Source: Escherichia phage vB_EcoM_phAPEC6. From it: a stretch of 64,000 nt of DNA. Shown one piece after another: positions 1-64,000 of this stretch; the first letter of the stretch is position 1, and each line of letters begins with the position of its first letter. Position numbers and translations under genes: made by a program. The DNA is taken from the sequence record MK817115.1; one strand, given 5' to 3'. The notes under the pieces are model-generated. The model was not told where the DNA came from, did not search any database, and worked only from the letters and a program-made list of their open reading frames with translations.

Positions 1-651
1 TTCCATTGTAACTGTATATTTTTCACGATAACCAGTACTAATCACTACTTCGGATATATCACCTTTCATGTATATGTCAATATTGTACATCATTGGTCTG
101 CCTGTGGCAATATCTTTCATGCGAAAGAATGCAGTACTACGATATACAATGCCTTCTGAAACCTGTTCTTGTATAGTGATATTTGAAACTTCACTCTCTT
201 GGAATTTGGACTCGAATGAATGAGTGTAATTTGTTTTTTCATTATCTGTGTGCATAGTACATGTGTATTTTCCAAAATCATCTCTAGATGTATATGATTT
301 ATCACTGCTAGTTTTATAGAACGAAACACCATTAATATGTTGTTCTTTATACATCATCGTGTCATGGGATTTGTAGTATGAACAATTAGGTGTTGAAAGA
401 GATTCAAACTTGTTCACGTCATGACAGTAAGAAATAGAAGAATCGCTATACATTACTACATCACGAATTGCAACTTCTTTTGTAAAACCTTTTTTGACGG
501 AAATTTGAAAGTCATTGTATGGGAAGATTGTATATCCATCGTATGCATCTGATGTACTGATACCAAATGGTGTAGTAGAATTCAGAAATTCGTTGATATG
601 TTCAAGTACTGAATACTTTTTAAAATTAAGAAAATCTGAAATATCTAACAT
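1..651 (-). CDS. hypothetical protein, 3' end beyond window start (partial)
   Basis: ATG at 651..649, frame open to position 1 (no in-frame stop on hand translation); absent from ORF track because it has no stop in window. Confidence 0.5.
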   Translation of the reverse strand, partial: MLDISDFLNFKKYSVLEHINEFLNSTTPFGISTSDAYDGYTIFPYNDFQISVKKGFTKEVAIRDVVMYSDSSISYCHDVNKFESLSTPNCSYYKSHDTMMYKEQHINGVSFYKTSSDKSYTSRDDFGKYTCTMHTDNEKTNYTHSFESKFQESEVSNITIQEQVSEGIVYRSTAFFRMKDIATGRPMMYNIDIYMKGDISEVVISTGYREKYTVTME

Positions 652-672
652 ATACAATCCTCATAAATTTAG

Positions 673-703
673 ACAAAAAATTAGTCGAGAATAAATCTCG
701 ACT
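673..703 (-). terminator. rho-independent terminator
   Basis: perfect 8-bp inverted repeat AGTCGAGA/TCTCGACT with ATAAA loop followed by T-run on minus strand. Confidence 0.5.
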
Positions 704-812
704 TGTGTTTTACTTTACCATTTTTCATTTCTTTTTTACGATCCACATGTGTGTGAGGCTTGTTAAACTCATTCATGTGTTTCTGTACGAAATTGTTTAC
801 TTTCTTAGCCAT
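681..812 (-). CDS. small lysine-rich hypothetical protein (43 aa)
   Basis: ATG with GGAG RBS upstream; stop lies inside terminator hairpin; below ORF-track size cutoff. Confidence 0.35.
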   Translation of the reverse strand: MAKKVNNFVQKHMNEFNKPHTHVDRKKEMKNGKVKHKSRFILD

Positions 813-814
813 AC

Positions 815-1288
815 TTACTCCAAACTGGGATCTTTAACTGTTAGACTTTCTATGTCACTCGCATAAAGAACTACATTGGATTGATTTTCAGACACTTTAA
901 AGTCGTGATAACTGTCTTTGACGATAAAATTATCTAATATAAACCCTTTACTACAGCACATCATAATTTTATCATCTTTGATTGTGTAGGTGTTTTTCTT
1001 TTTACGTACTTCAGATTGTGGCGTAATACTATCGTTATTACGAATAACACAATCAATATATTGTTCATTTGTACTCATAGGCATACCCATGATAAACGAG
1101 TTTTCAGTACTGATTGTTAGTATAAAAACGTTAGTATTTGGGTTGTGAAAAAAATCATGCATTGTCTTGCTACACAAAAATAGACATTGAATAATGTCCT
1201 TCACATTAAACATTATATCATGAACTTTGAATGCGTCCAACTCTAAAATGTCATCAATTTTCCCATTTTCAACAGTTTTAATCTCCAT
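815..1288 (-). CDS. hypothetical protein
   Basis: ORF-track ORF, AAGGA RBS, head of minus-strand tandem array. Confidence 0.5.
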   Translation of the reverse strand: MEIKTVENGKIDDILELDAFKVHDIMFNVKDIIQCLFLCSKTMHDFFHNPNTNVFILTISTENSFIMGMPMSTNEQYIDCVIRNNDSITPQSEVRKKKNTYTIKDDKIMMCCSKGFILDNFIVKDSYHDFKVSENQSNVVLYASDIESLTVKDPSLE

Positions 1289-1330
1289 GATCTATCCTTG
1301 ATCTTCTAATGCACTCCATGTGCGTTTTTA

Positions 1331-1828
1331 TTAAGTCACTGCATTATACTTCTCTATAGCATTAGTAATATTTAATATAGCTTCAGGAACCATTTCTTTA
1401 TTGTATTCACGTTTTAAATTTTCCATTTTCTTAATAATTTCCAAGAAAAATGGCAAAATGCATGAAGTATCTGTGAAATTACATGAGTACAAAGTACTCA
1501 TTTGAAATAATTCACCTGAATCAATATTAAGAGATTTGTATTCCTTAACAATGTTTTCGTTTGTATTGAAAATATGAAATACTGTTCCCATGTGATGAAG
1601 ATATACACCATTCTCATTTTGAATATTGCATGGTGTGATTACAATAGCAGTGTTGTCAATATTATTTACTATTGATAAACGTAGACTATGTAAACCTAAA
1701 ATAACAGTACAATCACTTGAACTGCTTTGAATTTGGTCAGCAGTTTGTGTAACACTTGTAATATTTTCCCCATCAAGACAACTCTTGATTTTATCAAATG
1801 AATTTTTCATTGATTTAGTTAGATACAT
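1331..1828 (-). CDS. FamA paralog (FQxS-motif family)
   Basis: core motif GELFQMSTLY; tandem minus-strand array. Confidence 0.6.
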   Translation of the reverse strand: MYLTKSMKNSFDKIKSCLDGENITSVTQTADQIQSSSSDCTVILGLHSLRLSIVNNIDNTAIVITPCNIQNENGVYLHHMGTVFHIFNTNENIVKEYKSLNIDSGELFQMSTLYSCNFTDTSCILPFFLEIIKKMENLKREYNKEMVPEAILNITNAIEKYNAVT

Positions 1829-2232
1829 TTATGAACACCTTCGAAATATTTGATTAATGATTTTATCTTATCGCTACTAATGCCATGTAAGTCAACACCT
1901 AAACACTCGTATTGAAAAAAATCAATATCCTCAAGCGTGTTTAGATCAATTTCCACCTTATCATGACCCAACGAATTCATAATAACGTTTTTATCATTAA
2001 TTGTCAAGAAAGTTTTTTTATCTGAACCTAAAAAGATTTTTACGTGTTTTTTTGGCATTACATCATAAGATAAAGATTGTGAACCATAAATGTATATGCC
2101 TTCCATTGAACCAATATCTATAAAATATAGACGAATCCCTTTGTGGTATTTTGACTCCTTAGTGATCGCCTCTATTAGTTCATCTGTGGTTGTTAACCTT
2201 GTTTCTTTCTTCTCTAAATTGCTCAAATGCAT
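1819..2232 (-). CDS. hypothetical protein, weak FamA-like
   Basis: DFFQYE remnant of motif; tandem array; start uncertain (53-nt overlap). Confidence 0.5.
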   Translation of the reverse strand: MHLSNLEKKETRLTTTDELIEAITKESKYHKGIRLYFIDIGSMEGIYIYGSQSLSYDVMPKKHVKIFLGSDKKTFLTINDKNVIMNSLGHDKVEIDLNTLEDIDFFQYECLGVDLHGISSDKIKSLIKYFEGVHKCI

Positions 2233-2653
2233 AAAATAATACCTTGATCATTTGTAATGTTTCTGACATTACATCAGCAGAAAATTGAACATCAGTGTAT
2301 TTTACCATAGTACTTTGAGTAAAGAAAGTAGCTTCAATATCATCAAGGTCAAATGGTTCATCAAATAAATTAGTACTGAACATATCAGTTTTTTTCTTAT
2401 AAGTCAACATAAACTTAGCACTGTATCTCAATACAATTTCATCTTTACTTACTAAAATTCGTGCAATGTTCTGTCTACCCAGTGTTGTAATGTTAACATT
2501 AAACGTATTCTTTCGTGCCTCAACAATATCAACGAAATAACCATCACCTTGGTAAACGTTATGACGAACTTCTAATCCTTGTTGAACTGTATTGAACAGT
2601 GCGTCCTGGATAAAATAATTTGCAGTATCGATGTTTCCTAAAATATCTAACAT
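2180..2653 (-). CDS. FamA paralog (divergent)
   Basis: motif variant ATFFTQSTMV; tandem array. Confidence 0.5.
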   Translation of the reverse strand: MLDILGNIDTANYFIQDALFNTVQQGLEVRHNVYQGDGYFVDIVEARKNTFNVNITTLGRQNIARILVSKDEIVLRYSAKFMLTYKKKTDMFSTNLFDEPFDLDDIEATFFTQSTMVKYTDVQFSADVMSETLQMIKVLFYAFEQFREERNKVNNHR

Positions 2654-3183
2654 AACTTCTCCTTTATAGCTGTCATATTTAGAAGAAATTCAGTAAGCAA
2701 TTCCTCCGTAACATGCTCTGTATACCAGAATATCACAATATCTTTTGAAAGTCGTGTATTCATAAAAATATCTACTAACTCTTTGTAGTACTCTAGCGTT
2801 TCGAGATTTGTGAGAATTAACGAGTACTGAAAGAGTAATTCTTCAGTTAGATTAAATTCTGGATAAAGTAAATCATTGAACTCATGTGATGCAGTTTGAA
2901 CTTGAATTCGGTCAAAGTTATTGGTTATACAACCGGAATAAATATTTCGGTGCAACTCTCTGTACAACGCAGCATAATCTATGAATTTTGCTTTAGGGTT
3001 AAAATCAAGAACACTTTCACCTTTATATGACAATCGGTGGAACGCCGAGAACATAGTCACTTCCCACGGTTGCCTAATATCTAGCTCAGTGATATCAATA
3101 TTATTGGACAGAAGAACCGTAAAAATCTCACCAATCTTTAATAGTAATTTTGTACGTGCCAGTGCTACCATCGGGTCAGTCAT
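2647..3183 (-). CDS. FamA paralog
   Basis: core motif EELLFQYSLI. Confidence 0.6.
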   Translation of the reverse strand: MTDPMVALARTKLLLKIGEIFTVLLSNNIDITELDIRQPWEVTMFSAFHRLSYKGESVLDFNPKAKFIDYAALYRELHRNIYSGCITNNFDRIQVQTASHEFNDLLYPEFNLTEELLFQYSLILTNLETLEYYKELVDIFMNTRLSKDIVIFWYTEHVTEELLTEFLLNMTAIKEKLC

Positions 3184-3596
3184 TATACACCTTCATATTC
3201 ATCAAGAAAATCTTCGATAATCATTTCAGCTTCATCCATATGCATAGCATCAACTTCAATGATGCGAACTTTAGATGCATCCCAAATCATATAACTAGGA
3301 ACATTATCAGGCTCGTAGTCATTTTTGTACTGAACAGCATCGTAACCTTTCGAAATACAATGTTCAATTAGTGCACGCCACTCATCATCACTACCTAAAT
3401 CTTCACACAGAAGCACGTTATCAACATCAACTTCTAAGGTATGCAAGTATACTGTACATGCGTCTACTACGTTCAGTGGGCTTCTCAGCTTGCGTAAGGC
3501 AGCTTCCAAAGCACTGTGTTTGCCTCCCATATGAAGTCCACCATACGGGATATAAAAGTTATCAATTTTTACAGTACTCGCATGATACAGTTTCAT
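3183..3596 (-). CDS. hypothetical protein (non-family insert)
   Basis: ORF-track ORF without FamA motif; visibly GC-richer than neighbours. Confidence 0.5.
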   Translation of the reverse strand: MKLYHASTVKIDNFYIPYGGLHMGGKHSALEAALRKLRSPLNVVDACTVYLHTLEVDVDNVLLCEDLGSDDEWRALIEHCISKGYDAVQYKNDYEPDNVPSYMIWDASKVRIIEVDAMHMDEAEMIIEDFLDEYEGV

Positions 3597-3605
3597 ATTT
3601 CATTC

Positions 3606-4190
3606 CTATTTCAGTACTTTAGTCAATGCTTTCACAGCGGTTTCGAGTTGAGCATAGTCGTTAATTGTAAGGTAATGAATACCATGTGCATTCATTTCAG
3701 CATCTATTTTATTATATAAATCAAACATGTCAAGGATATGATTGTATGCATATGAAGTATTTGAAACACACAATTCTTGGAACAAACGTTCTTCCAAGTC
3801 ATTCACAACTTCTCCATGAATATCAAGTACTACACCATCTTTGTAAGTGTAGTACTCTTCACTCCACTCTTCAGAAAGTCGGAACAGTAACGGATTCCCG
3901 CCGAACACTTCCATGTCATAGGAATTTATCTCACTAAGTAGTGTTTCACCTGGTTCTGGTGTGAAGTCAAAATATGCGAGTGTTGTACCATCATAGTCCT
4001 TGAGTGATATACCAGTATGATTTAAGGTTACTTCACCATAATTATTATTCTTGAACTTGATTTTGATATTAATCTCAATGTATTTTATTGTCTCATCATC
4101 ACTGAAATTGTAATCAATTTTATACTTTTTCCAAAGAAGTTTGATATCTTTGAAGTACTTTAATTTACTTTCAATTTCTTTAAAGTCCAT
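3606..4190 (-). CDS. FamA paralog
   Basis: motif EERLFQELCVS. Confidence 0.55.
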   Translation of the reverse strand: MDFKEIESKLKYFKDIKLLWKKYKIDYNFSDDETIKYIEINIKIKFKNNNYGEVTLNHTGISLKDYDGTTLAYFDFTPEPGETLLSEINSYDMEVFGGNPLLFRLSEEWSEEYYTYKDGVVLDIHGEVVNDLEERLFQELCVSNTSYAYNHILDMFDLYNKIDAEMNAHGIHYLTINDYAQLETAVKALTKVLK

Positions 4191-4782
4191 CTGGAACCAC
4201 CATTTCTTGAATGTGCTTACATTTTATATTTGCCATATTGGTATGTAATATAATGCTGTGTTTACGCAATGATTTTACTTTGTAGCACTCATTGAGTACC
4301 GAAATAATTCCCCATAACTCTTCTACACTAATAGTGATAGGTTCACTTGTACTCAGTTGCATCAGTGCTGCTTGAACATCATCTTTGTTATTAATAGTGA
4401 ACTGGATTCCTCTTTTGAGAATTTTAGTTTTTGGATTGTACTCAGCTAATACATCACCTTCTGGATAACCCTCATGAAGTAATAATGTTGTTTCAAAATC
4501 ACCGCAGTTGAAGTTAATTTCATCATAATCAGGTACACAAATGTTCCCTTCCCCGTACTCATTAGGTTCAGATTCTAGTGTTAAAATACGCTGAGTCTCA
4601 TTGCTCAGGATGATAGAATCATTCCAGTACTGGGTAGTGAATGCTCTACGTTTCTTTTGAAAGCACATACTCGACATTGACCCATACTTCTTGTATATGG
4701 ACTTCTTGAACTCAATAGCAGCAGGAGCCACCTTGATAACTTCACGAATTAAGTCAATAGCTTCTTGATAACTTTTTCTCAT
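4180..4782 (-). CDS. FamA paralog (divergent)
   Basis: motif variant AALMQLSTSE. Confidence 0.5.
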   Translation of the reverse strand: MRKSYQEAIDLIREVIKVAPAAIEFKKSIYKKYGSMSSMCFQKKRRAFTTQYWNDSIILSNETQRILTLESEPNEYGEGNICVPDYDEINFNCGDFETTLLLHEGYPEGDVLAEYNPKTKILKRGIQFTINNKDDVQAALMQLSTSEPITISVEELWGIISVLNECYKVKSLRKHSIILHTNMANIKCKHIQEMVVPDGL

Positions 4783-5330
4783 TTATCGTATCCATATAAA
4801 ATATGATCTAGTGTACTTTGGACTTCTTCATGAAAGAATGAAGGGTAAACTTGTATTAATTTATCTTTAAGTTCAAGGGAATGGCATAGTTCTAATGTTT
4901 TGTAACAATCCTCGTACTGTGCCAGATCATGTAATGTACTTAACTGAAAATGTTGTTCTTCGGAGTACAATAAATCATAAACCATATTATCGGATAAAAG
5001 ATTAGATTTGATTGAAGGATCAAGTACTGTCTGGTGGTGACCAACCCAAAAGATAGCTTTTGAGTTAATGTTATTACAACCCCATCCTTTCCCCATCTTT
5101 TGGTGAATAGCAAATACACAGGAATCATACAAATTAATGCTCAGACGTTCTTCGTCTGCATGGATAGTTACACCATCAATAGATAGTGTATATTTGAAAT
5201 CCATAGCCCCCTCACTTCGTGCACGAGAACTAAAGACCAGATATCGATGAATTATGGTATTGATTTTATCTGTCCATCCATCAACACATTTGGATGCACA
5301 TAATGTAAAAAGATCATGATTGTAGTTCAT
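4779..5330 (-). CDS. FamA paralog
   Basis: core motif EEQHFQLSTLH; ATGA-type overlap with neighbour. Confidence 0.6.
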   Translation of the reverse strand: MNYNHDLFTLCASKCVDGWTDKINTIIHRYLVFSSRARSEGAMDFKYTLSIDGVTIHADEERLSINLYDSCVFAIHQKMGKGWGCNNINSKAIFWVGHHQTVLDPSIKSNLLSDNMVYDLLYSEEQHFQLSTLHDLAQYEDCYKTLELCHSLELKDKLIQVYPSFFHEEVQSTLDHILYGYDK

Positions 5331-5391
5331 AAAATTCTCCTTTAGGACAATGTATCATACAAAAATACCAGAGTCAACCCCTGGTACGAAT

Positions 5392-5973
5392 TTAATCCAT
5401 CATAAGTGGGATAATTGCCCATATCTTTTTCATAATCATATCTTCAGTAAAAACAAATGTTTTAGGAGCAGTATATGATATTGACACACCAAATGGAAGT
5501 TTGATTGCATCATCAATTATATTATGAATATCAAACCATGTTTTAACATAATCATACGGTGGAAGTTCATGAATTGTACTTAACTGAAAGTAATTCTCTT
5601 CACCAAAATCACTATATTCAATTTCACAAATTTTAGTGAATTGATGATTCCATTTAGATATAATACTATTTTTATTATTGTACATAGTAGTTCTATGCAT
5701 AAAACCATTTTTGCTAGTATGATTTGATATTACGTTTTCTTCAATGTCAGTATCTATTTTAAAATTCATATCAAAGTTGTAGTACGGACTTGACGATTCT
5801 TTGAATTTTAAATGTAAATTGCGATTGTTATTAATTTCAATTTCAATACAAAACACATCTGAATCAAAACGATTAAACTTGTAATCGTTATCTTCCGGTA
5901 GATTCTGTATTTTTTTCATAATACTAAGCATAGGGTGTACTACACTTTTAATAAAATCATTTGTTATTTTCAT
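5392..5973 (-). CDS. FamA paralog
   Basis: core motif EENYFQLSTIH. Confidence 0.6.
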   Translation of the reverse strand: MKITNDFIKSVVHPMLSIMKKIQNLPEDNDYKFNRFDSDVFCIEIEINNNRNLHLKFKESSSPYYNFDMNFKIDTDIEENVISNHTSKNGFMHRTTMYNNKNSIISKWNHQFTKICEIEYSDFGEENYFQLSTIHELPPYDYVKTWFDIHNIIDDAIKLPFGVSISYTAPKTFVFTEDMIMKKIWAIIPLMMD

Positions 5974-6466
5974 AGTATTCCTTTAGAACTTTATATGATT
6001 CAACAATACTATCTTGTGTATAATTTGAACTATATACAACAGCACTTGTTTTAGTTGACCATAGATATGACATAAAGGTTATAACACTACTACATGGACT
6101 TAATGTATTGTTTTGAAATTCAATTTCTTCAATGTTATCAGTACTGGTATAGATGAATTGGAAAGTACCCATTGATTTATTGGACAGCGATACTATAGTA
6201 GAATCCGTACCAGGACTATACATGAATGTCTCATTACTAATTGAACTATCATTAGTATATGATGGTTTGGGAATATAAATCAAACGCATGATATCGCGTT
6301 CAAGACCTGACTTATTACTTTCCACCAAAGAAATCATATCTATATTTGATATATGTTCAACACTGACATGGAACTTTTTGTCGAGAATCACATCTCCATG
6401 AGAATTTTTATATGAAGACAAAATCTCATACATCTCAACTAATTCGCGTGCATTTAATAAACTCAT
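5957..6466 (-). CDS. FamA paralog (divergent)
   Basis: motif variant EEIEFQNNTLS. Confidence 0.5.
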   Translation of the reverse strand: MSLLNARELVEMYEILSSYKNSHGDVILDKKFHVSVEHISNIDMISLVESNKSGLERDIMRLIYIPKPSYTNDSSISNETFMYSPGTDSTIVSLSNKSMGTFQFIYTSTDNIEEIEFQNNTLSPCSSVITFMSYLWSTKTSAVVYSSNYTQDSIVESYKVLKEYYENNK

Positions 6467-6891
6467 GTTTTGTCTCTTAATGAAAGAATATCCTTAGTAT
6501 AAACTGAAACAGAAATATGATTATATTTCATCATTAATTTATACACATAAGAAGCTAGTACTAAATCGTAAATTAATTTAGTATTATACAGTACTTGGTA
6601 TTGTAACGCAAGTGAATCAATATCATCTTTACTTTCAATATCCAGAAATGTACCGAAAAATGTAGTACCGTAGAGATGAAAAGTGGAATTAATGCAATCA
6701 ATGCATTCATTGTCCAATAGAGTAGATGCTGATGCCCTCGGTGAATCCCAAATAGTCACTGCGTGTATGCCCTCAACGAACAAATCTATCCATATTTTGT
6801 GTCGTTGTCTTTTTTTTGTTTTATAATTTTCTGGATTTGAAAGTGTAGTTTCAATTATATCCCATATGTACAAACAATCATCTCTTGTCAT
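6463..6891 (-). CDS. hypothetical protein, weak FamA-like
   Basis: ORF in array; degenerate motif LALQYQVLY. Confidence 0.45.
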   Translation of the reverse strand: MTRDDCLYIWDIIETTLSNPENYKTKKRQRHKIWIDLFVEGIHAVTIWDSPRASASTLLDNECIDCINSTFHLYGTTFFGTFLDIESKDDIDSLALQYQVLYNTKLIYDLVLASYVYKLMMKYNHISVSVYTKDILSLRDKT

Positions 6892-7469
6892 TGTAGCACC
6901 TTATCCATTGCTGCATTTAATGCTTTTAAACGATCAACATTCAAAGTATTGAAGATGTACGTTCCTAAAATGTGGAAATCGAATTGGTTCTTTTTGTATG
7001 TATGATAAATTAAACTACAAAAAACAACAGTACTAAGAACCTCTTCAGGTATAACAGTGCTCATCTGGAACAGTTCTTCTTCAACTGTACTTGAATCTGG
7101 ATTGATAGCTTTTAACACATACTCTTCATCACCGAATAGTACTTTAATATTATATAAAACACCAATAGTACTAATATGGAATGGGTGATGTGAAAAACTT
7201 CCATCATCCTTAATTTGTATATCGGTTCTAATCTCACACTCTTCATTACTTTTACTTTTATTTTTTACAATACAAATATTTCTGGCCCCAGAAATAGTAA
7301 GAATACCGTGGTCGTAATATTCATTTGACCAACATTTAGATGAAATTGATACATCACGGATGAGATATTGTTTTTCAATTTCTTTCGCACTACCAACAAT
7401 TGATAGCATTTTTTTACTGATATCATATAATAACTGATGGCGTTCTGTCATATAACTATAAGCGTTCAT
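6888..7469 (-). CDS. FamA paralog
   Basis: core motif EEELFQMSTVI. Confidence 0.6.
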   Translation of the reverse strand: MNAYSYMTERHQLLYDISKKMLSIVGSAKEIEKQYLIRDVSISSKCWSNEYYDHGILTISGARNICIVKNKSKSNEECEIRTDIQIKDDGSFSHHPFHISTIGVLYNIKVLFGDEEYVLKAINPDSSTVEEELFQMSTVIPEEVLSTVVFCSLIYHTYKKNQFDFHILGTYIFNTLNVDRLKALNAAMDKVLQ

Positions 7470-8040
7470 ATTTTTCCTTAACAGATTCTATATTTTGAAG
7501 TAGTGTATTCAGAACATCAGTCTTGCAATTGATAAAATCATTGTACATAACTAGTTCACCACAATCAAGAATTTTTGCAGTATCGTAACAAAGCATTAAG
7601 TACTCGAATTCTTTGTAATTGTCCAACAAGGATTTCTGGAAAATGAATGCATCTCGAATATCTTCACTTTGGTCTAATTCTGGTGGAACATCCAACCCAA
7701 TAAATCCATCATCTTCACTGAAATTAGATTCTACAATTTTATTCATTTTTTCATGTAATGCATTCGCAAATACCATATTAGAAGAAATAGAACCAATACG
7801 TTCACGATTTCTGGATGTGCGAATGTACATAGTAATCGTATCCCATGAACTTTTAATTTTTTTAGAAAATTCATAAGTTTTATATACATCCAACTGAACT
7901 GATCCAAAACGATGTTTGGATTTGTTTTCAATTTTCAGTCGATAATCATCAAATTCAACAATTTCTGTAATGTCATGAATCTCTGAAAGTTCTGCAATGT
8001 CATGCATGAGTCTCAAAATTTTAGTTCTGATATGGTTCAT
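7456..8040 (-). CDS. FamA paralog
   Basis: core motif DAFIFQKSLL. Confidence 0.6.
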   Translation of the reverse strand: MNHIRTKILRLMHDIAELSEIHDITEIVEFDDYRLKIENKSKHRFGSVQLDVYKTYEFSKKIKSSWDTITMYIRTSRNRERIGSISSNMVFANALHEKMNKIVESNFSEDDGFIGLDVPPELDQSEDIRDAFIFQKSLLDNYKEFEYLMLCYDTAKILDCGELVMYNDFINCKTDVLNTLLQNIESVKEKYERL

Positions 8041-8615
8041 TGTGCATCCTCGAATTTAACAGGTACATGTTCATTAATGAAATTCTTAAGAGCCTGTACT
8101 AAATCCTCTAATTCTTTTGTACTGTATTTTAAAATAGTTTTAAAGTGAATCAAATCTTTTCTTTCCATGATCTTTGGAATTTTATATGCTAACTCTAAAC
8201 AGCGTACAGTACTGGCATCATACAAAAGGTTTGCGTTGAACATTAGAACATTGTATTCATCAGATGAAATTTTATAATTATATGTATCAATCACTTCATG
8301 TGTGTATAAATTCTTATACACAATTTTATTCTCACTGAAGTTTGAGCAAACACACAGATGATCGTTGTAAAATGAAGAACGATAATCTTGTTTACGTTGT
8401 ACATCTGCTATGATTTGTAATACTGTATATTTTTCTTCAGAATCCAACTCAATGTTAGCATAACTGCTCGCAGTTTCAGATACAAGGATATTGATGTTAT
8501 ATTTCTCATTAACTTTAATGTACTGGCGTGAGCCAGTATCAGGAATGAACTTAAAACAATGCTTCAGAAGTAATGTGACTTCTTTAATTAATTCAGTACT
8601 CATAGATTCCTCCAA
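8037..8615 (-). CDS. hypothetical protein
   Basis: ORF-track ORF in array, motif not recognisable. Confidence 0.5.
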   Translation of the reverse strand: MEESMSTELIKEVTLLLKHCFKFIPDTGSRQYIKVNEKYNINILVSETASSYANIELDSEEKYTVLQIIADVQRKQDYRSSFYNDHLCVCSNFSENKIVYKNLYTHEVIDTYNYKISSDEYNVLMFNANLLYDASTVRCLELAYKIPKIMERKDLIHFKTILKYSTKELEDLVQALKNFINEHVPVKFEDAQ

Positions 8616-8690
8616 CTCTAGTTAAAATCAAGTATAACACACCTGAATGCTCTTGTAAAGCCATAAACACAAAAAGACCCATACGGGTCT

Positions 8691-9209
8691 TTATTTTGGT
8701 AAAACACTGTCAATGTACGCTAGAACCTCATCTCGAAGGTACGTTCCATCTATAGTTAGGTAATAGTTCATGGGAATATCACTCCCAACCTTCTCATAAA
8801 TTTTCATACATGATATCACATCTTCATCACAAATGGTACTCAATTGAAAAAGAACTTCATCGGTTAACGGTACGATATCATGTTTAGATAGGGGATTTGT
8901 ATTTTCATTCAACACAATATTAATCAAGTTAGGAGTATTCTTTGACGAAATATAACGATGCTTACTACGAATTACCATTCTCGATAGTGAAATACTGGAA
9001 CTCCATCTTGGATCAACATCTTCATATGATAACGATATTAACATCTCGTGAAAATCTTGAAATTTCATTGACGCATAATATGTTTTATCCTCACCGTACA
9101 TACCAAATGATTTAAATTCAATATCCCCCACTTTGTATGTATCGACATCATTATTTGAGAACTTTATTAAACTATTAATTAGTCTAATTAGAATATCATC
9201 TTTATCCAT
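8691..9209 (-). CDS. FamA paralog
   Basis: core motif DEVLFQLSTIC; start moved to internal Met with GGAG RBS (track ORF runs to 9257). Confidence 0.55.
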   Translation of the reverse strand: MDKDDILIRLINSLIKFSNNDVDTYKVGDIEFKSFGMYGEDKTYYASMKFQDFHEMLISLSYEDVDPRWSSSISLSRMVIRSKHRYISSKNTPNLINIVLNENTNPLSKHDIVPLTDEVLFQLSTICDEDVISCMKIYEKVGSDIPMNYYLTIDGTYLRDEVLAYIDSVLPK

Positions 9210-9765
9210 TCTTAAATAACTCCAAGTGCATGTCGTATAAATCTCTGAAGTCTTCATAGAAATCTTTTTCTACCAGAATATCCTTTAAACTAGGAAACTC
9301 TTCCATAATTTCTTCTATATCCGATTCTATGAAAAACCCTGATGGTTTATCGTAGTTTTGTAACAGATAACTGAAAGTAATAATGTAAAGAAGTTCATTA
9401 GGATTGTGAATTAAACTTAGCTGGAACATAGCTGATTCTAAATCGGATTCAGTACTAAGATCAACCCAACGTGAATTTCTATAATCAATTCGTACTTGAC
9501 TTGTATTTGGATTCCATGTGAAGCAATGTGTACCAATATGACCTATACAACCAACCCTTGTACTGTCTCCGGTATCAACACTGATATCAACAAATAGTTC
9601 AACACAGATATCGGATGATGTTACACGACCTTTTTTCAGAAATAAATCATTATCCTTACGAAATTGTTTGGATGAAAGAGTGTCAATGATGCACATCAAT
9701 GTTTTTGCAAATGCAACACAATGACGAAATTCAAGCCTATGAAATTGGTAATCATTGATATTCAT
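9202..9765 (-). CDS. FamA paralog
   Basis: core motif ESAMFQLSLIH. Confidence 0.6.
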   Translation of the reverse strand: MNINDYQFHRLEFRHCVAFAKTLMCIIDTLSSKQFRKDNDLFLKKGRVTSSDICVELFVDISVDTGDSTRVGCIGHIGTHCFTWNPNTSQVRIDYRNSRWVDLSTESDLESAMFQLSLIHNPNELLYIITFSYLLQNYDKPSGFFIESDIEEIMEEFPSLKDILVEKDFYEDFRDLYDMHLELFKNG

Positions 9766-10304
9766 AATTCAACCCCCAATATTTTATCAGCAATTGATAT
9801 AACCTTATCATTGAATACATTACCAATCTCAATCCTTATATACATAGCAGGTGGAATCTTTCCTTGTAGTGAATAATATGTTTGTATACCTAAGTACTCA
9901 TTATCTGATAATGAAAATTTGATTCTCTCCATATCAATGTCTGTTACTGGTAAATCAATCATTTCATAATGGTAGTCAACGTTTTCAGTGTATATTTTAT
10001 CGAAGTAATTTGAATAATCACTACTAATATAGATGCTATCATCACGAATAATCACTTTATAATCAGAAGGTTCAAATTTATCTTTAGAAGAAAAGAATGC
10101 ATCATCTATCTTCTCTTCTCTTATACCGAATAACATTTTACCATCATATTTTACATCAAGAATACTACCTAGTATATTAATGGTACAATGCTCATCAATA
10201 TTATGACGTAAAGAACGAGTCTTGTATTTTGGGTTAATGAAAATTTTCATTAATTTTATACAAATGTCAGTAATGCATTTTACATTCTCATTTTCTATGT
10301 ACAT
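9762..10304 (-). CDS. hypothetical protein
   Basis: ORF in array; motif degenerate. Confidence 0.5.
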   Translation of the reverse strand: MYIENENVKCITDICIKLMKIFINPKYKTRSLRHNIDEHCTINILGSILDVKYDGKMLFGIREEKIDDAFFSSKDKFEPSDYKVIIRDDSIYISSDYSNYFDKIYTENVDYHYEMIDLPVTDIDMERIKFSLSDNEYLGIQTYYSLQGKIPPAMYIRIEIGNVFNDKVISIADKILGVEL

Positions 10305-10791
10305 TAAAAGCCCTCTTTAATTCTTTTACATTTTTAATGAATACTTTCATTGCAGAAATCTCAAAAGATAATGTATTAAATTTGCAGTACTTTTTAAAGT
10401 ACGACATTATGAATAACATTTTGAGTTCTTTTTCTGTATAAATTAAACTGTTTTGAAAGTAACTTTCTTCGGAAATGTCCGTAAGAAAAGAATAAAATGT
10501 ATTTTGCTTGTGCACAATTTTAATACTATCAGACCAAGATTTGTATGAAACGTAATCAGTACGTGCAAAATCATATAGTGAATTAGATGTATCTGTGTAT
10601 GTTTCCGAGAACACAATCTTATATATCTTATCTTGAATTCGAGAACATATGTACCTATGGTCATCTGTCTCACTGATTGCAATGTATCTATGGAGTAAAT
10701 CTTTATGAGCATTGATGAACTCAAACACTTCTAAACACTCCTTAGCGAACTTCATAGTTTCTCTGTACTTTCGGTTCATTAGTCTCTCCAA
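10288..10791 (-). CDS. FamA paralog
   Basis: core motif EESYFQNSLIY. Confidence 0.6.
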   Translation of the reverse strand: MERLMNRKYRETMKFAKECLEVFEFINAHKDLLHRYIAISETDDHRYICSRIQDKIYKIVFSETYTDTSNSLYDFARTDYVSYKSWSDSIKIVHKQNTFYSFLTDISEESYFQNSLIYTEKELKMLFIMSYFKKYCKFNTLSFEISAMKVFIKNVKELKRAFNVHRK

Positions 10792-11192
10792 ACTTTACCA
10801 GGGAAGTGTTTCTCGTAGTACTCATCATCACTTAACATATAATCAGGAGTTTCTACTTCTATGGTTTTGAAGATTGTTTCTGGAATGTGTGTGACTTTAT
10901 TGGGTTGTACTTTATGTTCGCGTAAAACCTTCTGTATCGCTCCTAGACGTTGTAAATCGATACATGTAGGAAAGACTAAGCTGTACTGAAATAACTCATC
11001 AGGGGTCATTATAGACACATCTTTAGCTTGTTTGATTTGATAATTAGTACTAATGAATATATCAAATCCTTGTACAGCATTATAGCTTACATAGGTTGTT
11101 TTATTTTTGTCAATAGGAGCACTTAAACGATATCCATATATCCCGTGTTGGTCAACAAGACAGCGTTGCATAATTTTAATCATTTCTAACAT
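10779..11192 (-). CDS. FamA paralog
   Basis: core motif DELFQYSLVF. Confidence 0.6.
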   Translation of the reverse strand: MLEMIKIMQRCLVDQHGIYGYRLSAPIDKNKTTYVSYNAVQGFDIFISTNYQIKQAKDVSIMTPDELFQYSLVFPTCIDLQRLGAIQKVLREHKVQPNKVTHIPETIFKTIEVETPDYMLSDDEYYEKHFPGKVWRD

Positions 11193-11538
11193 AATTTACC
11201 TCATATGTATTGTAACACCACGGTTTAACAATATCGATTTGTATATCATTTGCTTCATGAAAATGTTTAAGTACCTTCTGGTATTCCATTATTTCGTACA
11301 CATCTTCAGTACTTATAGTGCTCTCCTGAAATAATTCCTCTTCTGATAAAGTACTATAATCAGGGATTTTTATTTCTGAATATATATCATTTATCTTTCC
11401 ATTATATTGATAAATCTGGATATAAAATTGATTGTATTCTGGAATATAGGTTACATAATGGTTGTGGTTGATTACATATCTTGAAACAAAGTATTCAGTA
11501 CCATCAGTCATGTACTGAATTGTTGTCGTATTTTGCAT
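11176..11538 (-). CDS. FamA paralog
   Basis: core motif EEELFQESTIS. Confidence 0.6.
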   Translation of the reverse strand: MQNTTTIQYMTDGTEYFVSRYVINHNHYVTYIPEYNQFYIQIYQYNGKINDIYSEIKIPDYSTLSEEELFQESTISTEDVYEIMEYQKVLKHFHEANDIQIDIVKPWCYNTYEVNYVRND

Positions 11539-11998
11539 TCAAATAATCCACGCATTTATAGTATACTGCTAAATCTAAAAAGAATCGTTGTTTGTATTTG
11601 TAATGATGAAGTAGTGCACCATAAAATAACATAGCATTAAGTACTTTTGTATCATTAATCAATGATTTCTGAAAGTACATTTCCTCTGACATGAATACTA
11701 AATCATTATATGGAACTTGTACTGCTTCTCTAAATGTATCAATATTAATCTTCAAATCAGACCCAGGGCAATATGAAATGTATTCTGCTTTGTAATGAAA
11801 GTCATTATTATCAAAGTACTCCGCGTAGATTTGATTACCTCTACCATTAGTAAATGCTAGTCTTCCTTTAGATGAACTGAACTCATCGTATTGAAACATA
11901 CCACCAAAAGGTTTAGGACTTCTGAACTCCTTTGCAATGCGATAGATATTTTCTGCAAATTCTAAAACACCATCGTAATCATATTCTGTAGTAATCAT
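11504..11998 (-). CDS. FamA paralog
   Basis: core motif EEMYFQKSLIN. Confidence 0.6.
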   Translation of the reverse strand: MITTEYDYDGVLEFAENIYRIAKEFRSPKPFGGMFQYDEFSSSKGRLAFTNGRGNQIYAEYFDNNDFHYKAEYISYCPGSDLKINIDTFREAVQVPYNDLVFMSEEMYFQKSLINDTKVLNAMLFYGALLHHYKYKQRFFLDLAVYYKCVDYLNAKYDNNSVHD

Positions 11999-12471
11999 AA
12001 ACCATTTTTCTCCAGGTACTCAATAATACAATCGACATTGTTCAGGTCCAAGTAGAAATGATCACTATCGGAATTTAGTTCATTTTTAAGGGCTGTTAAA
12101 ATCACTGAACTGAAAACAATCCTCTCTGGATACACAGTACTGTACTGGAAGAACTCTTCTTCAGTGTTAATTACAATCGTATCAAATGCTTCATTTATAA
12201 GAAGATGATTGTAGTATTTGAAATTATCTGAACTTGGGAAATGGTATGAAATAAAATCACCACTTGGTACTTCATCAAGCACTCTAATACTACAAGTTGA
12301 TTCATCTGAGCTATAGAGTAACCCATCCATAAAGGAAAGATATCCATTTCGTTTAATAACTTTATTTTTATCAATTAAAAAATCTTCAGTAACATTCGCA
12401 AGGAATTTATAAACCCTGATAATGTCTTTTGCTATTTTTTGTGCATTGCTAAATGATAGGTCTTTGGACAT
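11995..12471 (-). CDS. FamA paralog
   Basis: core motif EEEFFQYSTVY (verified by hand translation). Confidence 0.6.
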   Translation of the reverse strand: MSKDLSFSNAQKIAKDIIRVYKFLANVTEDFLIDKNKVIKRNGYLSFMDGLLYSSDESTCSIRVLDEVPSGDFISYHFPSSDNFKYYNHLLINEAFDTIVINTEEEFFQYSTVYPERIVFSSVILTALKNELNSDSDHFYLDLNNVDCIIEYLEKNGL

Positions 12472-12530
12472 TGTGTTATAACCCTTTACAATTAATATAA
12501 AGGGATTATATCACAAAAAATCGGTGGGTG

Positions 12531-13067
12531 TCAAGAGTGGTTGCGAAGTTCTACCATTTCTTCCCAAACTAATTGGTAATCTTCTAAGTCCAGATAGAAG
12601 TCTTCATTCCAGTGCTCATGAAAGTACTTATACATGAATAGAACTCCTAAATCGTATGCAGGAAACAATAATGATAGTTGAAAGTAGTATTCCTGATTTA
12701 AAACTATATCAATAAACTCTAATGTACGTATGCCACCTTTCGATGAACGTATCTCAATGTGTGAGGTATCCTTCATACTGTAACACATGAAACCACCTCT
12801 AAATTCTGGATCATATTCACATTCGAACTGCTCACTGTTGTTATAGAAATCTCTCCCACTTTCTTGATCTTTCGGTCTACGTACTGATACATGAATATTT
12901 TTATCACGGTACATTGAACGATTTAGTATTTTCAAACATTTGAACTTATCTTCTTTAATGAACTTGATAATATCAATTATATCTTGTGCTGTACTGATAG
13001 CTGATTCGAATGTATCCAACTTAAGATGATTATATTGGGTTCCAGAGTTCATTTTTTTATCTAACAT
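12531..13067 (-). CDS. FamA paralog
   Basis: core motif QEYYFQLSLLF; start moved to Met17 with GAGG RBS (track ORF to 13115). Confidence 0.55.
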   Translation of the reverse strand: MLDKKMNSGTQYNHLKLDTFESAISTAQDIIDIIKFIKEDKFKCLKILNRSMYRDKNIHVSVRRPKDQESGRDFYNNSEQFECEYDPEFRGGFMCYSMKDTSHIEIRSSKGGIRTLEFIDIVLNQEYYFQLSLLFPAYDLGVLFMYKYFHEHWNEDFYLDLEDYQLVWEEMVELRNHS

Positions 13068-13074
13068 ATAAACC

Positions 13075-13416
13075 TCATAATTCATACATTTTTGATTTGA
13101 ACTGCATATGACCACCTATTTCACATGGATAACAATTCATAATTTTGTTCAATAGAATCTGGTATTTTTTAATAACTTCTATATCAATTTTTATATTACT
13201 ATTAAAAACTAATGATTCTTGAAATAATTCCCCCTCGTCAAGTGAAGTAAAATCATTTATCTTCAAGGGTATATTGTTGCATCGCAAGGAGAATGTATTT
13301 TCATCACGAATTAAAGTATAGAAATCATTATGTTTTTTATTATAATCAAATTTAACAAGTAGTAGTTTAATATGAGTAGCGTACATTACTTTAACTAATT
13401 CAGATTCACGTCGCAT
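13075..13416 (-). CDS. FamA paralog
   Basis: core motif GELFQESLVF. Confidence 0.6.
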   Translation of the reverse strand: MRRESELVKVMYATHIKLLLVKFDYNKKHNDFYTLIRDENTFSLRCNNIPLKINDFTSLDEGELFQESLVFNSNIKIDIEVIKKYQILLNKIMNCYPCEIGGHMQFKSKMYEL

Positions 13417-13838
13417 ACAATACCTCTCTTATGATGCAAACATTCTTGCATAATGTGTTGTATTTTTCGTAACAGAAACACATCCAGTTCATTAAAAACA
13501 GTACTGTACTGGAACATCTCTTCTTCCCCGTACTCAGTTAAATCATCAATTTCATCTCTAGAAACAGCTACAATATTAAAACCACGTGTACTACAATAAC
13601 CCTTAGTAAGATAATATATGTACTTGTACTCTCCGTTGATATCTAAGAGATCTTGTGTGATACAGAAGCTTTTGGGTGACAGTTTATCATCAGGAACCAT
13701 ATGCCTTGCTTGTACATAGCAACGGATACCATCACCTATACTATATGTAATAACTTCAAATTCAATCTTCATAGGTGAATATAATCCTTTTATATTGCTC
13801 AGGTGCAGTACTGAAACGTTTGATTGGATAATTATCAA
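13395..13838 (-). CDS. FamA paralog
   Basis: core motif EEEMFQYSTVF; start uncertain (possible internal Met near 13772). Confidence 0.55.
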   Translation of the reverse strand: MIIIQSNVSVLHLSNIKGLYSPMKIEFEVITYSIGDGIRCYVQARHMVPDDKLSPKSFCITQDLLDINGEYKYIYYLTKGYCSTRGFNIVAVSRDEIDDLTEYGEEEMFQYSTVFNELDVFLLRKIQHIMQECLHHKRGIVCDVNLN

Positions 13839-14124
13839 AGATTCTTTTCATTTCTTTCTGGATTAAACATAAGAAATCAAAGTTACAATCGTACTTATTA
13901 TCCCATACTAAACTTTCTTGGAATAACTCATCCTCTTGCATTAGTGTAGTGTCAATTACATCTTCACGGACATAGCTATATACTTCATAGCTCTTGAAGC
14001 CATCTTCTGATAATTCTAATTCATATGCAGCCATATCAAACATATCATCATGGTTTGTCTTCAAAGATATTAAACAAGTAACTAATTTTTTAGTTGTATA
14101 GTATGTAATACTTAATGTGTTCAT
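13762..14124 (-). CDS. FamA paralog (FDKKY subfamily)
   Basis: motif DELFQESLVWDNKYDC. Confidence 0.6.
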   Translation of the reverse strand: MNTLSITYYTTKKLVTCLISLKTNHDDMFDMAAYELELSEDGFKSYEVYSYVREDVIDTTLMQEDELFQESLVWDNKYDCNFDFLCLIQKEMKRIFDNYPIKRFSTAPEQYKRIIFTYED

Positions 14125-14129
14125 TTGTT

Positions 14130-14732
14130 TTATACCTCAGTATATAGCTTACAATAGCTTTCATCGAAATTACAAACACTTCTCAAGTACTGACACAGGT
14201 CATTGAAAATATTTACATTTGATATATATACATTATCAAATTCTGTTCGTTGAAAGAATGTATACATAGAATTTGTAATATATCGCATTGCATCTTCACG
14301 TCCCATAGTTATATCATTTGTGAACATTGCATCTTCATCAGTACTGATGTGTTCTATTTTAAATGATTTCATAAATGGAATACTCTTTCCTAGGGCATAA
14401 CCATCACCATATGATGCTTCTACTGCACCTTTGGAATAAAGGAATTGATATAAGTCCGAATCACGATTATAAAAAGTACGACATACGGAGGAACATAATT
14501 TATTATCTATATGAAATAAAAATCTTTTAGCATTTTTGTCTAATACTATTCGCAATGCATCACTCTCTAGAAATATATCACCATCAAGCATAAATGAGAA
14601 CTGTACTAATGCTTTTTCTAAATCCGCTCGTTTGTGATAAATCATTTCCTGCATATATATAATATCATTTGCTAATTTCTTAAAAAACAAATGCACATCT
14701 GCACTACAACATTTATTTGCATTTATTGACAT
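14130..14732 (-). CDS. FamA paralog (divergent)
   Basis: motif variant DEDAMFTNDITM. Confidence 0.5.
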   Translation of the reverse strand: MSINANKCCSADVHLFFKKLANDIIYMQEMIYHKRADLEKALVQFSFMLDGDIFLESDALRIVLDKNAKRFLFHIDNKLCSSVCRTFYNRDSDLYQFLYSKGAVEASYGDGYALGKSIPFMKSFKIEHISTDEDAMFTNDITMGREDAMRYITNSMYTFFQRTEFDNVYISNVNIFNDLCQYLRSVCNFDESYCKLYTEV

Positions 14733-15283
14733 AATAGTTCCTTATACATATGATGTACTTTACAAATCTCATTATAGTATTTCATATCAATGTCATTTGT
14801 ATTAAAAACGGAAACAGACAATACTGCTAACTTATCAATTAAGTAATTATTATCGGCGTACTGTTTTAACTTATTGAACATATAGATGCATTTTATACTT
14901 AATTCATCATGCAACACACTGTTCTGAAAAATATTCTCTTCAGTATTAGGAGATAAGTAATCTTCAATTATATACGATAAACTACTATCGCAATCTTTAT
15001 AGATTGAAATTGATGGATGTAATGTGTCATACATTACACTAAACAGATCACCGTCATATGTGGATATTAAACTATTATTGGAAACAGTAGGATGATAATA
15101 TTTCAGTACTGAAAACTTTGAACAATCAGTGCAGTAAAAATGATCCATCCCTCGACGACTTTCGTATGAGAATAGTTTACTTGTATATTCAATCCCTTTG
15201 GTGCGACGGATTGTTTCATGCATTTCTGCACATTGCATTAAAATTACCATACGTTCAAACGCAAGATCTAAATCATCGTACAT
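14723..15283 (-). CDS. FamA paralog
   Basis: core motif EENIFQNSVLH. Confidence 0.6.
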   Translation of the reverse strand: MYDDLDLAFERMVILMQCAEMHETIRRTKGIEYTSKLFSYESRRGMDHFYCTDCSKFSVLKYYHPTVSNNSLISTYDGDLFSVMYDTLHPSISIYKDCDSSLSYIIEDYLSPNTEENIFQNSVLHDELSIKCIYMFNKLKQYADNNYLIDKLAVLSVSVFNTNDIDMKYYNEICKVHHMYKELLCQ

Positions 15284-15464
15284 AACGGATATCCTTCTTC
15301 AACGAATTAATATATTCCAAAATAACTTGTTCCTGATATTGGGTTCCCAAGTACATCAGTACTTTCAACTCTTTGAATTCAGTACTATATGAGTCTGTTT
15401 GCATCATTCTAGTAGAATATATATTGAATAGTTTAGCAATATCATCTTGGTCTATTATTTTCAT
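15273..15464 (-). CDS. FamB-like small protein
   Basis: C-terminal YLGTQYQEQVILEYI motif; dispersed copy inside FamA array. Confidence 0.55.
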   Translation of the reverse strand: MKIIDQDDIAKLFNIYSTRMMQTDSYSTEFKELKVLMYLGTQYQEQVILEYINSLKKDIRYVR

Positions 15465-15660
15465 TAACCCTCTTCTGTATTAGTTCCTGTAAGTGCTGAA
15501 TATAACCCTTCATTGCAACATCCTGTTTGTTAGAGCCAACGAAGAACAAGAGCTTAAAGTCATGGTAATCCATTTTTGGTTTAGTAGTGAACCATATGTC
15601 CCACACTGCACTCACAGTTCTCATGTATTCAATTCGATTAAATGTTTTTGAATACTTCAT
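15442..15660 (-). CDS. FamB-like small protein (divergent)
   Basis: FVGSNKQDVAMKGYI variant of FamB motif. Confidence 0.5.
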   Translation of the reverse strand: MKYSKTFNRIEYMRTVSAVWDIWFTTKPKMDYHDFKLLFFVGSNKQDVAMKGYIQHLQELIQKRVNENNRPR

Positions 15661-16174
15661 CGATGTTCATTGCCAATAAGTTAATATACAAATTACTGTT
15701 AAATGCTATCTGCAATTCCATATAGAACTGAATGATTGCATAGTCAGGGTCAGTACACGATAGTTGAAAACACTGTTCGTCGAATGCATTGTAATTGTAC
15801 TTAGGGATGTGAATTTCACGCTTCAAATCAGGTTGCCCCCACTTCATCGCGTACACACCAATGTTATTGTTCTTTTTCCTTTTCTTAAATGTTAATTGTT
15901 GAATATTTCCTGCGTTATCCAGGAAAATAGAATTATTCGACACAGGTGCACCAATAGAAAACAATGATGTATCAATTACGTGTTTCTCACGTACATCACA
16001 CTTCTGAAATGCACCTGTACCCTGTAATACACGATGAAAATTGTACTTCTCATTAACAACAGTACTAGGATCAATTAAACCAGTACTGCATTTTTTGAGT
16101 ACTGGTACGATGATACGAATCTTTTTTGATAAATCTTGTAATGCATCAAAGTCATTGATGTTAACTTTCATCAC
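15638..16174 (-). CDS. FamA paralog
   Basis: motif DEQCFQLSCTD. Confidence 0.55.
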   Translation of the reverse strand: MMKVNINDFDALQDLSKKIRIIVPVLKKCSTGLIDPSTVVNEKYNFHRVLQGTGAFQKCDVREKHVIDTSLFSIGAPVSNNSIFLDNAGNIQQLTFKKRKKNNNIGVYAMKWGQPDLKREIHIPKYNYNAFDEQCFQLSCTDPDYAIIQFYMELQIAFNSNLYINLLAMNIDEVFKNI

Positions 16175-16620
16175 TCAAATGTGGCCTCTTCAGTAGTAAC
16201 AAAATTGATTAGTGTATCCAGTTCAGCAGTGTCAAGATAAAATACATCCAGTACTGATTTCTGATATATTACACTGAATGTGCATAGATTGTCAAGCGTT
16301 CCTTGTTCATAAACAGTACTACCCTGGAAGTACCCTTCTTCAGTACTCAGGGATAAAATGTCTGAAATTTTAAAAGATTCTTCAGTCGCATGTCTTTCTA
16401 TATTAACTAAATGTCCGTTTCGGTTCAATGAAATATAATCGTATGCTAACTCAATTAGACTATAATTATCCGCATTAGTGTCAAATAAAGCGACAATTTT
16501 TCGTCTCAATCTCTCATCGTGATCATGGTTTTCATCAGCTAAGTATTCAGGATTTTCTTTGAAGAACTTAACAACTTTTAGAATATCATTTGCTTTCTTG
16601 ATTGCACTTTCGTAACTCAT
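16171..16620 (-). CDS. FamA paralog
   Basis: core motif EEGYFQGSTVY. Confidence 0.6.
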   Translation of the reverse strand: MSYESAIKKANDILKVVKFFKENPEYLADENHDHDERLRRKIVALFDTNADNYSLIELAYDYISLNRNGHLVNIERHATEESFKISDILSLSTEEGYFQGSTVYEQGTLDNLCTFSVIYQKSVLDVFYLDTAELDTLINFVTTEEATFE

Positions 16621-16925
16621 AATAATTCAACCACTCCATCTCTAAAGTACATATAACTACCACCATTGGATACTGTGAATTCTATTGTCCCCAATAATAT
16701 ATTATATTTTTTTATTTCACATGTAGTACTTGTAGTGTAAGGCTCACCATCTCCTAAGTACATTGACATATGACATAGAACTTTTCTACCAGCATATTTC
16801 TCTTCAAACGATTGTTCAAAACTATGCATAATTTGATTTAAAGCTGAAATGTAATTAATAAAGTCAGGTATTTCTGTCAATGAATTATAAACCGTACAAA
16901 GTGAATCAAATTCATTTTTAGTCAT
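16617..16925 (-). CDS. hypothetical protein
   Basis: ORF in array, no family motif. Confidence 0.5.
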   Translation of the reverse strand: MTKNEFDSLCTVYNSLTEIPDFINYISALNQIMHSFEQSFEEKYAGRKVLCHMSMYLGDGEPYTTSTTCEIKKYNILLGTIEFTVSNGGSYMYFRDGVVELL

Positions 16926-17239
16926 TATATTTCTATCTCAATGTAATCCTGTGTGATTAAGTAATCCCAATGATACTTCACCTGCTTTTGTAATTCAATT
17001 AACGTAAAGAAGTTGATCGATTTATCCCATACGAGCGATTCCTGGAAAATAAATGATTCATGTTCATCGTAATAATCACACTCTAAAAAATCAGGTATAT
17101 ATTCACTATCGTGAATGTATTCAACAAACGAACTAGCTTGGCATTTCTTTACTACTAGTAATAATGAATTATCATGATCAAACAGATACAATAAACTAAT
17201 TTCACCAGGGACGTACTGAACACTGAATAAGTTTTTCAT
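16925..17239 (-). CDS. FamA paralog
   Basis: core motif ESFIFQESLVW. Confidence 0.6.
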   Translation of the reverse strand: MKNLFSVQYVPGEISLLYLFDHDNSLLLVVKKCQASSFVEYIHDSEYIPDFLECDYYDEHESFIFQESLVWDKSINFFTLIELQKQVKYHWDYLITQDYIEIEI

Positions 17240-17688
17240 TCTATACCTTCTGGATCTTTACGAAGTTCTTCGAAATCCAAATAAAATCGAGGACAGTTAA
17301 CACTCTTTAAATACCACATAATAACTAATGCTTCAAGTACTTCATCATCGTAAACAGTACTGTTTTGGAAGTAATACTCTTCACTATCCCACGGACCATC
17401 CAGTACTTCATAATTCAAAATTAATGGTTTTTTGCGATTAATAAAACGAATGCTACCATTTTCAACATAACTAATAAATTCTGCATCTCTATTGTATTCA
17501 GAAAACGATATAGGACTATTGGAATTCAACCCAAGAATAACCCTTACACCAACGGAGTTATTATACATTTCATCTTTGTAGTAGTTGCCGTTCTCGGCTT
17601 TGTACACTTCTTTGAACTTTCCTGCCTTTATATCGTCAAAGTATCCATGTAGTTCTTTTGCTTTTTCAAGAGCACTTTGTAATGACAT
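17236..17688 (-). CDS. FamA1 subfamily paralog
   Basis: N-term MSLQSALEKAK, LDGPWDSEEYYFQNSTVY. Confidence 0.65.
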   Translation of the reverse strand: MSLQSALEKAKELHGYFDDIKAGKFKEVYKAENGNYYKDEMYNNSVGVRVILGLNSNSPISFSEYNRDAEFISYVENGSIRFINRKKPLILNYEVLDGPWDSEEYYFQNSTVYDDEVLEALVIMWYLKSVNCPRFYLDFEELRKDPEGIE

Positions 17689-18154
17689 TACCTTCTCCTA
17701 CAGTATTCTCTACATATTCATAATCAAAATAGAAACTACTGGAGTCAATACTTTTGAAATACCACATAATCACAATAACATCCAGTTCTTCTTCATTGTA
17801 CAACGTACTATTCTGGAAGTAATACTCTTCACTATCCCACGGACCTTCTAGTACTGAATAAGGAATGATAGTGTCATCAGCATCACTATCTGTGTTGTAG
17901 ATGGTAATATCTTCATTACGGCAATAACTAATGTACTGATTGTACATATGATATTCACAGTTATCACTGTCACCAGTATCAGTGTGCAGTACTAATGTTT
18001 CTGCACATATCTCGGACTCGTCATAATCGTCACGGTCTTTTACAAAAAATTCAGTATCAGATGTTTTATATACACCTGGAACTGAACCTTCTTGTACCAT
18101 AATCATATACTCATGAATCTTCTTTGCTTCTTTCAATGCACTTTGTAACGACAT
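17666..18154 (-). CDS. FamA1 subfamily paralog
   Basis: N-term MSLQSALKEAK, LEGPWDSEEYYFQNSTLY. Confidence 0.65.
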   Translation of the reverse strand: MSLQSALKEAKKIHEYMIMVQEGSVPGVYKTSDTEFFVKDRDDYDESEICAETLVLHTDTGDSDNCEYHMYNQYISYCRNEDITIYNTDSDADDTIIPYSVLEGPWDSEEYYFQNSTLYNEEELDVIVIMWYFKSIDSSSFYFDYEYVENTVGEGNVITKCS

Positions 18155-18597
18155 TACAAATCCCCTGAACTTAAATATTCACATGCTCCCCAGTCAAGAA
18201 AGAATGGTTCAAAATTCAATTCCTTAAAGTACCACAACACAACCAAGGAATCAAGCATTTCTTGGTTAAAAATGAAACTCTGTTGGAAGTAATACTCTTC
18301 AGTACCCCACGGGCCATCAAGTACCCCGAAGTCAACAGGTGCATTTGATGTGTCAAACGTAATCTTAGTACCTGGAATATATACAAAAAAACTAGTATAT
18401 TGACTACATGAAGAGTACTGTATAGTATTGTCTTTATCCTGTCCCATAAGTAAAATATCATCAGAGTATGTCTTTATACCTGATAGATAATACTCATCAC
18501 CAAATGCACTTACTTTATCACCATAGAACCCACTTTTTATGTTATCGTGGAAGTGATGTATTCTGTGTGCTAGTTCAAGTGCACTTGCTAAACTCAT
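18154..18597 (-). CDS. FamA1 subfamily paralog
   Basis: N-term MSLASALELAH, LDGPWGTEEYYFQQSFIF. Confidence 0.65.
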   Translation of the reverse strand: MSLASALELAHRIHHFHDNIKSGFYGDKVSAFGDEYYLSGIKTYSDDILLMGQDKDNTIQYSSCSQYTSFFVYIPGTKITFDTSNAPVDFGVLDGPWGTEEYYFQQSFIFNQEMLDSLVVLWYFKELNFEPFFLDWGACEYLSSGDL

Positions 18598-19064
18598 ATA
18601 TCCTCTTTAATAACTCGTAGTAGATCCAAGTCCAAATAGAAGCTAGGACAATCTGTATTATTAAAGTACCACAGAATGACAAGCTTGTCAAGTACATCTT
18701 CCTCGTAGATAGTATTCTGCTGGAAGTAGTACTCTTCACTTCCCCAGTCATTATCCAGTACTGAATACGGAAGATGTTTCTCTGCTGCACCAGATATAAT
18801 GTCAGAATCTTGTATTAAAATATCAGCATCACGACAGAAGTACATGTAATTATCTTCCAAATTAACATCACACCCATTGAGTGTTGTTTCAGAAGAATCT
18901 AAGTTTTCTTCATACATGTGAATGTACTCACTACTGTCATCGTATCTCATTCGACAATAAGATTTACCTTCCTTGAATAGATATCCATTGAGACAATTTG
19001 CTACAATTTCTTTGCTGCATAAATCAATTAACTTCGCAATCTCTAATGCTCTTTCTAAACTCAT
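18594..19064 (-). CDS. FamA1 subfamily paralog
   Basis: N-term MSLERALEIAK, LDNDWGSEEYYFQQNTIY. Confidence 0.65.
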   Translation of the reverse strand: MSLERALEIAKLIDLCSKEIVANCLNGYLFKEGKSYCRMRYDDSSEYIHMYEENLDSSETTLNGCDVNLEDNYMYFCRDADILIQDSDIISGAAEKHLPYSVLDNDWGSEEYYFQQNTIYEEDVLDKLVILWYFNNTDCPSFYLDLDLLRVIKEDI

Positions 19065-19065
19065 T

Positions 19066-19557
19066 TTAACCCCTGTTAATACCGTTATCTACAGTTTTCT
19101 TTACGTATTTGTAATCGAAATAGAAGTTCCCAGAACCAATACTTTTAAAGTACCACATAATTATAATAACATCAAGTACTTCATTATCGTATACAGTACT
19201 TTGTTGGAAGTAATACTCTTCACTATCCCACGGACCTTCCAGTACTTCACTCGGAATTATAATGTCATCGGAATCGCTATCAGTACTGTAGATGGTATCT
19301 GTATCATTAATATAGACCATGTACTCATTATGCATATTAATGAAGCATTCATAATCATTAGGGTCGGTATCCAGTACACACGTTTCTGTATCCAGTACGC
19401 ACGTTTCTGTATCTGAGCAGTCATTATAAAGGAGGTTATCCGGTACATAATATTGAGTACTTGTGTCTTTGAAAACACCGTAAACTGAACCTTCTTTTGC
19501 CATATTCATGTACTCATGAATCTTCTTTGCTTTTTCCAATGAACTCTGTAATGTCAT
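19066..19557 (-). CDS. FamA1 subfamily paralog
   Basis: N-term MTLQSSLEKAK, LEGPWDSEEYYFQQSTVY. Confidence 0.65.
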   Translation of the reverse strand: MTLQSSLEKAKKIHEYMNMAKEGSVYGVFKDTSTQYYVPDNLLYNDCSDTETCVLDTETCVLDTDPNDYECFINMHNEYMVYINDTDTIYSTDSDSDDIIIPSEVLEGPWDSEEYYFQQSTVYDNEVLDVIIIMWYFKSIGSGNFYFDYKYVKKTVDNGINRG

Positions 19558-19566
19558 TTTATAATC

Positions 19567-19926
19567 TCATATATTGAAATAATAATTATTCGTTCTTGAT
19601 GGGGATGGATTAAATACGTTTTCTTTTTCAAATCTCTTCATTTCATTTTGCAAAGAAACCATTTCTTCAAATGTACAGGAGTACTTATTCTTATCAAACA
19701 CTAATGCAGCCTGAAATAGTTCACCATCGTCCAGTACTGTATAATCTATAAGACTCTCAGATTCATAGTCATAGTCGTCATGTGATACATGAATAAATTT
19801 AAAACAAGAATCTTTGTAATGCATATATAAACTCAACTCATGTTCCGAGTCGCCCTTAATAAGATTACAGCACAAGTCCCATCCTTTAGGTAACTTATAA
19901 TAGTACATAGAATAATCATATGTCAT
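19567..19926 (-). CDS. FamA paralog (FDKKY subfamily)
   Basis: motif GELFQAALVFDKNKYSC. Confidence 0.6.
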   Translation of the reverse strand: MTYDYSMYYYKLPKGWDLCCNLIKGDSEHELSLYMHYKDSCFKFIHVSHDDYDYESESLIDYTVLDDGELFQAALVFDKNKYSCTFEEMVSLQNEMKRFEKENVFNPSPSRTNNYYFNI

Positions 19927-20279
19927 TCTTGAATTCCTAAATTGAATTTGTATTCTTGATTAATACTTGCATTGGGTTTATGCAAAGCAGCATACTCTTT
20001 CATTTCATTTTGTATTGCAATAACTTCTTCAAATGTACACAAGTACTTCTTATCAAATACTAATGATTCTTGGAATAGTTCTGCGGTATCCATTAATGTA
20101 TAGTCCGGCATATCTTGGTGTGGATACTGTAATGAACTGTAATCAATGAATGTAAATTTACCCTGAGTGTAATGAATATACTCATTTGCACTGTGCATTA
20201 AATCACCTTTGTTTAAATTACAAAAGTACTGATAACTGTGCTTGAAAGTATGTACTGATATTAAAAAATCAAATTCCAT
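19923..20279 (-). CDS. FamA paralog (FDKKY subfamily)
   Basis: motif AELFQESLVFDKKYLC. Confidence 0.6.
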   Translation of the reverse strand: MEFDFLISVHTFKHSYQYFCNLNKGDLMHSANEYIHYTQGKFTFIDYSSLQYPHQDMPDYTLMDTAELFQESLVFDKKYLCTFEEVIAIQNEMKEYAALHKPNASINQEYKFNLGIQE

Positions 20280-20650
20280 CAGTACTCAACCTCTACATAA
20301 ATAGATTCAGGAAACTTAGTCATATAATCTTCTGGATAGTTCTGCATTACTTTGATCATTTCTGCCTGTGTAGCACGGACGTATTCAATTGGTGCTCCTG
20401 GTAAATTCCAGACAGTACTTTCCTGAAAGAATTCCTCTTCTGACAGTACTGTCAGATTTACAAAATCATTACGGTAATTTTTTGAATCATCATATGTGAA
20501 GATTTTAAAAGACCCATTTTCATATAGTACAAGAACAAAATGGGAGAATTTTTGTAATGCACCACCAAGGCTTTCCACGACCGCATGATTCAGTGTACAG
20601 ATGACCTCTTTTTTCCTCATACCGAATTGAATTCTAATTTCTTTTTTCAT
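20279..20650 (-). CDS. FamA paralog
   Basis: core motif EEEFFQESTVW. Confidence 0.6.
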   Translation of the reverse strand: MKKEIRIQFGMRKKEVICTLNHAVVESLGGALQKFSHFVLVLYENGSFKIFTYDDSKNYRNDFVNLTVLSEEEFFQESTVWNLPGAPIEYVRATQAEMIKVMQNYPEDYMTKFPESIYVEVEY

Positions 20651-20808
20651 AAAATCTCCTTCAGATTAGTACTGAATTTGTACAGAATATTAGAACTGTA
20701 TACAGCCTCTGTATCTGTATCCATAATCAAATCACCTTTGTTTAAATTACAAAAGTACTGATAACTGTGCTTAAAAGAATGTACTGATATTAAAAAATCA
20801 AATTCCAT
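20647..20808 (-). pseudogene. truncated duplicate of the 5' end of FamA gene 19923..20279
   Basis: 53-codon ORF; first ~27 aa (MEFDFLISVHSFKHSYQYFCNLNKGDL) and ~85 nt of DNA near-identical to start of 19923..20279, then diverges; no FQxS motif. Confidence 0.45.
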
Positions 20809-21185
20809 CACTCTTCCCCTAGATTGAAATGATTACAAAAATCATCTTCACCAGTACTGCACCAGATATCTATACATTCCCTGTGAATACATTTAATTCT
20901 ACGCTGTAATTCAATCATCTCTTCTAATGTACAGATGTACTTCTTATCAAATACTAATGCCGCCTGAAACAGTGCAGCATCATCAAGTACTGTATAGTCC
21001 AACATCTCGGTTGCTTTACCCCTAAACCCAGTACTAAAATCCATCAAATAAAAGTCAGCATTCCAGTACTTTAAAATCTTGTCCCTAGCGTAGTTTAAAT
21101 CACCCTTGTATAAGTTAGAGTGCGTAACTAACTCACCAGTGTACATCCATGTCCTTGCACAAAATTCATTATATTTTATTTCCAT
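20808..21185 (-). CDS. FamA paralog (FDKKY subfamily)
   Basis: motif AALFQAALVFDKKYIC; start moved to Met37 (MEIKYNEF), track ORF to 21293 reads through intergenic DNA. Confidence 0.55.
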   Translation of the reverse strand: MEIKYNEFCARTWMYTGELVTHSNLYKGDLNYARDKILKYWNADFYLMDFSTGFRGKATEMLDYTVLDDAALFQAALVFDKKYICTLEEMIELQRRIKCIHRECIDIWCSTGEDDFCNHFNLGEE

Positions 21186-21381
21186 CTTAATCTCTACTAT
21201 AATTAATAAGGTAAACTCCAATATAAGGAGCACGTTGCGGGGGCGGGGTATTTTTTGTTTCAGGAAACATGAACTGTACTCTGAAAAACACAATATAAAA
21301 CTTTATATTAAACATATACCTTAGCATGTTTTTCAGCGGAAATTTTTTTGACCCCCTGCGGCCTGTCAAAACGAAACGTCT

Positions 21382-21606
21382 CTATTTATTCAGCCTAGAA
21401 ACCTTGATTTCTTCAATCCTTTTCATTGCACAAAGCCTTCGACTCGTCCTCTCGTATATATTCAATACTCGCTGTAATGCATTATCTGTATTATCTGCAA
21501 CTGCAATCTGAACCAAATATGTATCCTTCAAAATAGAATCCATCATGAATTCAAAACCTTTCACACTAAAGCAATATGCCACTTCCGGCTCTTCAAACGT
21601 AATCAT
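21382..21606 (-). CDS. hypothetical protein
   Basis: ORF-track ORF, same strand, no family motif. Confidence 0.45.
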   Translation of the reverse strand: MITFEEPEVAYCFSVKGFEFMMDSILKDTYLVQIAVADNTDNALQRVLNIYERTSRRLCAMKRIEEIKVSRLNK

Positions 21607-21796
21607 AATTCCAATCCCCTATTCCCTCTAACCTTCTAAGATATCTTGCGTAAATTATTTCGAAATATCTGTGCAACGAAATTACGGATTGCTCATAATC
21701 ATCATTCCTGTACATTGTGCATGTCAGAAAATCATTTAACCCAAAATCTAAACTGCACTTGAACTTCTCCTTAGCAACATCTCTAAAATTATTCAT
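21593..21796 (-). CDS. hypothetical protein
   Basis: ORF-track ORF, same strand. Confidence 0.45.
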   Translation of the reverse strand: MNNFRDVAKEKFKCSLDFGLNDFLTCTMYRNDDYEQSVISLHRYFEIIYARYLRRLEGIGDWNYDYV

Positions 21797-21950
21797 AATA
21801 TGTCCTCTGTACAGCGTAGGTGTACTGTGAACTCAGCACCACTAATAGGTAATCTATATTGTAAGCACGATTTCCTCGTTGACTAGCACGGCTGGAATAA
21901 AGAATATTATCCACATATGTATTGAACTGATCTTCAAATAACTCTTTCAT
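21789..21950 (-). CDS. small hypothetical protein (53 aa)
   Basis: hand-translated ORF, no internal stops, overlaps start of downstream gene. Confidence 0.35.
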   Translation of the reverse strand: MKELFEDQFNTYVDNILYSSRASQRGNRAYNIDYLLVVLSSQYTYAVQRTYYE

Positions 21951-21978
21951 CAGCATTATACCATCACATAATCATACA

Positions 21979-22530
21979 TCATACATTAACAACTTTATCG
22001 ATGTAATCTTCTAACATATCAATATATCTGGTATTGGTTCTAACTAAAAGGTATGCAAATCCAGAGAACTCCTGTGTATAATGCTTTACAGCGTACATAC
22101 AACGAAGCTTATCATTGTCATACATTGTACTGTACTGAAACAAACTCTCGTCTGATAGCTCTAATAACGCTTGGGCTTCACTTCTCGTGAACTTCATAGG
22201 GTCATGTACTGCATCACAAAAACAAACCTGTGTCTCGCTATTGAAACCCTGTGATAGATATATACCTTCACACTCTGAACGCACCGATACTGCATTATAA
22301 CTATGTGTTGCCCCCATCATATCTGAACTCAAAACTAAAATCAACCCATTTTTATTTTTAATCAACAAATCTGACTTAAGGGATTTGATCTCCGTATGGG
22401 AAATATCACCAAATCTTCCTGGGACTTCAAACTTATCAACGTTGTATACAATCTTTTGTACTTGCTCTTTTAAACGCTTAATTGCACTTCTGTCTTTTTC
22501 TAATGTATCTAATAAACTCATTGAACTCAT
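21979..22530 (-). CDS. FamA paralog
   Basis: core motif DESLFQYSTMY; start at Met25 behind AAGGAAAG RBS (track ORF to 22602). Confidence 0.55.
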   Translation of the reverse strand: MSSMSLLDTLEKDRSAIKRLKEQVQKIVYNVDKFEVPGRFGDISHTEIKSLKSDLLIKNKNGLILVLSSDMMGATHSYNAVSVRSECEGIYLSQGFNSETQVCFCDAVHDPMKFTRSEAQALLELSDESLFQYSTMYDNDKLRCMYAVKHYTQEFSGFAYLLVRTNTRYIDMLEDYIDKVVNV

Positions 22531-22540
22531 TGTACTTTCC

Positions 22541-22882
22541 TTACATATTTGTACCGAACAAAACGGAACTGCGAACGTCATTGATCGACAATTCATGTAC
22601 ATATATATTTTGTCTGAACAAAGGAACTAATTGAACTAAACTTTGTTGCATAACAATATGCATATGTAAATTGTCATATGCCGTTTCGTATTGGAAACGT
22701 GCTGCTTCATCTTCTATGAAATTAGGAACTTGGACTGGATTTTCAAAATTTGTTCTTGAACTGAACTGCACATCATTATCCTGTACTTTAATACCATATG
22801 CATTATCATCATCATATACATCTAATTCAATTAAACTACCATCACTTTTTATGTTTACCACACAAACCGAAAATCGACTCAT
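22541..22882 (-). CDS. FamA paralog (divergent)
   Basis: motif variant EAARFQYETAY. Confidence 0.5.
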   Translation of the reverse strand: MSRFSVCVVNIKSDGSLIELDVYDDDNAYGIKVQDNDVQFSSRTNFENPVQVPNFIEDEAARFQYETAYDNLHMHIVMQQSLVQLVPLFRQNIYVHELSINDVRSSVLFGTNM

Positions 22883-23394
22883 AAACCTATTTCCTCTAAA
22901 TCTTTGACAAATGTATCATAATCCGATAATGACAAAAATATGTCTGTACTGATGTTTTGACGTAATGTATTAAACAAATTATGTACCTGTAATAAATCAG
23001 GTGCATAAATCAGGGATTGCTGGAAATACGATTCTTCTGTATCTAATATATCCCTGCACTCAATTTCACGAACTCGTTGGTATATTGAATTTAATAATAC
23101 ATTTTCATCTTTGAGCATTGGAAGGTATCTGATGTACATGTGCTCCATCAACTCATCCTGGATTGAACCCCTGAACTGCAACACGTATTCAAAACACATC
23201 ACTACATCTTGTAGGTAATTGGCACTGTAATTATTGCTGTAAACAATCTTATGACTTCTGAACTCATCATCATTTCTGAACCAATCGTCACCCACTTTGG
23301 TGTACTTATGACTAAGCTTCCCATCCTCCAACGCTCGAATGAACTTCATAATGTTAATTGCAAAATCATATGAATGATGCTTGTGTTGATGCAT
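22879..23394 (-). CDS. FamA paralog
   Basis: core motif EESYFQQSLIY. Confidence 0.6.
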   Translation of the reverse strand: MHQHKHHSYDFAINIMKFIRALEDGKLSHKYTKVGDDWFRNDDEFRSHKIVYSNNYSANYLQDVVMCFEYVLQFRGSIQDELMEHMYIRYLPMLKDENVLLNSIYQRVREIECRDILDTEESYFQQSLIYAPDLLQVHNLFNTLRQNISTDIFLSLSDYDTFVKDLEEIGL

Positions 23395-23402
23395 TTTTTA
23401 CC

Positions 23403-23597
23403 TCAATTCTGTCCGAAAAAATAACCAAAATGTTTAAAACAAGAAAGCATTACTATGTTCATCACTCTATCATCAAATTCATCTTGTGTTTCTGCACATA
23501 ATGTTTCACAGATATTCAAATGTAATAATTCAAGCTGGAAACTGTCGGTGAACCAATCAAACTTACGGTATTTTTGTTTAACATCAACTGTAAGCAT
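23403..23597 (-). CDS. hypothetical protein
   Basis: ORF-track ORF in array. Confidence 0.4.
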   Translation of the reverse strand: MLTVDVKQKYRKFDWFTDSFQLELLHLNICETLCAETQDEFDDRVMNIVMLSCFKHFGYFFGQN

Positions 23598-23598
23598 A

Positions 23599-24222
23599 CT
23601 ATATATCCAACCCTTTTACAACATCTACGAAATGTTCAAACACTTCTTTTGAAAAATAACCACCTTCACAAAAAAGCATACTAAACGGTGGCAGCATGTC
23701 CGATAACTCTTTAGCTAAATTGATTTCTGCTCTTAACTCTTGAACATCAATGATATCATGTACTAACGATAATTGAAACATGAATGCATCTACATCTTCA
23801 TTCATTTCTGAATTGTAATATAACTCTTCAGGGAATTTGTCGGTTTCGTAATAATAAAAAACTTTATTGTTGAACACACCACTAATAGGAACATCATTTT
23901 CATCTTTCTTTGAAATGTTTGTTTCCCATGACTCTATATTATTAGGAACAAAAAAATCATAGGCTGATTTTGAACCCTGTACTGAATCCAACTTTATTCC
24001 ATAATATTCCGTATCCATGTATTTCTGCTGTAATGTAATACCACGTGTACTGACATTCACTTGGAATATATCATCTTTATCTGGAACACTAAATGGAATA
24101 CATAACACTGAATTCTCAGGGTATTTGGCAATGAATGCATCCAGCACTTTATTAAGCACCGGAATGGCAATTTTACTGTACTGCATCAAATCATACATTT
24201 TAATTCTGGTCATATCATTCAC
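23599..24222 (-). CDS. FamA paralog
   Basis: core motif DAFMFQLSLVH. Confidence 0.6.
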   Translation of the reverse strand: MNDMTRIKMYDLMQYSKIAIPVLNKVLDAFIAKYPENSVLCIPFSVPDKDDIFQVNVSTRGITLQQKYMDTEYYGIKLDSVQGSKSAYDFFVPNNIESWETNISKKDENDVPISGVFNNKVFYYYETDKFPEELYYNSEMNEDVDAFMFQLSLVHDIIDVQELRAEINLAKELSDMLPPFSMLFCEGGYFSKEVFEHFVDVVKGLDI

Positions 24223-24742
24223 CTGTGTATGTTTTCACCCTTAGCGATTCAAAATCCCATACATCACTGATTGTACCATTGTGCCTGTAATCATAATATT
24301 CTACTAATACATTATACAATAACTTCAACGATACAAATTCATGATTCCACGGAGCTTTATTCTCATGAACACATTTGGTGATATAAGGTATAATATATAA
24401 ACTAAACAACACTAATGGTGAATGTATACATTGCATTTGAAAATATTCTTCTTCTTGCATACAATGCTCAGGAATAATCAATTCCGTATGTGACCCTAAG
24501 CTATACGAACCTGCTGTGTATTTTTTCGTATCACATGCGTACCATATTGTACTATCCGAAATAAATGGAATGATACCATTATTGTTTGCAATGTACATCA
24601 TATGGTAAGAGCGATTTGTCTTGTTAAATATCTCAATACTTTCGATATTACTACAAATCATGTATTCAATGCAATCAATAATCTTATCTTTAAATGCACC
24701 AATTTCATTGAATGTCATTGATTTCTGCACTTCACTGCTCAT
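24215..24742 (-). CDS. FamA paralog
   Basis: motif EEEYFQMQCIH. Confidence 0.55.
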   Translation of the reverse strand: MSSEVQKSMTFNEIGAFKDKIIDCIEYMICSNIESIEIFNKTNRSYHMMYIANNNGIIPFISDSTIWYACDTKKYTAGSYSLGSHTELIIPEHCMQEEEYFQMQCIHSPLVLFSLYIIPYITKCVHENKAPWNHEFVSLKLLYNVLVEYYDYRHNGTISDVWDFESLRVKTYTGE

Positions 24743-25281
24743 ATGTTCTCCTTAAAAAAATTCAAATACTCTTCATTGAAAGCATATGTATCATCTTTTT
24801 TGTTATGCACCACATAATCATAAAGAGCTATGAATGCAGGGATTATGATCTTACATGATTTATTATTGTATTTGTACTGCTCCAAATCAACGGTGTTCAA
24901 TTTAGCAATAAGCATAGCAGCAAAGATATCTTCATGGCGGTGTACTGTGCTGTACTGAAAATATTCATCCTCTCCAATATCGGGATGATATAACGGTATA
25001 ACCAAATTATTACGAATTGACATCTTATATTTTTGTAATGCAGCTAAATGTATGAACCACAATCTATCTTCATTGAAATATGGAAAAATAATTTTGTCTG
25101 TGCTAATAAAAATTTCTTCATTTCGATTATTTGTCACAAGAGGTGCATACATTTTAATTTTTGCAGATTTAATAATTAAATTAAAAATATAATGAATCTT
25201 ATGAACTGCACTTGATGCATCTTCGTATGTACTTGGGATTATGAAACTCACTATATGTTCTCCTTTAAAATGAATACACAT
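24739..25281 (-). CDS. FamA paralog
   Basis: core motif EDEYFQYSTVH. Confidence 0.6.
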   Translation of the reverse strand: MCIHFKGEHIVSFIIPSTYEDASSAVHKIHYIFNLIIKSAKIKMYAPLVTNNRNEEIFISTDKIIFPYFNEDRLWFIHLAALQKYKMSIRNNLVIPLYHPDIGEDEYFQYSTVHRHEDIFAAMLIAKLNTVDLEQYKYNNKSCKIIIPAFIALYDYVVHNKKDDTYAFNEEYLNFFKENI

Positions 25282-25333
25282 GATAACAGCTTTGGTCTTC
25301 TATGTCAATACCAAAACGAAAAAAGCCCATATC

Positions 25334-25840
25334 TTACGATACAGGCGTTCTGGGCATGTTGATTTGAATTTCATTGTACAAATCATCAATATATAGACAT
25401 GAAAAAAATACACTATCTTGTACTATATTGTTGTGATAAAGCATTTTAAATACTACATAAAAAAATAAATCAATATCATCGTGGACTAAATTCTGCTGGA
25501 ACCACCACTCGTCTGTTAAATCTTGTGCATTAAAATCATCAGGAACTTCAATGAACGACATATCACAATCTTCTTTGTACTCAAACCACATGTCGTCATT
25601 CGGATAACGTTCATGCTTCTCTGGGTAACAATTGCTGGGATTAAATGTTAAAATATTAAACCCCGTAGAGCAACGTTCTTTATTTAAAAATGTATTATTC
25701 CATACCTGATATTTTTCACCAACATCAAGCTCTTCTGTTACTGATTTTATTGCACATAATGTACTGTATATTGTTTCTATCTTGTGAACATATTTAAATG
25801 CAGCATCTAAGCTGAACTCTAAATCATACATGTACTGCAT
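25334..25840 (-). CDS. FamA paralog
   Basis: motif DEWWFQQNLVH. Confidence 0.55.
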   Translation of the reverse strand: MQYMYDLEFSLDAAFKYVHKIETIYSTLCAIKSVTEELDVGEKYQVWNNTFLNKERCSTGFNILTFNPSNCYPEKHERYPNDDMWFEYKEDCDMSFIEVPDDFNAQDLTDEWWFQQNLVHDDIDLFFYVVFKMLYHNNIVQDSVFFSCLYIDDLYNEIQINMPRTPVS

Positions 25841-26160
25841 AAAATTACCTCAACTAAAGCAAGGACTGTATTGAATTCCACTATACTTGTAATTCCTTGA
25901 AGGTACATATACTTTGCTACTACATATTTCTGTACTAAATTATAATTATTAAATTCCTCAAAATTGTAATTTAGAACAAAATCTGTACTCAAAAATATCT
26001 TATGCATCTCTAATGCACTTTGATAATACGCGTACAACTCACTGATATCAATACTGGTTAAATTATATTGTTCATATCTATGATACGGGATGGCTTCAAT
26101 TTCAATACTATAAAACCATTCTCTTAACTTATTAATATCAAATGTATTATTCAGCTTCAT
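25819..26160 (-). CDS. hypothetical protein
   Basis: ORF in array, no motif. Confidence 0.5.
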   Translation of the reverse strand: MKLNNTFDINKLREWFYSIEIEAIPYHRYEQYNLTSIDISELYAYYQSALEMHKIFLSTDFVLNYNFEEFNNYNLVQKYVVAKYMYLQGITSIVEFNTVLALVEVILCSTCMI

Positions 26161-26713
26161 AACTCAATACCTCCATTAAACACTCATACACACCATCAAT
26201 CGCATAAGCACAAAAATTGAAATTAATTTTGTGATTCTTGTGTAATGGACTATTGTGTACTGTACTCATTATGACATTATAAAATAACAAACGCACTGGT
26301 ACAAGCATTGAACCTTGGAAAAATTCTTCCTCTGATTTATATGTATTGTACTCTATTGTTTTGTTCGTTTCTTTATCATATGTTACCATTACTAATGGGG
26401 CATTTTTATTATACCATGCGTACTCTAAATCATTCTTTCCAATAACAGCACCAGGTGCGAAATCCAAAAGACCAATAACACTACGGGAATTTGGGGTATC
26501 AGGTGTATTGAATCGTTTATCAAAATGACTCGTGCACGCAATATATGTATTGTACTTCGATGGAATAATACCAATACATTTGTGGAAATGACGCTTGTGA
26601 TATTTCTGGGCATTATATAAGGCTGCAACAATACAAGCTAACTTTTGTCCCATAAGGATTGCATTAGCGTAGGTGTACTGAATTTCATTGCTGGTACGGT
26701 ACTTCGAGGTCAT
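26147..26713 (-). CDS. FamA paralog
   Basis: core motif EEEFFQGSMLV. Confidence 0.6.
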   Translation of the reverse strand: MTSKYRTSNEIQYTYANAILMGQKLACIVAALYNAQKYHKRHFHKCIGIIPSKYNTYIACTSHFDKRFNTPDTPNSRSVIGLLDFAPGAVIGKNDLEYAWYNKNAPLVMVTYDKETNKTIEYNTYKSEEEFFQGSMLVPVRLLFYNVIMSTVHNSPLHKNHKINFNFCAYAIDGVYECLMEVLSYEAE

Positions 26714-26996
26714 AATATTTCCTTTGCCATATCATGGGCTTAAAATCAATAACAGCTTTCTGTATCTTTTTTAATAATAAGACATCATAACCACCCGTGT
26801 CAATCACTAATTGCTGTTGGAACAATTCTTCATCGGATAATGTATTGAAATCTACAAAATAATCTGTAACTATCGAATCATTTAAATGTGCCATGTACCA
26901 ACCTGAACTTCTTGAATAAATCAAATTCCACCCATCGTCATCATCTTCTAATTCAACATAAATCATATCTGGGGTATACATCATTTTATACTTCAT
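26685..26996 (-). CDS. FamA paralog
   Basis: motif DEELFQQQLVI. Confidence 0.55.
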   Translation of the reverse strand: MKYKMMYTPDMIYVELEDDDDGWNLIYSRSSGWYMAHLNDSIVTDYFVDFNTLSDEELFQQQLVIDTGGYDVLLLKKIQKAVIDFKPMIWQRKYYDLEVPYQQ

Positions 26997-27534
26997 AACT
27001 ATATCCTTGCATTAATAAATCATAAACTACATGGACTAAATTTAATTGAATATAAAATTTTAAACCTTTAATTAATGGATTCAAATGCATTGTACTGAAT
27101 AACATTAGATACATCATCTCATGCGGTTTTGTGATTAATGATTTTTGAAATACTTCAGCTTCATCATAAGGGTCTATGAACTGAAATTTGTCTTCATCAT
27201 AATTTGTATTGGAATGCTGATATATAAAATAATCATCATTGGTATTGTACCACAAATATCCTTCGAATCCTGTACTAACATCTTTGGTCAATGGGGATGC
27301 TGATACTGGATTTGAACTGATTAATGCACCTACATCAACAATCCCCGTTGTATCATATTCGATTTCAACATCAATATCAATGTATTTCCTTGCGATATCC
27401 GCGTTTATGGACAAATATAAACTACCACCTGTCCTCTGACTCAGGATTCCATCTATATGCGATATAGGATGGTTGTTATTGAGGATAAGCATTATTGTAC
27501 TTATCTTGTGTGCTAATAACTCTATCTCATTCAT
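26986..27534 (-). CDS. FamA paralog
   Basis: core motif EAEVFQKSLIT. Confidence 0.6.
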   Translation of the reverse strand: MNEIELLAHKISTIMLILNNNHPISHIDGILSQRTGGSLYLSINADIARKYIDIDVEIEYDTTGIVDVGALISSNPVSASPLTKDVSTGFEGYLWYNTNDDYFIYQHSNTNYDEDKFQFIDPYDEAEVFQKSLITKPHEMMYLMLFSTMHLNPLIKGLKFYIQLNLVHVVYDLLMQGYSYEV

Positions 27535-27734
27535 AATTTACCTATCGATGGATACCTAGGATTTGTAGGATGTAAAATCCTGTCCTGTACTGAAAGGTGC
27601 TCAAATGTAATTAAACTCAAATAATAATCGTAATTATCAATACCACCCTTCAAATGTATATTGTAATACATCTTAATACTATCTAATAATGAATCCTGTA
27701 ATGCATTTAATGTTATCGTATTAATCTTTTGCAT
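27531..27734 (-). CDS. hypothetical protein
   Basis: ORF-track ORF. Confidence 0.45.
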   Translation of the reverse strand: MQKINTITLNALQDSLLDSIKMYYNIHLKGGIDNYDYYLSLITFEHLSVQDRILHPTNPRYPSIGKL

Positions 27735-27882
27735 TAATGTTCTTCTCTTAAAAATCGTTTGATAGCATAATCTAAATAAAATTCATAACACATGCTATCT
27801 CTGTTCTTTATCCATATTTTGTAATCGGATTTTATATTACGCAACAAATAATTTGTATTAATTGTGTAATAATCTAATCGCC

Positions 27883-28275
27883 CTAATCTTTCCATTTAAT
27901 AGGATACTCCTTTCCTTGTACTATATATGACAAAATCCATCCGTAATGAATAGGATGATTTTTGTCTGAATCAGGAATAAAATATAAAGCTGTACTTGGA
28001 TTATGACTGAATAAATCTTTATTGTCAAATGTAAAATGTGATAATATAATTTTCCTTGCACTTGGACGAATAACATTCTTAACACTGAACTCTGAACCTT
28101 TGTATTTCTCCGATAATTCAAATAATGCATCTGTAATTAAATCACTGATCTCTTGGATTACAAAATTCTGATAAAATGCATTAATCTCTTTTAACTCTGT
28201 ATACAATTCACTTCTGGTATTCAAAAGAAATATTACTTTTTTAAGATCCTGAACTATTTCTGGATTCATATTCAT
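27883..28275 (-). CDS. hypothetical protein
   Basis: ORF-track ORF; weak INAFYQNFVIQ motif. Confidence 0.5.
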   Translation of the reverse strand: MNMNPEIVQDLKKVIFLLNTRSELYTELKEINAFYQNFVIQEISDLITDALFELSEKYKGSEFSVKNVIRPSARKIILSHFTFDNKDLFSHNPSTALYFIPDSDKNHPIHYGWILSYIVQGKEYPIKWKD

Positions 28276-28507
28276 TTATCTCATTCTGTATCTTAAGCAT
28301 CAAAATTTGCATATTAATTTTTTGTACAAGGTGCTTGATAAATTTCTGTGCCATTTCTTCTTGTTCTTTTGTACCAAGATAAAATAACAGATTAAATTCT
28401 GATAATCGCAAAGAAAAATCTTCATCACCACCCTTTAAACAAAAATCCCTGTACTTTGTAGCGTACAAATATTGGTTTACCTTTTTATAATACCCTGTGT
28501 TTTGCAT
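28241..28507 (-). CDS. FamB-like small protein
   Basis: YLGTKEQEEMAQKFI motif. Confidence 0.5.
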   Translation of the reverse strand: MQNTGYYKKVNQYLYATKYRDFCLKGGDEDFSLRLSEFNLLFYLGTKEQEEMAQKFIKHLVQKINMQILMLKIQNEINEYESRNSSGS

Positions 28508-28695
28508 ACTATCTCCGTTCGCAACGAATTTATATAATAATGAACAAATTGTTCTTGTGAACGTGTTCCAAGAAAAATAAACATATCAAACTCTGTTGTT
28601 TTTAAATTCAATGCATCTTTTGTAAAATTCCTGTTGAATTCCCTGTACTTTTGGGTCTTCCATTCTTGATTAATTGTCTTGTATATCGATTTCAA
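28477..28695 (-). CDS. FamB-like small protein
   Basis: FLGTRSQEQFVHYYI motif. Confidence 0.5.
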   Translation of the reverse strand: MKSIYKTINQEWKTQKYREFNRNFTKDALNLKTTEFDMFIFLGTRSQEQFVHYYINSLRTEIVCKTQGIIKR

Positions 28696-28996
28696 TGATT
28701 CTCCCTGATGTACCTTGTATTAGCTTATCATACATATCGAGCATCACTTTTTGAATACTAATTAGTACTGGCATCGTGCAAATATCAATGTCGTATACTA
28801 AGCTGTACTGGAATAATTCATCTTCCTGCATTTGTACTAAATTAGGTAAAGGATAATTGTCTGCCTCTTCATCCTGGTACTTGAAATGCATAACACCATC
28901 CTTTTTGTACAAAAGAATGTCAATATCACCTAACTCATCAGCATAACCAAAAATACATATACTCGATGTTTTTGCTATATTAAATTTCATCTCCAC
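28670..28996 (-). CDS. FamA paralog
   Basis: core motif EDELFQYSLVY. Confidence 0.6.
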   Translation of the reverse strand: MEMKFNIAKTSSICIFGYADELGDIDILLYKKDGVMHFKYQDEEADNYPLPNLVQMQEDELFQYSLVYDIDICTMPVLISIQKVMLDMYDKLIQGTSGRIIEIDIQDN

Positions 28997-29232
28997 CTCT
29001 CTCCGTCAGCACAAGAGTACTGGTACGTTGTCGTTAGGGTAGGGACCATGTTTGTAATGGGCATGTTGTTAACAATAACCGTAACAGGCATAAGAATCGT
29101 CTCTACTCTACTCTGTCCTGTCCTTGTGCAATTCATCTTCTGCATTTCATCTGAATCCATGAAATACAATACAAATGGTGCAATCCCAAGAACAATACAC
29201 AAGACGATAAGGAAATTTAAAAAATTTAACAT
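28987..29232 (-). CDS. putative small membrane protein
   Basis: N-terminal hydrophobic stretch FLNFLIVLCIVLGIAPFVLYF; syntenic strand; weak RBS. Confidence 0.4.
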   Translation of the reverse strand: MLNFLNFLIVLCIVLGIAPFVLYFMDSDEMQKMNCTRTGQSRVETILMPVTVIVNNMPITNMVPTLTTTYQYSCADGERWR

Positions 29233-29291
29233 AATTTTTACCCTATGATTAACGTTAGTGTACTATATCAGTAATGAAAAGTACTGTCAAG

Positions 29292-29696
29292 CTAGTATTG
29301 CACTGTTCTAATGAAAGTACCTTTACTCATGGATTTAAGCTTATGAACCTCTTCCTGCATACCCTTAATTAACCCTAAAGGTATAGGTAAATCATGTACT
29401 AAGCTGTACTGAAAGTATTCTTCTTCAGATAAAGTACTAACATCTGGAACGCCAATTTTAGTTATATAATCTTGATGTGTTGACCAATAAATTATATCTT
29501 CAGTACTATTGTACTCCCCATATACTGAACAATATTGATGAATATCTTTCCTGTACCCTTGAGCAATAAAGAACTTATCTAATGCATTACCAGCATTAAT
29601 AGAATTTACTTCGATTGTCACAGTACTTGAGCTTGTATAACTCTTAATATTATCAGTACTCTTAATACTCAACGATGTGTTCTTCATAATCACCAT
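29292..29696 (-). CDS. FamA paralog
   Basis: core motif EEEYFQYSLVH. Confidence 0.6.
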   Translation of the reverse strand: MVIMKNTSLSIKSTDNIKSYTSSSTVTIEVNSINAGNALDKFFIAQGYRKDIHQYCSVYGEYNSTEDIIYWSTHQDYITKIGVPDVSTLSEEEYFQYSLVHDLPIPLGLIKGMQEEVHKLKSMSKGTFIRTVQY

Positions 29697-30006
29697 TAGG
29701 CTCCTGTTTAGATTCTTTCATTAGTACTATCATCTTATGTACTAATGGCATAGGAAACTCTAAATCCCATACTAATGATTCCTGAAAGTATTCCTCTGGT
29801 GATAAAGTACTTAAATCTTTAATATCAACGTGCTTGTATATTTTATTTTCGTAATTAACAAATGATATATATAAATCACTAACATAAGAATCATAGGTAA
29901 TTGTGAATGGTTTACCCTTGTAATCCATTACATCTCTACATAGACTACTTTTGATATATGTATGTTCAAATGATTTATATACCTTGAGTTGTATATTAGT
30001 TTTCAT
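29662..30006 (-). CDS. FamA paralog
   Basis: core motif PEEYFQESLVW. Confidence 0.6.
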   Translation of the reverse strand: MKTNIQLKVYKSFEHTYIKSSLCRDVMDYKGKPFTITYDSYVSDLYISFVNYENKIYKHVDIKDLSTLSPEEYFQESLVWDLEFPMPLVHKMIVLMKESKQEPNGDYEEHIVEY

Positions 30007-30256
30007 ATTTCTCTTTATTAGCTTGTTTGGTTTTATAGTGAATTAAATCTATTAATGTAATCAAGTACAACGTCAAATAGTACTCTTGTTGATCTGTACC
30101 TAATGATACAAAGAACTTGTGCTCATAGATTAAAACCTGTTTCTCTTCAAATGGACATTTAATCCTCTGTATAGGCTTAAGTAAATGATAGTACTTATTA
30201 AATCTATGATACATTTCTAGTTCTGTCAGTACTTTCATATTAAACACATACTCCAT
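29996..30256 (-). CDS. FamB small protein
   Basis: motif SLGTDQQEYY; start of 28-gene tandem array. Confidence 0.55.
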   Translation of the reverse strand: MEYVFNMKVLTELEMYHRFNKYYHLLKPIQRIKCPFEEKQVLIYEHKFFVSLGTDQQEYYLTLYLITLIDLIHYKTKQANKEKYEN

Positions 30257-30461
30257 TAGCAGTAGCAGTACTTAAAGCACTCAAATACCTCTGTACGGCT
30301 TGCTCTTGATGATCTGTACCTAAAAGTATATACACCCATAATTCATTGTAGTGTACATCTTCTGTATAAGGGTTGTTGTAACTTTTTGATAATATAGCAT
30401 CAAATTCAGATGCATAATCCCTTGTGAACTTAAACATATCTTGTTGTGTTATGATTCTCAT
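30240..30461 (-). CDS. FamB small protein
   Basis: motif LLGTDHQEQAV. Confidence 0.6.
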   Translation of the reverse strand: MRIITQQDMFKFTRDYASEFDAILSKSYNNPYTEDVHYNELWVYILLGTDHQEQAVQRYLSALSTATANGVCV

Positions 30462-30673
30462 AACTTTTCCTGTATAAGCTTCTTAAGTATTTCTATGTGT
30501 GAATTAACAGTTCTTTCTTGATGCTGTGTTCCTAAGAGTGTCAGTACTATCATCTCTGAACGCAAAAGATTTTTTTCAAGTTCACTTATATCAGTTCTTG
30601 AATCAAGTGCCATATATTTGTGATTATTCTTCCTGAATAGTGCCAAGTACTCTTGATTTGATATTTCCTTCAT
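30458..30673 (-). CDS. FamB small protein
   Basis: motif LLGTQHQERTV. Confidence 0.6.
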   Translation of the reverse strand: MKEISNQEYLALFRKNNHKYMALDSRTDISELEKNLLRSEMIVLTLLGTQHQERTVNSHIEILKKLIQEKL

Positions 30674-30900
30674 AGTTTATTCCTGATGCCATTTAAAAGT
30701 GCTCTAATATGCTCATTGACAAATCGCTCTTGGGAATCTGTTCCTAGAGTGAGTAGCAATCTTAAATCTGAACTTTTGATGTGATATTCTAAATCATTCT
30801 TTGATTCTTGCATCAGTTTCTTAAAGGATGAGAAGTTTGCAGCCATTAGTTCAATGTATTCTGCTGTTCCTAGGGGTTTGTGTGTGTGCTGTCTGTGCAT
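30670..30900 (-). CDS. FamB small protein
   Basis: motif TLGTDSQERFV. Confidence 0.6.
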   Translation of the reverse strand: MHRQHTHKPLGTAEYIELMAANFSSFKKLMQESKNDLEYHIKSSDLRLLLTLGTDSQERFVNEHIRALLNGIRNKL

Positions 30901-31112
30901 TTTAATTGTATTACCCTTTTGAGTGTATTAATGTAATTATACACATTGGCTTCTTGATAGTTTGTTCCTAGAGTAGCTTGAACGTAGATTTCATTTAACT
31001 TAATAATTTTATCAGAATCTGGAAGTTTTGATGTGTTAATGGCAAATAACTTCGAAAACAGTCCATTTATGATTGTTAGGTATTCTACTTCGGTAATGAT
31101 TCGCATTTGCAT
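30870..31112 (-). CDS. FamB small protein
   Basis: motif TLGTNYQEANV. Confidence 0.6.
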   Translation of the reverse strand: MQMRIITEVEYLTIINGLFSKLFAINTSKLPDSDKIIKLNEIYVQATLGTNYQEANVYNYINTLKRVIQLKCTDSTHTNP

Positions 31113-31324
31113 TGGATAAACCTTTTTAGTTCATTGATGTAATCATTAATATTGCATTCTTGATAGTTAGTCCCTAGTGTAGCTTGAACATAGATTTCAC
31201 TTACTAGAATACTTATTTCATCATCTGGTAATTTCATGCTTTTTGTTATAAACAGCTTTAGAATTAAACTACTTAATAGTTGGTTGTATTCTGTGGGTGA
31301 AATGATTTTCATTTGCATTTGCAT
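31085..31324 (-). CDS. FamB small protein
   Basis: motif TLGTNYQECNI. Confidence 0.6.
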   Translation of the reverse strand: MQMQMKIISPTEYNQLLSSLILKLFITKSMKLPDDEISILVSEIYVQATLGTNYQECNINDYINELKRFIQCKCESLPK

Positions 31325-31530
31325 TTTCTCAGTACTGATTCTTTAAGTTCATTAATGTAGCACTCTACATATTCTTCTTGTAGGTTTGTTCCGATATGTA
31401 ACAGTACTCTTAAATCTGCTCTCAGTACTTCTTTATCATCTTCATCTATATCAGACAGTGTTATGTTTAAGAATTTACTTGAACTCTCTATAAGTAATAT
31501 TACTGAATCACCTTTGCTTAAAATTTTCAT
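31309..31530 (-). CDS. FamB small protein
   Basis: motif HIGTNLQEEYV. Confidence 0.6.
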   Translation of the reverse strand: MKILSKGDSVILLIESSSKFLNITLSDIDEDDKEVLRADLRVLLHIGTNLQEEYVECYINELKESVLRKCKCK

Positions 31531-31738
31531 AATCTCTTTTTGCTTTCCTCGCCAAAAGGTACATATACGATTCTTCGTATTGTGCTTGGTAGTTTGTGTT
31601 TAAGAGTCGAAACAACTTCTGTTCTGCTAGAACGAGTTGCTTATCTTCATAACAACGATAGCGTATCAACTTTTTGTATTCGATGTTGATTACATCCATT
31701 ACTATAAGCCCATGTTCATCATCTGTCAAGTGTTTCAT
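31508..31738 (-). CDS. FamB small protein
   Basis: motif LLNTNYQAQYE. Confidence 0.55.
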   Translation of the reverse strand: MKHLTDDEHGLIVMDVINIEYKKLIRYRCYEDKQLVLAEQKLFRLLNTNYQAQYEESYMYLLARKAKRDYENFKQR

Positions 31739-31977
31739 GCATTTTTTCTTTTTCTTATATGTTTAGTTAAAAGGTATATTAGTTTTCTATTGTATTCTTC
31801 CTGATAGTTTGTTCCTAATAGTGCAAGAAGTTTTGCTTCAACTAAAGCTAATTGACGTTCTTCAAATGTGTGTTCCAGTATGTACTTGGGGTTTGATTTT
31901 TTAGCGTAAGCACTATTAGTCTTCATTACAATCTTATGATATTCATTAGCAGTTAGGATTTTTAAATACTTGATCAT
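31735..31977 (-). CDS. FamB small protein
   Basis: motif LLGTNYQEEYN. Confidence 0.6.
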   Translation of the reverse strand: MIKYLKILTANEYHKIVMKTNSAYAKKSNPKYILEHTFEERQLALVEAKLLALLGTNYQEEYNRKLIYLLTKHIRKRKNA

Positions 31978-32197
31978 GTATCTTTTCCTTTATAGAGAAT
32001 TTAAGATATCGAAGCATACTTTCAATGTAATACTCTTGTCTGTCAGTGCCAAGAAAGTACATGAGTTGAATGTATAAAACTTCTGCACTCCTTTCCGCTG
32101 GAGACTTGTTTGTGTCGTTTGGAAGTTGATTTGTATGTTTTCTTGATTTAATTAGTCGTTCTTTTAACTCATCGTCTGTTAAGTATTTCATTTGCAT
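31946..32197 (-). CDS. FamB small protein
   Basis: motif FLGTDRQEYYI. Confidence 0.6.
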   Translation of the reverse strand: MQMKYLTDDELKERLIKSRKHTNQLPNDTNKSPAERSAEVLYIQLMYFLGTDRQEYYIESMLRYLKFSIKEKIHDQVFKNPNC

Positions 32198-32423
32198 TTA
32201 CTTTTTCCTTAATAGTGATTTTAAGATATCTAATCATACGTGCAACATATTCCTCTTGTCTATCAGTTCCCAGAAGATATGGTAGTGATTGGAATAATAC
32301 TTCTGCACTCCTTTCTGCTGGGGTTTGGTTTAGGTCAATTGGACGTTTATTGGTATATCTCTTGGCACGAACTAATCTCTCGACGTATTCATTATAGGTT
32401 AAGTATATCATTTCATTTTGCAT
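32169..32423 (-). CDS. FamB small protein
   Basis: motif LLGTDRQEEYV. Confidence 0.6.
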   Translation of the reverse strand: MQNEMIYLTYNEYVERLVRAKRYTNKRPIDLNQTPAERSAEVLFQSLPYLLGTDRQEEYVARMIRYLKITIKEKVNANEILNRR

Positions 32424-32643
32424 TTACTTTTTCCTTAATACTCATTATAAGATGTTCAATCATATTTTGAACCATAAATTCTTGTTTATCAGTTCCAAGA
32501 ACGTATGGTAGCTTCTGAAACAATACATTTGCAGATACTTCAGATATTGATTGATTTGGACCGAACTTAAGAGTAATGTTTTTGGTTTTTAACATCTTCT
32601 CTTGAAATTCTTCATTCGTTAAGTATATCATTTCATTTTGCAT
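32413..32643 (-). CDS. FamB small protein
   Basis: motif VLGTDKQEFMV. Confidence 0.6.
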   Translation of the reverse strand: MQNEMIYLTNEEFQEKMLKTKNITLKFGPNQSISEVSANVLFQKLPYVLGTDKQEFMVQNMIEHLIMSIKEKVNAK

Positions 32644-32859
32644 TTACATTCTCTCATATATATTTTGGGTTAAAAGGTCAATCCAGATTTCCACATATCG
32701 TTGTTGGTGTTGCGTCCCTAACAGTACACCCAACTTAGCTTCACACTCTAATAACAATCTGGTTTTGTATGGTAGACTTTGGAATCCTATAGTAGCATCT
32801 AATTTGGTAATTGCATAGTTGATTCGGATGAATCTTTCTTGCAATGTGATGTTGATCAT
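32644..32859 (-). CDS. FamB small protein
   Basis: motif LLGTQHQQRYV. Confidence 0.6.
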   Translation of the reverse strand: MINITLQERFIRINYAITKLDATIGFQSLPYKTRLLLECEAKLGVLLGTQHQQRYVEIWIDLLTQNIYERM

Positions 32860-33119
32860 TTCTTAGTACACCTCAGTGGTTGGGTCATTTGATGAAAGTA
32901 CAGCTTACCTCTGATTTCCAGTAGCAACTCCGCGATTAAGCGATTTACTTCTGTATCTTGATAGTTTGTTCCTAAGAATACACCCATCTTTAACTCACGC
33001 ATCATAATCATTTTCTTACTGTGTTGAATTTCTGGGTTGTGATAGATTGTATTACGTTTGTGCGTAATTTTTGTCATACGCTCGGTATATTCATCTTTAC
33101 TTAAATTGATCATTTGCAT
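32856..33119 (-). CDS. FamB small protein
   Basis: motif FLGTNYQDTEV; start at Met10 (MQMINLSKDEY) behind GAGG RBS, track ORF to 33146. Confidence 0.55.
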   Translation of the reverse strand: MQMINLSKDEYTERMTKITHKRNTIYHNPEIQHSKKMIMMRELKMGVFLGTNYQDTEVNRLIAELLLEIRGKLYFHQMTQPLRCTKK

Positions 33120-33148
33120 GTTCATCAACCTCACATTTATTTTCAATA

Positions 33149-33388
33149 CTATTCTTTAGTTTGTAGATATAGTTTTCTTCCAATATATCTCTTAAGTGCG
33201 ATTATGTATTCATCTACATAATACTCCTGATAGTTTGTTCCTATGAATGCACCCACCTTTAACTCAAGTTTCATAATCATCTTATTTCCGTGTTTAATGA
33301 CTTCTCCGTGATGGATTTCATTAAGTCCAGGTGCAATTTTTACCAGGCGTTCTTTATATTTTGCTTGAGATAATTTAATCATTTTCAT
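33149..33388 (-). CDS. FamB small protein
   Basis: motif FIGTNYQEYYV; start at Met10 (MKMIKLSQ) behind AAGGG RBS, track ORF to 33415. Confidence 0.55.
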   Translation of the reverse strand: MKMIKLSQAKYKERLVKIAPGLNEIHHGEVIKHGNKMIMKLELKVGAFIGTNYQEYYVDEYIIALKRYIGRKLYLQTKE

Positions 33389-33389
33389 G

Positions 33390-33620
33390 TTAATTACCCT
33401 TACATTTATTTTCAATACTATTCATGAGTTCTATAAGATAGTTTTCTACCTTACCTTCCTGATAGTTAGTCCCTAGGAAGTTGCACAACACGGCTTCTAT
33501 GATTTTGATTTTCCTGATATCAGGCTTCAATCTTTTGTTATTGAATATTTGAATCCTTATATCTCTGGATGCATTTAAACGTTTTTGATATTCATGGTAA
33601 GTTAAATTAATCATTTTCAT
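33390..33620 (-). CDS. FamB small protein
   Basis: motif FLGTNYQEGKV. Confidence 0.6.
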   Translation of the reverse strand: MKMINLTYHEYQKRLNASRDIRIQIFNNKRLKPDIRKIKIIEAVLCNFLGTNYQEGKVENYLIELMNSIENKCKGN

Positions 33621-33835
33621 TTACGTTTAACCTCTCGCTGGAGGGCATCAATTAACATCAGTACAGCATTCTCTTGATAGTTTGTTCCTAAGACTGAAAG
33701 CATCTTTATCTCATTTACTAAAATCAACTTCTTTGAGGGTTCAATAATGTGACTATCATAAACGGCCTTACGTGCTGGATAAGTTTTCGCCAGTATAACA
33801 TAAAATTCGTCTTTACTTAAATTAATCATTTGCAT
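33617..33835 (-). CDS. FamB small protein
   Basis: motif VLGTNYQENAV; AAGAGG RBS 9 nt upstream of ATG. Confidence 0.6.
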   Translation of the reverse strand: MQMINLSKDEFYVILAKTYPARKAVYDSHIIEPSKKLILVNEIKMLSVLGTNYQENAVLMLIDALQREVKRK

Positions 33836-34044
33836 TTACTTTTAACCTCTTTCTGTAGAGCGTCAATCCATAGATCCACATACATTTGTTGATAGTTTGT
33901 GCCTAAGAGTGCACCTACATAGAGTTCAGTTACTAGTGCGTGCTTAAGGTTAGCTTGGATGCTCTTATCGCTTGATAAGATTTTCCTTCTGCTGGTGCAT
34001 GTTTTCAGGAGTCTGATGTATTCAAAGCCTTGTAAATTTCTCAT
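33826..34044 (-). CDS. FamB small protein
   Basis: motif LLGTNYQQMYV. Confidence 0.6.
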   Translation of the reverse strand: MRNLQGFEYIRLLKTCTSRRKILSSDKSIQANLKHALVTELYVGALLGTNYQQMYVDLWIDALQKEVKSKCK

Positions 34045-34256
34045 ATTTTGGATACCACCTTGTTACGTAAGGCACTTAACAATACGTCAGTGTAGATGTT
34101 TTGATAGTTTGTCCCTACGAAAGCACCCAACTTCATTTCAGCTATTATAACACATTTGTCCTCTTGTGCAATAGATTTGTTTAACACAATACTATACACT
34201 TTTGATTTGATAGTTTGTAACCTCCAATGATACTGAAACTCATTTAGTGTTATCAT
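34041..34256 (-). CDS. FamB small protein
   Basis: motif FVGTNYQNIYT. Confidence 0.6.
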   Translation of the reverse strand: MITLNEFQYHWRLQTIKSKVYSIVLNKSIAQEDKCVIIAEMKLGAFVGTNYQNIYTDVLLSALRNKVVSKI

Positions 34257-34491
34257 TCTCTCGTCTCCATATCTCGGTTCTAATGTGTTGACATTGTGCT
34301 TCGATGAACATATCTATTGATTTGGCAATTGCTTTTTTATCAGTGCCTGTCATCAGTACAAGCATCTCTGCCTCACTATGAATTAAACGCATGATATCAT
34401 AGGGTAATATTTCAGATACAGTGTCATAGTGTTTCTGTGCCAGTGTCTGTAATAGTTTACAATACATTTTGTGATTTAGTCTGTGTCGCAT
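34240..34491 (-). CDS. FamB small protein (divergent)
   Basis: motif variant LMTGTDKKAIA. Confidence 0.5.
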   Translation of the reverse strand: MRHRLNHKMYCKLLQTLAQKHYDTVSEILPYDIMRLIHSEAEMLVLMTGTDKKAIAKSIDMFIEAQCQHIRTEIWRRENDNTK

Positions 34492-34748
34492 TGTTTATTC
34501 CATTCTCTTCTGGCTTGACGGGTTTTATCTGATATTTCGTTTCTCAATGCAGCGATATATCGTAGAGTGAACAGTTCTTGATAGTTAGTCCCTATGAATT
34601 TATTAAGATATACATCAGCGTTGACGATATCAGCTTCACGGGAATTATAAAGTTTATTGTTCGTGCGGAGGGTGTTTAGAAGAGAGAAGAGGGCAGTCTG
34701 ATACTCCACTCCTGATAAAATCTTCATGTTTTGTGAGCAAATAATCAT
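34476..34748 (-). CDS. FamB small protein
   Basis: motif FIGTNYQELFT; true start probably Met8 near 34727. Confidence 0.55.
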   Translation of the reverse strand: MIICSQNMKILSGVEYQTALFSLLNTLRTNNKLYNSREADIVNADVYLNKFIGTNYQELFTLRYIAALRNEISDKTRQARREWNKQCDTD

Positions 34749-34968
34749 CTAGTTTATCCTGTATAACATTCGTTAATTGTTCGATATATTCTGTGCAAAA
34801 CTTATCTTGATATTGAGTCCCCATAAAGTACAGCAACCATAGCTCATTAACTTTAGCTCGCATTTGGTTCCATGTAAGGCTGGGGTCACCGTAGACTATC
34901 CTTGTGATGGGGGTTAGTTTACGAATTATAGTTTCAAATTCATCATCAGTTAAGTGTTTCATTTGCAT
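34654..34968 (-). CDS. FamB small protein with 3' extension
   Basis: motif FMGTQYQDKFC; ORF continues ~30 codons past the usual family C-terminus and overlaps downstream gene out of frame. Confidence 0.5.
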   Translation of the reverse strand: MQMKHLTDDEFETIIRKLTPITRIVYGDPSLTWNQMRAKVNELWLLYFMGTQYQDKFCTEYIEQLTNVIQDKLDDYLLTKHEDFIRSGVSDCPLLSSKHPPHEQ

Positions 34969-35177
34969 TTGTCCCTTATTAAATCAGTGAGGGCAACTAT
35001 GTGTGCAACAACATACTCTTCCTGAAAGTTCGTCCCCAGTACAGCCATCATGCGTATATCGGTGGTGTTTATCCTGTGTTCCCTTACACATAAACCTTCT
35101 GTGTGAGGAAGTGTAAAATATTTGTTTATTGCAGCAACGATAATTTTATTCTTCTCGGAGTTACTTAAATGTTTCAT
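34959..35177 (-). CDS. FamB small protein
   Basis: motif VLGTNFQEEYV. Confidence 0.6.
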   Translation of the reverse strand: MKHLSNSEKNKIIVAAINKYFTLPHTEGLCVREHRINTTDIRMMAVLGTNFQEEYVVAHIVALTDLIRDKCK

Positions 35178-35386
35178 AGTTTACTCCTGATATAATTCTG
35201 AAGTGCAATTAAGTATTCCCCTACATAATACACCTGAAAGTCTGTATCAAGGAATGCACCCATAAGTAAATCTTTTTCTAATACCCTTGATAAGTTAAGG
35301 TCTGCATTTGAAAGGTATATAAGTAAGATTTCACCCTGTGCGGAATTGAAACGTTTCTTATATTCTTCTGGTGTTAAAAAAATCAT
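35174..35386 (-). CDS. FamB small protein
   Basis: motif FLDTDFQVYYV. Confidence 0.55.
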   Translation of the reverse strand: MIFLTPEEYKKRFNSAQGEILLIYLSNADLNLSRVLEKDLLMGAFLDTDFQVYYVGEYLIALQNYIRSKL

Positions 35387-35598
35387 AATTTGCTCCTGAT
35401 ATATTTCTCAAGAGATGACAAATACTTTTCCTCATAATACTTCTGATAGTCTGTTCCTAAGAATGCACCCAATAGTATATCATTTTCCAATACCTCGGCT
35501 AAGTTTAAATCAGAAGTCTCTTCGTATATTATGAGGATTTCAAGTTGTCTGGCAGCGATGCGTTCAGTATATTGATATGAGTTTTCTATAATAATCAT
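35383..35598 (-). CDS. FamB small protein
   Basis: motif FLGTDYQKYYE. Confidence 0.6.
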   Translation of the reverse strand: MIIIENSYQYTERIAARQLEILIIYEETSDLNLAEVLENDILLGAFLGTDYQKYYEEKYLSSLEKYIRSKL

Positions 35599-35804
35599 AA
35601 TTTACTCTTTATATCTTGAATTAAAAATCGAATCCATTCTTCAACATAATCTTCCTGATGGTTTGTGTTCAGTACAGCCAACATGCGGATCTCTGCTCTT
35701 GCAACTTCAATTTCAGTTTTAGGAAGGTCTTTGCTGATATCCACCATTAAGTCCATGTATTTCAAGATAAGACCGTATGATTGGGTTCGTGTTATAGTTT
35801 TCAT
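35595..35804 (-). CDS. FamB small protein
   Basis: motif VLNTNHQEDYV. Confidence 0.55.
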   Translation of the reverse strand: MKTITRTQSYGLILKYMDLMVDISKDLPKTEIEVARAEIRMLAVLNTNHQEDYVEEWIRFLIQDIKSKL

Positions 35805-36001
35805 TGTTTCCTCGTGGACAATATTTTATTTTTCAATGTATCCATATATTGAATCACCCATCTTTCCTGATAGTTAGTTCCCAAAGTAATCAAAAGGTAT
35901 AACTCCATTCGTTCTACGTGTGTGTCTGTATTATAAATCTTTGTGAAGTTTTTACGTAACAGTGATTGATATTCTTCTTTATTTAAAATACGCATTTTCA
36001 T
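35801..36001 (-). CDS. FamB small protein
   Basis: motif TLGTNYQERWV. Confidence 0.6.
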   Translation of the reverse strand: MKMRILNKEEYQSLLRKNFTKIYNTDTHVERMELYLLITLGTNYQERWVIQYMDTLKNKILSTRKQ

Positions 36002-36195
36002 AGTTTACTCGTTATATCTTCAATTAAATACCAAATCCAATCGTTGACATACCTTTCCTGAAAGTTAGTTCCAATGAATAGTGCCATAATTAATTCACGC
36101 TTATAGGCAATACCACGGTCATGGGACTTATACATTATCATAGCCATGTTATTGATAAGTCTTTCGTGGTGCTGTTCTTTAGTTAAAATACGCAT
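35998..36195 (-). CDS. FamB small protein (first gene of array)
   Basis: motif FIGTNFQERYV; start at Met11 behind AAGGGAG RBS (track ORF to 36225). Confidence 0.55.
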   Translation of the reverse strand: MRILTKEQHHERLINNMAMIMYKSHDRGIAYKRELIMALFIGTNFQERYVNDWIWYLIEDITSKL

Positions 36196-36225
36196 AGGGA
36201 CTCCCTTAAAATTATTATCGATCAT

Positions 36226-36444
36226 ATTTTATACGATTCATATAAAAAGTCAATAACATTTTATTCGTAATACCCCTTTATCGAAGTCGCTAAGGTTACC
36301 CGCCCTTTAGCCCCCTACGCATTTTGCCATAGTCCAATCCCTTTTATTTCAAAAAAGTCAAGGGATTACCTATGCATTTTTTTAACGCATAATTTTAAAA
36401 ACGCCTTGACTTTTTTCTGAATCAGTACTAGATCCCTTTACGCA
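36226..36444 (-). promoter_or_regulatory. intergenic control region upstream of FamB array
   Basis: noncoding ~220 bp with minus-strand TTGACT-16-TAAAAT promoter-like site and repeated AAAAAGTCAA, TACGCATT and CCCTTTA words. Confidence 0.4.
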
Positions 36445-36654
36445 TTAATCCTTCGTTACGCTAACGATTATCTGTGTATCCCCGTAGTCCTGCCATACTT
36501 CCACGCCATCGGTCGCCCTGGTTAGTCGTGCTGTCATCTGCTTAATGGTCTTAGGCTTTAGTGGAACCTGTTGCAGTACTGTACGCATAGCATCATTGAC
36601 GTTATCATGTACGCCTGCAATAGTACCTAGAACGCTGTATACTGTATAGAACAT
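36445..36654 (-). CDS. hypothetical protein
   Basis: ORF-track ORF; AGGAG RBS; hairpin AGGCCGC/GCGGCCT immediately upstream. Confidence 0.5.
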   Translation of the reverse strand: MFYTVYSVLGTIAGVHDNVNDAMRTVLQQVPLKPKTIKQMTARLTRATDGVEVWQDYGDTQIIVSVTKD

Positions 36655-36722
36655 ATGTATGTACTCCTGATATAGTTAAGGCCGCTACAAGGCGGCCTAT
36701 GATGTTTGGTGATGTGTAACGC

Positions 36723-37124
36723 TTACAGTCCTAAGATAGTGCGTGCTTCGTTACGTTCCGTACACAGCTGCATGATGTGAGCAAGTAAGTCCTTGCTAAT
36801 GTATCCGTTGTCCATAGCTTCACGGATAGATACATCATAAGCACCGAACCCCGTGCGAACGATACGCACATCATTCAGGTTAGTATTATAGATACCGCCG
36901 AGATCAACGGCTTCGAATACTACATCAACAGAATATTCATTGTTGCCATCGTGGAAGTTTTCCAGTGCAATAGTATTGGATACCGCCCAACGTTTGCAGT
37001 TTCCAATGATGCGGCACTGTTCCGGTTGGATAGTGCCATTACTTACAGCGTACTCCAGTGCATCTTTACCGAAAGTCCGAGCCAGTACTAAAACGTCAGC
37101 GAAGGAATTGATTGAGAAGGTCAT
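36723..37124 (-). CDS. hypothetical protein
   Basis: start at Met12 behind AAGGAG RBS; track ORF to 37157 reads into 5' hairpin of cassette. Confidence 0.55.
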   Translation of the reverse strand: MTFSINSFADVLVLARTFGKDALEYAVSNGTIQPEQCRIIGNCKRWAVSNTIALENFHDGNNEYSVDVVFEAVDLGGIYNTNLNDVRIVRTGFGAYDVSIREAMDNGYISKDLLAHIMQLCTERNEARTILGL

Positions 37125-37213
37125 GATAAAACTCCTTAATTTAGGAGGGAGAACCATTTCCCCCTCTCTATGTAAAACATTATACTTGATTCTAAGTACT
37201 ATGCAAGTACTTT
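37125..37213 (-). promoter_or_regulatory. promoter / 5' stem-loop / RBS cassette
   Basis: TTGCAT -35, TATAAT -10, GTTTTACAT, GGGGG..CCC hairpin, AAGGAG RBS (minus-strand reading). Confidence 0.6.
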
Positions 37214-37546
37214 TTACATTTTAATACCTGGATTCAGGTAGCGGTGAGATCCATATTCTGGATCGGTTTCGGTCCAGTACTGTAAATCTATAGTACCTTT
37301 AGCGTTAATCTTGTCTACCAGCTTATTCATCTTAGCGTATACTACATCAGCATCGATGCGTTTAAAGCCAGTAGCTTTAGTGAAGTAGTAGTGATTTGCT
37401 TCACTATCATTAAGGATATACCGAGCACCGTTTGCAGTCTGTGCGATAATGATTGAGTATTCTACTTCCCGATCCAGACCGTCGATGAATACAGATGAAA
37501 CATTGGTACGGATGAAAGCTTTAACGATAGCGATTGAAGTACTCAT
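37214..37546 (-). CDS. hypothetical protein
   Basis: ORF-track ORF; TTGACA-17-AATAAT promoter and AGGAGA RBS upstream. Confidence 0.55.
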   Translation of the reverse strand: MSTSIAIVKAFIRTNVSSVFIDGLDREVEYSIIIAQTANGARYILNDSEANHYYFTKATGFKRIDADVVYAKMNKLVDKINAKGTIDLQYWTETDPEYGSHRYLNPGIKM

Positions 37547-37649
37547 TTTGAATCTCCTAACTTTGTGGGCCGTCGCACCATTGCCGCCCTACGAGATACA
37601 TTATTGCAGTACTGATATACTTTGTCAATACTTTTTTATTAATAGTTTT

Positions 37650-37790
37650 AGTTCCACCAGCAGATAGTTACTCACCGTTATTAACTATATATTTTGGATA
37701 CACTCCTGCACCCAGTGGGCTAGTTTTTGTCTATGCGTATATAATAGCAAAGGGACTGACCGGAGTCAATCCCTTTTTTATTCTTTTTTG
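37650..37790 (+). ncRNA. conserved intergenic element, candidate small RNA with bidirectional terminator (copy 1)
   Basis: GATACAC..GCACCCAGTGGGC core, TATAATAG box, GGGACTGACCGGAGTCAATCCC hairpin flanked by A-run and T-run. Confidence 0.3.
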
Positions 37791-37991
37791 TTAGATGATT
37801 CTCCAATCTTCTACGATCATGGTAAGATAACGGACCATCGATTCAAGTGATTCGAATTCCCGATAGTCTGCCGCTCCACCAGCGGTACAAGTACAGCCGA
37901 TTAAACCATTTTGCAATTCCTTAATCTGTACATCGATAAGGTTGGCTTTAGCTTCTTTCAGTACTTCAACCAGGGCGATAGCGATAGACAT
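37791..37991 (-). CDS. hypothetical protein
   Basis: ORF-track ORF; cassette upstream. Confidence 0.55.
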   Translation of the reverse strand: MSIAIALVEVLKEAKANLIDVQIKELQNGLIGCTCTAGGAADYREFESLESMVRYLTMIVEDWRII

Positions 37992-38081
37992 AATGTTTTA
38001 CTCCAAACTATTAGCGGGAGAACTATTCCCCCGCTCTATGTAAAACATTATACATTACTGGTTAGTACTGTCAAATAGTTT
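37992..38081 (-). promoter_or_regulatory. promoter / 5' stem-loop / RBS cassette
   Basis: GCGGGGGAATAGTTCTCCCGC hairpin between TATAAT and GGAG RBS. Confidence 0.6.
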
Positions 38082-38339
38082 TTATGAAATATCTTCGATG
38101 TAGTCGGCCCATTTCATTTTTTCAGTACTGTCAATGGCTACCGGATTATTTGGATCAAACCATTCACCATTACCGCAGTACATACCAACGGCTACGGTTT
38201 TATAGCCATCCTGGGCCGTACTCCACGACATTGCACGATAGATATGGCCTTTAACTGGTTGCAGTACTGGTAATGTTTTATGGTCTTCTACGTAGGCCAT
38301 AGCTTGAGGATTTACCCGATATTGTGTGAACTGTTCCAT
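38082..38339 (-). CDS. hypothetical protein
   Basis: ORF-track ORF; TTGACA-17 promoter-like site upstream. Confidence 0.5.
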   Translation of the reverse strand: MEQFTQYRVNPQAMAYVEDHKTLPVLQPVKGHIYRAMSWSTAQDGYKTVAVGMYCGNGEWFDPNNPVAIDSTEKMKWADYIEDIS

Positions 38340-38415
38340 TATGTTTCCCCTTGTAGTTAGTAAAGTTATTACATCAGTACTATCAAGCTATGTCAATAGT
38401 ACTGAAATAAAACTT

Positions 38416-38640
38416 TTAGATTAGATTATTGATGCCTGAAATGGTAGACTCACTTTCTTCTTTCTCCCATTGGCGGTAGTACTTCCACGCTTCATGATAG
38501 GTGGCGATCAGTTCATCTTTTTGATCCTGAGTACATGCCAGTACTGAATCACTGTAAGCGGTGTTATAGATAGAATCGAATGATTTCTTCTCTTCTGCCA
38601 GGTTAGCTACTTCCCGCATCAGTTCATCAAAGTTAGCCAT
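38416..38640 (-). CDS. hypothetical protein
   Basis: start at Met16 (MANFDELM) after cassette; track ORF to 38685. Confidence 0.55.
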   Translation of the reverse strand: MANFDELMREVANLAEEKKSFDSIYNTAYSDSVLACTQDQKDELIATYHEAWKYYRQWEKEESESTISGINNLI

Positions 38641-38708
38641 TTTAGTACTCCTTATTAGTGGGGGAGGATATCTCCCCCTATGCAAAACATTATACTTTGT
38701 TTTAGTTA

Positions 38709-38972
38709 TTATGCAAGTACTTTTTTCATATAAACATTAAATTCTACACCGCCGTAACCTTCTACGATGATATGTTTTGCGTTATCACGTTTGCACATAG
38801 TGAAACCGTTGTTGATGTGTTCTGCATTTTCCAGGGCGACATCACCGATAGCGGCACATACGGCACTAATAACAGTATTCCGCAAAGTACTGGTATCATT
38901 AGCGGTCATAGTAGTTTGCAGTACTACGTTGTCGTATACGTGTGCATTGATAGTGATTTCGATAGTGTTCAT
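38709..38972 (-). CDS. hypothetical protein
   Basis: ORF-track ORF; cassette with AGGAGA RBS upstream. Confidence 0.55.
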   Translation of the reverse strand: MNTIEITINAHVYDNVVLQTTMTANDTSTLRNTVISAVCAAIGDVALENAEHINNGFTMCKRDNAKHIIVEGYGGVEFNVYMKKVLA

Positions 38973-39058
38973 GGTGTATCTCCTGCACAGTCGGGAGAAC
39001 TATTCCCCCGCTCTATGTAAAACATTATACGTTAATCTAACTACAATGCAAGTACTTT
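38973..39058 (-). promoter_or_regulatory. promoter / 5' stem-loop / RBS cassette
   Basis: TTGCAT-16-TATAAT, then CGGGGGAATAGTTCTCCCG hairpin, AGGAGA RBS. Confidence 0.6.
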
Positions 39059-39250
39059 TTAAATTTTATTTCCGATATAGTCCGGTCTATTCTTTTCGGT
39101 CATACGCTTTGCTAATGTTTGCATATGGCTTATTGCGTTTAATGTGTCTTCCTCCAGGGATGAATCAACATAATCAGGATCATTCTTCACCTTGCAATGA
39201 TTATGATAGCGTAGTACTGCCAGTACTTTTTTAACTTCTTCTACTGTCAT
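39059..39250 (-). CDS. hypothetical protein
   Basis: ORF-track ORF; overlaps start of upstream gene (operon). Confidence 0.5.
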   Translation of the reverse strand: MTVEEVKKVLAVLRYHNHCKVKNDPDYVDSSLEEDTLNAISHMQTLAKRMTEKNRPDYIGNKI

Positions 39251-39519
39251 AATAAGTACCCCACTTCGTTAGCTTTCAGGTTAGTATCAATCATCAGTGG
39301 ATTTTTGTAGTTCACAAAACGATTAGTTTTCTCGATAGCGAATCCCATATAATCCAGCTTACTAACAGTACATTCATTCTTAAAAACTTCTTTCGCTGCA
39401 TTGATGGCTGATTCAATTGATAACCGACCATCTAAGTTAATGTTTCCAAATGATCCACCAGCAGAAGTAGGATTACCGTTCATATCTTTAATGATCATAG
39501 TAGCGGAGTAGCTAGACAT
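39247..39519 (-). CDS. hypothetical protein
   Basis: ORF-track ORF; cassette upstream. Confidence 0.55.
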   Translation of the reverse strand: MSSYSATMIIKDMNGNPTSAGGSFGNINLDGRLSIESAINAAKEVFKNECTVSKLDYMGFAIEKTNRFVNYKNPLMIDTNLKANEVGYLL

Positions 39520-39603
39520 AATTTTGTTTCCTTTTAGTATCGGGGAGAACTATTCTCCCCTTGATGTAAACTATTATACAGTACTAAGATACTTTGTCAA
39601 TAC
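39520..39603 (-). promoter_or_regulatory. promoter / 5' stem-loop / RBS cassette
   Basis: TTGACA-16-TATAAT variant, GGGGAGAA..TTCTCCCC hairpin. Confidence 0.6.
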
Positions 39604-39825
39604 TTAATTACGTTTAAAATGATATGTGCCTTTATCATCCTGTACGCCCCATACTGATTTACCATCAACACCAGTGAAACCGGATTGTAATTCAATATGG
39701 AAACCATTATTATCAACTACAAAAACTTTTTTATTTTCATCCCGATAACATTGATATTCTGAATCAACATTAAAGGCCGCATCATTCAGAAGATTGGAAG
39801 CGTAAATGCAAGTCATTGTAGTCAT
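39604..39825 (-). CDS. hypothetical protein
   Basis: start at Met26 (MTTMTCIY); track ORF to 39900 reads through leader hairpin. Confidence 0.5.
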   Translation of the reverse strand: MTTMTCIYASNLLNDAAFNVDSEYQCYRDENKKVFVVDNNGFHIELQSGFTGVDGKSVWGVQDDKGTYHFKRN

Positions 39826-39914
39826 GATTTTATTCCTTATTGCCAGGGAGAACCATTTCCCCCTCTCGATATAAAACATTATACTTGATTCTAAGTACAA
39901 TGCAAGTACTTTTT

Positions 39915-40056
39915 ATCAAATACTTTAAAATAGTTTTCAGTACTGAATACTTATATAATAGATACACTTATGCACCCTGTGGGTCAGTGAGTTATCTCTC
40001 AATGAATATATATTAGCAAAGGGACTGACCGGAGTCAATCCCTTTTTTAATCTTTT
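39915..40056 (+). ncRNA. conserved intergenic element, candidate small RNA with bidirectional terminator (copy 2)
   Basis: near-identical to copy 1: TATAATAGATACACTTATGCACCCTGTGGG ... GGGACTGACCGGAGTCAATCCC T-run. Confidence 0.3.
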
Positions 40057-40641
40057 TTATCGTGTTATAGTTACGGCTTTTACATCACGCTTTTTATAGT
40101 ACTGATTCCAGATATTGCGGGTTAAACCGTAATCAAGTACTTTAATAAGTCCATTACGATCCTGGCCGATATTCTGTTTTCTGATATCTCTTATCGTTAG
40201 TGTTGATAATGTATCATCGACGTGTTGTAGTGCATCAGCAAAGCGGTGCTGGCGTTCAATGGCATTACGTTTAATATTGTACTTTAATTCGTTGCACGCG
40301 TTAACGTGCTTCACACTGCCTTTACTTGCAGTACTCAACCGATCCATAACGATAAACATATTATCAGGATCGCATAAATGCATATGCACCTTTGCAAAGT
40401 ACTGTTTCAATTGAGGGCGGTCATAGTCTAAAAAATTCCATACCTTACATTCAGTTTCATTTTGTTCTACACCCGCATCACAATTGGCGACCTTAATCAC
40501 TAACCGATCATTTAAAGCGAATACGATACGGGAAGAACCCGCCCCGATGATCTCCAGGCCAGCTAACCGACAAGCTGAAAGGATCTCTTTGTTGGTTTCC
40601 ATTTCTGACAGTGTACGGATGAATTTAGTATAATTACGCAT
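40057..40641 (-). CDS. putative protein kinase (Hanks-type catalytic motifs)
   Basis: Gly-rich loop IGAGSSRIVF, VIKV lysine, catalytic loop RDIRKQN, DFG-like LDYG; start at Met20 behind AAGGAGA RBS. Confidence 0.6.
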   Translation of the reverse strand: MRNYTKFIRTLSEMETNKEILSACRLAGLEIIGAGSSRIVFALNDRLVIKVANCDAGVEQNETECKVWNFLDYDRPQLKQYFAKVHMHLCDPDNMFIVMDRLSTASKGSVKHVNACNELKYNIKRNAIERQHRFADALQHVDDTLSTLTIRDIRKQNIGQDRNGLIKVLDYGLTRNIWNQYYKKRDVKAVTITR

Positions 40642-40672
40642 TGCATGTTCTCCTTGAGTTAATGAAACTATC

Positions 40673-40915
40673 TTACAGTACTTTACTATCAATGGCAACC
40701 ACTTTTTTCACACTAACCGCGTGAATCACTTCCTTAGTGTTTTTAGTACTGAATACTTTCGCTGTTCCTTGTTCTACTGCAATGCGATAACGACCGTTAA
40801 CATCAACCATATTAATAAAGTCCGGTGTACTAAACCGAGTAGTACGGCATTTCAGTACTGTTAACAATTCCACCAGCGATGTAGTTTCTTTGATACGTTT
40901 TTCTAAAGTAATCAT
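40673..40915 (-). CDS. hypothetical protein
   Basis: ORF-track ORF; TTGACA promoter-like site upstream. Confidence 0.5.
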   Translation of the reverse strand: MITLEKRIKETTSLVELLTVLKCRTTRFSTPDFINMVDVNGRYRIAVEQGTAKVFSTKNTKEVIHAVSVKKVVAIDSKVL

Positions 40916-40973
40916 TTTGTTTTCCCCCGTGTTGGTATGTACATATAGTACTAAAACATTTGAGTACTGTCAA

Positions 40974-41192
40974 TTAGATAATAGAATATTTCTTTAGTGA
41001 TAATGCGTCTTCTGTCGGTTGATATTCTACACCGTTCCCGTTATCAACCTTAGTGAGTAAACCTTTATCAATGAGTTTTTTGATGGTACGGTTTCCCTGT
41101 TGAAAACTGGTGAAGTGTGAATCATTACGAAAGGTATAACCGTGCTTCACTGCTTCATCAATAGTTTTCTTTTCGATTTTAGATAATTTCAT
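40974..41192 (-). CDS. hypothetical protein, possible winged-helix DNA-binding
   Basis: start at Met21 (MKLSKIEKK); TTGACA-17-TATTAT promoter; weak HTH-like pattern only. Confidence 0.45.
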   Translation of the reverse strand: MKLSKIEKKTIDEAVKHGYTFRNDSHFTSFQQGNRTIKKLIDKGLLTKVDNGNGVEYQPTEDALSLKKYSII

Positions 41193-41248
41193 TTTGTTTC
41201 TCTCTCTGTGTTGGTATAGATACATAATACTAAAACAATTGAGTACTG

Positions 41249-41503
41249 TCAACGTGATATTAGTTTTATTTTTTTATTGTATTGTTGGTGTTCATATAGA
41301 TTAATTTTTCCAGTACTCTCAATTACTATTCTATTGTTAGTGTCTACATCGATAACACGTAGTTTCCCGTTGCTTAACTTCCTGGGTAATAGACTACCAT
41401 TAATAAACTCATTAGCAAGCTGTACGGCCTTTGTGATGATTCTCTGTGGTGCTTTATAGTGTACCCGCAAGATATTATCTTTAGATAGTTGTACCTTCAT
41501 CAT
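41249..41503 (-). CDS. hypothetical protein
   Basis: ORF-track ORF downstream of terminator. Confidence 0.45.
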   Translation of the reverse strand: MMKVQLSKDNILRVHYKAPQRIITKAVQLANEFINGSLLPRKLSNGKLRVIDVDTNNRIVIESTGKINLYEHQQYNKKIKLISR

Positions 41504-41512
41504 TTTAGTTTA

Positions 41513-41545
41513 TCCTATAAAAAAAGGCGGGAACTGAACCCGCCG
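41513..41545 (-). terminator. rho-independent terminator
   Basis: GGCGGG..CCCGCC hairpin followed by T7 on minus strand. Confidence 0.6.
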
Positions 41546-41567
41546 TGTTGTTAGTACTGCAAAGTTA

Positions 41568-41963
41568 TTAGATAACCTGGCGGCGTTTACTGTATACTGT
41601 TACACGGTTTCCTTTACGGTCATGACGGATCTCTTTCTGGTTACGAATCAGTTCACTTGGACGCTTAAGGTTTGCCAGGTGATCCGCGTGAGTCCATGCA
41701 TTTGCGTTAACTGTAACTTCAATATCAGAACCTTTCAAAAAGTCATCTTGAGCGTTCAGTACTTCAGCCAGTTCTTGAGCTTGCTTTAGTTCTGCTTCAG
41801 TAAGTACAGGCTCAGGTGAATTCACAATATCAGAGATCTCTTTGAACTGTACCGCCCAGCGTTGTCCTTTCGGTGCATCTTTGCCCATGTCTTTAAATGT
41901 TTCACCTTCTTCACGAGCAACGATGCGAGCTTGTTCACGGGTAGCGAAGAATTTAGTAATCAT
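41568..41963 (-). CDS. hypothetical protein (FATREQAR paralog 1)
   Basis: paralog of 53585..53851 (KYFATREQARIAAR, DRKGNRVTVY); consensus TTGACA-17-TATAAT promoter; start by analogy at Met4. Confidence 0.55.
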   Translation of the reverse strand: MITKFFATREQARIVAREEGETFKDMGKDAPKGQRWAVQFKEISDIVNSPEPVLTEAELKQAQELAEVLNAQDDFLKGSDIEVTVNANAWTHADHLANLKRPSELIRNQKEIRHDRKGNRVTVYSKRRQVI

Positions 41964-42062
41964 GGTGTACATCCTATTAGTTAAGTTAATTAGTACTACA
42001 AGTTAGAGTCTATTATAAAGTACTATCTGGGCAATGTCAAATAGTACTTTAAATGGATTCTA

Positions 42063-42386
42063 TTACATGTCTTTTTTACGTTTTACATCGTAGTAACGAA
42101 CTGTAATTTCTTTGTTGATCTCATCCTCAATTCTGTGTAGTACTTTCTCTTTCGGGTTGAAACCTATTACAGTTTCTTTAATGATCTCCAAGCCCGTGTA
42201 TTCGCCTTGTGTACCGTAACCGTAAGTAAAGGTTTCATGTCCCAGGTCTTCCCAGCGGTCACCAATCAATGCAGACACGTAGCATGAGTGGTAAGTATTG
42301 CCGTGGCTATCAGTCCACCGATTAACTTTAATGTCAAAGGAAGTTACAATTTTCATTTCTACTTTCTGGGCAAGGATCATAGTCAT
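42063..42386 (-). CDS. hypothetical protein (YGYG/DVKRKKD paralog 1)
   Basis: paralog of 48255..48599; cassette upstream. Confidence 0.55.
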   Translation of the reverse strand: MTMILAQKVEMKIVTSFDIKVNRWTDSHGNTYHSCYVSALIGDRWEDLGHETFTYGYGTQGEYTGLEIIKETVIGFNPKEKVLHRIEDEINKEITVRYYDVKRKKDM

Positions 42387-42473
42387 TTTAATTTCTCTCT
42401 TTTTGTTAGGAAGGGAACCATTCCCCTCACTTGATGTAAACTATTATACAGTACTAAGATACTTTGTCAATAC
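42387..42473 (-). promoter_or_regulatory. promoter / 5' stem-loop / RBS cassette
   Basis: TTGACA-16-TATAAT and GGGAACCATTCCC hairpin. Confidence 0.6.
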
Positions 42474-42749
42474 TTAAGTATTGTAAATGTCGTGAATAGT
42501 GATAAAGTTTTTACGACCGTAAACATGTAAATCAGTATCAATGTAGTGCTTATCAAGTACATCCTCGACGCTTAAAGCCGTGTCGTGAATATCTTCATAG
42601 AATTGTGGATCTACAATCTTACTTAAATCATCCGGCGTTAACTTATCATTGAGCCATTGCACCGCCTGGATATCTGCATCACGTTTCCAGTCTTCCAGGT
42701 TAGTAGTCAGTACTTGCTCGATTTCGTTAGCTGTCAGTAGAATCCGCAT
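42474..42749 (-). CDS. hypothetical protein
   Basis: ORF-track ORF; cassette upstream. Confidence 0.55.
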   Translation of the reverse strand: MRILLTANEIEQVLTTNLEDWKRDADIQAVQWLNDKLTPDDLSKIVDPQFYEDIHDTALSVEDVLDKHYIDTDLHVYGRKNFITIHDIYNT

Positions 42750-42838
42750 TTTAATTTCTCTCTTTGTTAGGTGGGGAACTATTCCCCACTTGATGTAAAA
42801 TATTATACAGTACTAAAAACTATTGTCAAACTATTTTA

Positions 42839-43039
42839 TCAAATTGTTTCCCATTTCATGTTACCCGCTTTACGCTGTGAAACAGGAATAAACATGTTAT
42901 TAATGTTACTAATATAACCGACCTGTAAGTCACGCTGTGAACCATACGCCCGACTTGCTGCATTTTTAGCACCGCGTTCTGATTTATAAACGCCGCTGGA
43001 TACTGTAAAGCCTACTACACCGAAAGTAAAATGTTTCAT
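42839..43039 (-). CDS. hypothetical protein
   Basis: ORF-track ORF behind tandem promoters. Confidence 0.5.
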   Translation of the reverse strand: MKHFTFGVVGFTVSSGVYKSERGAKNAASRAYGSQRDLQVGYISNINNMFIPVSQRKAGNMKWETI

Positions 43040-43250
43040 TTTGTATTCCTCTTTGTGGTTGATGTAAGTATTATACTCGTTTAATTTCTATTGTCAAACT
43101 ATTTTATCAGGGGAGGTTTTCGTATGTCTTACTCCTGGACTACTTAACGGGGTTACTTATTTCGTTCCCCGTCCTGATGTAAAACATTATACTTGATTCT
43201 AAGTACAATGCAAGTACTTTTTAAAAATAGTTTTCAGTACTTGATAGTAC
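43040..43250 (-). promoter_or_regulatory. tandem promoters separated by ~80-nt structured leader element
   Basis: two -35/-10 pairs; between them ACGGGG..CCCCGT and CAGGAG..CTCCCCTG stems; element recurs near 49950 and 52910. Confidence 0.5.
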
Positions 43251-43356
43251 TAGCCACCAGCATATAATAGATACATTTATGCACCCTGTGGGTTAGATTG
43301 TTTCTATGCATATATAATAGCAAAGGGACTGACCGGAGTCAATCCCTTTTTTAAAT
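43245..43356 (+). ncRNA. conserved intergenic element, candidate small RNA with bidirectional terminator (copy 3)
   Basis: same core and terminator hairpin as copies 1 and 2. Confidence 0.3.
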
Positions 43357-43360
43357 CTTT

Positions 43361-43510
43361 TTAAACTTGTTTTGGGTTGCGATATGTGATAGCGTTCGGG
43401 TACATTTGTTTAATGTTATTCCATGCCTGGTTAACATTGTAACCACTTGATCGAATCAGTTGGTTACTTCCTACGCCCTGAAACACTACTTCGAATAAGA
43501 ATTCTTTCAT
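43361..43510 (-). CDS. small hypothetical protein (49 aa)
   Basis: hand-translated ORF, ATGA overlap with upstream gene; below track cutoff. Confidence 0.35.
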   Translation of the reverse strand: MKEFLFEVVFQGVGSNQLIRSSGYNVNQAWNNIKQMYPNAITYRNPKQV

Positions 43511-43677
43511 GCTGCAATCCCCTCTGATTTACCTTTACGCCAGGCGTTAGCCAGTTCATTACGTTGCCATACATCCAATGCAATGTATAGTTTAGCAGTA
43601 TCCCCTTTAGGGTATTCGCCAGTAGTGCCTAACCGATAAAACAGATCTTTCAGTACTGATAATTCTACTTGGATCAT
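43507..43677 (-). CDS. small hypothetical protein (56 aa)
   Basis: hand-translated ORF in operon. Confidence 0.35.
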   Translation of the reverse strand: MIQVELSVLKDLFYRLGTTGEYPKGDTAKLYIALDVWQRNELANAWRKGKSEGIAA

Positions 43678-43766
43678 TGTATTACTCCTGATTGTGTTAG
43701 TACTTCTACGATGGCATGAATGATCATAAGTACAGCTAACACAACAATCATCGGATTCATTTGCAT
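43674..43766 (-). CDS. small hydrophobic peptide (30 aa)
   Basis: MQMNPMIVVLAVLMIIHAIVEVL; AAGGAG RBS; overlapping stop/start with next ORF. Confidence 0.35.
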   Translation of the reverse strand: MQMNPMIVVLAVLMIIHAIVEVLTQSGVIQ

Positions 43767-43783
43767 AAGCTGTACTCCTTCTA

Positions 43784-43996
43784 TTAATCTTTCAGCCAAT
43801 GATCTTGAATGAATTTTTCACAGAATCCCTGTTTCATAGATTCTAACAGGCGTTCACGGTGAGCGGCGGCATATTGCTCAGTACTATGCGTTACGCCAGG
43901 TTGATAACGTGAAACACCGTCCGGTCCGATATATTGAACATCCCACGGTTTTTCGTTAGTATCAGACCATTTACGAACGATTAGTTGACCTTGCAT
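43784..43996 (-). CDS. hypothetical protein
   Basis: ORF-track ORF; cassette upstream. Confidence 0.55.
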   Translation of the reverse strand: MQGQLIVRKWSDTNEKPWDVQYIGPDGVSRYQPGVTHSTEQYAAAHRERLLESMKQGFCEKFIQDHWLKD

Positions 43997-44081
43997 GTTT
44001 CTTTCCTCTTAGTGGGGAGAATCATTTCTCCCCTTCATGTAAACTATTATACAGTACTATAATCTATTGTCCAGTACTTTT

Positions 44082-44270
44082 TTACAGTTTATGAATCAAT
44101 TCTTTATCTAAGCGATAGCGTACATTATTAATGGTAACAGCATTATTTTTAATGCTACGCTGTACTGGCCCACCAGCAATAACAAACGTTGCTTTATTAC
44201 CCCGAACAATGATAGCACTACCAGGATTGCCAAAATCATCTTGTACTAAAATACTTGATAAGTTTTCCAT
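44082..44270 (-). CDS. hypothetical protein
   Basis: start at Met3 behind AAGAGG RBS (track ORF to 44276). Confidence 0.5.
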   Translation of the reverse strand: MENLSSILVQDDFGNPGSAIIVRGNKATFVIAGGPVQRSIKNNAVTINNVRYRLDKELIHKL

Positions 44271-44348
44271 TTTCATTTCCTCTTAGTAGGGGAAGACGTT
44301 TCCCCTTGATGTAAGTACTATAACAGTACTGGAAACTAAATGCAAGTA

Positions 44349-44705
44349 CTACGATAAAATCATGATAGGATATTCACTATCGATCAGTACTTCAAATCCA
44401 AAACTTTCATACCATTCTTTAAGATTAAAGGCGTTATCTTCTCCCGTATCGCATTCTAAAATGATACAATCTGAATCATCGGCGGCATCAATAAAGGCGT
44501 TCATCAATTCCGTACCTTCACCATTACCCCGACTAGCAGGATCAACATAAAGAGAATCAATAAACGCTACACGGTCATAATCAAGATCCGGTGCAATGAT
44601 TCCACGTTTAACAAACCAGTACTGCAATTGTGCTACTTTGCCCTGTACTTGATAGCCAGTGATCTCGCCATTGTCAGTAGTACGCGTGGTATGTTGTATT
44701 CCCAT
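44349..44705 (-). CDS. GNAT-family N-acetyltransferase
   Basis: motif A-like RGNGEGTELMNAF; consensus TTGACA-16-TATAAT promoter and GAGGA RBS. Confidence 0.55.
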   Translation of the reverse strand: MGIQHTTRTTDNGEITGYQVQGKVAQLQYWFVKRGIIAPDLDYDRVAFIDSLYVDPASRGNGEGTELMNAFIDAADDSDCIILECDTGEDNAFNLKEWYESFGFEVLIDSEYPIMILS

Positions 44706-44768
44706 GATTTCTATCCTCAGTTAAGATATAAAATATTATACACTATCTTTCAGTACTGTCAATACTTT

Positions 44769-45026
44769 TTATCTCATAGATCTATGCCAACAATTACGCG
44801 GATCTCTTTTAAAAGTACTATCATGATCCTCCTGGCAAGTTATGCAATACTTACATCCCTTAACAGCCTGGCGGCGATTCTCAGGGATTTTATCGCCACA
44901 GTCGAGGCAATGTATCAGTGATTCTATTTGTGCGTTAATTTGCTTTCTAGCGTGGTTTACGGCGGCCTGAATCACTGCGTTAATCTCGTCTTGCTCGGCC
45001 CCGTCTTTCGCGAATCCTACAGCCAT
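44769..45026 (-). CDS. TraR/DksA-family C4 zinc-finger protein
   Basis: CLDC-x17-CITC with IPENRR between cysteines. Confidence 0.6.
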   Translation of the reverse strand: MAVGFAKDGAEQDEINAVIQAAVNHARKQINAQIESLIHCLDCGDKIPENRRQAVKGCKYCITCQEDHDSTFKRDPRNCWHRSMR

Positions 45027-45223
45027 TATTTTAACTTTTTTCTGTCATTGATTAATGCTTTCAGTACTATACTAATGATTTGCAATGATTCATCAATAAC
45101 TATAAAATTATTTTCTTTCATTAGATGATAGTTACCATTGATATTATATTCTAACGAGTACTGTTTACGTTTAATTTTTGATAATGTTTCTATTTGTTTT
45201 TGTACTGATTTCATGCTAATCAT
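45026..45223 (-). CDS. hypothetical protein
   Basis: ORF-track ORF; stop overlaps start of the zinc-finger gene. Confidence 0.45.
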   Translation of the reverse strand: MISMKSVQKQIETLSKIKRKQYSLEYNINGNYHLMKENNFIVIDESLQIISIVLKALINDRKKLK

Positions 45224-45328
45224 TGTTAAACGTCCTGTAACGCATTCTAACGAGATAAACGGTTTAGTACTGGCATTGTATAGGGTAATGGATTAAAGCC
45301 CACCAGCGTTAACCAGTGGGCTATAATC

Positions 45329-45472
45329 TTACATCTTGCGGATAATCTTAACAGTATCTTTCACCGATTTACCGTTTTGCTGACATTGTTCGATCATCGC
45401 GTATTGTTCTGCGGTCAGATCCTCGCCAGTTTTTGCCAGTACTGCATCGATGAATGAATCTAGTGCGATCAT
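45329..45472 (-). CDS. small hypothetical protein (47 aa)
   Basis: hand-translated ORF between cassette and terminator hairpin AGCCCAC..GTGGGCT. Confidence 0.4.
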   Translation of the reverse strand: MIALDSFIDAVLAKTGEDLTAEQYAMIEQCQQNGKSVKDTVKIIRKM

Positions 45473-45570
45473 TTTGTTTCTCTCTTAGGTTAAGTTAACT
45501 ACTGTTTATAAAACTTATTATACAGTACTATCAAACTATGTCAATATCTTTAATAGTACTGGTAATATAT

Positions 45571-45741
45571 TTTAGCGGTAGTCGTCGTATGCTTTATTCA
45601 CCTGGCGAATGTAACTTTCAAAGGCTTCGTCTACCGTTTCATACTCCCGAACATAATCACCATAGGAAACTACATACATCCCTTTTTGATCTTCAAACGT
45701 CATGATGATAGAATCCAGGCCGATGATTTCAGTTTTTGCGA
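45571..45741 (-). CDS. small hypothetical protein (56 aa)
   Basis: hand-translated ORF preceded by cassette. Confidence 0.4.
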
Positions 45742-45832
45742 TGATAGCCATTTTTAATTCCTTAGTAGTGTAGTTGATAAAACTTATTATACAGTACTAT
45801 CAAACTATGTCAATAGTACTGTGATAATATTT

Positions 45833-46045
45833 TTAGTTAATGATAGTCAGTGTAAAATTGTAATCCCCTGCCTGGTATAGTACTTTGTCGCCGAACGTAC
45901 CAACACGTTTCATATTGCAATAGATACCCATAACACTTTTTACATCTTTGATATTCCGAACGCCTGTGATATCCTTGTTGAAATTTTCATGATCAGAAAA
46001 TAAAACTTGTTTTGCATTTTTCAGTACAGTGCAGATATTAGCCAT
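45833..46045 (-). CDS. hypothetical protein
   Basis: ORF-track ORF; cassette upstream. Confidence 0.55.
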   Translation of the reverse strand: MANICTVLKNAKQVLFSDHENFNKDITGVRNIKDVKSVMGIYCNMKRVGTFGDKVLYQAGDYNFTLTIIN

Positions 46046-46138
46046 TTTGATTTCTCTTTGTTAGTGGGGAGAACTATTCTCCCCTTGATGTAACTTATTA
46101 TACAGTACTATAATCTATTGTCAAACTATTTTTTAATA
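46046..46138 (-). promoter_or_regulatory. promoter / 5' stem-loop / RBS cassette
   Basis: TTGACA variant, GGGGAGAACTATTCTCCCC hairpin, AAAGAGAAA RBS. Confidence 0.6.
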
Positions 46139-46480
46139 TTATTCAAAATCTTCTGGACCGGACTGATAATCATCTTCACCGTATGCACTTTCTAACTTCT
46201 CGCCAGTGTGATCATCAGTTAGTGAGTCATCCTCATAGTTCACGTCTACGCCCGTGATGTAAAACTGGCTATCGTCTGGATCATTGAAATTAATTTTCTG
46301 AATGTTTACAATAACGGTATTGATGCCCAGGACACCGCCATCAGCAGTTACAAAGTACTGATAGTTTTCACAACCGCCTGTATTGAAACCGTAATTAATT
46401 TCGGCCCGACCATCATTTAAACGCAGTGCCTGGGCGATGATTTCGTTTTCAAAGTTAGATTGAGCAATTGAGATAGTCAT
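46139..46480 (-). CDS. hypothetical acidic protein
   Basis: start at Met22 (MTISIAQ); track ORF begins at TTG inside leader. Confidence 0.55.
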   Translation of the reverse strand: MTISIAQSNFENEIIAQALRLNDGRAEINYGFNTGGCENYQYFVTADGGVLGINTVIVNIQKINFNDPDDSQFYITGVDVNYEDDSLTDDHTGEKLESAYGEDDYQSGPEDFE

Positions 46481-46564
46481 GATTCGTTTCCTTATTACCA
46501 GGGGAAACCGTTTCCCCTCTCGATGTAAAACATTATACGCCAATTGAGATAGTTTGCAAGTACT

Positions 46565-46690
46565 TTTTAAAAATAGTTTTCAGTACTCAATACTTATATA
46601 ATAGATACACTTATGCACCCGGTGGGCTAGTGAGCTATCTCTCAATGAATATATAATAGCAAAATGGCTGACCGAAGTCAACCACTTTTT
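46565..46690 (+). ncRNA. conserved intergenic element, candidate small RNA with bidirectional terminator (copy 4)
   Basis: same architecture, hairpin variant GGCTGACCGAAGTCAACC. Confidence 0.3.
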
Positions 46691-46694
46691 TCAT

Positions 46695-46829
46695 TTATTT
46701 TTTAGCTTTCAGTACTGCCGCCTTTCGCGTCATGCCTTGCTTAATGTACTCCTTTACTTTCGCTTTACGTGCTTTCGCTTTATCTGCTTTCGTTTTAGGA
46801 GTACTGTAAATTAAACCGTTAGGATTCAT
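46695..46829 (-). CDS. small lysine-rich hypothetical protein (44 aa)
   Basis: hand-translated ORF. Confidence 0.35.
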   Translation of the reverse strand: MNPNGLIYSTPKTKADKAKARKAKVKEYIKQGMTRKAAVLKAKK

Positions 46830-46919
46830 TTAAATCACCATAAAGAATAGATAGGTTACTAACAATGCCGCGATCAATGCACCGATCACCGCTGAACTGT
46901 AATAAGCTAATGATTTCAT
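46830..46919 (-). CDS. small hydrophobic peptide (29 aa)
   Basis: MKSLAYYSSAVIGALIAALLVTYLFFMVI. Confidence 0.3.
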   Translation of the reverse strand: MKSLAYYSSAVIGALIAALLVTYLFFMVI

Positions 46920-47068
46920 TTTTTAGCCTGGAAGTAATGTTTAATTTGTGCGGCGGTCAGTGCACAATTACGCAGGAAGTTTTCTGTATAACTGCGGCGA
47001 GTACTGAAAGAGAATTGACCTTTGCCGTTACCGATAGTAACATCAAACCGAGCGTTGTATTGTTTCAT
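46916..47068 (-). CDS. hypothetical protein
   Basis: start at Met11 (MKQYNARF) after cassette; track ORF to 47098. Confidence 0.5.
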   Translation of the reverse strand: MKQYNARFDVTIGNGKGQFSFSTRRSYTENFLRNCALTAAQIKHYFQAKK

Positions 47069-47149
47069 TTTGTTTCTCCTGTTATTGGGGAGAATCATTT
47101 CTCCCCTTCATGTAAAACATTATACAGTACTAAAAACTAATTGCAAGTA
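47069..47149 (-). promoter_or_regulatory. promoter / 5' stem-loop / RBS cassette
   Basis: TTGCAA -35, TATAAT, GGGGAGAATCATTTCTCCCC hairpin. Confidence 0.6.
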
Positions 47150-47296
47150 CTATTTTTTAGATTTACGCAAACTTTCTACCATCTCAGGAGTAAGGCCAGG
47201 CGGGTAGGAAACCACTTCATCAACGAAACGTAAAGGGAATACCCCAGCGAAAGGTGAACATGCTTTCTTAGTATTACTCTTTTTTGATGCTTTCAT
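47150..47296 (-). CDS. small hypothetical protein (48 aa)
   Basis: hand-translated ORF with cassette upstream. Confidence 0.35.
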   Translation of the reverse strand: MKASKKSNTKKACSPFAGVFPLRFVDEVVSYPPGLTPEMVESLRKSKK

Positions 47297-47365
47297 TTCA
47301 TATTCCTTAATTAGTGGAGAGAATCATTTCTCCCCTTCATGTAAAACATTATACGCGTTTAAAAA

Positions 47366-47575
47366 CTAATTGCAAGTATTATTTGAAAGTAAATGCTCAT
47401 ACGCTGCATTAACTACGTTTTCAATAACCGACTGTACAGAAAGATCCCCCACGTCCTGGCTATAGTAGAAATCGCTTACAGTACTATCATCGTATGCAAA
47501 TACTTTACCAGGATCTGCATCAATCACATACATATTAACCTTTAAGATGTCGATCTTATCCTGTACAGTAAGCAT
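47366..47575 (-). CDS. hypothetical protein
   Basis: ORF-track ORF; AAGG RBS. Confidence 0.5.
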   Translation of the reverse strand: MLTVQDKIDILKVNMYVIDADPGKVFAYDDSTVSDFYYSQDVGDLSVQSVIENVVNAAYEHLLSNNTCN

Positions 47576-47580
47576 ATTAA

Positions 47581-47853
47581 TTAACCTTTTAAGTACTGGC
47601 TTAAGTAGTCTTGTTGATCTTCGGTGATTGCAGCCATCTTCCCTAGTACTGGATTGATGATATAATCCCCTGTAACGTCCTGTAACGCATTCTCAGGCGG
47701 TTTAACGGCTGGGGTAGCCATAGCCATTGCCTGGACTTGTTCGACGCTGTAACGCTCATAAAGGCGGCATTCTTCCGGTGTTAACATAGCATCAGTACGC
47801 TTCATCGGTTTAATGATGCTTTCGATCTCATTCAGTACTTGATTAACGTTCAT
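47581..47853 (-). CDS. hypothetical protein
   Basis: ORF-track ORF. Confidence 0.5.
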   Translation of the reverse strand: MNVNQVLNEIESIIKPMKRTDAMLTPEECRLYERYSVEQVQAMAMATPAVKPPENALQDVTGDYIINPVLGKMAAITEDQQDYLSQYLKG

Positions 47854-47904
47854 GGTATAATCCCCAATATAAGCGGCCTAAATCGACCGCTAACGATGTT
47901 TTGA

Positions 47905-48174
47905 TTAATAGGTGTATGGTTGACGCTCAAACAATGAATAGACGTTATACGCCCCGCTTATGGGCTTCGCTGGTAAATCAATTTTATATTGTTCACGCTT
48001 AAAGATAATAAAACGGCAATTGTTTTTAACATCAAAATTGATTGAACGTTCCAGGAGTTTACCATCGTGCACAAATACAAGATAACCGCTCGCTACTTGT
48101 TTTGTAGTACTGGTTGCAACCATAGACCGCCGAACATGTGTACCTGCATCAATTAAAGTACTGATATTTTTCAT
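47905..48174 (-). CDS. hypothetical protein
   Basis: ORF-track ORF. Confidence 0.5.
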   Translation of the reverse strand: MKNISTLIDAGTHVRRSMVATSTTKQVASGYLVFVHDGKLLERSINFDVKNNCRFIIFKREQYKIDLPAKPISGAYNVYSLFERQPYTY

Positions 48175-48254
48175 TATACTATCTTCTTAAGTTAATTTAA
48201 TTTCTTTCCCCTATGCAGACACTATATCAAAGTATCTGCATAAAGTAAAGCTAA

Positions 48255-48599
48255 TTAAAGATCTTTTTTGCGTTTAACATCAGTTACCGAACTGTAAACA
48301 GTGATATTATTGTCACGGCAAAAACGGGAAAGATAAGAACCGCGTAAAAACTCTTTATCTTCCATATTAATAACCTTGCTAAATTCTTCCATTGCTACAG
48401 TGTCAAAGTGATCCCCGTATCCATATTGGAACGGCACGTTTACTACTTCAATAAAATTACCATCAATTTCTACGTCTACACTTAAAGAGAAATAAGTGTT
48501 ACCATATGAAGCCTGGAACCAACGCCGAGCGGCAATATGTACAACTTCAACAGAAGACAGGTTGATATTTTGTTTTGCGATAGTGTTGATATTAGCCAT
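48255..48599 (-). CDS. hypothetical protein (YGYG/DVKRKKD paralog 2)
   Basis: paralog of 42063..42386 (GNTY, YGYG, C-terminal DVKRKKD). Confidence 0.55.
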   Translation of the reverse strand: MANINTIAKQNINLSSVEVVHIAARRWFQASYGNTYFSLSVDVEIDGNFIEVVNVPFQYGYGDHFDTVAMEEFSKVINMEDKEFLRGSYLSRFCRDNNITVYSSVTDVKRKKDL

Positions 48600-48680
48600 T
48601 TTAATTTCCTCTTAGTTGTCTTGATAAAATCTATTATGCCAGTACTATCAAACTATGTCAATAGTACTGTGATAATATTT

Positions 48681-48824
48681 TTACTTACTTTTTGCTTTCT
48701 TTGCTGCTTCCACCTGGTCGGCCCATTCTTTACCCCATACTTGTAAATTATAATGGTACTGGCAAAGTGCAACGCCCCGCTTTAAACCAGTAATAGATTT
48801 TTTACCACATTGACAAGTTTTCAT
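48681..48824 (-). CDS. small Cys-rich protein (47 aa), possible zinc ribbon
   Basis: CQCG...CQYH spacing; cassette upstream; hand-translated. Confidence 0.35.
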   Translation of the reverse strand: MKTCQCGKKSITGLKRGVALCQYHYNLQVWGKEWADQVEAAKKAKSK

Positions 48825-48910
48825 ATTAGTTTCCTCATTATCAGGGAGAACCATTTCTCCCCTTGATGTAATGTATTATACTTTATCTGATTTACTTTGC
48901 AAGTACTTTT

Positions 48911-49138
48911 TTAATTTAATTCATCCAGGCAAAGGATACGCTCAACGCCCAAATCAGTTAAACTAATCGACGGCACTTGATAGGTTTCAATGTATGCTAC
49001 ACTTGCCCACTGACCGAACTCATTAACGGCCCATTTATCCATTGCAAAATGCAATTCCGCACCTTTCTTATTAGTAATTACAGCAACAGTAGAAGAATTG
49101 CCAGTAGTACCAGTTACGCGAGTGATTACGATAGCCAT
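48911..49138 (-). CDS. hypothetical protein
   Basis: start at Met20 (MAIVITRV); track ORF to 49195 reads through leader. Confidence 0.5.
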   Translation of the reverse strand: MAIVITRVTGTTGNSSTVAVITNKKGAELHFAMDKWAVNEFGQWASVAYIETYQVPSISLTDLGVERILCLDELN

Positions 49139-49422
49139 TGTTTTAATTCCTTTGATTTGGAAGGAGAACCGTTTCCCCCTCTCGATGTAAAACATTATAC
49201 GCTAATCTCTTAATCGTGCAAGTACTTTTTATTACTTTTTGCAAAATACTTTAAACGCACTCAATCGCGTTCTTACAGCCTTAACGCCACCAGCTAGGGC
49301 AATGCATCAGATAATCAGTTTAATGCGTTAGAATCGATTCTAGGCGGTGCTGGTGGCCTGGTAAACGTTAAACACAAAAAAGCCCACTTATGCAGTGGGC
49401 TAGTGATTCAGTACTTTAATTG

Positions 49423-49905
49423 TTATGCTTCCACTTTGCGATGAGCTTCGATCCATTCCTCGCGAGTCATACCGCTGGAGTTAATCGCATCCAGTACTAC
49501 CGCAATGCAGTTACCACGCACCGGAATCAGATATTCTTCCCCGTTGTCCAGTACTACCGCTACACGTTTTTGAATCCATTTTTTAGGCTTAGATTCCGGC
49601 TTATCTTCCCCATACTTAACCGCCAGGGCTTTTTGTGCCATCTCTGTAACTACTTCCAGATCCAATCCAACTACTGCCGCCTGAATACTTTCAATTGTTG
49701 CTTGTAGTTCTGCTTCACGGGCCGCCTTTGCCGCTTCAATTTCTGCCGCTTTATTTGCTTGTAGTTCTTTCGCAGTACTATAAGCGATGTTAAAATTATT
49801 GCGTACCGCTTTCATGGTATCGTTATCCAGATCAGCCAGGATCTCTGCCGCGACGTTAGTTTCATTTGCTACCAGTGCTTTGATGAATGATTTTACATTA
49901 GCCAT
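49423..49905 (-). CDS. hypothetical Ala-rich coiled-coil protein
   Basis: start at Met6 behind GAGGA RBS; tandem promoters with structured leader upstream. Confidence 0.5.
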   Translation of the reverse strand: MANVKSFIKALVANETNVAAEILADLDNDTMKAVRNNFNIAYSTAKELQANKAAEIEAAKAAREAELQATIESIQAAVVGLDLEVVTEMAQKALAVKYGEDKPESKPKKWIQKRVAVVLDNGEEYLIPVRGNCIAVVLDAINSSGMTREEWIEAHRKVEA

Positions 49906-50103
49906 TTTATAAATCCTCAATTAAAGTTTAGTTTACGTTGGTTAGTGTATCAAAGTTTTCTCGACGTGTCCAGTTTTTCGTTCGACTTACTGGCGGTCTA
50001 CTTAGTGCTCCCCGTCTTGATGTAATATATTCTACGCCTTTTTGCGGTAATGTCAACTATTTTTTAAAACTATTTTCAAAGTATCTCAGTACTACGATAC
50101 TAC

Positions 50104-50132
50104 AAAAACAAAAAAAGCCCACCAGGTGGGCT
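50104..50132 (-). terminator. rho-independent terminator
   Basis: AGCCCACC..GGTGGGCT hairpin followed by T-run on minus strand. Confidence 0.6.
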
Positions 50133-50138
50133 ATGTAC

Positions 50139-50369
50139 TTAATCAGTAATTAAAACATTAAACACTTTATCATTTAACGTTATGGGTGTACTGCTACCAG
50201 GCTTGAGATCAGTTAGTACACCTGCAATAGCTTTTTCATTGGCGACCTTTCCAGTGTCCAACAGTACTACAGTACTGATAAGATTAACGCTCGTTTCAAT
50301 ATCATAATGCACGGCGTTAAGTAGTTGTGTAGTACTGCTTTCGTTAAGTAAAACAATTCGCTTAGTCAT
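50139..50369 (-). CDS. hypothetical protein
   Basis: ORF-track ORF. Confidence 0.5.
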   Translation of the reverse strand: MTKRIVLLNESSTTQLLNAVHYDIETSVNLISTVVLLDTGKVANEKAIAGVLTDLKPGSSTPITLNDKVFNVLITD

Positions 50370-50390
50370 GATGTTACCCCGTAGTATCTA

Positions 50391-50690
50391 TCAACGGCAA
50401 TTAATAACGCCAGTATGAGTTACTTTCTCAGTATCCATAACAGTGACCGAACCGCGTTTAGTACTTGCATCGTAATAAATTGTCGTGCTACCGTTTTCGT
50501 CTTCTTCATGGAACGGGCCGTTTTTAAATGCTTCCGGCTGGATCTCTAAATCCTTTAAAACAATCTCGCCAGTACTTTCATCGGTCATTGCAACAGTGCA
50601 CTGAATGAATTTTTCACTACTTACATCTAATGACGCATTAACAGCGAAAGAGGAAACAGATAAAGCCAGGGCGATGATTGCAATTTTCAT
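50391..50690 (-). CDS. secreted/periplasmic hypothetical protein
   Basis: classical signal peptide MKIAIIALALSVSSFAVNA with AXA site; two Cys; cassette upstream. Confidence 0.55.
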   Translation of the reverse strand: MKIAIIALALSVSSFAVNASLDVSSEKFIQCTVAMTDESTGEIVLKDLEIQPEAFKNGPFHEEDENGSTTIYYDASTKRGSVTVMDTEKVTHTGVINCR

Positions 50691-50775
50691 TTGATTATCC
50701 TTAGTTACCAGGGGGAACCGCTCCCCCCTTGCGATGTAAAATATTATACAGTACTAAAAACTAATTGCAAGTACT
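50691..50775 (-). promoter_or_regulatory. promoter / 5' stem-loop / RBS cassette
   Basis: TTGCAA, TATAAT, GGGGGAACCGCTCCCCCC hairpin. Confidence 0.6.
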
Positions 50776-51012
50776 TTATGATTTTTTATAAAACATTTCG
50801 GCAGTGATATTTTTACCCGTTGGTTGTACTTTATCCAGAATTTTTTGATGTCCAGGGCGACCAAATGAATAAGATCCGTAAACCGTAAACCAGTAGTTAC
50901 CCTCAGTGTTTACATGTACAGCACAATAGGGAACGCCCCGCGATTCATCACTAGTAAAGTGTGATACCGTACCCGTTACATTCGCAGACGTTGATTTGAT
51001 TTGTTCGACCAT
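50776..51012 (-). CDS. hypothetical protein
   Basis: ORF-track ORF; cassette upstream. Confidence 0.5.
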   Translation of the reverse strand: MVEQIKSTSANVTGTVSHFTSDESRGVPYCAVHVNTEGNYWFTVYGSYSFGRPGHQKILDKVQPTGKNITAEMFYKKS

Positions 51013-51120
51013 TTTCTTATTCCTTAGTTACCAGGGGAACCGCTCCCCCTATGCAAAACATTATACGCGTTTAAAAACTAATAGCAAGTATTTTAATAAA
51101 AAGTATTTGGAAAATAATTG

Positions 51121-51149
51121 TTGACAAGTGCATCCAGTACTGGCATAAT
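51121..51149 (+). promoter_or_regulatory. plus-strand sigma70-like promoter
   Basis: TTGACA-17-CATAAT; followed by CCCACCGGGTGC-containing ~100 nt and a terminator hairpin. Confidence 0.45.
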
Positions 51150-51262
51150 TACTACATCAAGACGAAACAGTCACTAACCCACCGGGTGCCGAGATCCGTC
51201 TATTAAATGATTCAGTACTAAAAAAAGAAAGGGGATCAATTGATCCCCTCGTTGTTATTTTG
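51150..51262 (+). ncRNA. candidate small RNA
   Basis: bounded by promoter above and GGGGATCAATTGATCCCC hairpin plus T-run; no ORF. Confidence 0.3.
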
Positions 51263-51476
51263 TAAGGTATAAACAGAAGTCACCTTTATTTGCTACGCCG
51301 CCAGTGTAACGCGAGGAATAGTTAGAAACGTCCTGGACTTCTGCTATTACCAGGGTATCATCATTCAATTCGTCGCAGAAGCAAACGGCTGGATCTTGTA
51401 CGCCGATATTGTCGGCATGTTCCCGCATAGATTTAACCAGTGCTTCAAGTTGGGAAAGAGTAGTGATATTAGCCAT
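51255..51476 (-). CDS. hypothetical protein
   Basis: start at Met11 (MANITTLSQ); track ORF to 51506. Confidence 0.5.
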   Translation of the reverse strand: MANITTLSQLEALVKSMREHADNIGVQDPAVCFCDELNDDTLVIAEVQDVSNYSSRYTGGVANKGDFCLYLTK

Positions 51477-51559
51477 TTTATTTTCCTCATTACCAGGGAG
51501 AACCATTTCTCCCCTTGATGTAAACTATTATACAGTACTAAAAACTAATTGCAAGTACT

Positions 51560-51841
51560 TTAACTGTAAGATCCGCAACGGTCGCAGTAGTGCCCCTCGT
51601 CATCGTCAACGAATTGACCAACGAAATTATCTACTTTCGCTTTCAGGTTATTATAATCGTTTTCTACTTCATTTAAACGCTTCTGGTAGTATTCCAGTGC
51701 TTTAAGATATGCCGCATCAGCAGTTTTCTCCTGCATAGCTAAATTCATGCCACGCGTTTCATCGTACAGCCAAAAACCATCGGTGCACTGGCTAATAGAT
51801 AATGACTTGCTTAGTACTGTATAGTTAATTACTTTACTCAT
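51560..51841 (-). CDS. hypothetical protein
   Basis: start at Met28 behind GAGGG RBS; track ORF to 51922 reads through GGCGGGG..CCCGCC hairpin. Confidence 0.5.
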   Translation of the reverse strand: MSKVINYTVLSKSLSISQCTDGFWLYDETRGMNLAMQEKTADAAYLKALEYYQKRLNEVENDYNNLKAKVDNFVGQFVDDDEGHYCDRCGSYS

Positions 51842-51899
51842 TAGATAAACCCTCAATAAAGGCGGGAACCATTCCCCGCCATTGTTACAGTACTGAATA

Positions 51900-52139
51900 T
51901 TACATTCCAACCATTGCAGCACGGATCGCAGTAGTGCTATACTTAAAGCCGTCCGGCGTTGTAGTAGTACCGTTGGCTTTTAATCTGCGGTACATGCATT
52001 CCGCTGCAATATCTTTAGTTCTACTTTGTGCGATACAACTTTGTGCAAGCCGATACAATGACTCACCGTTATTAATCCATAAGGAAACATTCCAATGAGT
52101 TTTGTTTTTGTGCCCGTTGTAAGTTTTAGTACTAGCCAT
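51900..52139 (-). CDS. hypothetical protein (THWNVSLWINN paralog 1)
   Basis: paralog of 53937..54176 (GHKNKTHWNVSLWINN, TPDGFKYSTTAIRAAMVGM). Confidence 0.55.
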   Translation of the reverse strand: MASTKTYNGHKNKTHWNVSLWINNGESLYRLAQSCIAQSRTKDIAAECMYRRLKANGTTTTPDGFKYSTTAIRAAMVGM

Positions 52140-52231
52140 TTTTTTTAATCCTCGTTTGAGCGGGGAACCACTCCCCGCCTCGATATAAAGTATTATACGC
52201 TTTTAAACTTAGTTTGCAAGTACTTTTTAAA
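52140..52231 (-). promoter_or_regulatory. promoter / 5' stem-loop / RBS cassette
   Basis: TTGCAA, TATAAT, GCGGGGAACCACTCCCCGC hairpin. Confidence 0.6.
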
Positions 52232-52843
52232 TTAATATTCGATTGATTCTACTACGCCATCAATAACATTGAATTGATATTCGTTACCCTCAATCAGTGC
52301 TGTAATGTTTTCAGTAGTGAATTGATCCTCATATGCATTCTCTAAATCACGGTACAACTTGCGGGATAATTCACGAATAGTTTCAGTGAGTAGTTCCTCA
52401 AGCTCATTAACTAACGTTTCTTGTTTTGCGGTTAAATCAGTGTAAGCCGATTCAATGTACCCGCTTACAGTGTTTTCATGCGAGTAGTGGGAGTGAGAAC
52501 GCTTTACACTCATCGCCAAATCATCTTCATTCAGCAGGTGACGGATTGAGCGATACTTAGTTAATGCTCTTACCTTGCGTAAAAACTTCACTGCGTCAAC
52601 GTGGTCAGTACTGATTGATGCACCGTCACCCTGGGACCAAAAACCACTGAATTGTATTTCAGCGTCATTAATGCCATATTCCGGCAATACTGTTTCTTTA
52701 TAGTGTTCAATTTCACTTTCAGAAAAATAATCGTCGTTTGAGTTTTTTTCACGTTCCCGAACCAGTTCGATAGCTGACGTTTTTTGTTCTGCGTTCAATT
52801 CAGAAAAATCCATAACATAAGTAGTAGTAGTGATAGTTTTCAT
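52232..52843 (-). CDS. hypothetical acidic protein (203 aa)
   Basis: ORF-track ORF, strongly Asp/Glu-rich; tandem promoters with structured leader upstream. Confidence 0.55.
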   Translation of the reverse strand: MKTITTTTYVMDFSELNAEQKTSAIELVREREKNSNDDYFSESEIEHYKETVLPEYGINDAEIQFSGFWSQGDGASISTDHVDAVKFLRKVRALTKYRSIRHLLNEDDLAMSVKRSHSHYSHENTVSGYIESAYTDLTAKQETLVNELEELLTETIRELSRKLYRDLENAYEDQFTTENITALIEGNEYQFNVIDGVVESIEY

Positions 52844-53060
52844 TTTGTAACCCTCATTCAGTAGTTTATGTAAGTATTATACGCTTTTAAAAACAATTGT
52901 CAAACTATTTTATCAGGGGAGTTTTTCGTGTGCCTTACTCCTGGGCTACTTAACGGGAAGTTACTTATTTCGTTCCCCGTCCTGATGTAAAACATTATAC
53001 GCCTTTAAACATAGTTTGCAAGTACTTTTTAAAAATAGTTTTCAGTACTGAATAGTAAAA
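52844..53060 (-). promoter_or_regulatory. tandem promoters separated by ~80-nt structured leader element (copy 2)
   Basis: near-identical to 43085-43170 element with compensatory stem changes. Confidence 0.5.
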
Positions 53061-53065
53061 AGGTA

Positions 53066-53094
53066 TTGACAGCACTATCCAGTACTGGTATAAT
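53066..53094 (+). promoter_or_regulatory. plus-strand consensus sigma70 promoter
   Basis: TTGACA-17-TATAAT; downstream CCCACCGGGTGC and GATACACTCCCGCACCC elements, no ORF. Confidence 0.45.
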
Positions 53095-53268
53095 ATACCC
53101 CATGACAACAGCTAACCCACCGGGTGCACAATTGTAACTGTACTAAACTACTTTTTCTATAGATACACTCCCGCACCCTATGGGCTACGGCTTATCTGCC
53201 AATGAATACATTATGCCAGTACTGACAAAATAAGTCAATACCGGCAATTGTAAAGATTTGTAAACTAC

Positions 53269-53499
53269 TTATACTGCAATCGCGTCCAGGCTATAATAAT
53301 AATAAGTGCCGTATTGGTGTACTTTATTACCTTTTATTTCAGTACTGAATGAATCCGAACGATTGGCATATGATGTTAATTTATAGTACTTTACTTTACT
53401 AATACGTTGCCATACACCGCAGATCCGCTGTAAGTAAGTAGTTTTATTTGTGGTAGTATCTTTTACGGCTTTCAATTCGATCATATACATAGTGGTCAT
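53269..53499 (-). CDS. hypothetical protein
   Basis: ORF-track ORF; AAGGAG RBS and cassette upstream. Confidence 0.55.
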   Translation of the reverse strand: MTTMYMIELKAVKDTTTNKTTYLQRICGVWQRISKVKYYKLTSYANRSDSFSTEIKGNKVHQYGTYYYYSLDAIAV

Positions 53500-53584
53500 T
53501 TTATTACTCCTTGCTTTAGTGGGGAACTATTCCCCACCTGATATAAAGTATTATACGCGTTTAAACTTAGTTTGCAAGTACTTT

Positions 53585-53851
53585 TTATTCAAGTACTGCG
53601 ATCTTTTTAATACGGTACACGGTCACGCGGTTGCCCTTTCGGTCGAGCTTTATTTCTACCACTCGACGCGATACACTATCAGGACTTTTCAACGCCGCTA
53701 ACCAGTACTGTAATGATCTGGCGGTACTACGCTTTACAATGGCCCAACGTTTACCACGTTCCGATTGTACGCCCATATCTTTAAACGTTGCCCCGTCCTG
53801 GCGTGCGGCGATCCGAGCTTGTTCACGCGTCGCAAAATACTTAATATTCAT
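53585..53851 (-). CDS. hypothetical protein (FATREQAR paralog 2)
   Basis: start at Met13 (MNIKYFATREQ); promoter region also paralogous to that of 41568..41963. Confidence 0.55.
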   Translation of the reverse strand: MNIKYFATREQARIAARQDGATFKDMGVQSERGKRWAIVKRSTARSLQYWLAALKSPDSVSRRVVEIKLDRKGNRVTVYRIKKIAVLE

Positions 53852-53936
53852 GCTGTTGCCCTTATCGTTGGTGTATGAATAAAACACTATTATAAAGTAC
53901 TATCGCAAAAAATGATAGTACTTTAAATAAATTCTA

Positions 53937-54176
53937 TTACATTCCAACCATTGCAGCACGGATCGCAGTAGTGCTATATTTGAATCCGTCCGGTGTTTTA
54001 TCTTGTCCAGTCTGTTCTAAAAATAACATCATATGACGGGCCGCATCATTACGATTAGTATTGGCGGCAATAAAGTCCTGGGCCAACCGGTATAATGATT
54101 CATCGTTATTAATCCAAAGGCTTACATTCCAATGAGTTTTGTTTTTGTGACCTAAGAACATTTTTGATTTAGCCAT
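53937..54176 (-). CDS. hypothetical protein (THWNVSLWINN paralog 2)
   Basis: start at Met14 (MAKSKMFLGHKNKTHW) by analogy with 51900..52139. Confidence 0.55.
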   Translation of the reverse strand: MAKSKMFLGHKNKTHWNVSLWINNDESLYRLAQDFIAANTNRNDAARHMMLFLEQTGQDKTPDGFKYSTTAIRAAMVGM

Positions 54177-54269
54177 TTTTTTAATCCTCTTATATAGTGG
54201 GGAACTATTCCCCACCTGATGTAAAACATTATACGCTTTTAAACATAGTTTGCAAGTACTTTATTAAAC
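54177..54269 (-). promoter_or_regulatory. promoter / 5' stem-loop / RBS cassette
   Basis: TTGCAA, TATAAT, GGGGAACTATTCCCCAC hairpin. Confidence 0.6.
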
Positions 54270-54632
54270 TTATTCGTAAATTTTGCCACTGTCAGCCCAT
54301 ACCAGGAAACGAGGCATATTATCCCATGCATCTTGTTTTAAATTTAAACCGTGTAATACTTCTGTACTTTCCATTCCTGGTACTGGTTTACTATACACCG
54401 CAAATAGTTCACCCATATACTGATAAGCCATCGTTAAATCACTGGCGATCATCTTATGGATCATCGCATCAAGCATCACGGTAGCGGCGTATTGTTCACG
54501 CTTAAGCGGTAACATTGCAATAAGTTCCCGATAAGCTGAAATGTGAATTTTTACCGTTTCAGCCGGAAGACCTTTCATCTCTTCACGGAAGTTAACCAGG
54601 TTAGCAATAATTTTATTGATTTGAGTCGCCAT
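54270..54632 (-). CDS. hypothetical protein
   Basis: start at Met20 (MATQINKII) behind AAGAGAGA RBS; first gene after the noncoding hub. Confidence 0.5.
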   Translation of the reverse strand: MATQINKIIANLVNFREEMKGLPAETVKIHISAYRELIAMLPLKREQYAATVMLDAMIHKMIASDLTMAYQYMGELFAVYSKPVPGMESTEVLHGLNLKQDAWDNMPRFLVWADSGKIYE

Positions 54633-54746
54633 CGTTTTCATCTCTCTTACAGTGTAGCGGGAAGTGTTCCCGCTCTCGATGTAAAACATTATACGCTTTT
54701 AAACATAGTTTGCAAGTACTTTCTACATGTACTTTTAAAATAGTTT

Positions 54747-54840
54747 TCTTTCTATATAGGAGTACTATTATTCAGTACTGCAACCATCCAGGGGAACTAT
54801 CTTTCTATATAGTAGTACTATTATTCAGTACTGAATCAAT
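54747..54840. repeat. direct repeat, 2 copies of ~36 bp
   Basis: CTTTCTATATAGGAGTACTATTATTCAGTACTG repeated ~60 bp apart. Confidence 0.55.
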
Positions 54841-54995
54841 CAACCAAATCACTACTACACCCCGTAAAACGGCCTCAGACGCATTCTAACGCATTAATAC
54901 ACCCAAGCTATACATTTGCACCATTCCAATCATTCCAGGGCTTTACGGGCCGTTTAAACGCGTTAAATTATTTTCAATTATTTTGTTTTTAGGTA

Positions 54996-55023
54996 TTGAC
55001 TCAGTACAGAAAAAGCGTATAAT
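54996..55023 (+). promoter_or_regulatory. plus-strand sigma70-like promoter
   Basis: TTGACT-16-TATAAT; followed by GGGTGCGG..CCGCACCC inverted repeat. Confidence 0.45.
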
Positions 55024-55210
55024 TACTATATAGACGCGAGAAAGCGGAAACCCCAGAGGGTGCGGAATTACGCCCAAAATTCAAGATATAAAAAAAGGAT
55101 ACACTCCCGCACCCTAGCAGGTAAACGCACTTTCTCAGTACTGAAATATAGTACCATAGTCCGGCCCAGGATAGCAAGCAAATTAATTAAAACTTTTTTC
55201 ATCCAGGGTA

Positions 55211-55238
55211 TTGCTTTATTTTTCCAGTACTGTATAAT
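55211..55238 (+). promoter_or_regulatory. plus-strand sigma70-like promoter
   Basis: TTGCTT-16-TATAAT; followed by GAGAAAG..CCCACCGGGTGC..TTACGCCCAAAATTCA element shared with 55040-55100. Confidence 0.45.
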
Positions 55239-55469
55239 AGTTCCATCAAGTCGAGAAAGACTCAAGCCCACCGGGTGCATAGTTACGCCCAAAATTCAGT
55301 ACTAGATTATTTTTTAAAAATATTCATCCAGGCGGTTGACATTGCCCCCAGTTTATAAGATAATGATTCCAGATTCAGAAAAATCTAACTCCAGATACTG
55401 CGGGGAAACTATCCCCACGCGGTAGGGGAACTATTGGAAAAAACAAAATAAAATTTTGATTTAGCCGTC

Positions 55470-55600
55470 TATACTTCCAGACGTGTAACCATCTAGCCGT
55501 TTAGCCGTCCAAACGTCTAGCCATCCAGCCCTCCAGAAATCTAGCCGTTTAGCCGTCTAGATGGATAGCCATCTTTACTTCCAGACTTCTGGAGGGCTAG
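55470..55600. repeat. iteron-like repeat cluster with inverted repeat
   Basis: CTAGCCGTTTAGCCGTC twice, multiple TAGCC(G/A)T words, 11-bp inverted repeat GCCCTCCAGAA/TTCTGGAGGGC. Confidence 0.5.
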
Positions 55601-56631
55601 ACATATCTACGTCCAAAATCCACCCAGGGTAACTACGCCCAAAATCCGTCAGTACTATACCATAGATCTATCTTTTGAAAGGGAGTATTCAGTACTGCCA
55701 TCATAGCCCTCACTATGTTACCCTAGGAGGATGAAGACTATCATGTAGTACTGAATACTGTTAGAGGGAATCCACCAGCACAAGCTGGTGGCATAATGCT
55801 TTAGATTAAAATCAGTACTGACACCATTCTGTTAATATCAGTACTGTTATTACGATTTTCATATGAGGTTCAAAAAGATGTACCACCACAGGAGGAACTA
55901 TCTTTTCTGTACTGTCTCACGACAGGAGGTAGAGTAAATGAATTGTTCGCAGCAACTCATCACCCTATGTAGAACATTATACAGTACTGAATCATAATGT
56001 CAATAGCTTTCTTTCATTATTCAGTACTGATATTCTTGAGAACTACCCGACTACAAACATCATTATATCCCACAAATCATAAACGTCCCAACGTAAATTT
56101 CAACTTTCGAAGATCCAACTTTTATTTCATAGGTACTCCAAAATTTTTAGGATCGAGATTTAGGATGGAGTACTAACCAACTTTTTGCTGGAGCCTCAAG
56201 GGGTAATGGAATTTTACCCCGAAGGGTAAAGGGGTAATTGAAATTAAGGTGAAAGTAATAATTCAGTACTAATCATTGCGTGATTACTTTTGATTACATT
56301 TGATGTAATTTGAAAAATGGAAAAGGAGCTTGGAAACTACAAAGTACGGCAGACTTCCTCTGCCTACTTAGTGGCATATCAGTACTGAATCCTTCCCGTG
56401 CATTCTTGAGCATTCTTGTCTATACTAATCAGTACTGAATCATATATAATCATTCTGTGATTCTACGGTGCTCATATAAATGTTTATATATGATTACTTA
56501 TGACTACCTATGATTACGGGGTTTAGCCTGGGGAGAATCCTAGTGATCGCATTTGTCCAGGCTGAATTTTAACAATTCGCCTGTACATAAAGGTTGTTCA
56601 CTAGGAGCTTCCCCTGTCTCTATGTGTTTAA

Positions 56632-56823
56632 TTACTTTCTATATATAAGCATTAAGATATAGTAGTACTGATTATACTGTACATTCTCTTTAATATTATA
56701 AGGGTCTATAGCAATCTCGGTACATCTGTTAAATGCATATCTATTAAATGCCAGTGGAATTATAGATCTAATCCATACTTGTTCATTTTCTTTTAGTTTA
56801 CTTATATAGAAGTTTTTATACAT
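56632..56823 (-). CDS. FamC mini-protein
   Basis: N-term MYKNFY, C-term ILMLIYRK; tandem array. Confidence 0.55.
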   Translation of the reverse strand: MYKNFYISKLKENEQVWIRSIIPLAFNRYAFNRCTEIAIDPYNIKENVQYNQYYYILMLIYRK

Positions 56824-56838
56824 AGTATTCTCTATTAA

Positions 56839-57021
56839 TTAATATGATAGTACTAGTGTTAGTACTGAGCACAATTGTTCTTTATAGTTCTTAGGGTATA
56901 TAGAATCTTTTATGCACTCATTGAAGTGCCATAGGTATAATCTTGGGTCGCATTCTTTATATATTCTTACGGGGACGAATGTTAGTTTTCTTATATAGAA
57001 TTCTTTATGTTCTTTATTCAT
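56839..57021 (-). CDS. FamC mini-protein
   Basis: N-term MNKEHKEFY, C-term LTLVLSY. Confidence 0.55.
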   Translation of the reverse strand: MNKEHKEFYIRKLTFVPVRIYKECDPRLYLWHFNECIKDSIYPKNYKEQLCSVLTLVLSY

Positions 57022-57022
57022 A

Positions 57023-57211
57023 TTAGTACCTGAATATAAGTAGGATTATGTTATAGTACTGGTTAGTACTGCAATGATTCTCTATACATCGATTAACAGT
57101 TATGGAATAGCTATATCTGGCGTAAGCATTATCCAGCGGGATTTTACATTGAGCACTTAGAGAAAGTACAGTAGGTAGTGTATTCAAATAGAAGTCTTTG
57201 TAATTATTCAT
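57023..57211 (-). CDS. FamC mini-protein
   Basis: N-term MNNYKDFY, C-term ILLIFRY. Confidence 0.55.
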   Translation of the reverse strand: MNNYKDFYLNTLPTVLSLSAQCKIPLDNAYARYSYSITVNRCIENHCSTNQYYNIILLIFRY

Positions 57212-57413
57212 ACAGGAATAGTATACCTATGATACCTGAGTACAGGTTAGTACTGTTACCATCTTCGTTTGCGTTTAAAGTCATTTGAATACAATTATTG
57301 TAGCATACTCTGCCGAAAAATGTATTAGTACTTAAAGGTGGAGTAGTCCTTAGAAACATTTGTTCTGAGGGGCTTATGTATTTGGAGTAGAATTCTTTAT
57401 GTTCTTTATTCAT
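57204..57413 (-). CDS. FamC mini-protein
   Basis: N-term MNKEHKEFY; near-duplicate of 60216..60425. Confidence 0.55.
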   Translation of the reverse strand: MNKEHKEFYSKYISPSEQMFLRTTPPLSTNTFFGRVCYNNCIQMTLNANEDGNSTNLYSGIIGILFLYE

Positions 57414-57418
57414 ATTAG

Positions 57419-57604
57419 TTAGTGTCTGTATATAAGTAATAGTAAGAATACGTACTGCACATCTTCATCTTTAGTATTGAGTACTGTACGTATTGCGTCA
57501 TTAAACAAGAATATAGTACTTGGGTCATGAGAATTTAAAGGGGTTCTGGGTACGGCATGTTTGTAGTTCCCTTTAACAAATTGTGTGTAGTATTCTCTAT
57601 GCAT
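57419..57604 (-). CDS. FamC mini-protein
   Basis: N-term MHREYY, C-term LLLLIYRH. Confidence 0.55.
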   Translation of the reverse strand: MHREYYTQFVKGNYKHAVPRTPLNSHDPSTIFLFNDAIRTVLNTKDEDVQYVFLLLLIYRH

Positions 57605-57605
57605 A

Positions 57606-57791
57606 TTAGTACCTATATATTAGGGCGATAATGTAGTACAATTCATATGGAATGTAATTTGGGGTGATCGCACACTGTGTATGGTAAATGAATTGTTCGG
57701 TATTTTTCTTATCCTTGATATCTATTGGGATTAGTGGTATAAGCATTTGGGAGTTTAGATCGAGATGGCTTAAGTAGAATTCTTTATGCAT
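57606..57791 (-). CDS. FamC mini-protein
   Basis: N-term MHKEFY, C-term IALIYRY. Confidence 0.55.
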   Translation of the reverse strand: MHKEFYLSHLDLNSQMLIPLIPIDIKDKKNTEQFIYHTQCAITPNYIPYELYYIIALIYRY

Positions 57792-57800
57792 ATTGTTCTT

Positions 57801-57989
57801 TTAGAATACGAAAGCTAGGTACAGGGTATGATACAGTACTCGATGATAGCTGTCAAAATCTAGTATACATGCTTTAGTGCACATAGTAAAGTACACTTTA
57901 TCGTTTTGTGCATTGATACCGCGAGGTTTATCTAATAGATTAGTACTGAGGTACATTGGGAAATATTTTGTGTAGTATTCTTTATGCAT
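57801..57989 (-). CDS. FamC mini-protein
   Basis: start at Met16 (MHKEYYTKYF); track ORF to 58034. Confidence 0.5.
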   Translation of the reverse strand: MHKEYYTKYFPMYLSTNLLDKPRGINAQNDKVYFTMCTKACILDFDSYHRVLYHTLYLAFVF

Positions 57990-57990
57990 A

Positions 57991-58173
57991 TTAGTACCTG
58001 AATATAAGTAGGATAGTGTTATATAGCTGGTCATAACTACTACTATTTTCTATACTTCGTTCTATGCAGTTATTGAATCCCAGTACTGCCAAATCGTTAT
58101 CCATAGGGACTTTGTATCTGGCGTAGTGTTCAAAAATGCTGGGGAGAAATTGTGTGTAGTATTCTTTGTGCAT
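57991..58173 (-). CDS. FamC mini-protein
   Basis: N-term MHKEYY, C-term ILLIFRY. Confidence 0.55.
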   Translation of the reverse strand: MHKEYYTQFLPSIFEHYARYKVPMDNDLAVLGFNNCIERSIENSSSYDQLYNTILLIFRY

Positions 58174-58174
58174 A

Positions 58175-58360
58175 TTAGTACCTATATATTAGTAAAAGGA
58201 TGTGATACAGTACTCGATTATAGTCTTCAATATATATCGAGGATTTAGTGCACTGAATGAAGTAGTCTTTTTCGTAGTTTTTTTCTATACCCAATGGTTC
58301 TGTTGGTACAAGGTGTTGGAGATACATTGGGAGTTTCTCTATGTAGTATTCTTTATACAT
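58175..58360 (-). CDS. FamC mini-protein
   Basis: N-term MYKEYY, C-term LLLIYRY; AAGGA RBS. Confidence 0.55.
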   Translation of the reverse strand: MYKEYYIEKLPMYLQHLVPTEPLGIEKNYEKDYFIQCTKSSIYIEDYNRVLYHILLLIYRY

Positions 58361-58369
58361 ATATTATCC

Positions 58370-58567
58370 TTAGTACTGGAACGCAAGGTACAGGGTGTGG
58401 TAAAGTTGTACTTGATAATTGTTTTCATTAGCTTCTTCATTAAGTACTTGTTCAGTACATGTACGGAAGTAATCAGCTTCATATATACAGTCAATACCGC
58501 GAGGTTCATCTTCTAATAGATTTCCTTGTAGAAACTTTGGTAGTTCTTTTATGTAGAATTCTTTATA
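58370..58567 (-). CDS. FamC mini-protein
   Basis: start at Met23 (MYKEFYIKELP); track ORF to 58633. Confidence 0.5.
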   Translation of the reverse strand, partial: YKEFYIKELPKFLQGNLLEDEPRGIDCIYEADYFRTCTEQVLNEEANENNYQVQLYHTLYLAFQY

Positions 58568-59234
58568 CATAGTTTGTAATATACGTAATGAGGTGATGCA
58601 TTTTCTTATCAGTACTGATAATTTCCTGTACATGTTTTGTCAGATTGTACGCGTTTTTATAGAGTACTGGATTATCGATTACAGTACTGTACATGAATAG
58701 TTCTTCTTCCTGTAGTTCTTTGTGTTCTAGTTCTTTGAGGAATTCTACAATTGATTTAGTTTCTTCTGTACGTTGTGCTTGCCAGAAGTGCATATTCTCG
58801 TGTACTTTTTTTGCACCTATACTGTATATACCACCCATTTGGAATTGTGCTGTATTGACATCGTGGGAGGTGTTACAATTCCCGAAGAAGTATGTATTCC
58901 CGAAGTATAGCATTAAAGTGCACGGGGTATTATCCAACTGCATATGGATGATGAAGGATGCGTTCTTTAGTACCTTTGTGCTCGTATTAGTACTCAATAC
59001 TTTTAAATCAGTATTATAGATATTCATATAATGAACAGCTATATTATTTTTCTTCATGTACAATCCCAGGTTCTTTGATACGTTAACTCCATTTGTACTG
59101 GATTTTTCCTTTTTATTTCGTTTCTTTAGTACATTCGGGTGATACGTATATGCAGATGTAACTGATTCTGCCTGAATACTATTGAGGTACTTAAAGTGCT
59201 TAAGGTATTGTTTGCTGTGTGCATTAAGTTTCAT
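58563..59234 (-). CDS. FamA-like protein embedded in FamC array
   Basis: 223 aa with QEEELFMYSTVIDN (FQxS-type core with M for Q). Confidence 0.55.
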   Translation of the reverse strand: MKLNAHSKQYLKHFKYLNSIQAESVTSAYTYHPNVLKKRNKKEKSSTNGVNVSKNLGLYMKKNNIAVHYMNIYNTDLKVLSTNTSTKVLKNASFIIHMQLDNTPCTLMLYFGNTYFFGNCNTSHDVNTAQFQMGGIYSIGAKKVHENMHFWQAQRTEETKSIVEFLKELEHKELQEEELFMYSTVIDNPVLYKNAYNLTKHVQEIISTDKKMHHLITYITNYV

Positions 59235-59244
59235 TTGGTTTCCT

Positions 59245-59424
59245 TTATATAGATGCCAGGGCGAGGATTTCCCTGTAGGGATTATCTTGTGTTAGTACAG
59301 CATAAATGCAGTTATTGAGATTAATATTTTTAGTACTTTTTGTTCCTAGTTTGTAGTACTTCACGAAGGTGTCGTACATGAAACGGTCTTTTATGGTTAT
59401 ACGTTCTCTATAGAATTGTTGCAT
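59245..59424 (-). CDS. FamC-like mini-protein (59 aa)
   Basis: hand-translated; N-term MQQFY, C-term EILALASI; just below track cutoff. Confidence 0.4.
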   Translation of the reverse strand: MQQFYRERITIKDRFMYDTFVKYYKLGTKSTKNINLNNCIYAVLTQDNPYREILALASI

Positions 59425-59432
59425 AGTATTCC

Positions 59433-59615
59433 TTAAATAGCGATTAGTTTCATTACTTCTCTGTATGTGTACTTTTCGTTTTGTGCATCTCTTGTGACGA
59501 CATATAGGAAGGTGTGTTTATCTTTTTTGTTCCCGCAATTGTAGAAAATATTGAACTTATTGAAGTTGAATCTTTCGGCGTGTTGTAGTTTAGTTAAATA
59601 GAATTCTATGTTCAT
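59433..59615 (-). CDS. FamC mini-protein
   Basis: N-term MNIEFY, C-term KYTYREVMKLIAI. Confidence 0.5.
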   Translation of the reverse strand: MNIEFYLTKLQHAERFNFNKFNIFYNCGNKKDKHTFLYVVTRDAQNEKYTYREVMKLIAI

Positions 59616-59623
59616 TTTCTTCC

Positions 59624-59809
59624 TTACATTTCAATAAGTTTCAGTACTGCTCGGTACGTGTACTTAGTTGTCAGTGCTTCTTTAATAGAAATACAGAAGT
59701 AATGTTGTTTGTCTCTTATACTGCCGCGTTTGTAGTACCACACATGGGAGTTGTGACTGTACTTGTCTCTGTCGGATAGTTGTTGGTAGTAGTAGCTTAT
59801 ATGATTCAT
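59624..59809 (-). CDS. FamC mini-protein
   Basis: C-term TKYTYRAVLKLIEM, paralog of 59433..59615. Confidence 0.5.
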   Translation of the reverse strand: MNHISYYYQQLSDRDKYSHNSHVWYYKRGSIRDKQHYFCISIKEALTTKYTYRAVLKLIEM

Positions 59810-60018
59810 TATAATGTAATTAGCCTTACTATATTAAAGTACTCGGTCCCTGGTGTACCTTGTAGTATATTACGCACGACATTTTTTTGGTGCTGGATGA
59901 TTGCTGAAGGTGCGGTTCTTTTTAGTTTTTTTAAAGTACTGAATTCTTGTTTAAGTATGAACTGTACATCTTTAGGGAGAATATCTATGTAGTACTGATG
60001 AATGTTTGTAGTTTTCAT
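59809..60018 (-). CDS. FamC mini-protein (QYYID subtype)
   Basis: HQYYIDILP and RNILQGTPG; paralog of 60427..60630. Confidence 0.5.
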   Translation of the reverse strand: MKTTNIHQYYIDILPKDVQFILKQEFSTLKKLKRTAPSAIIQHQKNVVRNILQGTPGTEYFNIVRLITL

Positions 60019-60028
60019 ATAGCACCTT

Positions 60029-60223
60029 TTAGAACTTAAAGATGAGGTTCAGGATAGAGCGGTACTTAGTTTCAGGGAACTGATGTTCTATTGCATAACG
60101 TGTCGCCATCCTGAAATCGTAATTGTAATATAGATTATCCTTTCTCATAGGTGGTGCTAAAGAGAATGATAGCTGGTCTTGCTTGTGTAGTTTACTACCA
60201 TAGAAATCTTTATGATTATTCAT
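60029..60223 (-). CDS. FamC mini-protein
   Basis: N-term MNNHKDFY, C-term LNLIFKF. Confidence 0.5.
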   Translation of the reverse strand: MNNHKDFYGSKLHKQDQLSFSLAPPMRKDNLYYNYDFRMATRYAIEHQFPETKYRSILNLIFKF

Positions 60224-60425
60224 AGAAGTAGATTAGTCCTATTAAACCTGAGTACATAATATTTTTGTTATTGCATTCGATTGCTTCTAGAGTACTACGT
60301 ATACAATTATTAAAGCAATCTCTACCGAAGTGAGTATTGGTACTTACAGGTGATACACTCCTTAGAAACAATTGTTCTTCGTTGCTAAGGTATTTGGTGT
60401 AGAATTCTTTATGTTCAGTATTCAT
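60216..60425 (-). CDS. FamC mini-protein
   Basis: N-term MNTEHKEFYTKYLS, near-duplicate of 57204..57413. Confidence 0.55.
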   Translation of the reverse strand: MNTEHKEFYTKYLSNEEQLFLRSVSPVSTNTHFGRDCFNNCIRSTLEAIECNNKNIMYSGLIGLIYFYE

Positions 60426-60426
60426 A

Positions 60427-60630
60427 TTAGTACTCGATTAAAAGGGCAAGGATATAATAGTATTGCATACTTTCTGCCCCTTGTAAAGCATTTCTTATGA
60501 TATTATTCCTGTACGAGTTCAGGAGTTTAGGACAACGTTTGTAGTGTATAATAGTATTTTGTGTATACAGTAGGCTTTCTCGTAGACCTTTTGTTGGTAG
60601 TGCATCGATGTAGTACTGTTCGATATTCAT
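60427..60630 (-). CDS. FamC mini-protein (QYYID subtype)
   Basis: EQYYIDALP and RNALQGAES. Confidence 0.5.
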   Translation of the reverse strand: MNIEQYYIDALPTKGLRESLLYTQNTIIHYKRCPKLLNSYRNNIIRNALQGAESMQYYYILALLIEY

Positions 60631-60854
60631 ATAGATAGCAGTACTAAGATTTTTGATAATTGTTTATTGCTATCCCCGCAGATGTTGCTGTGTAAAATAC
60701 TCACAATGAGGGTATCAATTGCATTGTTCATCATAAGGGTGCATCCTGGACTATTATAATTTTTTAGCTCAATTAGCCACGAACTATCCGAGAGAAACTC
60801 CCCGTACTCTAGTTCATTTAGAGTATTGAGGTAGTACTTAAGAGTATTTGTCAT
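60627..60854 (-). CDS. FamC-like mini-protein (first gene of array)
   Basis: ORF-track ORF, C-term KILVLLSI; divergent point of transcription. Confidence 0.45.
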   Translation of the reverse strand: MTNTLKYYLNTLNELEYGEFLSDSSWLIELKNYNSPGCTLMMNNAIDTLIVSILHSNICGDSNKQLSKILVLLSI

Positions 60855-60899
60855 GTGTAGTTCTCCTTATATTCCTTCTATAGTACAACAGTACTGAAA

Positions 60900-60956
60900 G
60901 GATGTCAAGGGTTTTCTTTATGGGGTAAATATGATATAATGAATAAGGAGGGATTT
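60900..60956 (+). promoter_or_regulatory. promoter-like region and RBS for first RCC1-like gene
   Basis: TATAAT box then AAGGAGG RBS 5 nt before ATG; -35 not obvious; same block repeated before the two downstream paralogs. Confidence 0.4.
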
Positions 60957-62105
60957 ATGTTACCTTTTGCAAGAATGATTAAGTACGGGAATATTGCCCC
61001 TGGTGATGATGGACGTTTTAAAATATATTCCAGTGATTCCATGTATCTTCATGATACTTATACTGATAAGTTGTATGCATCTTCTGCGACGAATTGGGGT
61101 ACTGGTACAGGTGTAGCATCGAGTAAATTTATTCTTTGTGCGGAGAATGTTAAACGAGTTCTATTGGAAGATAACAGTAGTGATTGTCAATTGTACGAAG
61201 AGAAAGGTACGGGAAAAGTTTTTATCACTGGCAACACGAAGGCATTCACTGGTGTAACTGATAGAAAAACTTTGTGGACGGACTGTACTACATGGATAAC
61301 ATCAGGTGGTATTAATGTTTCTGATATAAAATACATGAGTAGTTTTTATGATATGAAGGTGAATTTGATAACAAACGATGGTACATTGTATTGTTGTGGA
61401 GCTAACAATATATCGAACATATCATCATTTGGTGATGGCACAAACATTAATTCTTTTAACACATTCAAAAGAGTAGATACTATAACTTCGGTTAAAAAGG
61501 CAGTTGGTAACATTTATTTGCGAGAAGATAATACTTTATGGGGTTGTGGTTTTAACTATTACTACCAGTTGGGTACGGGTAATCAAACTTCTATTACTGG
61601 GGTGACGATGATTTCTTCGGATGTTATAGATTTTAATGTAAGTTATCAGAGTACATTTTTTATCAAATCGGATAATAATTTGTACGCTTGTGGTAAACAG
61701 TTCGGTGCACAATATGGGAACGAATTTGGTACAGGTGGTACTTCTACATCTACAGATATACAATATAAAACTCCGACATTATTGAGTTCAGGAGTTTATA
61801 CTCTATATACTTGTGTTGGTAACATGGCATCACATATTGTCAAAGCAGATGAAGTTCTATATGCTTCTGGAACGAATGGGTTTGGGCAATTAGGTGTTGG
61901 TAATAATAATAATCAGTACTCCTATACTCCTTCTTATACTTCTTTTAATAGTTCGTGTGATTTGGTACGCAGTCCATCTGGATCACTTATACTTACGGAT
62001 ACTGGAAAATTATATTATTGTGGCATTGCAATAGTAGTAATGGGTGGTATTTCTGGACAGAACGTTCTTAATTATACAGAAGTAGATATGTCATTTATAC
62101 AATGA
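60957..62105 (+). CDS. RCC1-like repeat (beta-propeller) protein, FamD copy 1
   Basis: repeated LWGCGFNYYYQLGTGN, LYASGTNGFGQLGVGN blocks; start at MLPFARMIKYGN behind AAGGAGG (track ORF begins 18 nt upstream). Confidence 0.6.
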   Translation: MLPFARMIKYGNIAPGDDGRFKIYSSDSMYLHDTYTDKLYASSATNWGTGTGVASSKFILCAENVKRVLLEDNSSDCQLYEEKGTGKVFITGNTKAFTGVTDRKTLWTDCTTWITSGGINVSDIKYMSSFYDMKVNLITNDGTLYCCGANNISNISSFGDGTNINSFNTFKRVDTITSVKKAVGNIYLREDNTLWGCGFNYYYQLGTGNQTSITGVTMISSDVIDFNVSYQSTFFIKSDNNLYACGKQFGAQYGNEFGTGGTSTSTDIQYKTPTLLSSGVYTLYTCVGNMASHIVKADEVLYASGTNGFGQLGVGNNNNQYSYTPSYTSFNSSCDLVRSPSGSLILTDTGKLYYCGIAIVVMGGISGQNVLNYTEVDMSFIQ

Positions 62106-62113
62106 ATTAATAT

Positions 62114-62142
62114 GCCAGTACTTGATACTGGCTTTTCTTTTT
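62114..62142 (+). terminator. rho-independent terminator
   Basis: GCCAGTA-CTTGA-TACTGGC hairpin followed by TTTTCTTTTT. Confidence 0.6.
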
Positions 62143-62177
62143 GTATTAAATATAGTATAATGAATAAAGGAGGAATT

Positions 62178-63320
62178 ATGTTACCTTTTGCAAGAATGGT
62201 TAAGTACGGGAATATTGCACCTGCACAAATCGGTAGATATAAAATATACAGTTCATCTTCTTCACTATTTTTATTGGATACCCAAAAACACAATTTGTAC
62301 AGTACATCGAACATTAATTATACTAGTGGTACAGGTAATGTTGAGCCTAAATTTGTGTTAAGTGCAACTAATGTTAAAAGATTATTACTATCTGATAATA
62401 GTTGTGCAATGCAAATATATGAAGATATGAATGGGCGTGCAGCGATGTGTGGCACAAGAACTGCATATAGTGGGGTTGCAAATGATAATGTACTGGTATG
62501 GACGGATTGCACTACATGGTTCACAAATGTAGGGTTGAATGTATCAGATATTCAGTACATGTCTGGTTTTTATAATCTGAAACTAAACATAGTTATGAAT
62601 AATGGTGATTTGTGGTGTAGTGGGAAAAACAACACTACTACTATGTCATCATTTGGTAATAGCACAAATATCGATTCATTCAATCAGTTTACCAAAATAA
62701 CAACAATATCAAATGTTATTAAAGCCACCGGGAATATATACTTATGTGCAGATAATACTTTATGGGGATGTGGTTTTAACTCTTACTATCAGTTAGGGAC
62801 AGGTAATCAAACATCCAGTATTAATTTGATTATGATGGCTTCTAATGTTATCGACTGTAATGTTGGTCTTCAAAATACTTATTACTTGACTAATAATAAA
62901 GAACTTTATGGATGTGGTACACAATTTGGTACAACTTACGGGAATGAATTTGGAACAGGAAGGCAGGGAACATCAATACAATATAAGACTCCTACTATAA
63001 TTTTCACAAATGCAGATGGTCTGGCTGTTTGTGTCGGTAATATGTCTACTCATGTTATTCAATATGATAAAGTTTTTAGTTCTGGTAATAATGCCCTTGC
63101 ACAGTTGGGTGTAGGCAACCGTGACAATGTGTACACATATACACAATCATTTGATAATTTCAAAATGGATTCTTCTATAGTACGTGCAAACGTTGGAACA
63201 TTGATAATGACAGCGGACAATAAGTTATATTACAGTGGGAGAAATGATGTTGTTATGGGTGGAACAAGCACACAATACACGACGGTTTTCAGTGAAGTTA
63301 ATATGTCATTTATACAATGA
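62178..63320 (+). CDS. RCC1-like repeat protein, FamD copy 2
   Basis: same N-terminus MLPFARMVKYGN and C-terminus EVNMSFIQ as copy 1; LWGCGFNSYYQLGTGN; start behind AAGGAGG. Confidence 0.6.
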   Translation: MLPFARMVKYGNIAPAQIGRYKIYSSSSSLFLLDTQKHNLYSTSNINYTSGTGNVEPKFVLSATNVKRLLLSDNSCAMQIYEDMNGRAAMCGTRTAYSGVANDNVLVWTDCTTWFTNVGLNVSDIQYMSGFYNLKLNIVMNNGDLWCSGKNNTTTMSSFGNSTNIDSFNQFTKITTISNVIKATGNIYLCADNTLWGCGFNSYYQLGTGNQTSSINLIMMASNVIDCNVGLQNTYYLTNNKELYGCGTQFGTTYGNEFGTGRQGTSIQYKTPTIIFTNADGLAVCVGNMSTHVIQYDKVFSSGNNALAQLGVGNRDNVYTYTQSFDNFKMDSSIVRANVGTLIMTADNKLYYSGRNDVVMGGTSTQYTTVFSEVNMSFIQ

Positions 63321-63326
63321 ATTAAT

Positions 63327-63357
63327 GCCAGTACTTGATACTGGCTTTTCTTTTTTG
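63327..63357 (+). terminator. rho-independent terminator
   Basis: identical GCCAGTACTTGATACTGGC hairpin plus T-run. Confidence 0.6.
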
Positions 63358-63392
63358 TATTAAATATAGTATAATGAATAAAGGAGGGAATT

Positions 63393-64000
63393 ATGTTACC
63401 TTTTGCAAGAATGGTTAAGTACGGAAATGAAGCACCAGAACCAAAACCTCTATTTAAAAATAGATTACAAGCAAATTATAATACTCGTTTTTATTTGCAT
63501 GTTAATGGTGACTTGTACTGGTATGGTTCATCTTCATTTGGACAAGGTGGTAATGGTTCATTACAATCATCCACCGTATGGACCCGTGTGAATAATAATA
63601 TTGAACGTTACTGGGGTGGTGTTCTTGGTTCCATTGCCATTAAGAATGATGGAACTATTTGGTTCACAGGTGCTAGTATAGTAATGCCACAAATCGGAAC
63701 AAATACAAATGGGGTTTGGATTGATGTAACCCAGTACTTCACTGATTTTGGTGTCAGTGCTGATGATATTGATGGTATTGCTGTTGGACAGAATTTGCGT
63801 GTATTTTTGAAAAATGGAAAATGGTTCTACTGTGGTGCTGGCGAGGGTGGTGTATTTGGTAACGCATCAACAGCTAATGTCACATCGTTCAGATACAGCA
63901 CTATAGAAAATGTTAAAAGTTATGGCTGTTCTTTGCTCAGTACTGGGTTAGTTCTTGATGATGGTTCCTATTGGTATGCAGGAAATACTGTTGCTCCTGG
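63393..64000 (+). CDS. RCC1-like repeat protein, FamD copy 3 (partial, continues beyond window)
   Basis: ATG behind AAGGAGGG; frame open to window end on hand translation; N-terminus MLPFARMVKYGN; SFGQGGNG and CGAGEGGVFG glycine-rich repeats; not in ORF track (no stop). Confidence 0.55.
   Translation, partial: MLPFARMVKYGNEAPEPKPLFKNRLQANYNTRFYLHVNGDLYWYGSSSFGQGGNGSLQSSTVWTRVNNNIERYWGGVLGSIAIKNDGTIWFTGASIVMPQIGTNTNGVWIDVTQYFTDFGVSADDIDGIAVGQNLRVFLKNGKWFYCGAGEGGVFGNASTANVTSFRYSTIENVKSYGCSLLSTGLVLDDGSYWYAGNTVAP

What the first reader, a model, noticed from the sequence alone, without database searches (positions are those of the whole stretch)
54731..56631. 1.9 kb noncoding hub with iterons, short tandem repeats and plus-strand promoters
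No credible ORF is present here. The region holds a 2 x ~36 bp direct repeat (54747-54840), consensus plus-strand promoters at 54996 and 55211 each followed by a related ~50 nt element (GAGAAAG..GGGTGC..TTACGCCCAAAATTCA), a cluster of TAGCC(G/A)T iterons with an 11-bp inverted repeat (55470-55600), and GATTAC, GGGTAA and CATTCTTGAG short repeats (56200-56560). It sits between two minus-strand gene blocks. Candidate replication origin, packaging site or small-RNA cluster.
Basis: partly seen in the sequence, partly recalled or inferred. Interest (0 to 1): 0.7.

Follow-up and report, generated by a model that had tools for sequence, protein, structure and literature searches.

The report
Phage genome end with MetJ-box array
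This gene-free 1.9 kb stretch contains the physical end of a giant E. coli phage's chromosome, and its "iterons" are 19 in-phase copies of the binding site of the host methionine repressor MetJ, which also turns up near the ends of unrelated phages and which I could not find reported.

Summary
The region is non-coding, repeat-rich, conserved, and enriched in near-consensus sigma-70 promoters.

The window is an Asteriusvirus jumbo phage (PBECO4/121Q group). Relatives with mapped ends start exactly at the reverse complement of window base 56368. The hub therefore straddles one boundary of a 20,076-bp direct terminal repeat (36293-56368).

This supports the "packaging site" reading. I found no replication-origin signals: no DnaA boxes, no iteron-type spacing, no clean synonymous-site GC skew switch.

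The "TAGCC(G/A)T iterons" are 19 phased 8-bp units at 55463-55614. Their consensus is AGACGTCT, the E. coli MetJ "met box". The same scan recovers the real metJ/metB and metF operators (4 boxes each).

Arrays of 8-29 boxes occur in:
- three other jumbo-phage genera
- T5-like Aeromonas and Vibrio phages
- a T7-like coliphage, inside its ~259-bp terminal repeat

All lie in early or terminal leader DNA. Length variants differ by whole 8-bp units.

I infer that host MetJ-SAM polymerises on this leader DNA. What that achieves is unresolved: roadblock or insulator, physiological gate, or repressor titration.

A perfect inward promoter at 56003 may make a ~165-nt structured RNA.

I found no published report of met-box arrays in phages.

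The parts
54688..54715 (-). Sigma-70 promoter (TTGCAA-16-TATAAT) of the first protein gene of the terminal repeat (54270-54689). It marks the inner edge of the hub.
54747..54841 (.). Two 42-nt direct repeats (TCTTTCTATATAGnAGTACTATTATTCAGTACTG...), each carrying AGTACT and CAGTACTG, upstream of the promoter above. Length varies among relatives.
   Evidence: D8, 90% identity; segment is 136-193 nt in relatives
54996..55023 (+). P1, an outward-facing near-consensus sigma-70 promoter (TTGACT-16-TATAAT, 11/12).
55039..55133 (.). Imperfect palindrome unit: GAGAAAG..CCCCAGAGGGTGCGG ... CCGCACCCTAGCAGG..CTTTCTC. In the homologous Eneladusvirus unit, and in the window's paralog at 53066-53250, it is flanked by convergent promoters; here the minus-side -35/-10 was found by eye only. 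It belongs to a promoter-downstream repeat (CCCACNGGGTGC) with 10 copies, all inside the terminal repeat.
   Evidence: single-sequence folds are inconsistent
55211..55300 (+). P2 (TTGCTT-16-TATAAT, with CAGTACTG in the spacer) plus its downstream unit GAGAAAG..CCCACCGGGTGC..TACGCCCAAAATTC.
   Evidence: (D6)
55336..55364 (+). P3, an outward-facing promoter (TTGACA-17-GATAAT, 11/12). Its transcript would enter the met-box array about 92 nt after the start.
55463..55614 (.). Array of 19 head-to-tail 8-bp units. Mean match is 5.8/8 to the MetJ met-box consensus AGACGTCT.
   Evidence: best 6-unit score 36, against a maximum of 25 elsewhere in 64 kb; real metJ/metB and metF operators recovered by the same scan; length variants of +8 and -16 bp
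55605..55647 (+). Two of the four copies of the motif ACG(C/T)CCAAAAT. The other two are at 55070 and 55285. The motif occurs nowhere else in the window. Function unknown.
   Evidence: D10
55805..55969 (-). Candidate ~165-nt structured RNA transcribed inward from the perfect promoter. It has four hairpins and two invariant CCUCCU motifs. The last hairpin (55846-55813) is formed by two CAGTACTG palindromes and is followed by AUUUUAAUCU.
   Evidence: z = -3.7; terminator-like site; motifs invariant in EJP2; 5 compensatory and 11 broken of 46 pairs; 98-100% identical to three of the relatives: G17, vB_Ec-M-J, 121Q
55976..56003 (-). Perfect sigma-70 promoter TTGACA-16-TATAAT (12/12). It is the strongest inward-facing promoter near the DNA end, with its -35 starting 365 nt from the end; two weaker 10/12 inward sites (56103, 56091) lie closer to the end.
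56132..56185 (.). Conserved terminal element AGTACTCCATCCTAAATCTCGATCCTAAAAATTTTGGAGTACC (read inward). It is a 9-bp inverted repeat around a TCCTAAA direct repeat. It is the only block near the end alignable across four genera, and is a candidate terminase-recognition site.
56200..56314 (.). GGGTAA/TTACCC repeats with a TTACCC-TTCG-GGGTAA hairpin (56200-56245), and 10-bp-period GATTAC repeats (56281-56314). This Asteriusvirus-specific filling lies between the conserved element and the end.
   Evidence: (D4)
56348..56368 (.). Terminal hairpin AGTAGGCAGA-GGAAG-TCTGCCgTACT (read inward) containing GAAGTC. The virion DNA end lies between 56368 and 56369.
   Evidence: literature
56369..56631 (.). 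Unique-sequence side of the boundary. It holds two CAGTACTG sites, CATTCTTGAG x2, a second GATTAC repeat set, and a 22-nt inverted repeat (56525-56546 / 56598-56619). It is less conserved (0.58-0.72).
   Evidence: (D4, I9)
36283..36293 (.). The other boundary of the terminal repeat: ...GAAGTCGCTA|AGGTTACCC. The repeat is 36293-56368 (20,076 bp).
   Evidence: G+C 0.383 inside against 0.322 and 0.342 outside

Best explanation
The hub is the non-coding leader at one boundary of a 20-kb direct terminal repeat (DTR) of an Asteriusvirus jumbo phage.

Shown:
- The fixed virion DNA end falls at 56368/56369, beside a terminal hairpin with a GAAGTC motif.
- A ~55-bp palindromic element about 190-235 bp inside the end is conserved across four genera.
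- Near-consensus host-type promoters are enriched. One perfect promoter reads inward and three read outward, towards the end.
- The 'iterons' are 19 exactly phased 8-bp units whose consensus equals the host MetJ operator.

Inferred mechanism:
1. Terminase recognises the conserved terminal element and cuts at 56368/56369 during packaging.
2. After injection this leader is the outermost DNA. Host RNA polymerase fires from its promoters. The first inward product may be a ~165-nt structured RNA.
3. Host MetJ, loaded with S-adenosylmethionine, binds cooperatively along the array. This gives a ~150-bp nucleoprotein block between the inward promoter at 56003 and the outward promoters P1-P3.
4. My preferred reading is a SAM-dependent roadblock or insulator. 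It would keep outward transcription from overrunning the end-proximal elements and would couple early events to host physiology.

Step 4 is the weakest step.
For: Terminus:
- vB_Ec-M-J (annotated DTR 1-21,525), fEgEco12 and BF17 all begin AGTAGGCAGAGGAAGTCTGCC, the reverse complement of the window ending at 56368.
- The fEgEco12 ends were set by PhageTerm and checked by restriction digests (PMC13070987).
- In G17 the same base is record coordinate 20,668. That equals the DTR length PhageTerm gave for the near-identical phage Sharanji (PMC11895373).
- The second boundary maps to 36292/36293, with a G+C step at both boundaries.
- Records of three other genera have a related motif, (G/A)AAGTC at nt 12-17 from the record start, and share the conserved element. 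One of them, Klebsiella phage Muenster, is annotated with a PhageTerm-predicted 20,030-bp terminal repeat.

Met boxes:
- 19 phased units average 5.8/8 matches to AGACGTCT. The best 6-unit score is 36, against a maximum of 25 elsewhere in 64 kb on both strands.
- The same scan finds the true E. coli metJ/metB and metF operators (4 boxes each, 6.0/8 and 5.5/8) and nothing else.
- Phage GGACGGCTAAACGGCTAGATGG differs from metF GGACGTCTAAACGGATAGATGT at 3 of 22 positions.
- The majority consensus of 80 pooled units is AGACGTCT at all 8 positions.
- MetJ operators are defined as tandem 8-bp AGACGTCT boxes (PMC4239095, PMC3413123).
- Array length differs among relatives by whole units: +8 bp in fEgEco12, -16 bp in G17, and BLAST spans of 166/174/158/150 bp.
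- Arrays of 8-29 units occur in Eneladusvirus, Mimasvirus, T5-like Aeromonas and Vibrio phages, and T7-like PGT2, where the array sits inside the ~259-bp DTR, 38 nt from its start. All are in early or terminal non-coding DNA.
- All but one of the 80 matching records carry host names from Enterobacterales, Vibrio or Aeromonas, orders reported to have MetJ.
- No phage in 50,697 records encodes a MetJ homologue.

Promoters: 3 sites at >=11/12 against 0.07 expected.
Against: - No binding, transcription or end-mapping data exist for this phage. The terminus is transferred by sequence identity from relatives.
- The array does not overlap a promoter as real MetJ operators do. It lies about 92 nt downstream of P3 and about 355 nt downstream of the 56003 promoter.
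- Xanthomonas phage XbC2 has an intact 15-unit array, although Xanthomonadales are reported to lack MetJ. Its genus otherwise infects Enterobacterales.
- Klebsiella phage Muenster and T5 lack the array, so it is not essential for this kind of genome end.
- Distance from the end is not conserved: 38 nt in PGT2, about 650-900 nt in the jumbo phages, and mid-repeat in the T5-like phage.
- Choosing the reading phase by best match to AGACGTCT fixes the rotation only, but the consensus test is still post hoc.
- The proposed consequence (roadblock or gate) rests on position alone.
Confidence: 0.6

Rival explanations
1. The array binds MetJ but works as a sponge. As phage DNA replicates, with two repeat copies per genome and 19 boxes each, it titrates the host repressor. 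This de-represses methionine and SAM synthesis and uptake genes for the benefit of the phage. Position near the end would be incidental, or would serve only to double the dose and to act early.
For: - Same sequence evidence for MetJ boxes.
- The array is 4-10 times longer than the natural operators recovered here (4 boxes each; 'two or more' boxes).
- It lies in the duplicated terminal repeat.
- Repeated decoy sites are a documented way to sequester a transcription factor (PMC3322331, title and abstract listed).
- Related terminal regions carry other host-repressor site clusters. Klebsiella phage Muenster and T5 have Fur-box-like repeats, and Aeromonas phage AhSzq-1 has six perfect DnaA boxes.
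Against: - A sponge could sit anywhere in the genome, yet in three unrelated families the arrays lie in terminal or early leader DNA.
- A single incoming genome offers only 38 boxes.
- From my own knowledge, not tested here: T5-type phages destroy host DNA early, which would make de-repression pointless for them.
Confidence: 0.2
2. The 8-bp array is bound by something other than MetJ. Candidates are a phage-encoded ribbon-helix-helix or other protein, another host factor that reads CTAG at 8-bp spacing such as TrpR, or the terminase small subunit as part of the packaging signal. The resemblance to met boxes would then be coincidental.
For: - XbC2, isolated on Xanthomonas (reported to lack MetJ), keeps a 15-unit array scoring 5.9/8.
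- Ribbon-helix-helix proteins in general read short tandem repeats (PMC3413123).
- The most conserved part of each unit is the CTAG junction.
- The array lies within 1 kb of a terminase cut site.
Against: - The periodic consensus equals AGACGTCT at 8 of 8 positions. The chance for a given circular 8-mer is about 1e-4.
- Local strings nearly reproduce the metF operator.
- The array-bearing phages belong to three unrelated families, and no shared neighbouring protein was found. A blastp of ORFs next to four arrays against all window ORFs gave only DUF7249.
- DUF7249 is widespread in phage lineages that were not among the array hits, and it returned no Aeromonas and few Vibrio records, with none of the Demerecviridae array carriers among the rows shown (compare).
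- No MetJ-like protein is found in the window or in the phage collection.
- No similar array is found in plasmids, which argues against a partition-site relative at BLAST sensitivity.
Confidence: 0.15
3. The hub is primarily a cluster of small regulatory RNAs. P1-P3 and the perfect 56003 promoter would make short non-coding RNAs, including a ~165-nt RNA with two exposed CCUCCU anti-Shine-Dalgarno-like motifs. These would act on host or phage mRNAs. The repeats would be RNA-level elements.
For: - Strong promoters are enriched and no ORF is conserved.
- The minus-strand 171-nt segment folds better than all 200 shuffles (z = -3.7) and ends in a terminator-like hairpin.
- The CCTCCT motifs and the promoter are invariant in the ~70%-identical phage EJP2, with 5 compensatory pairs.
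- This segment is the best-conserved part of the hub.
Against: - No Rfam family matches.
- Only one divergent homologue is available, and 11 of 46 pairs are broken in it.
- No plus-strand terminators were found for P1-P3.
- Folds of the ten CCCACNGGGTGC units are inconsistent.
- The good fold of the P3 transcript is expected from palindromic boxes and does not discriminate.
- This reading does not explain the exact 8-bp phasing or the whole-unit indels. It is compatible with the best explanation rather than exclusive of it.
Confidence: 0.2
4. The hub is a replication origin. Iterons would bind an initiator, promoters would provide transcriptional activation or R-loop priming, and the GC-skew minimum would mark the start of bidirectional replication.
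For: - Cumulative GC skew of the window has its minimum at about 56 kb, although genes on both sides are on the minus strand.
- The region has many repeats, strong promoters and A+T-rich stretches.
- From my own knowledge: T4-type origins use promoter-primed R-loops.
Against: - The repeats have an 8-bp period and match a repressor operator, not 17-22-bp origin iterons.
- There are no DnaA boxes in the hub and no initiator gene is adjacent.
- Plus-strand GC skew at third codon positions rises stepwise across the window (about -0.09, -0.04, +0.07, +0.30) rather than switching at the hub. The large effect comes from codon positions 1-3 of a ~60-aa gene family at 56.6-60.9 kb.
- The skew turn coincides with a mapped DNA end, which gives an independent reason for a compositional boundary.
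Confidence: 0.06

Closest known systems
Bacteriophage T5 'Repeat Region 3' (injection-stop region) at the inner edge of the left terminal repeat
   Same: - Both are untranslated, highly repetitive regions of 1.2-1.9 kb that straddle one boundary of a long direct terminal repeat. T5 overruns into unique DNA by 270 bp; this hub overruns by 263 bp.
- Both are better conserved than many neighbouring genes.
- Both carry clustered host-protein sites: DnaA boxes in T5 (bioRxiv 10.1101/866236; T5 annotation).
- T5-like Aeromonas and Vibrio phages carry the very same met-box arrays in their pre-early non-coding DNA.
   Different: - There is no detectable sequence homology between T5 itself and the hub, and T5 has no met-box run.
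- The hub has no DnaA boxes.
- Two-step injection is not known for Asteriusvirus.
- In AhSzq-1 the array lies between convergent gene blocks inside the first-step DNA rather than at the repeat boundary.
E. coli MetJ operators (tandem met boxes of metJ/metB, metF and others)
   Same: The 8-bp unit, the consensus AGACGTCT, the head-to-tail arrangement without spacers, and similar per-box degeneracy (5.5-6.0/8 in real operators, 5.8/8 here).
   Different: - 19 boxes here (8-29 in other phages) against 2-5 in cellular operators.
- The array does not overlap a promoter.
- It is not associated with methionine genes.
- It is located on phage terminal DNA.
- Binding has not been demonstrated.
Fixed-end, direct-terminal-repeat packaging sites of T7/T3, including the short-repeat arrays next to the T7 terminal repeat (from my own knowledge of Dunn & Studier 1983; not checked here)
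   Same: Fixed cut sites at both repeat boundaries, arrays of short tandem repeats close to the ends, and promoters near and pointing towards the ends. The T7-like phage PGT2 has a met-box array inside its ~259-bp repeat.
   Different: - The repeat here is 20 kb rather than 160-260 bp.
- The T7 repeats have a different unit and no known host-repressor match.
- Terminase recognition elements have not been defined here.
PeSL cassettes (promoter-early stem-loop) of T4-like phages
   Same: Dispersed, conserved intergenic cassettes that combine a near-consensus sigma-70 promoter with a stem-loop and are spread through early, plastic gene regions (PMC4122927). This matches the promoter + CCCACNGGGTGC units (10 copies in the repeat, 3-4 of them in the hub) and the AGTACTTGCAA-N17-TATAAT promoters.
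   Different: - In PeSLs the stem-loop lies upstream of the promoter and the cassette ends with a ribosome-binding site and start codon.
- Here the conserved element lies about 20 nt downstream of the start site.
- Several units face each other as convergent pairs with no gene between them.

Membership tests
Boundary or cut site of a direct terminal repeat (fixed-end packaging) | The physical end of virion DNA maps to a fixed nucleotide. | tested here: met
   By identity to relatives with mapped ends.
- Three records start at the reverse complement of window 56368.
- The G17 coordinate 20,668 equals the Sharanji PhageTerm DTR length.
- fEgEco12 ends were checked by restriction digests.

Not measured on this phage's own virion DNA.
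Boundary or cut site of a direct terminal repeat (fixed-end packaging) | The sequence between the two boundaries is present twice per virion genome (2x read depth). | not testable with these tools
   No reads are available. Indirect support: records with both copies (vB_Ec-M-J, fEgEco12, G17) match the hub at two places, and there is a G+C step at both boundaries in the window.
Boundary or cut site of a direct terminal repeat (fixed-end packaging) | Conserved cis elements at the cut sites across relatives. | tested here: met
   - (G/A)AAGTC at nt 12-17 from the record start in four genera.
- GAAGTCGC next to the other boundary.
- A ~55-bp element conserved in four genera.

Their role in terminase recognition is inferred.
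MetJ operator (met-box array) | 8-bp units matching AGACGTCT. | tested here: met
   19 units average 5.8/8. The pooled 80-unit consensus is AGACGTCT. Real operators score 5.5-6.0/8 in the same scan.
MetJ operator (met-box array) | Two or more boxes in tandem with exact 8-bp register. | tested here: met
   There are 19 consecutive units in one phase, and the other seven phases score at background. Indels among relatives are +8 and -16 bp.
MetJ operator (met-box array) | The host encodes MetJ. | tested here: met
   E. coli metJ is present. All Enterobacterales, Vibrionales and Aeromonadales genomes examined in that study encode MetJ (PMC4239095). Exception: XbC2, isolated on Xanthomonas, a group reported to lack MetJ.
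MetJ operator (met-box array) | Overlaps and represses a promoter of a methionine-regulon gene. | tested here: not met
   The array starts about 92 nt downstream of the P3 start and about 355 nt downstream of the 56003 promoter start. There is no methionine gene nearby. It is therefore not a conventional operator. I file it as 'built from met boxes', not as a member of the met regulon.
MetJ operator (met-box array) | Binds the MetJ-SAM holorepressor. | not testable with these tools
   Requires EMSA or footprinting, or ChIP.
Iteron-type replication origin | Initiator iterons (typically 17-22 bp, helically phased), DnaA boxes, an A+T-rich unwinding element and an adjacent initiator gene. | tested here: not met
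   The period is 8 bp. There are no DnaA boxes. The neighbouring proteins have no known function and none matches an initiator family. There is no clean synonymous-site skew switch.
T5 injection-stop region (Repeat Region 3) | A repeat-rich untranslated region straddling a terminal-repeat boundary. | tested here: met
T5 injection-stop region (Repeat Region 3) | Paired DnaA boxes in IRD'-spacer-IRC', and two-step DNA transfer. | tested here: not met
   There are no DnaA boxes in the hub. Two-step transfer cannot be tested here.
Known RNA families (Rfam 15) | A covariance-model match at the gathering score. | tested here: not met
   There were 0 hits in the whole window. Only two chance-level hits (E = 0.15-0.21) appeared in the hub with permissive filters. 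There are no tRNA or tmRNA genes.
PeSL-type dispersed promoter/stem-loop cassettes | A conserved sigma-70 promoter plus stem-loop, repeated in the intergenic spaces of early regions. | tested here: inconclusive
   Ten promoter-linked CCCACNGGGTGC units are confined to the repeat. However, the element lies downstream of the promoter, not upstream, and no consistent stem-loop is predicted.

The most novel reading that the evidence does not exclude
Phages from three unrelated families package fixed-end, terminally repeated genomes: Rak2-like jumbo myoviruses, T5-like siphoviruses and a T7-like podovirus. They have independently built long, exactly phased arrays of a host repressor's operator into their terminal or first-expressed DNA. 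The operator is MetJ boxes here; Fur-like and DnaA boxes appear in sister lineages.

The phage would recruit a cofactor-dependent host repressor filament (MetJ-SAM, Fur-Fe, DnaA-ATP) as a cis-acting device. That device would read host physiological state and gate genome entry, early transcription or end processing. This would be a class of phage-host interaction that, as far as I could find, has not been described.
Probability: 0.3. Interest if true: 0.85.

Novelty: new variant of a known kind. Interest (0 to 1): 0.72.

Why it matters
It settles what the region is: the chromosome end and leader of a 350-kb phage. That can guide correct genome orientation and annotation in this genus, where many records are arbitrarily permuted.

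The met-box arrays give a concrete, cheap experiment on an open question, namely what the conserved repeat-laden non-coding regions at phage genome ends (including the T5 injection-stop region) actually do. The experiment combines purified MetJ + SAM, a metJ-null host, and an array deletion or phase-shift mutant.

If MetJ is used, phages would be exploiting a metabolite-sensing host repressor in cis. That bears on how infection is coupled to host physiology, on engineering jumbo and T5- or T7-like therapeutic phages, and on synthetic repressor-decoy design.

Tried and rejected
- **Rfam** on the whole window and, with permissive filters, on the hub: nothing meaningful. **ARAGORN:** no tRNA or tmRNA.
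- **Coding potential:** the seven largest or best-looking ORFs and micro-ORFs are not conserved as reading frames. My micro-ORF coordinates there were off by one. The one with a good AGGAGG-N8-ATG has no ATG at that spacing in EJP2 (by eye from the alignment).
- **Origin signals:** the DnaA-box scan was negative, and the codon-position skew analysis showed no clean switch. I did not fetch a full genome for whole-genome skew. Gene orientation and the odd small-gene family would confound it.
- **Phage-encoded MetJ:** tblastn of E. coli MetJ against 50,697 phage records found only three records carrying a near-identical (99%) copy of the bacterial metJ gene, two of them Salmonella enterica contigs. 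phmmer against window ORFs found nothing.
- **Shared neighbouring binder protein:** the only shared protein is DUF7249/phrog_871, which is widespread and uncorrelated with arrays.
- **Array-like sequences** in plasmids and in 5,426 E. coli genomes: none at BLAST sensitivity.
- **Degenerate IUPAC patterns** to census arrays: local tests showed they miss most real arrays. One IMG/VR scan returned only 121Q, PGT2 (both ends), GAP32 and one chance coding hit. It is not a usable census.
- **Folding of the ten CCCACNGGGTGC units:** no consistent structure.
- **An apparent 1.2-1.4 kb insertion** in PBECO4 and the Salmonella phage records came from how BLAST pieces were joined. The difference is an extra 234-bp gene outside the hub.
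- **Literature** searches for met boxes in phages and for CAGTACTG: nothing relevant.


Full report
**What the window is**

The hub (54600-56700) matches 41 phage records. Of these, 34 cover at least 80% of it, at 88-97% identity. All are jumbo myoviruses of the genus Asteriusvirus (PBECO4, 121Q, G17 and others) infecting E. coli or Salmonella. In the annotated relatives G17 and 121Q the region carries no gene and lies between minus-strand genes. No Rfam family and no tRNA gene is found anywhere in the window.

**Check of the observation**

All the listed elements are present.
- The direct repeat is 2 x 42 nt, 90% identical.
- The two plus-strand promoters are followed by a related 67-nt element (72% identity).
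- The 'iterons' are a strict 8-bp-period array.
- The GATTAC, GGGTAA and CATTCTTGAG repeats are present.

Promoter-like sites scoring at least 11/12 number 3, against 0.07 expected.

The mechanical ORFs are interrupted by stops and frameshifts in relatives. Per-100-bp identity to five relatives is 0.83-0.94 inside the hub, the same as in the adjacent genes. The region is therefore non-coding and conserved, not filler.

**The hub contains the physical end of the genome**

A search with 54990-55670 showed that several records place this sequence about 700 nt from their first base. In one record it lies inside an annotated 'Direct Terminal Repeats' feature.

The evidence for the end position:
- vB_Ec-M-J (DTR 1-21,525), fEgEco12 and BF17 all begin AGTAGGCAGAGGAAGTCTGCCGTACTTTG. 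This is the reverse complement of the window ending at 56368.
- The fEgEco12 ends were determined with PhageTerm (20,993-bp repeats) and confirmed by restriction digests (PMC13070987).
- In G17, which has the window's orientation, the same base is record coordinate 20,668. That is exactly the repeat length PhageTerm gave for the near-identical phage Sharanji (PMC11895373).

The other boundary, transferred from vB_Ec-M-J and fEgEco12, falls at 36292/36293. In this window the terminal repeat is therefore 36293-56368 (20,076 bp). G+C is 0.383 inside, against 0.322 and 0.342 outside.

The hub is the upstream leader of all the minus-strand early genes of the repeat. It overruns the boundary by 263 bp.

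**Elements at the end**

The last 21 nt form an imperfect hairpin that contains GAAGTC. Records of three other genera have related sequence at their first bases: Alcyoneusvirus Muenster (annotated with a PhageTerm-predicted 20,030-bp repeat), Eneladusvirus BF/pEa_SNUABM_12, and Mimasvirus XbC2. Each has (G/A)AAGTC at nt 12-17.

GAAGTCGC also lies 2-4 nt outside the other Asteriusvirus boundary. The window holds only 20 GAAGTC/GACTTC sites in 64 kb, so one within 15 nt of each boundary is unlikely by chance. This observation is post hoc.

One ~55-bp block is the only part near the end that aligns across all four genera. It reads AGTACTCCATCCTAAATCTCGATCCTAAAAATTTTGGAGTACC and occupies window 56132-56185. 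I take it as the best candidate for a terminase-recognition element. This is inference.

**The 'iterons' are met boxes**

Read on the inward strand, the array is AGACGGCT AAACGGCT AGATTTCT GGAGGGCT GGATGGCT AGACGTTT GGACGGCT AAACGGCT AGATGGTT ACACGTCT and so on. MetJ operators are tandem 8-bp boxes with consensus AGACGTCT (PMC4239095, PMC3413123).

The evidence that the array is built from met boxes:
- In one phase, 19 consecutive units at 55463-55614 match the consensus at 4-7 of 8 positions (mean 5.8). The other seven phases score at background.
- The best 6-unit sum is 36, against at most 25 anywhere else in the window on either strand.
- The same procedure, run on 5.4 kb of E. coli K-12, returns only the known metJ/metB and metF operators. 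These are AGAAGTTT AGATGTCC AGATGTAT TGACGTCC (6.0/8) and ..GGACGTCT AAACGGAT AGATGTGC (5.5/8).
- Eighty pooled units from four phages give AGACGTCT as the majority base at all eight positions. Choice of phase fixes only the rotation, so this agreement is not built in.
- The array evolves by whole boxes. fEgEco12 has +8 bp and G17 has -16 bp. BLAST spans across the genus are 166, 174, 158 and 150 bp.

**Distribution of the arrays**

| Phage or group | Units |
|---|---|
| 121Q | 19 |
| G17 | 16 |
| Eneladusvirus (Serratia, Erwinia) | 16-17 |
| Mimasvirus (XbC2, GAP32) | 15 |
| Aeromonas AhSzq-1 (T5-like Demerecviridae) | 29 |
| Vibrio Pontus (T5-like Demerecviridae) | 17 |
| Vibrio pVp-1 (T5-like Demerecviridae) | 9 |
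| E. coli PGT2 (Autographiviridae) | 8 |

- The AhSzq-1 array scores 6.1/8. It lies in the non-coding DNA next to the pre-early A1/A2 genes.
- The PGT2 array lies 38 nt from the start of each copy of a ~259-bp terminal repeat.
- All but one of the 80 matching records carry host names from Enterobacterales, Vibrio or Aeromonas, orders reported to have MetJ.
- The exception is XbC2, isolated on Xanthomonas. Its genus otherwise infects Enterobacterales.
- No phage record encodes a MetJ homologue.
- No similar array is found in plasmids or E. coli genomes at BLAST sensitivity.
- ORFs next to four of the arrays share only DUF7249 with the window. DUF7249 is widespread and uncorrelated with arrays.
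- T5 itself and Klebsiella phage Muenster lack the array. They carry Fur-box-like repeats in the equivalent regions, and AhSzq-1 adds six perfect DnaA boxes.
- Four full-text searches found no report of met boxes in phage genomes.

**Layout and likely working**

Reading inward from the end:

| Distance from end (nt) | Element |
|---|---|
| 0-20 | terminal hairpin |
| 55-170 | GATTAC and GGGTAA repeats |
| 185-235 | conserved terminal element |
| 365-392 | perfect inward promoter |
| about 400-565 | predicted 165-nt structured RNA |
| 755-905 | met-box array |
| about 1,005-1,370 | outward promoters P3, P2, P1 with their conserved downstream units |
| about 1,650-1,680 | first gene's promoter |

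- The predicted RNA has z = -3.7 and two invariant CCUCCU motifs. Its terminal hairpin is made of two CAGTACTG palindromes plus a U-rich tail.
- The array therefore sits between convergent promoters, and between the promoter cluster and the DNA end. It also lies between the record start and promoter-like units in Eneladusvirus and Mimasvirus.
- I infer cooperative MetJ-SAM binding, which would form a block of about 150 bp.
- My preferred consequence is a SAM-dependent roadblock or insulator, or a physiological gate. Repressor titration is the main alternative. None of this is demonstrated.

**Origin hypothesis**

Cumulative GC skew in the window has its minimum at about 56 kb. Three points argue against an origin.
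- Plus-strand skew at third codon positions rises stepwise across the window (about -0.09, -0.04, +0.07, +0.30) rather than switching at the hub.
- The large effect comes from a family of ~60-aa genes to the right, whose coding strand is C-rich at all codon positions.
- There are no DnaA boxes, no iteron-type spacing and no initiator gene.

I rate the origin reading at 0.06.

**Other repeats**

The element downstream of the plus-strand promoters (…CCCACNGGGTGC…) is not hub-specific. Ten copies occur, all inside the terminal repeat, each about 20 nt downstream of a sigma-70 promoter, and on both strands. Some form convergent pairs. They resemble the dispersed PeSL cassettes of T4-like phages in distribution but not in layout. 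Their predicted folds are inconsistent.

The palindrome CAGTACTG occurs 58 times in the window against about 0.7-0.9 expected, and AGTACT occurs 271 times against 19. Density is highest in the hub, at 5.8 per kb. It sits in promoter spacers and about 25 bp upstream of the -35 boxes (by eye). It is probably a clade-wide regulatory site. I did not resolve it.

**Verdict**

The terminus itself could be read off published relatives. The anatomy of the hub, and above all the MetJ-box array and its recurrence in unrelated fixed-end phages, appears to be new. It is directly testable.

Noticed in passing
whole window; densest in 54731-56631: The palindrome CAGTACTG occurs 58 times (about 0.7-0.9 expected), and AGTACT occurs 271 times (19 expected). 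Density is 5.8 per kb in the hub, 1.25 in the terminal-repeat genes and 0.5 in the left unique region. It lies in promoter spacers, about 25 bp upstream of early -35 boxes, and in pairs that can form 8-bp stems. It is also visible in Klebsiella, Serratia/Erwinia and XbC2 relatives. It is probably the site of an unknown regulator.
   Followed up: partly
L004 (Klebsiella phage Muenster) 787-837, 1073-1098, 1306, 2422-2446; L010 (T5) 9574-9634; L011 (Aeromonas phage AhSzq-1) 3874 and 5374-5893: Relatives that lack the met-box array carry other host-repressor site clusters in the equivalent terminal or pre-early non-coding DNA. Muenster has 8 and T5 Repeat Region 3 has 3 Fur-box-like repeats (<=5 mismatches of 19 to GATAATGATAATCATTATC, best 3). 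AhSzq-1 has six perfect DnaA boxes next to its 29-box array. The window hub has none of either.
   Followed up: partly
window 56632-60854 (minus strand): A tandem family of about 17 small genes of roughly 56-77 aa (phrog_11711 and relatives; MxKE(F/Y)Y...LIYRY-type sequences). They are tightly packed. Their coding strand is C-rich at all three codon positions (GC3 skew -0.30, against -0.07 in the terminal repeat). This produces the apparent GC-skew turn at the hub.
   Followed up: partly
window 36283-36293: The other boundary of the terminal repeat (...GAAGTCGCTA|AGGTTACCCGCCC) coincides with a G+C step from 0.32 to 0.38. It carries the same GAAGTCGC motif that Eneladusvirus and Muenster have 12-19 nt from their record starts.
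   Followed up: yes
window 37719, 39983, 43292, 46626, 53184, 55121 (minus strand); 51178, 53116, 55051, 55267 (plus strand): Ten copies of CCCACNGGGTGC, each about 20 nt downstream of a sigma-70 promoter, all inside the terminal repeat. Three tail types follow the motif: ..GATCCGTC.., ..AATTACGCCCAAAATTC and ..AGTGTATC... Some copies form convergent promoter pairs around an imperfect ~100-bp palindrome.
   Followed up: partly
window 55070, 55285, 55609, 55635 (plus strand): The motif ACG(C/T)CCAAAAT occurs four times, only in the hub. Two copies lie downstream of P1 and P2, and two flank the terminus side of the met-box array. It is also present in XbC2. No explanation.
   Followed up: no
window 53937-54215 and 51900-52139 (minus strand); L013 (PGT2) 2123-2362: Two paralogous early proteins (DUF7249 / phrog_871). 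One is 75% identical in amino acids to gene 3 of the T7-like phage PGT2. This shows exchange of early-region modules between a podovirus and the jumbo phage's terminal repeat. Homologues occur in 287 phage records, including phi92- and rV5-like phages and cyanophages.
   Followed up: yes
L013/L023 (PGT2) nt 1-20: The left end of the T7-like phage PGT2 (TCCAACACAAATGAGGTCGCG) has GAGGTCGC at nt 13-20. This resembles the GAAGTCGC found 12-19 nt from the record starts of Eneladusvirus. It could be chance, or a shared end motif travelling with the met-box array.
   Followed up: no
window 55805-55969 (minus strand): The predicted first transcript from the genome end carries two CCUCCU motifs, identical to the core of the 16S rRNA anti-Shine-Dalgarno sequence. 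Both are invariant in the ~70%-identical phage EJP2 while the flanks change. The motifs could pair with ribosome-binding sites.
   Followed up: partly
window 800-30000 (minus strand): A long uninterrupted run of about 60 tightly packed ORFs, mostly 100-200 aa. Many contain CAGTACTG within coding sequence.
   Followed up: no

What the first reader, a model, noticed from the sequence alone, without database searches (positions are those of the whole stretch)
56632..60854. Array of 18 FamC mini-proteins (59-75 aa)
Minus-strand genes of about 190 bp with short regular spacers encode proteins that start M(H/N/Y)KE(F/Y)Y and end in a hydrophobic LL(L)I(Y/F)RY-like tail. Two sub-types recur (MNKEHKEFY...LSTNT at 57204 and 60216; QYYIDxLP...RNxLQG at 59809 and 60427). 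One FamA-like gene (58563..59234) and a 59-aa member missed by the ORF track (59245..59424) sit inside the array.
Basis: seen in the sequence. Interest (0 to 1): 0.75.

Follow-up and report, generated by a model that had tools for sequence, protein, structure and literature searches.

The report
Tandem mini-protein gene array in jumbo coliphage
A giant E. coli phage of the 121Q/PBECO4 group carries one tightly packed operon of 18 tiny (about 60 aa) helical proteins plus one 223-aa protein; the genes are real, most are one diversified family found only in this phage genus, and their function is unknown but they are most likely early host-directed factors.

Summary
Window 56632-60854 (minus strand) contains 18 ATG-started ORFs of 59-75 aa and one of 223 aa, separated by -8 to +15 nt. 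They cover 97% of the stretch, against 3% in simulations. The window comes from an Asteriusvirus jumbo coliphage, and the array is syntenic in all eight genomes examined, with 16-22 members each.

Twelve members are clear paralogs (phrog_11711, unknown function). Three more (C11-C13) join them by profile comparison. C14 and C17 probably belong. The leader gene C18 is unproven.

AlphaFold gives a confident small helical domain (pLDDT 92) with no match in PDB or BFVD apart from its own paralogs. An exhaustive HMM search of 1.84 billion representatives found about 33 relatives, and every one whose source was traced comes from this phage group. No member has a transmembrane segment, so the suggested membrane tail is not supported.

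The array sits behind one conserved sigma70-type promoter that shares the architecture of at least 14 early-type promoter cassettes nearby. Genes are translationally coupled. Pooled dN/dS is 0.46, and some members are far more constrained.

Best reading: an early, non-structural, diversified set of small binders used for host takeover or counter-defence. Function is inferred, not shown. The genes are already annotated as hypothetical proteins, so interest is moderate.

The parts
60880..60908 (-). sigma70-type promoter of the array: TTGACA - 17 nt containing CAGTACTG - TACTAT
   Evidence: Found. The -35, -10 and SD are conserved in six Asteriusvirus loci and in divergent JNE01 as TTGACA-17-TACAAT. 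It has the same architecture as the repeated early-type promoter cassettes at 36.5-56 kb.
60627..60854 (-). C18, 75-aa leader gene; the only member with a strong SD (AAGGAG, -9.3 kcal/mol)
   Evidence: It is the first gene of the array in all eight genomes. Family membership is unproven.
60427..60630 (-). C17, 67 aa, QYYID sub-type; overlaps the C18 stop by 4 nt
60216..60425 (-). C16, 69 aa, core family (LSTNT sub-type, paralog of C4)
60029..60223 (-). C15, 64 aa, core family; 8-nt overlap with C16
59809..60018 (-). C14, 69 aa, QYYID sub-type (paralog of C17)
59624..59809 (-). C13, 61 aa, subgroup B
59433..59615 (-). C12, 60 aa, subgroup B
59245..59424 (-). C11, 59 aa, subgroup B (the member 'missed by the ORF track')
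   Evidence: SD AAGGA
58563..59234 (-). 223-aa protein embedded in the array (phrog_29152, unknown function)
   Evidence: It holds the same position in all eight genomes. Homologs occur only in this phage group. The AlphaFold model is poor, pLDDT 48.
58370..58570 (-). C10, 66 aa, core family; 8-nt overlap with the 223-aa gene
58175..58360 (-). C9, 61 aa, core family; this is the modelled member and is identical to phAPEC6 gp542c
57991..58173 (-). C8, 60 aa, core family, strongly constrained (dN 0.007, dS 0.33 against fEgEco12)
57801..57989 (-). C7, 62 aa, core family; contains a candidate internal promoter at 57856-57828 (TTGACA-17-TATCAT)
   Evidence: The exact promoter-like motif is present in 3 of 7 other loci.
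57606..57791 (-). C6, 61 aa, core family
57419..57604 (-). C5, 61 aa, core family
57204..57413 (-). C4, 69 aa, core family (LSTNT sub-type)
57023..57211 (-). C3, 62 aa, core family; 8-nt overlap with C4
56839..57021 (-). C2, 60 aa, core family
56632..56823 (-). C1, 63 aa, core family, last gene of the array

Best explanation
The stretch is a 19-gene operon of an Asteriusvirus (121Q/PBECO4-like) jumbo coliphage. It encodes a genus-restricted, anciently duplicated and diversified family of about 60-aa soluble helical proteins, a divergent leader protein and one 223-aa protein. One host-RNA-polymerase (sigma70-type) promoter of the phage's early class drives transcription. Translation passes from gene to gene by coupling: stops and starts overlap or lie 1-15 nt apart, and the AGG Arg codon of the conserved C-terminal '...RY*' doubles as a Shine-Dalgarno-like element for the next gene. 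Each protein keeps a conserved hydrophobic/aromatic core (Y6, L10, P22, F34, C37, I/L42, L55, L57, I58, Y/F59) and a conserved N-terminal K-E-(F/Y)-Y. Surface positions and net charge vary widely (pI 4.4-10). I infer that the proteins are non-structural, early-made binders, each paralog tuned to a different host or competitor target (host takeover, counter-defence or superinfection exclusion). I also infer that phages gain, lose and swap members by recombination at the repeated gene ends. Shown here: the genes, homology, fold prediction, operon signals, distribution and turnover. Inferred: early timing and the binding/counter-defence role.
For: Real coding genes: ORFs cover 97.5% of the stretch against 3% simulated. 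All members start with ATG and show coupling and SD signals. HMM E-values are 1e-20 to 1e-26 for 12 members. AlphaFold gives pLDDT 92.2 and pTM 0.76 from only 42 sequences. Pooled pN/pS is 0.46, with C7, C8 and C13 at 0.02-0.2. The array is syntenic in eight genomes, including divergent JNE01. Early-class promoter: TTGACA-17-TACTAT is conserved across the genus and shares the TTGACA...AGTACTG...TAnnAT layout of at least 14 promoter cassettes in front of small genes at 39-56 kb. No minus-strand terminator-like site lies inside the array. In the distant relative PA5oct, transcription depends on host RNAP and most of the (mostly uncharacterised) genes in the long terminal repeat are early (PMC7318152). 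Non-structural: none of the array's products is among the 62 virion proteins of phAPEC6, although a 4.7-kDa protein was detected (PMC7247149). C9 is identical to phAPEC6 gp542c. Soluble: no TM segment. Diversified repertoire with turnover: paralogs are 16-59% identical, at least 29 ortholog groups occur in 7 genomes with 16-22 members per genome, some members have dN/dS near or above 1 (C1, C2), and one database sequence, P0017, reads as a chimera with a C9-like body and a C7-like tail (by inspection). Neighbouring genes in related phages are annotated as accessory functions such as spackle and GNAT acetyltransferase.
Confidence: 0.45

Rival explanations
1. The mini-proteins are packaged internal/ejected proteins, like the T-even internal proteins IPI-III. 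In this reading the conserved N-terminus is a capsid-targeting sequence, and the proteins enter the cell with the DNA to disarm host restriction.
For: The conserved N-terminal M-x-K-E-(F/Y)-Y loosely recalls the T4 capsid-targeting sequence MKTYQEFIAE (my own knowledge, not tested here). T-even IP loci are also hypervariable sets of small proteins with a shared leader. Phage 121Q showed a bubblegram pattern consistent with an inner body (PMC5646251).
Against: None of the array's products is in the phAPEC6 virion proteome of 62 proteins, which did include a 4.7-kDa protein. The promoter is of the early sigma70 class, not late. Homology runs the full length of the proteins rather than the leader only, and AlphaFold places the N-terminus inside the folded domain. 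No (L/I)xE cleavage motif follows the N-terminal motif.
Confidence: 0.07
2. They are small regulators of transcription, such as anti-sigma or appropriator proteins like T4 AsiA, or DNA-binding helix-hairpin proteins. Paralogs would then direct host RNA polymerase to different phage promoter classes.
For: They are small all-helical proteins made from an early-type promoter. Several members are basic, pI 9-10. The genome is rich in a repeated promoter-associated palindrome, CAGTACTG, 58 copies against 0.66 expected, which could be an operator.
Confidence: 0.1
3. They are assembly chaperones or adaptors for the adjacent, divergently transcribed array of RCC1-like virion proteins, roughly one small helper per structural paralog.
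For: The array abuts the RCC1-like array at 60939 onward in every genome. phAPEC6 encodes eleven RCC1-like proteins, and the eight gene products from that array's positions (gp003-010, gp549, gp551; two listed only as 'hypothetical protein') are in the virion proteome. Both are multi-copy families.
Against: The two arrays lie on opposite strands, and the FamC promoter is of the early class, whereas virion proteins are made late. No co-variation of copy number was established. Chaperones for fibres are usually encoded downstream on the same strand (general knowledge).
Confidence: 0.07
4. They are small membrane-active proteins (holin/antiholin-like, or superinfection-exclusion proteins) anchored by the hydrophobic C-terminal tail.
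For: The C-terminal helix is very hydrophobic (Y/L51, Y52, L55, L57, I58, Y/F59) on more than one face. It could therefore bind a membrane surface or a partner.
Against: The longest hydrophobic run is about 10 residues, and the highest 19-residue Kyte-Doolittle mean is 1.18, below 1.6. There is no signal peptide, and the N-terminus is charged. AlphaFold packs the helix into a globular domain at pLDDT of about 93.
Confidence: 0.05
5. The array is decaying or neutral duplicated DNA whose ORFs are no longer functional.
For: Some members evolve at dN/dS near or above 1 (C1, C2). Members are freely lost between close relatives.
Against: About 130 intact ORFs of constant length occur across seven genomes. 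The only disrupted ones are in an 'UNVERIFIED' record. Several members are under strong purifying selection. The promoter and SD are conserved, and the fold prediction is confident.
Confidence: 0.03

Closest known systems
PHROG family phrog_11711 (unknown function)
   Same: Twelve of the 18 mini-proteins match its 62-position profile end to end, with E from 1e-9 to 1e-28.
   Different: Six members (C11-C14, C17, C18) match no PHROG. The family carries no functional annotation, so membership explains nothing about mechanism.
Small variable early ORFs of the hyperplastic regions of T4-type phages, with their PeSL (promoter-early stem-loop) cassettes (PMC2839356, PMC4122927)
   Same: Both are small genes of unknown function that differ between close relatives and are expressed from sigma70-type early promoters. 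The adjacent 36.5-56 kb of this window holds at least 21 PeSL-like cassettes, and the FamC promoter has the same layout.
   Different: FamC genes are paralogs of one another and share a single promoter as a coupled operon, instead of each carrying its own cassette. Exchange would have to occur at conserved coding ends rather than at PeSLs.
Tandem paralog arrays of jumbo phages: more than 30 similar genes in 121Q and phage G (PMC5646251), and about 35 zinc-ribbon copies in phage G (PMC7824862)
   Same: All are lineage-specific tandem expansions inside a jumbo phage genome. FamC lies in 121Q itself, as gp249-265.
   Different: The published remark concerns an array of more than 30 genes, most likely the 31-member FamB array at 30.2-36.2 kb (phrog_4148) or the FamA genes. 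FamC is unrelated to FamB, is smaller and more diverged, and I found no specific description of it.
T-even internal proteins IPI/IPII/IPIII
   Same: Both are small proteins encoded in a hypervariable locus with a shared N-terminal motif.
   Different: FamC was not detected in the virion proteome, has an early-type promoter, shows homology over its full length, and has no recognisable protease cleavage site.
Host-takeover module of Bacillus phage SPO1 and anti-defence gene clusters of phages and plasmid leading regions
   Same: All are clusters of many small early proteins near a genome end, with strong host-type promoters. In Sharanji the array lies at 36-42 kb of a record whose paper reports a 20.7-kb terminal repeat.
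   Different: Those clusters hold unrelated proteins, whereas FamC is one diversified family. No member matches a known anti-defence or takeover protein.

Membership tests
phrog_11711 | Significant full-length match to the family HMM | tested here: met
   Twelve of 18 members (C1-C10, C15, C16) match with E from 5e-9 to 7e-28 over profile positions 1-62. The other six do not match.
FamC as a single homologous family of all 18 ORFs | Statistically supported homology linking every member | tested here: inconclusive
   Core against C11-13: hhalign 98.3%, E 8.8e-14. Core against C14/C17: 68.7%, P 5.8e-6. C18 group: best P 7e-4 against C14/C17 and 0.019 against the core. The unrelated FamB control gives P 0.08-0.8.
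Membrane-anchored small phage proteins (holin-like or tail-anchored) | At least one hydrophobic segment long enough to span a membrane (about 18-20 residues) | tested here: not met
   The highest 19-residue Kyte-Doolittle mean is 1.18, and most members fall below 0.8. The C-terminal helix is 14 residues and is packed in the model.
T-even internal proteins (capsid-targeted) | Presence in the virion | tested here: not met
   The phAPEC6 virion proteome (62 proteins) lists nothing between gp347 and gp549. C9 is gp542c. This is evidence from the literature on a near-identical phage, not an experiment on this genome.
T-even internal proteins (capsid-targeted) | N-terminal targeting sequence ending in a prohead-protease site, (L/I)-x-E | tested here: not met
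   The N-terminal consensus is M-(H/Y/N)-K-E-(F/Y)-Y-x-x-x-L, with no conserved (L/I)xE. The protease specificity of this phage is unknown.
Helix-turn-helix or AsiA-like small regulators | Structural match to the fold | tested here: not met
T4-type hyperplastic-region early genes | Sigma70-type early promoter, small ORFs, and presence/absence differences between close relatives | tested here: met
   The promoter is conserved. Genomes carry 16-22 members, with at least 29 ortholog groups in 7 genomes. Actual early timing could not be tested.
Known anti-defence proteins (Acr, Ocr/Ard, Tad, Gad etc.) | Sequence or structural similarity to a characterised inhibitor, or a demonstrated inhibitory activity | not testable with these tools
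   No anti-defence library was available. Pfam, NCBIfam, PDB sequence and fold searches gave nothing.

The most novel reading that the evidence does not exclude
FamC is a phage-encoded repertoire of single-domain binders built on a previously unseen small helical scaffold. Each anciently diverged paralog would neutralise a different variant of a polymorphic host immunity or toxin protein, and relatives would shuffle cassettes by recombination at the conserved gene ends. That would make it a family-based counter-defence 'library', unlike the usual clusters of unrelated inhibitors.
Probability: 0.2. Interest if true: 0.7.

Novelty: new member of a known kind. Interest (0 to 1): 0.35.

Why it matters
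Jumbo phages devote tens of kilobases to tandem families of tiny genes that nobody has explained. This window alone holds three such arrays, and none of the roughly 30 of its products scanned matches a family of known function apart from the RCC1-like genes. FamC is a clean test case. It has a single promoter, a compact operon of about 4.2 kb that could be deleted or cloned whole, a confident structural model, and natural variation in member content among sequenced relatives that could be correlated with host range. If the members prove to be target-specific inhibitors, they would provide a new small protein scaffold. They would also show how large phages keep a standing repertoire against diverse hosts.

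Tried and rejected
- **Family libraries:** Pfam, NCBIfam, PADLOC and PDB-sequence scans of all 18 members gave no credible hits.
- **223-aa protein:** the AlphaFold model has pLDDT 48 and is unusable, so I did not run a fold search on it.
- **223-aa C-terminus as a FamC domain:** this idea is not supported (hhalign P 0.02-0.3).
- **223-aa gene as FamA-like:** only a 37-column motif match was found.
- **FamB and FamC as one superfamily:** rejected.
- **RNA genes:** Rfam found none in the window, and there are no tRNAs.
- **Literature:** no transcriptome was found for phAPEC6 or in the Asteriusvirus papers consulted, and none of the papers consulted describes this array.
- **Membrane-tail idea:** rejected.
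- **Recent copy-number amplification ('genomic accordion'):** rejected, because the closest paralog pair is only 59% identical.
Full report
**Origin and context**

The window is from an Asteriusvirus, the 121Q/PBECO4/phAPEC6/G17 group of roughly 350-kb 'hairy' jumbo coliphages. Megablast of 56000-63500 hits 36 phage records at 88-98% identity, all from Escherichia or Salmonella phages. The array corresponds to G17_00054-00069 and to 121Q gp249-265, all annotated 'hypothetical protein'. One member, C9, is 100% identical to phAPEC6 gp542c.

The window is AT-rich (31-40% GC), has no tRNA genes and has no Rfam match.

**The observation**

Between 56632 and 60854 the minus strand carries 18 ATG-started ORFs of 59-75 aa and one of 223 aa. 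I number them C18 (promoter-proximal) to C1. Two ORFs in the mechanical list are extended upstream. The starts that fit the family are the internal ATGs at 57989 (C7) and 58570 (C10).

Gaps between consecutive genes run from -8 to +15 nt. ATG ORFs of at least 55 aa cover 97.5% of the stretch, against a mean of 3.3% (maximum 19%) in 300 first-order Markov simulations. The array is therefore real and far beyond chance.

**Family structure**

- Within the window, phmmer and an HMM built from the obvious members join 12 ORFs (C1-C10, C15, C16) at E of 1e-20 to 1e-26. The other six score E of 0.3-1.4.
- The same 12 match phrog_11711 (unknown function). The other six match no PHROG.
- I added the arrays of seven further genomes (G17, E9.1, WPEC5, BF17, CMSTMSU, fEgEco12, JNE01) and database homologs. 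Profile-profile comparison then links C11-C13 to the core firmly (98.3%, E 8.8e-14) and C14/C17 probably (68.7%, P 5.8e-6).
- The leader C18 reaches only P of about 1e-3 against C14/C17 and 0.02 against the core.
- An unrelated small family from the same window, FamB, gives P of 0.08-0.8 as a negative control.
- In sum, 15 of 18 are one family, two probably are, and C18 is unproven.
- Adjacent pairs appear to have been duplicated as units. C16-C15 and C4-C3 each overlap by 8 nt.

**The 223-aa gene**

This gene (phrog_29152) occupies the same place in every array, including that of divergent JNE01. It has homologs only in this phage group and no Pfam domain.

jackhmmer finds no relative in the window. 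A profile search finds only a 37-column motif, 'EL.EE(L/F)F.YSTV.DN', shared with the FamA-type ORF 21979-22602 (hhalign 29-49%). 'FamA-like' is therefore weakly supported at best.

Its AlphaFold model was poor (pLDDT 48), so it gave no functional lead. A suspected FamC-like C-terminal domain is not supported.

**The protein**

AlphaFold2, run on C9 with a 42-sequence alignment, gives pLDDT 92.2 and pTM 0.76. The model has helices at residues 3-7, 12-15, 28-43 and 47-60.

Column statistics over 59 distinct core sequences show these conserved positions:

| Region | Conserved positions |
|---|---|
| N-terminus | K3, E4, F/Y5, Y6, L10 |
| Loop | P22, L23 |
| Helix 3 | F34, C37, T/I38, I/L42 |
| Helix 4 | Y/L51, Y52, L55, L57, I58, Y/F59, Y61 |

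The loop at 11-27 and the outward faces of the two long helices are variable. Net charge at pH 7 ranges from -7.4 to +5.7 and pI from 4.4 to 10.0.

No member has a transmembrane segment; the highest 19-residue hydropathy mean is 1.18. The hydrophobic tail is the last helix of a small globular domain, not a membrane anchor.

The fold matches nothing informative:
- Foldseek against PDB: nothing at E below 3.
- Foldseek against BFVD: only the phage's own paralogs.
- Pfam, NCBIfam, PADLOC and PDB-sequence searches are empty.

**Distribution**

The word-indexed search of 5.8 billion clusters found 54 clusters. All are about 60-aa proteins from Asteriusvirus-like genomes or short metagenome contigs. 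The exhaustive HMMER search of 1.84 billion representatives found 35 hits, and 33 of them are proteins of 41-69 aa. One of the more divergent hits (P0072) traces to JNE01 and Turkey5, which are divergent Asteriusviruses. The family is confined to this genus.

**Evolution**

- Paralogs within the genome are old: median identity is 29-32% and the maximum is 59%.
- Orthologs between genomes are 60-100% identical.
- Pooled pN/pS over ortholog pairs is 0.46. Some members are strongly constrained (C8: dN 0.007, dS 0.33; also C7 and C13). Others are near or above 1 (C1, C2).
- Member content differs between close relatives: 16-22 members per genome and at least 29 ortholog groups in seven genomes, within a fixed frame of leader, minis, 223-aa gene and minis.
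- The exact junction GTACTAATATG recurs five times in the array.
- One database sequence (P0017) reads as a chimera, with a C9-type body and a C7-type tail (my inspection). This fits exchange by recombination at the conserved gene ends.

**Expression signals**

A promoter, TTGACA-17-TACTAT (60908-60880), followed by a strong SD (AAGGAG), precedes C18. Both are conserved in six close loci and in JNE01, where the promoter reads TTGACA-17-TACAAT.

The spacer contains CAGTACTG. The adjacent 36.5-56 kb holds at least 21 copies of an intergenic cassette of about 95 nt. On the coding strand the cassette reads:
1. -35 element (TTGACA or TTGCAA)
2. spacer ending in AGTACTG
3. TATAAT
4. GC-rich stem-loop
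5. SD and ATG

'AGTACTGTATAAT' occurs 14 times on that strand. These resemble the PeSL cassettes of T4-type hyperplastic regions (PMC2839356, PMC4122927). The FamC promoter is therefore of the phage's host-polymerase, presumably early, class.

No minus-strand terminator-like site lies within the array. Downstream genes have weak or moderate SDs or rely on overlap. In the 1-nt junctions, the AGG Arg codon of '...RY*' lies 9 nt before the next ATG. A second promoter-like element of the same layout lies inside C7 (57856-57828). It is exactly conserved in only 3 of 7 other loci, so it remains a candidate.

**Timing and location of the products (from the literature)**

- PA5oct, a distant relative, depends on host RNA polymerase, and most of the (mostly uncharacterised) genes in its long terminal repeat are early (PMC7318152).
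- The Sharanji paper reports a 20.7-kb terminal repeat, and the array lies at 36-42 kb of that record. If the record starts at the repeat, which I could not verify, the array lies about 15 kb beyond it.
- The phAPEC6 virion proteome has 62 proteins. It contains the gene products from the positions of the neighbouring RCC1-like array (gp549, gp551, gp003-010; two of these are listed only as 'hypothetical protein') and a 4.7-kDa protein. It contains none of the array's products.

**Interpretation**

The evidence shows a conserved operon that encodes a diversified, genus-restricted family of small soluble helical proteins. They are very probably made early and are not part of the virion.

A conserved core with variable surface and charge, heterogeneous selection and cassette-like turnover between relatives is what one expects of proteins that bind variable partners. 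I therefore favour a host-takeover, counter-defence or exclusion role (confidence about 0.45 for the whole statement; the functional part is inference).

Rivals:
- Packaged internal proteins: argued against by the virion proteome and the promoter class.
- Small transcription regulators: no fold or charge support.
- Chaperones for the RCC1-like neighbours: opposite strand and different promoter class.
- Membrane proteins: excluded by hydropathy.
- Decaying DNA: excluded by ORF integrity and constraint.

**Novelty**

The genes are already annotated as hypothetical proteins, and 12 of them sit in a PHROG of unknown function. Tandem duplication in 121Q has been mentioned in one sentence (PMC5646251), repeated in the phAPEC6 paper and in a 2026 review. 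That sentence refers to an array of more than 30 genes, not to this one.

I found no description of FamC, its fold, its operon structure or its turnover. It is a new member of a known kind: lineage-specific tandem families of small early phage genes. Interest is moderate.

Noticed in passing
whole window; e.g. 60889, 55982, 37607, 53217: The palindrome CAGTACTG occurs 58 times against 0.66 expected. AGTACT (a ScaI site) has 271 sites against about 22 expected, and GTAC has 640 against about 204. Part of the excess lies in the spacer of the repeated early-type promoters (AGTACTGTATAAT). Part encodes the motif Y-S-T-V (TAC AGT ACT GTn) that recurs at several of the copies in the FamA-type ORFs at 1-21 kb. 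The excess of GTAC itself remains unexplained.
   Followed up: partly
window 36500-56100, minus strand: At least 21 copies of an intergenic cassette of about 95 nt precede small genes. Each has a -35 element, a spacer with AGTACTG, TATAAT, a GC-rich stem-loop (GGGGAGAAnnnTTCTCCCC) and an SD. They look like the PeSL mobile regulatory cassettes of T4-type phages, here in a Rak2-like jumbo phage.
   Followed up: partly
window 30240-36225, minus strand: A second mini-protein array, FamB, has about 31 tandem paralogs of 66-104 aa with an 'LGTNYQE' motif (phrog_4148, unknown function). It is unrelated to FamC by hhalign. It is probably the '>30 very similar genes' of 121Q mentioned in PMC5646251.
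   Followed up: partly
window 1-30000, minus strand: About 60 back-to-back genes of 100-207 aa fall into several paralog clusters (FamA-type). The six representatives scanned against PHROGs all fall in families of unknown function.
   Followed up: no
window 54700-56630: This 1.9-kb stretch downstream of the array has few ORFs. It carries a perfect TTGACA-16-TATAAT promoter (56003-55976), about ten CAGTACTG copies, several hairpins (for example TTTACCC-TTCG-GGGTAAA at 56230-56213) and an 8-bp-period repeat at 55466-55617. No Rfam family matches. It may hold non-coding RNA or regulatory DNA.
   Followed up: no
window 60939-64000, plus strand: This is the start of a tandem array of RCC1-repeat proteins of 388 and 402 aa and onward (Pfam RCC1, phrog_4219), transcribed divergently from FamC. 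phAPEC6 has eleven RCC1-like proteins, and the eight gene products from that array's positions (two listed only as 'hypothetical protein') were found in virions (PMC7247149).
   Followed up: partly
window 57856-57828, inside C7: A complete early-type promoter-like element (TTGACA-17-TATCAT with AGTACTG in the spacer) is embedded in the codons for D-F-D-S-Y-H-R-V-L-Y-H, 37 nt before the C6 start. It is exactly conserved in 3 of 7 other loci.
   Followed up: partly
window 31001-56000: Parts of this region match 213 phage records outside the genus (Phapecoctavirus, Klebsiella and Campylobacter phages and others). In relatives these parts are annotated as spackle, GNAT acetyltransferase, DksA-like zinc-finger protein and 'pro-lysogenic factor'. 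This suggests horizontally exchanged accessory genes.
   Followed up: no
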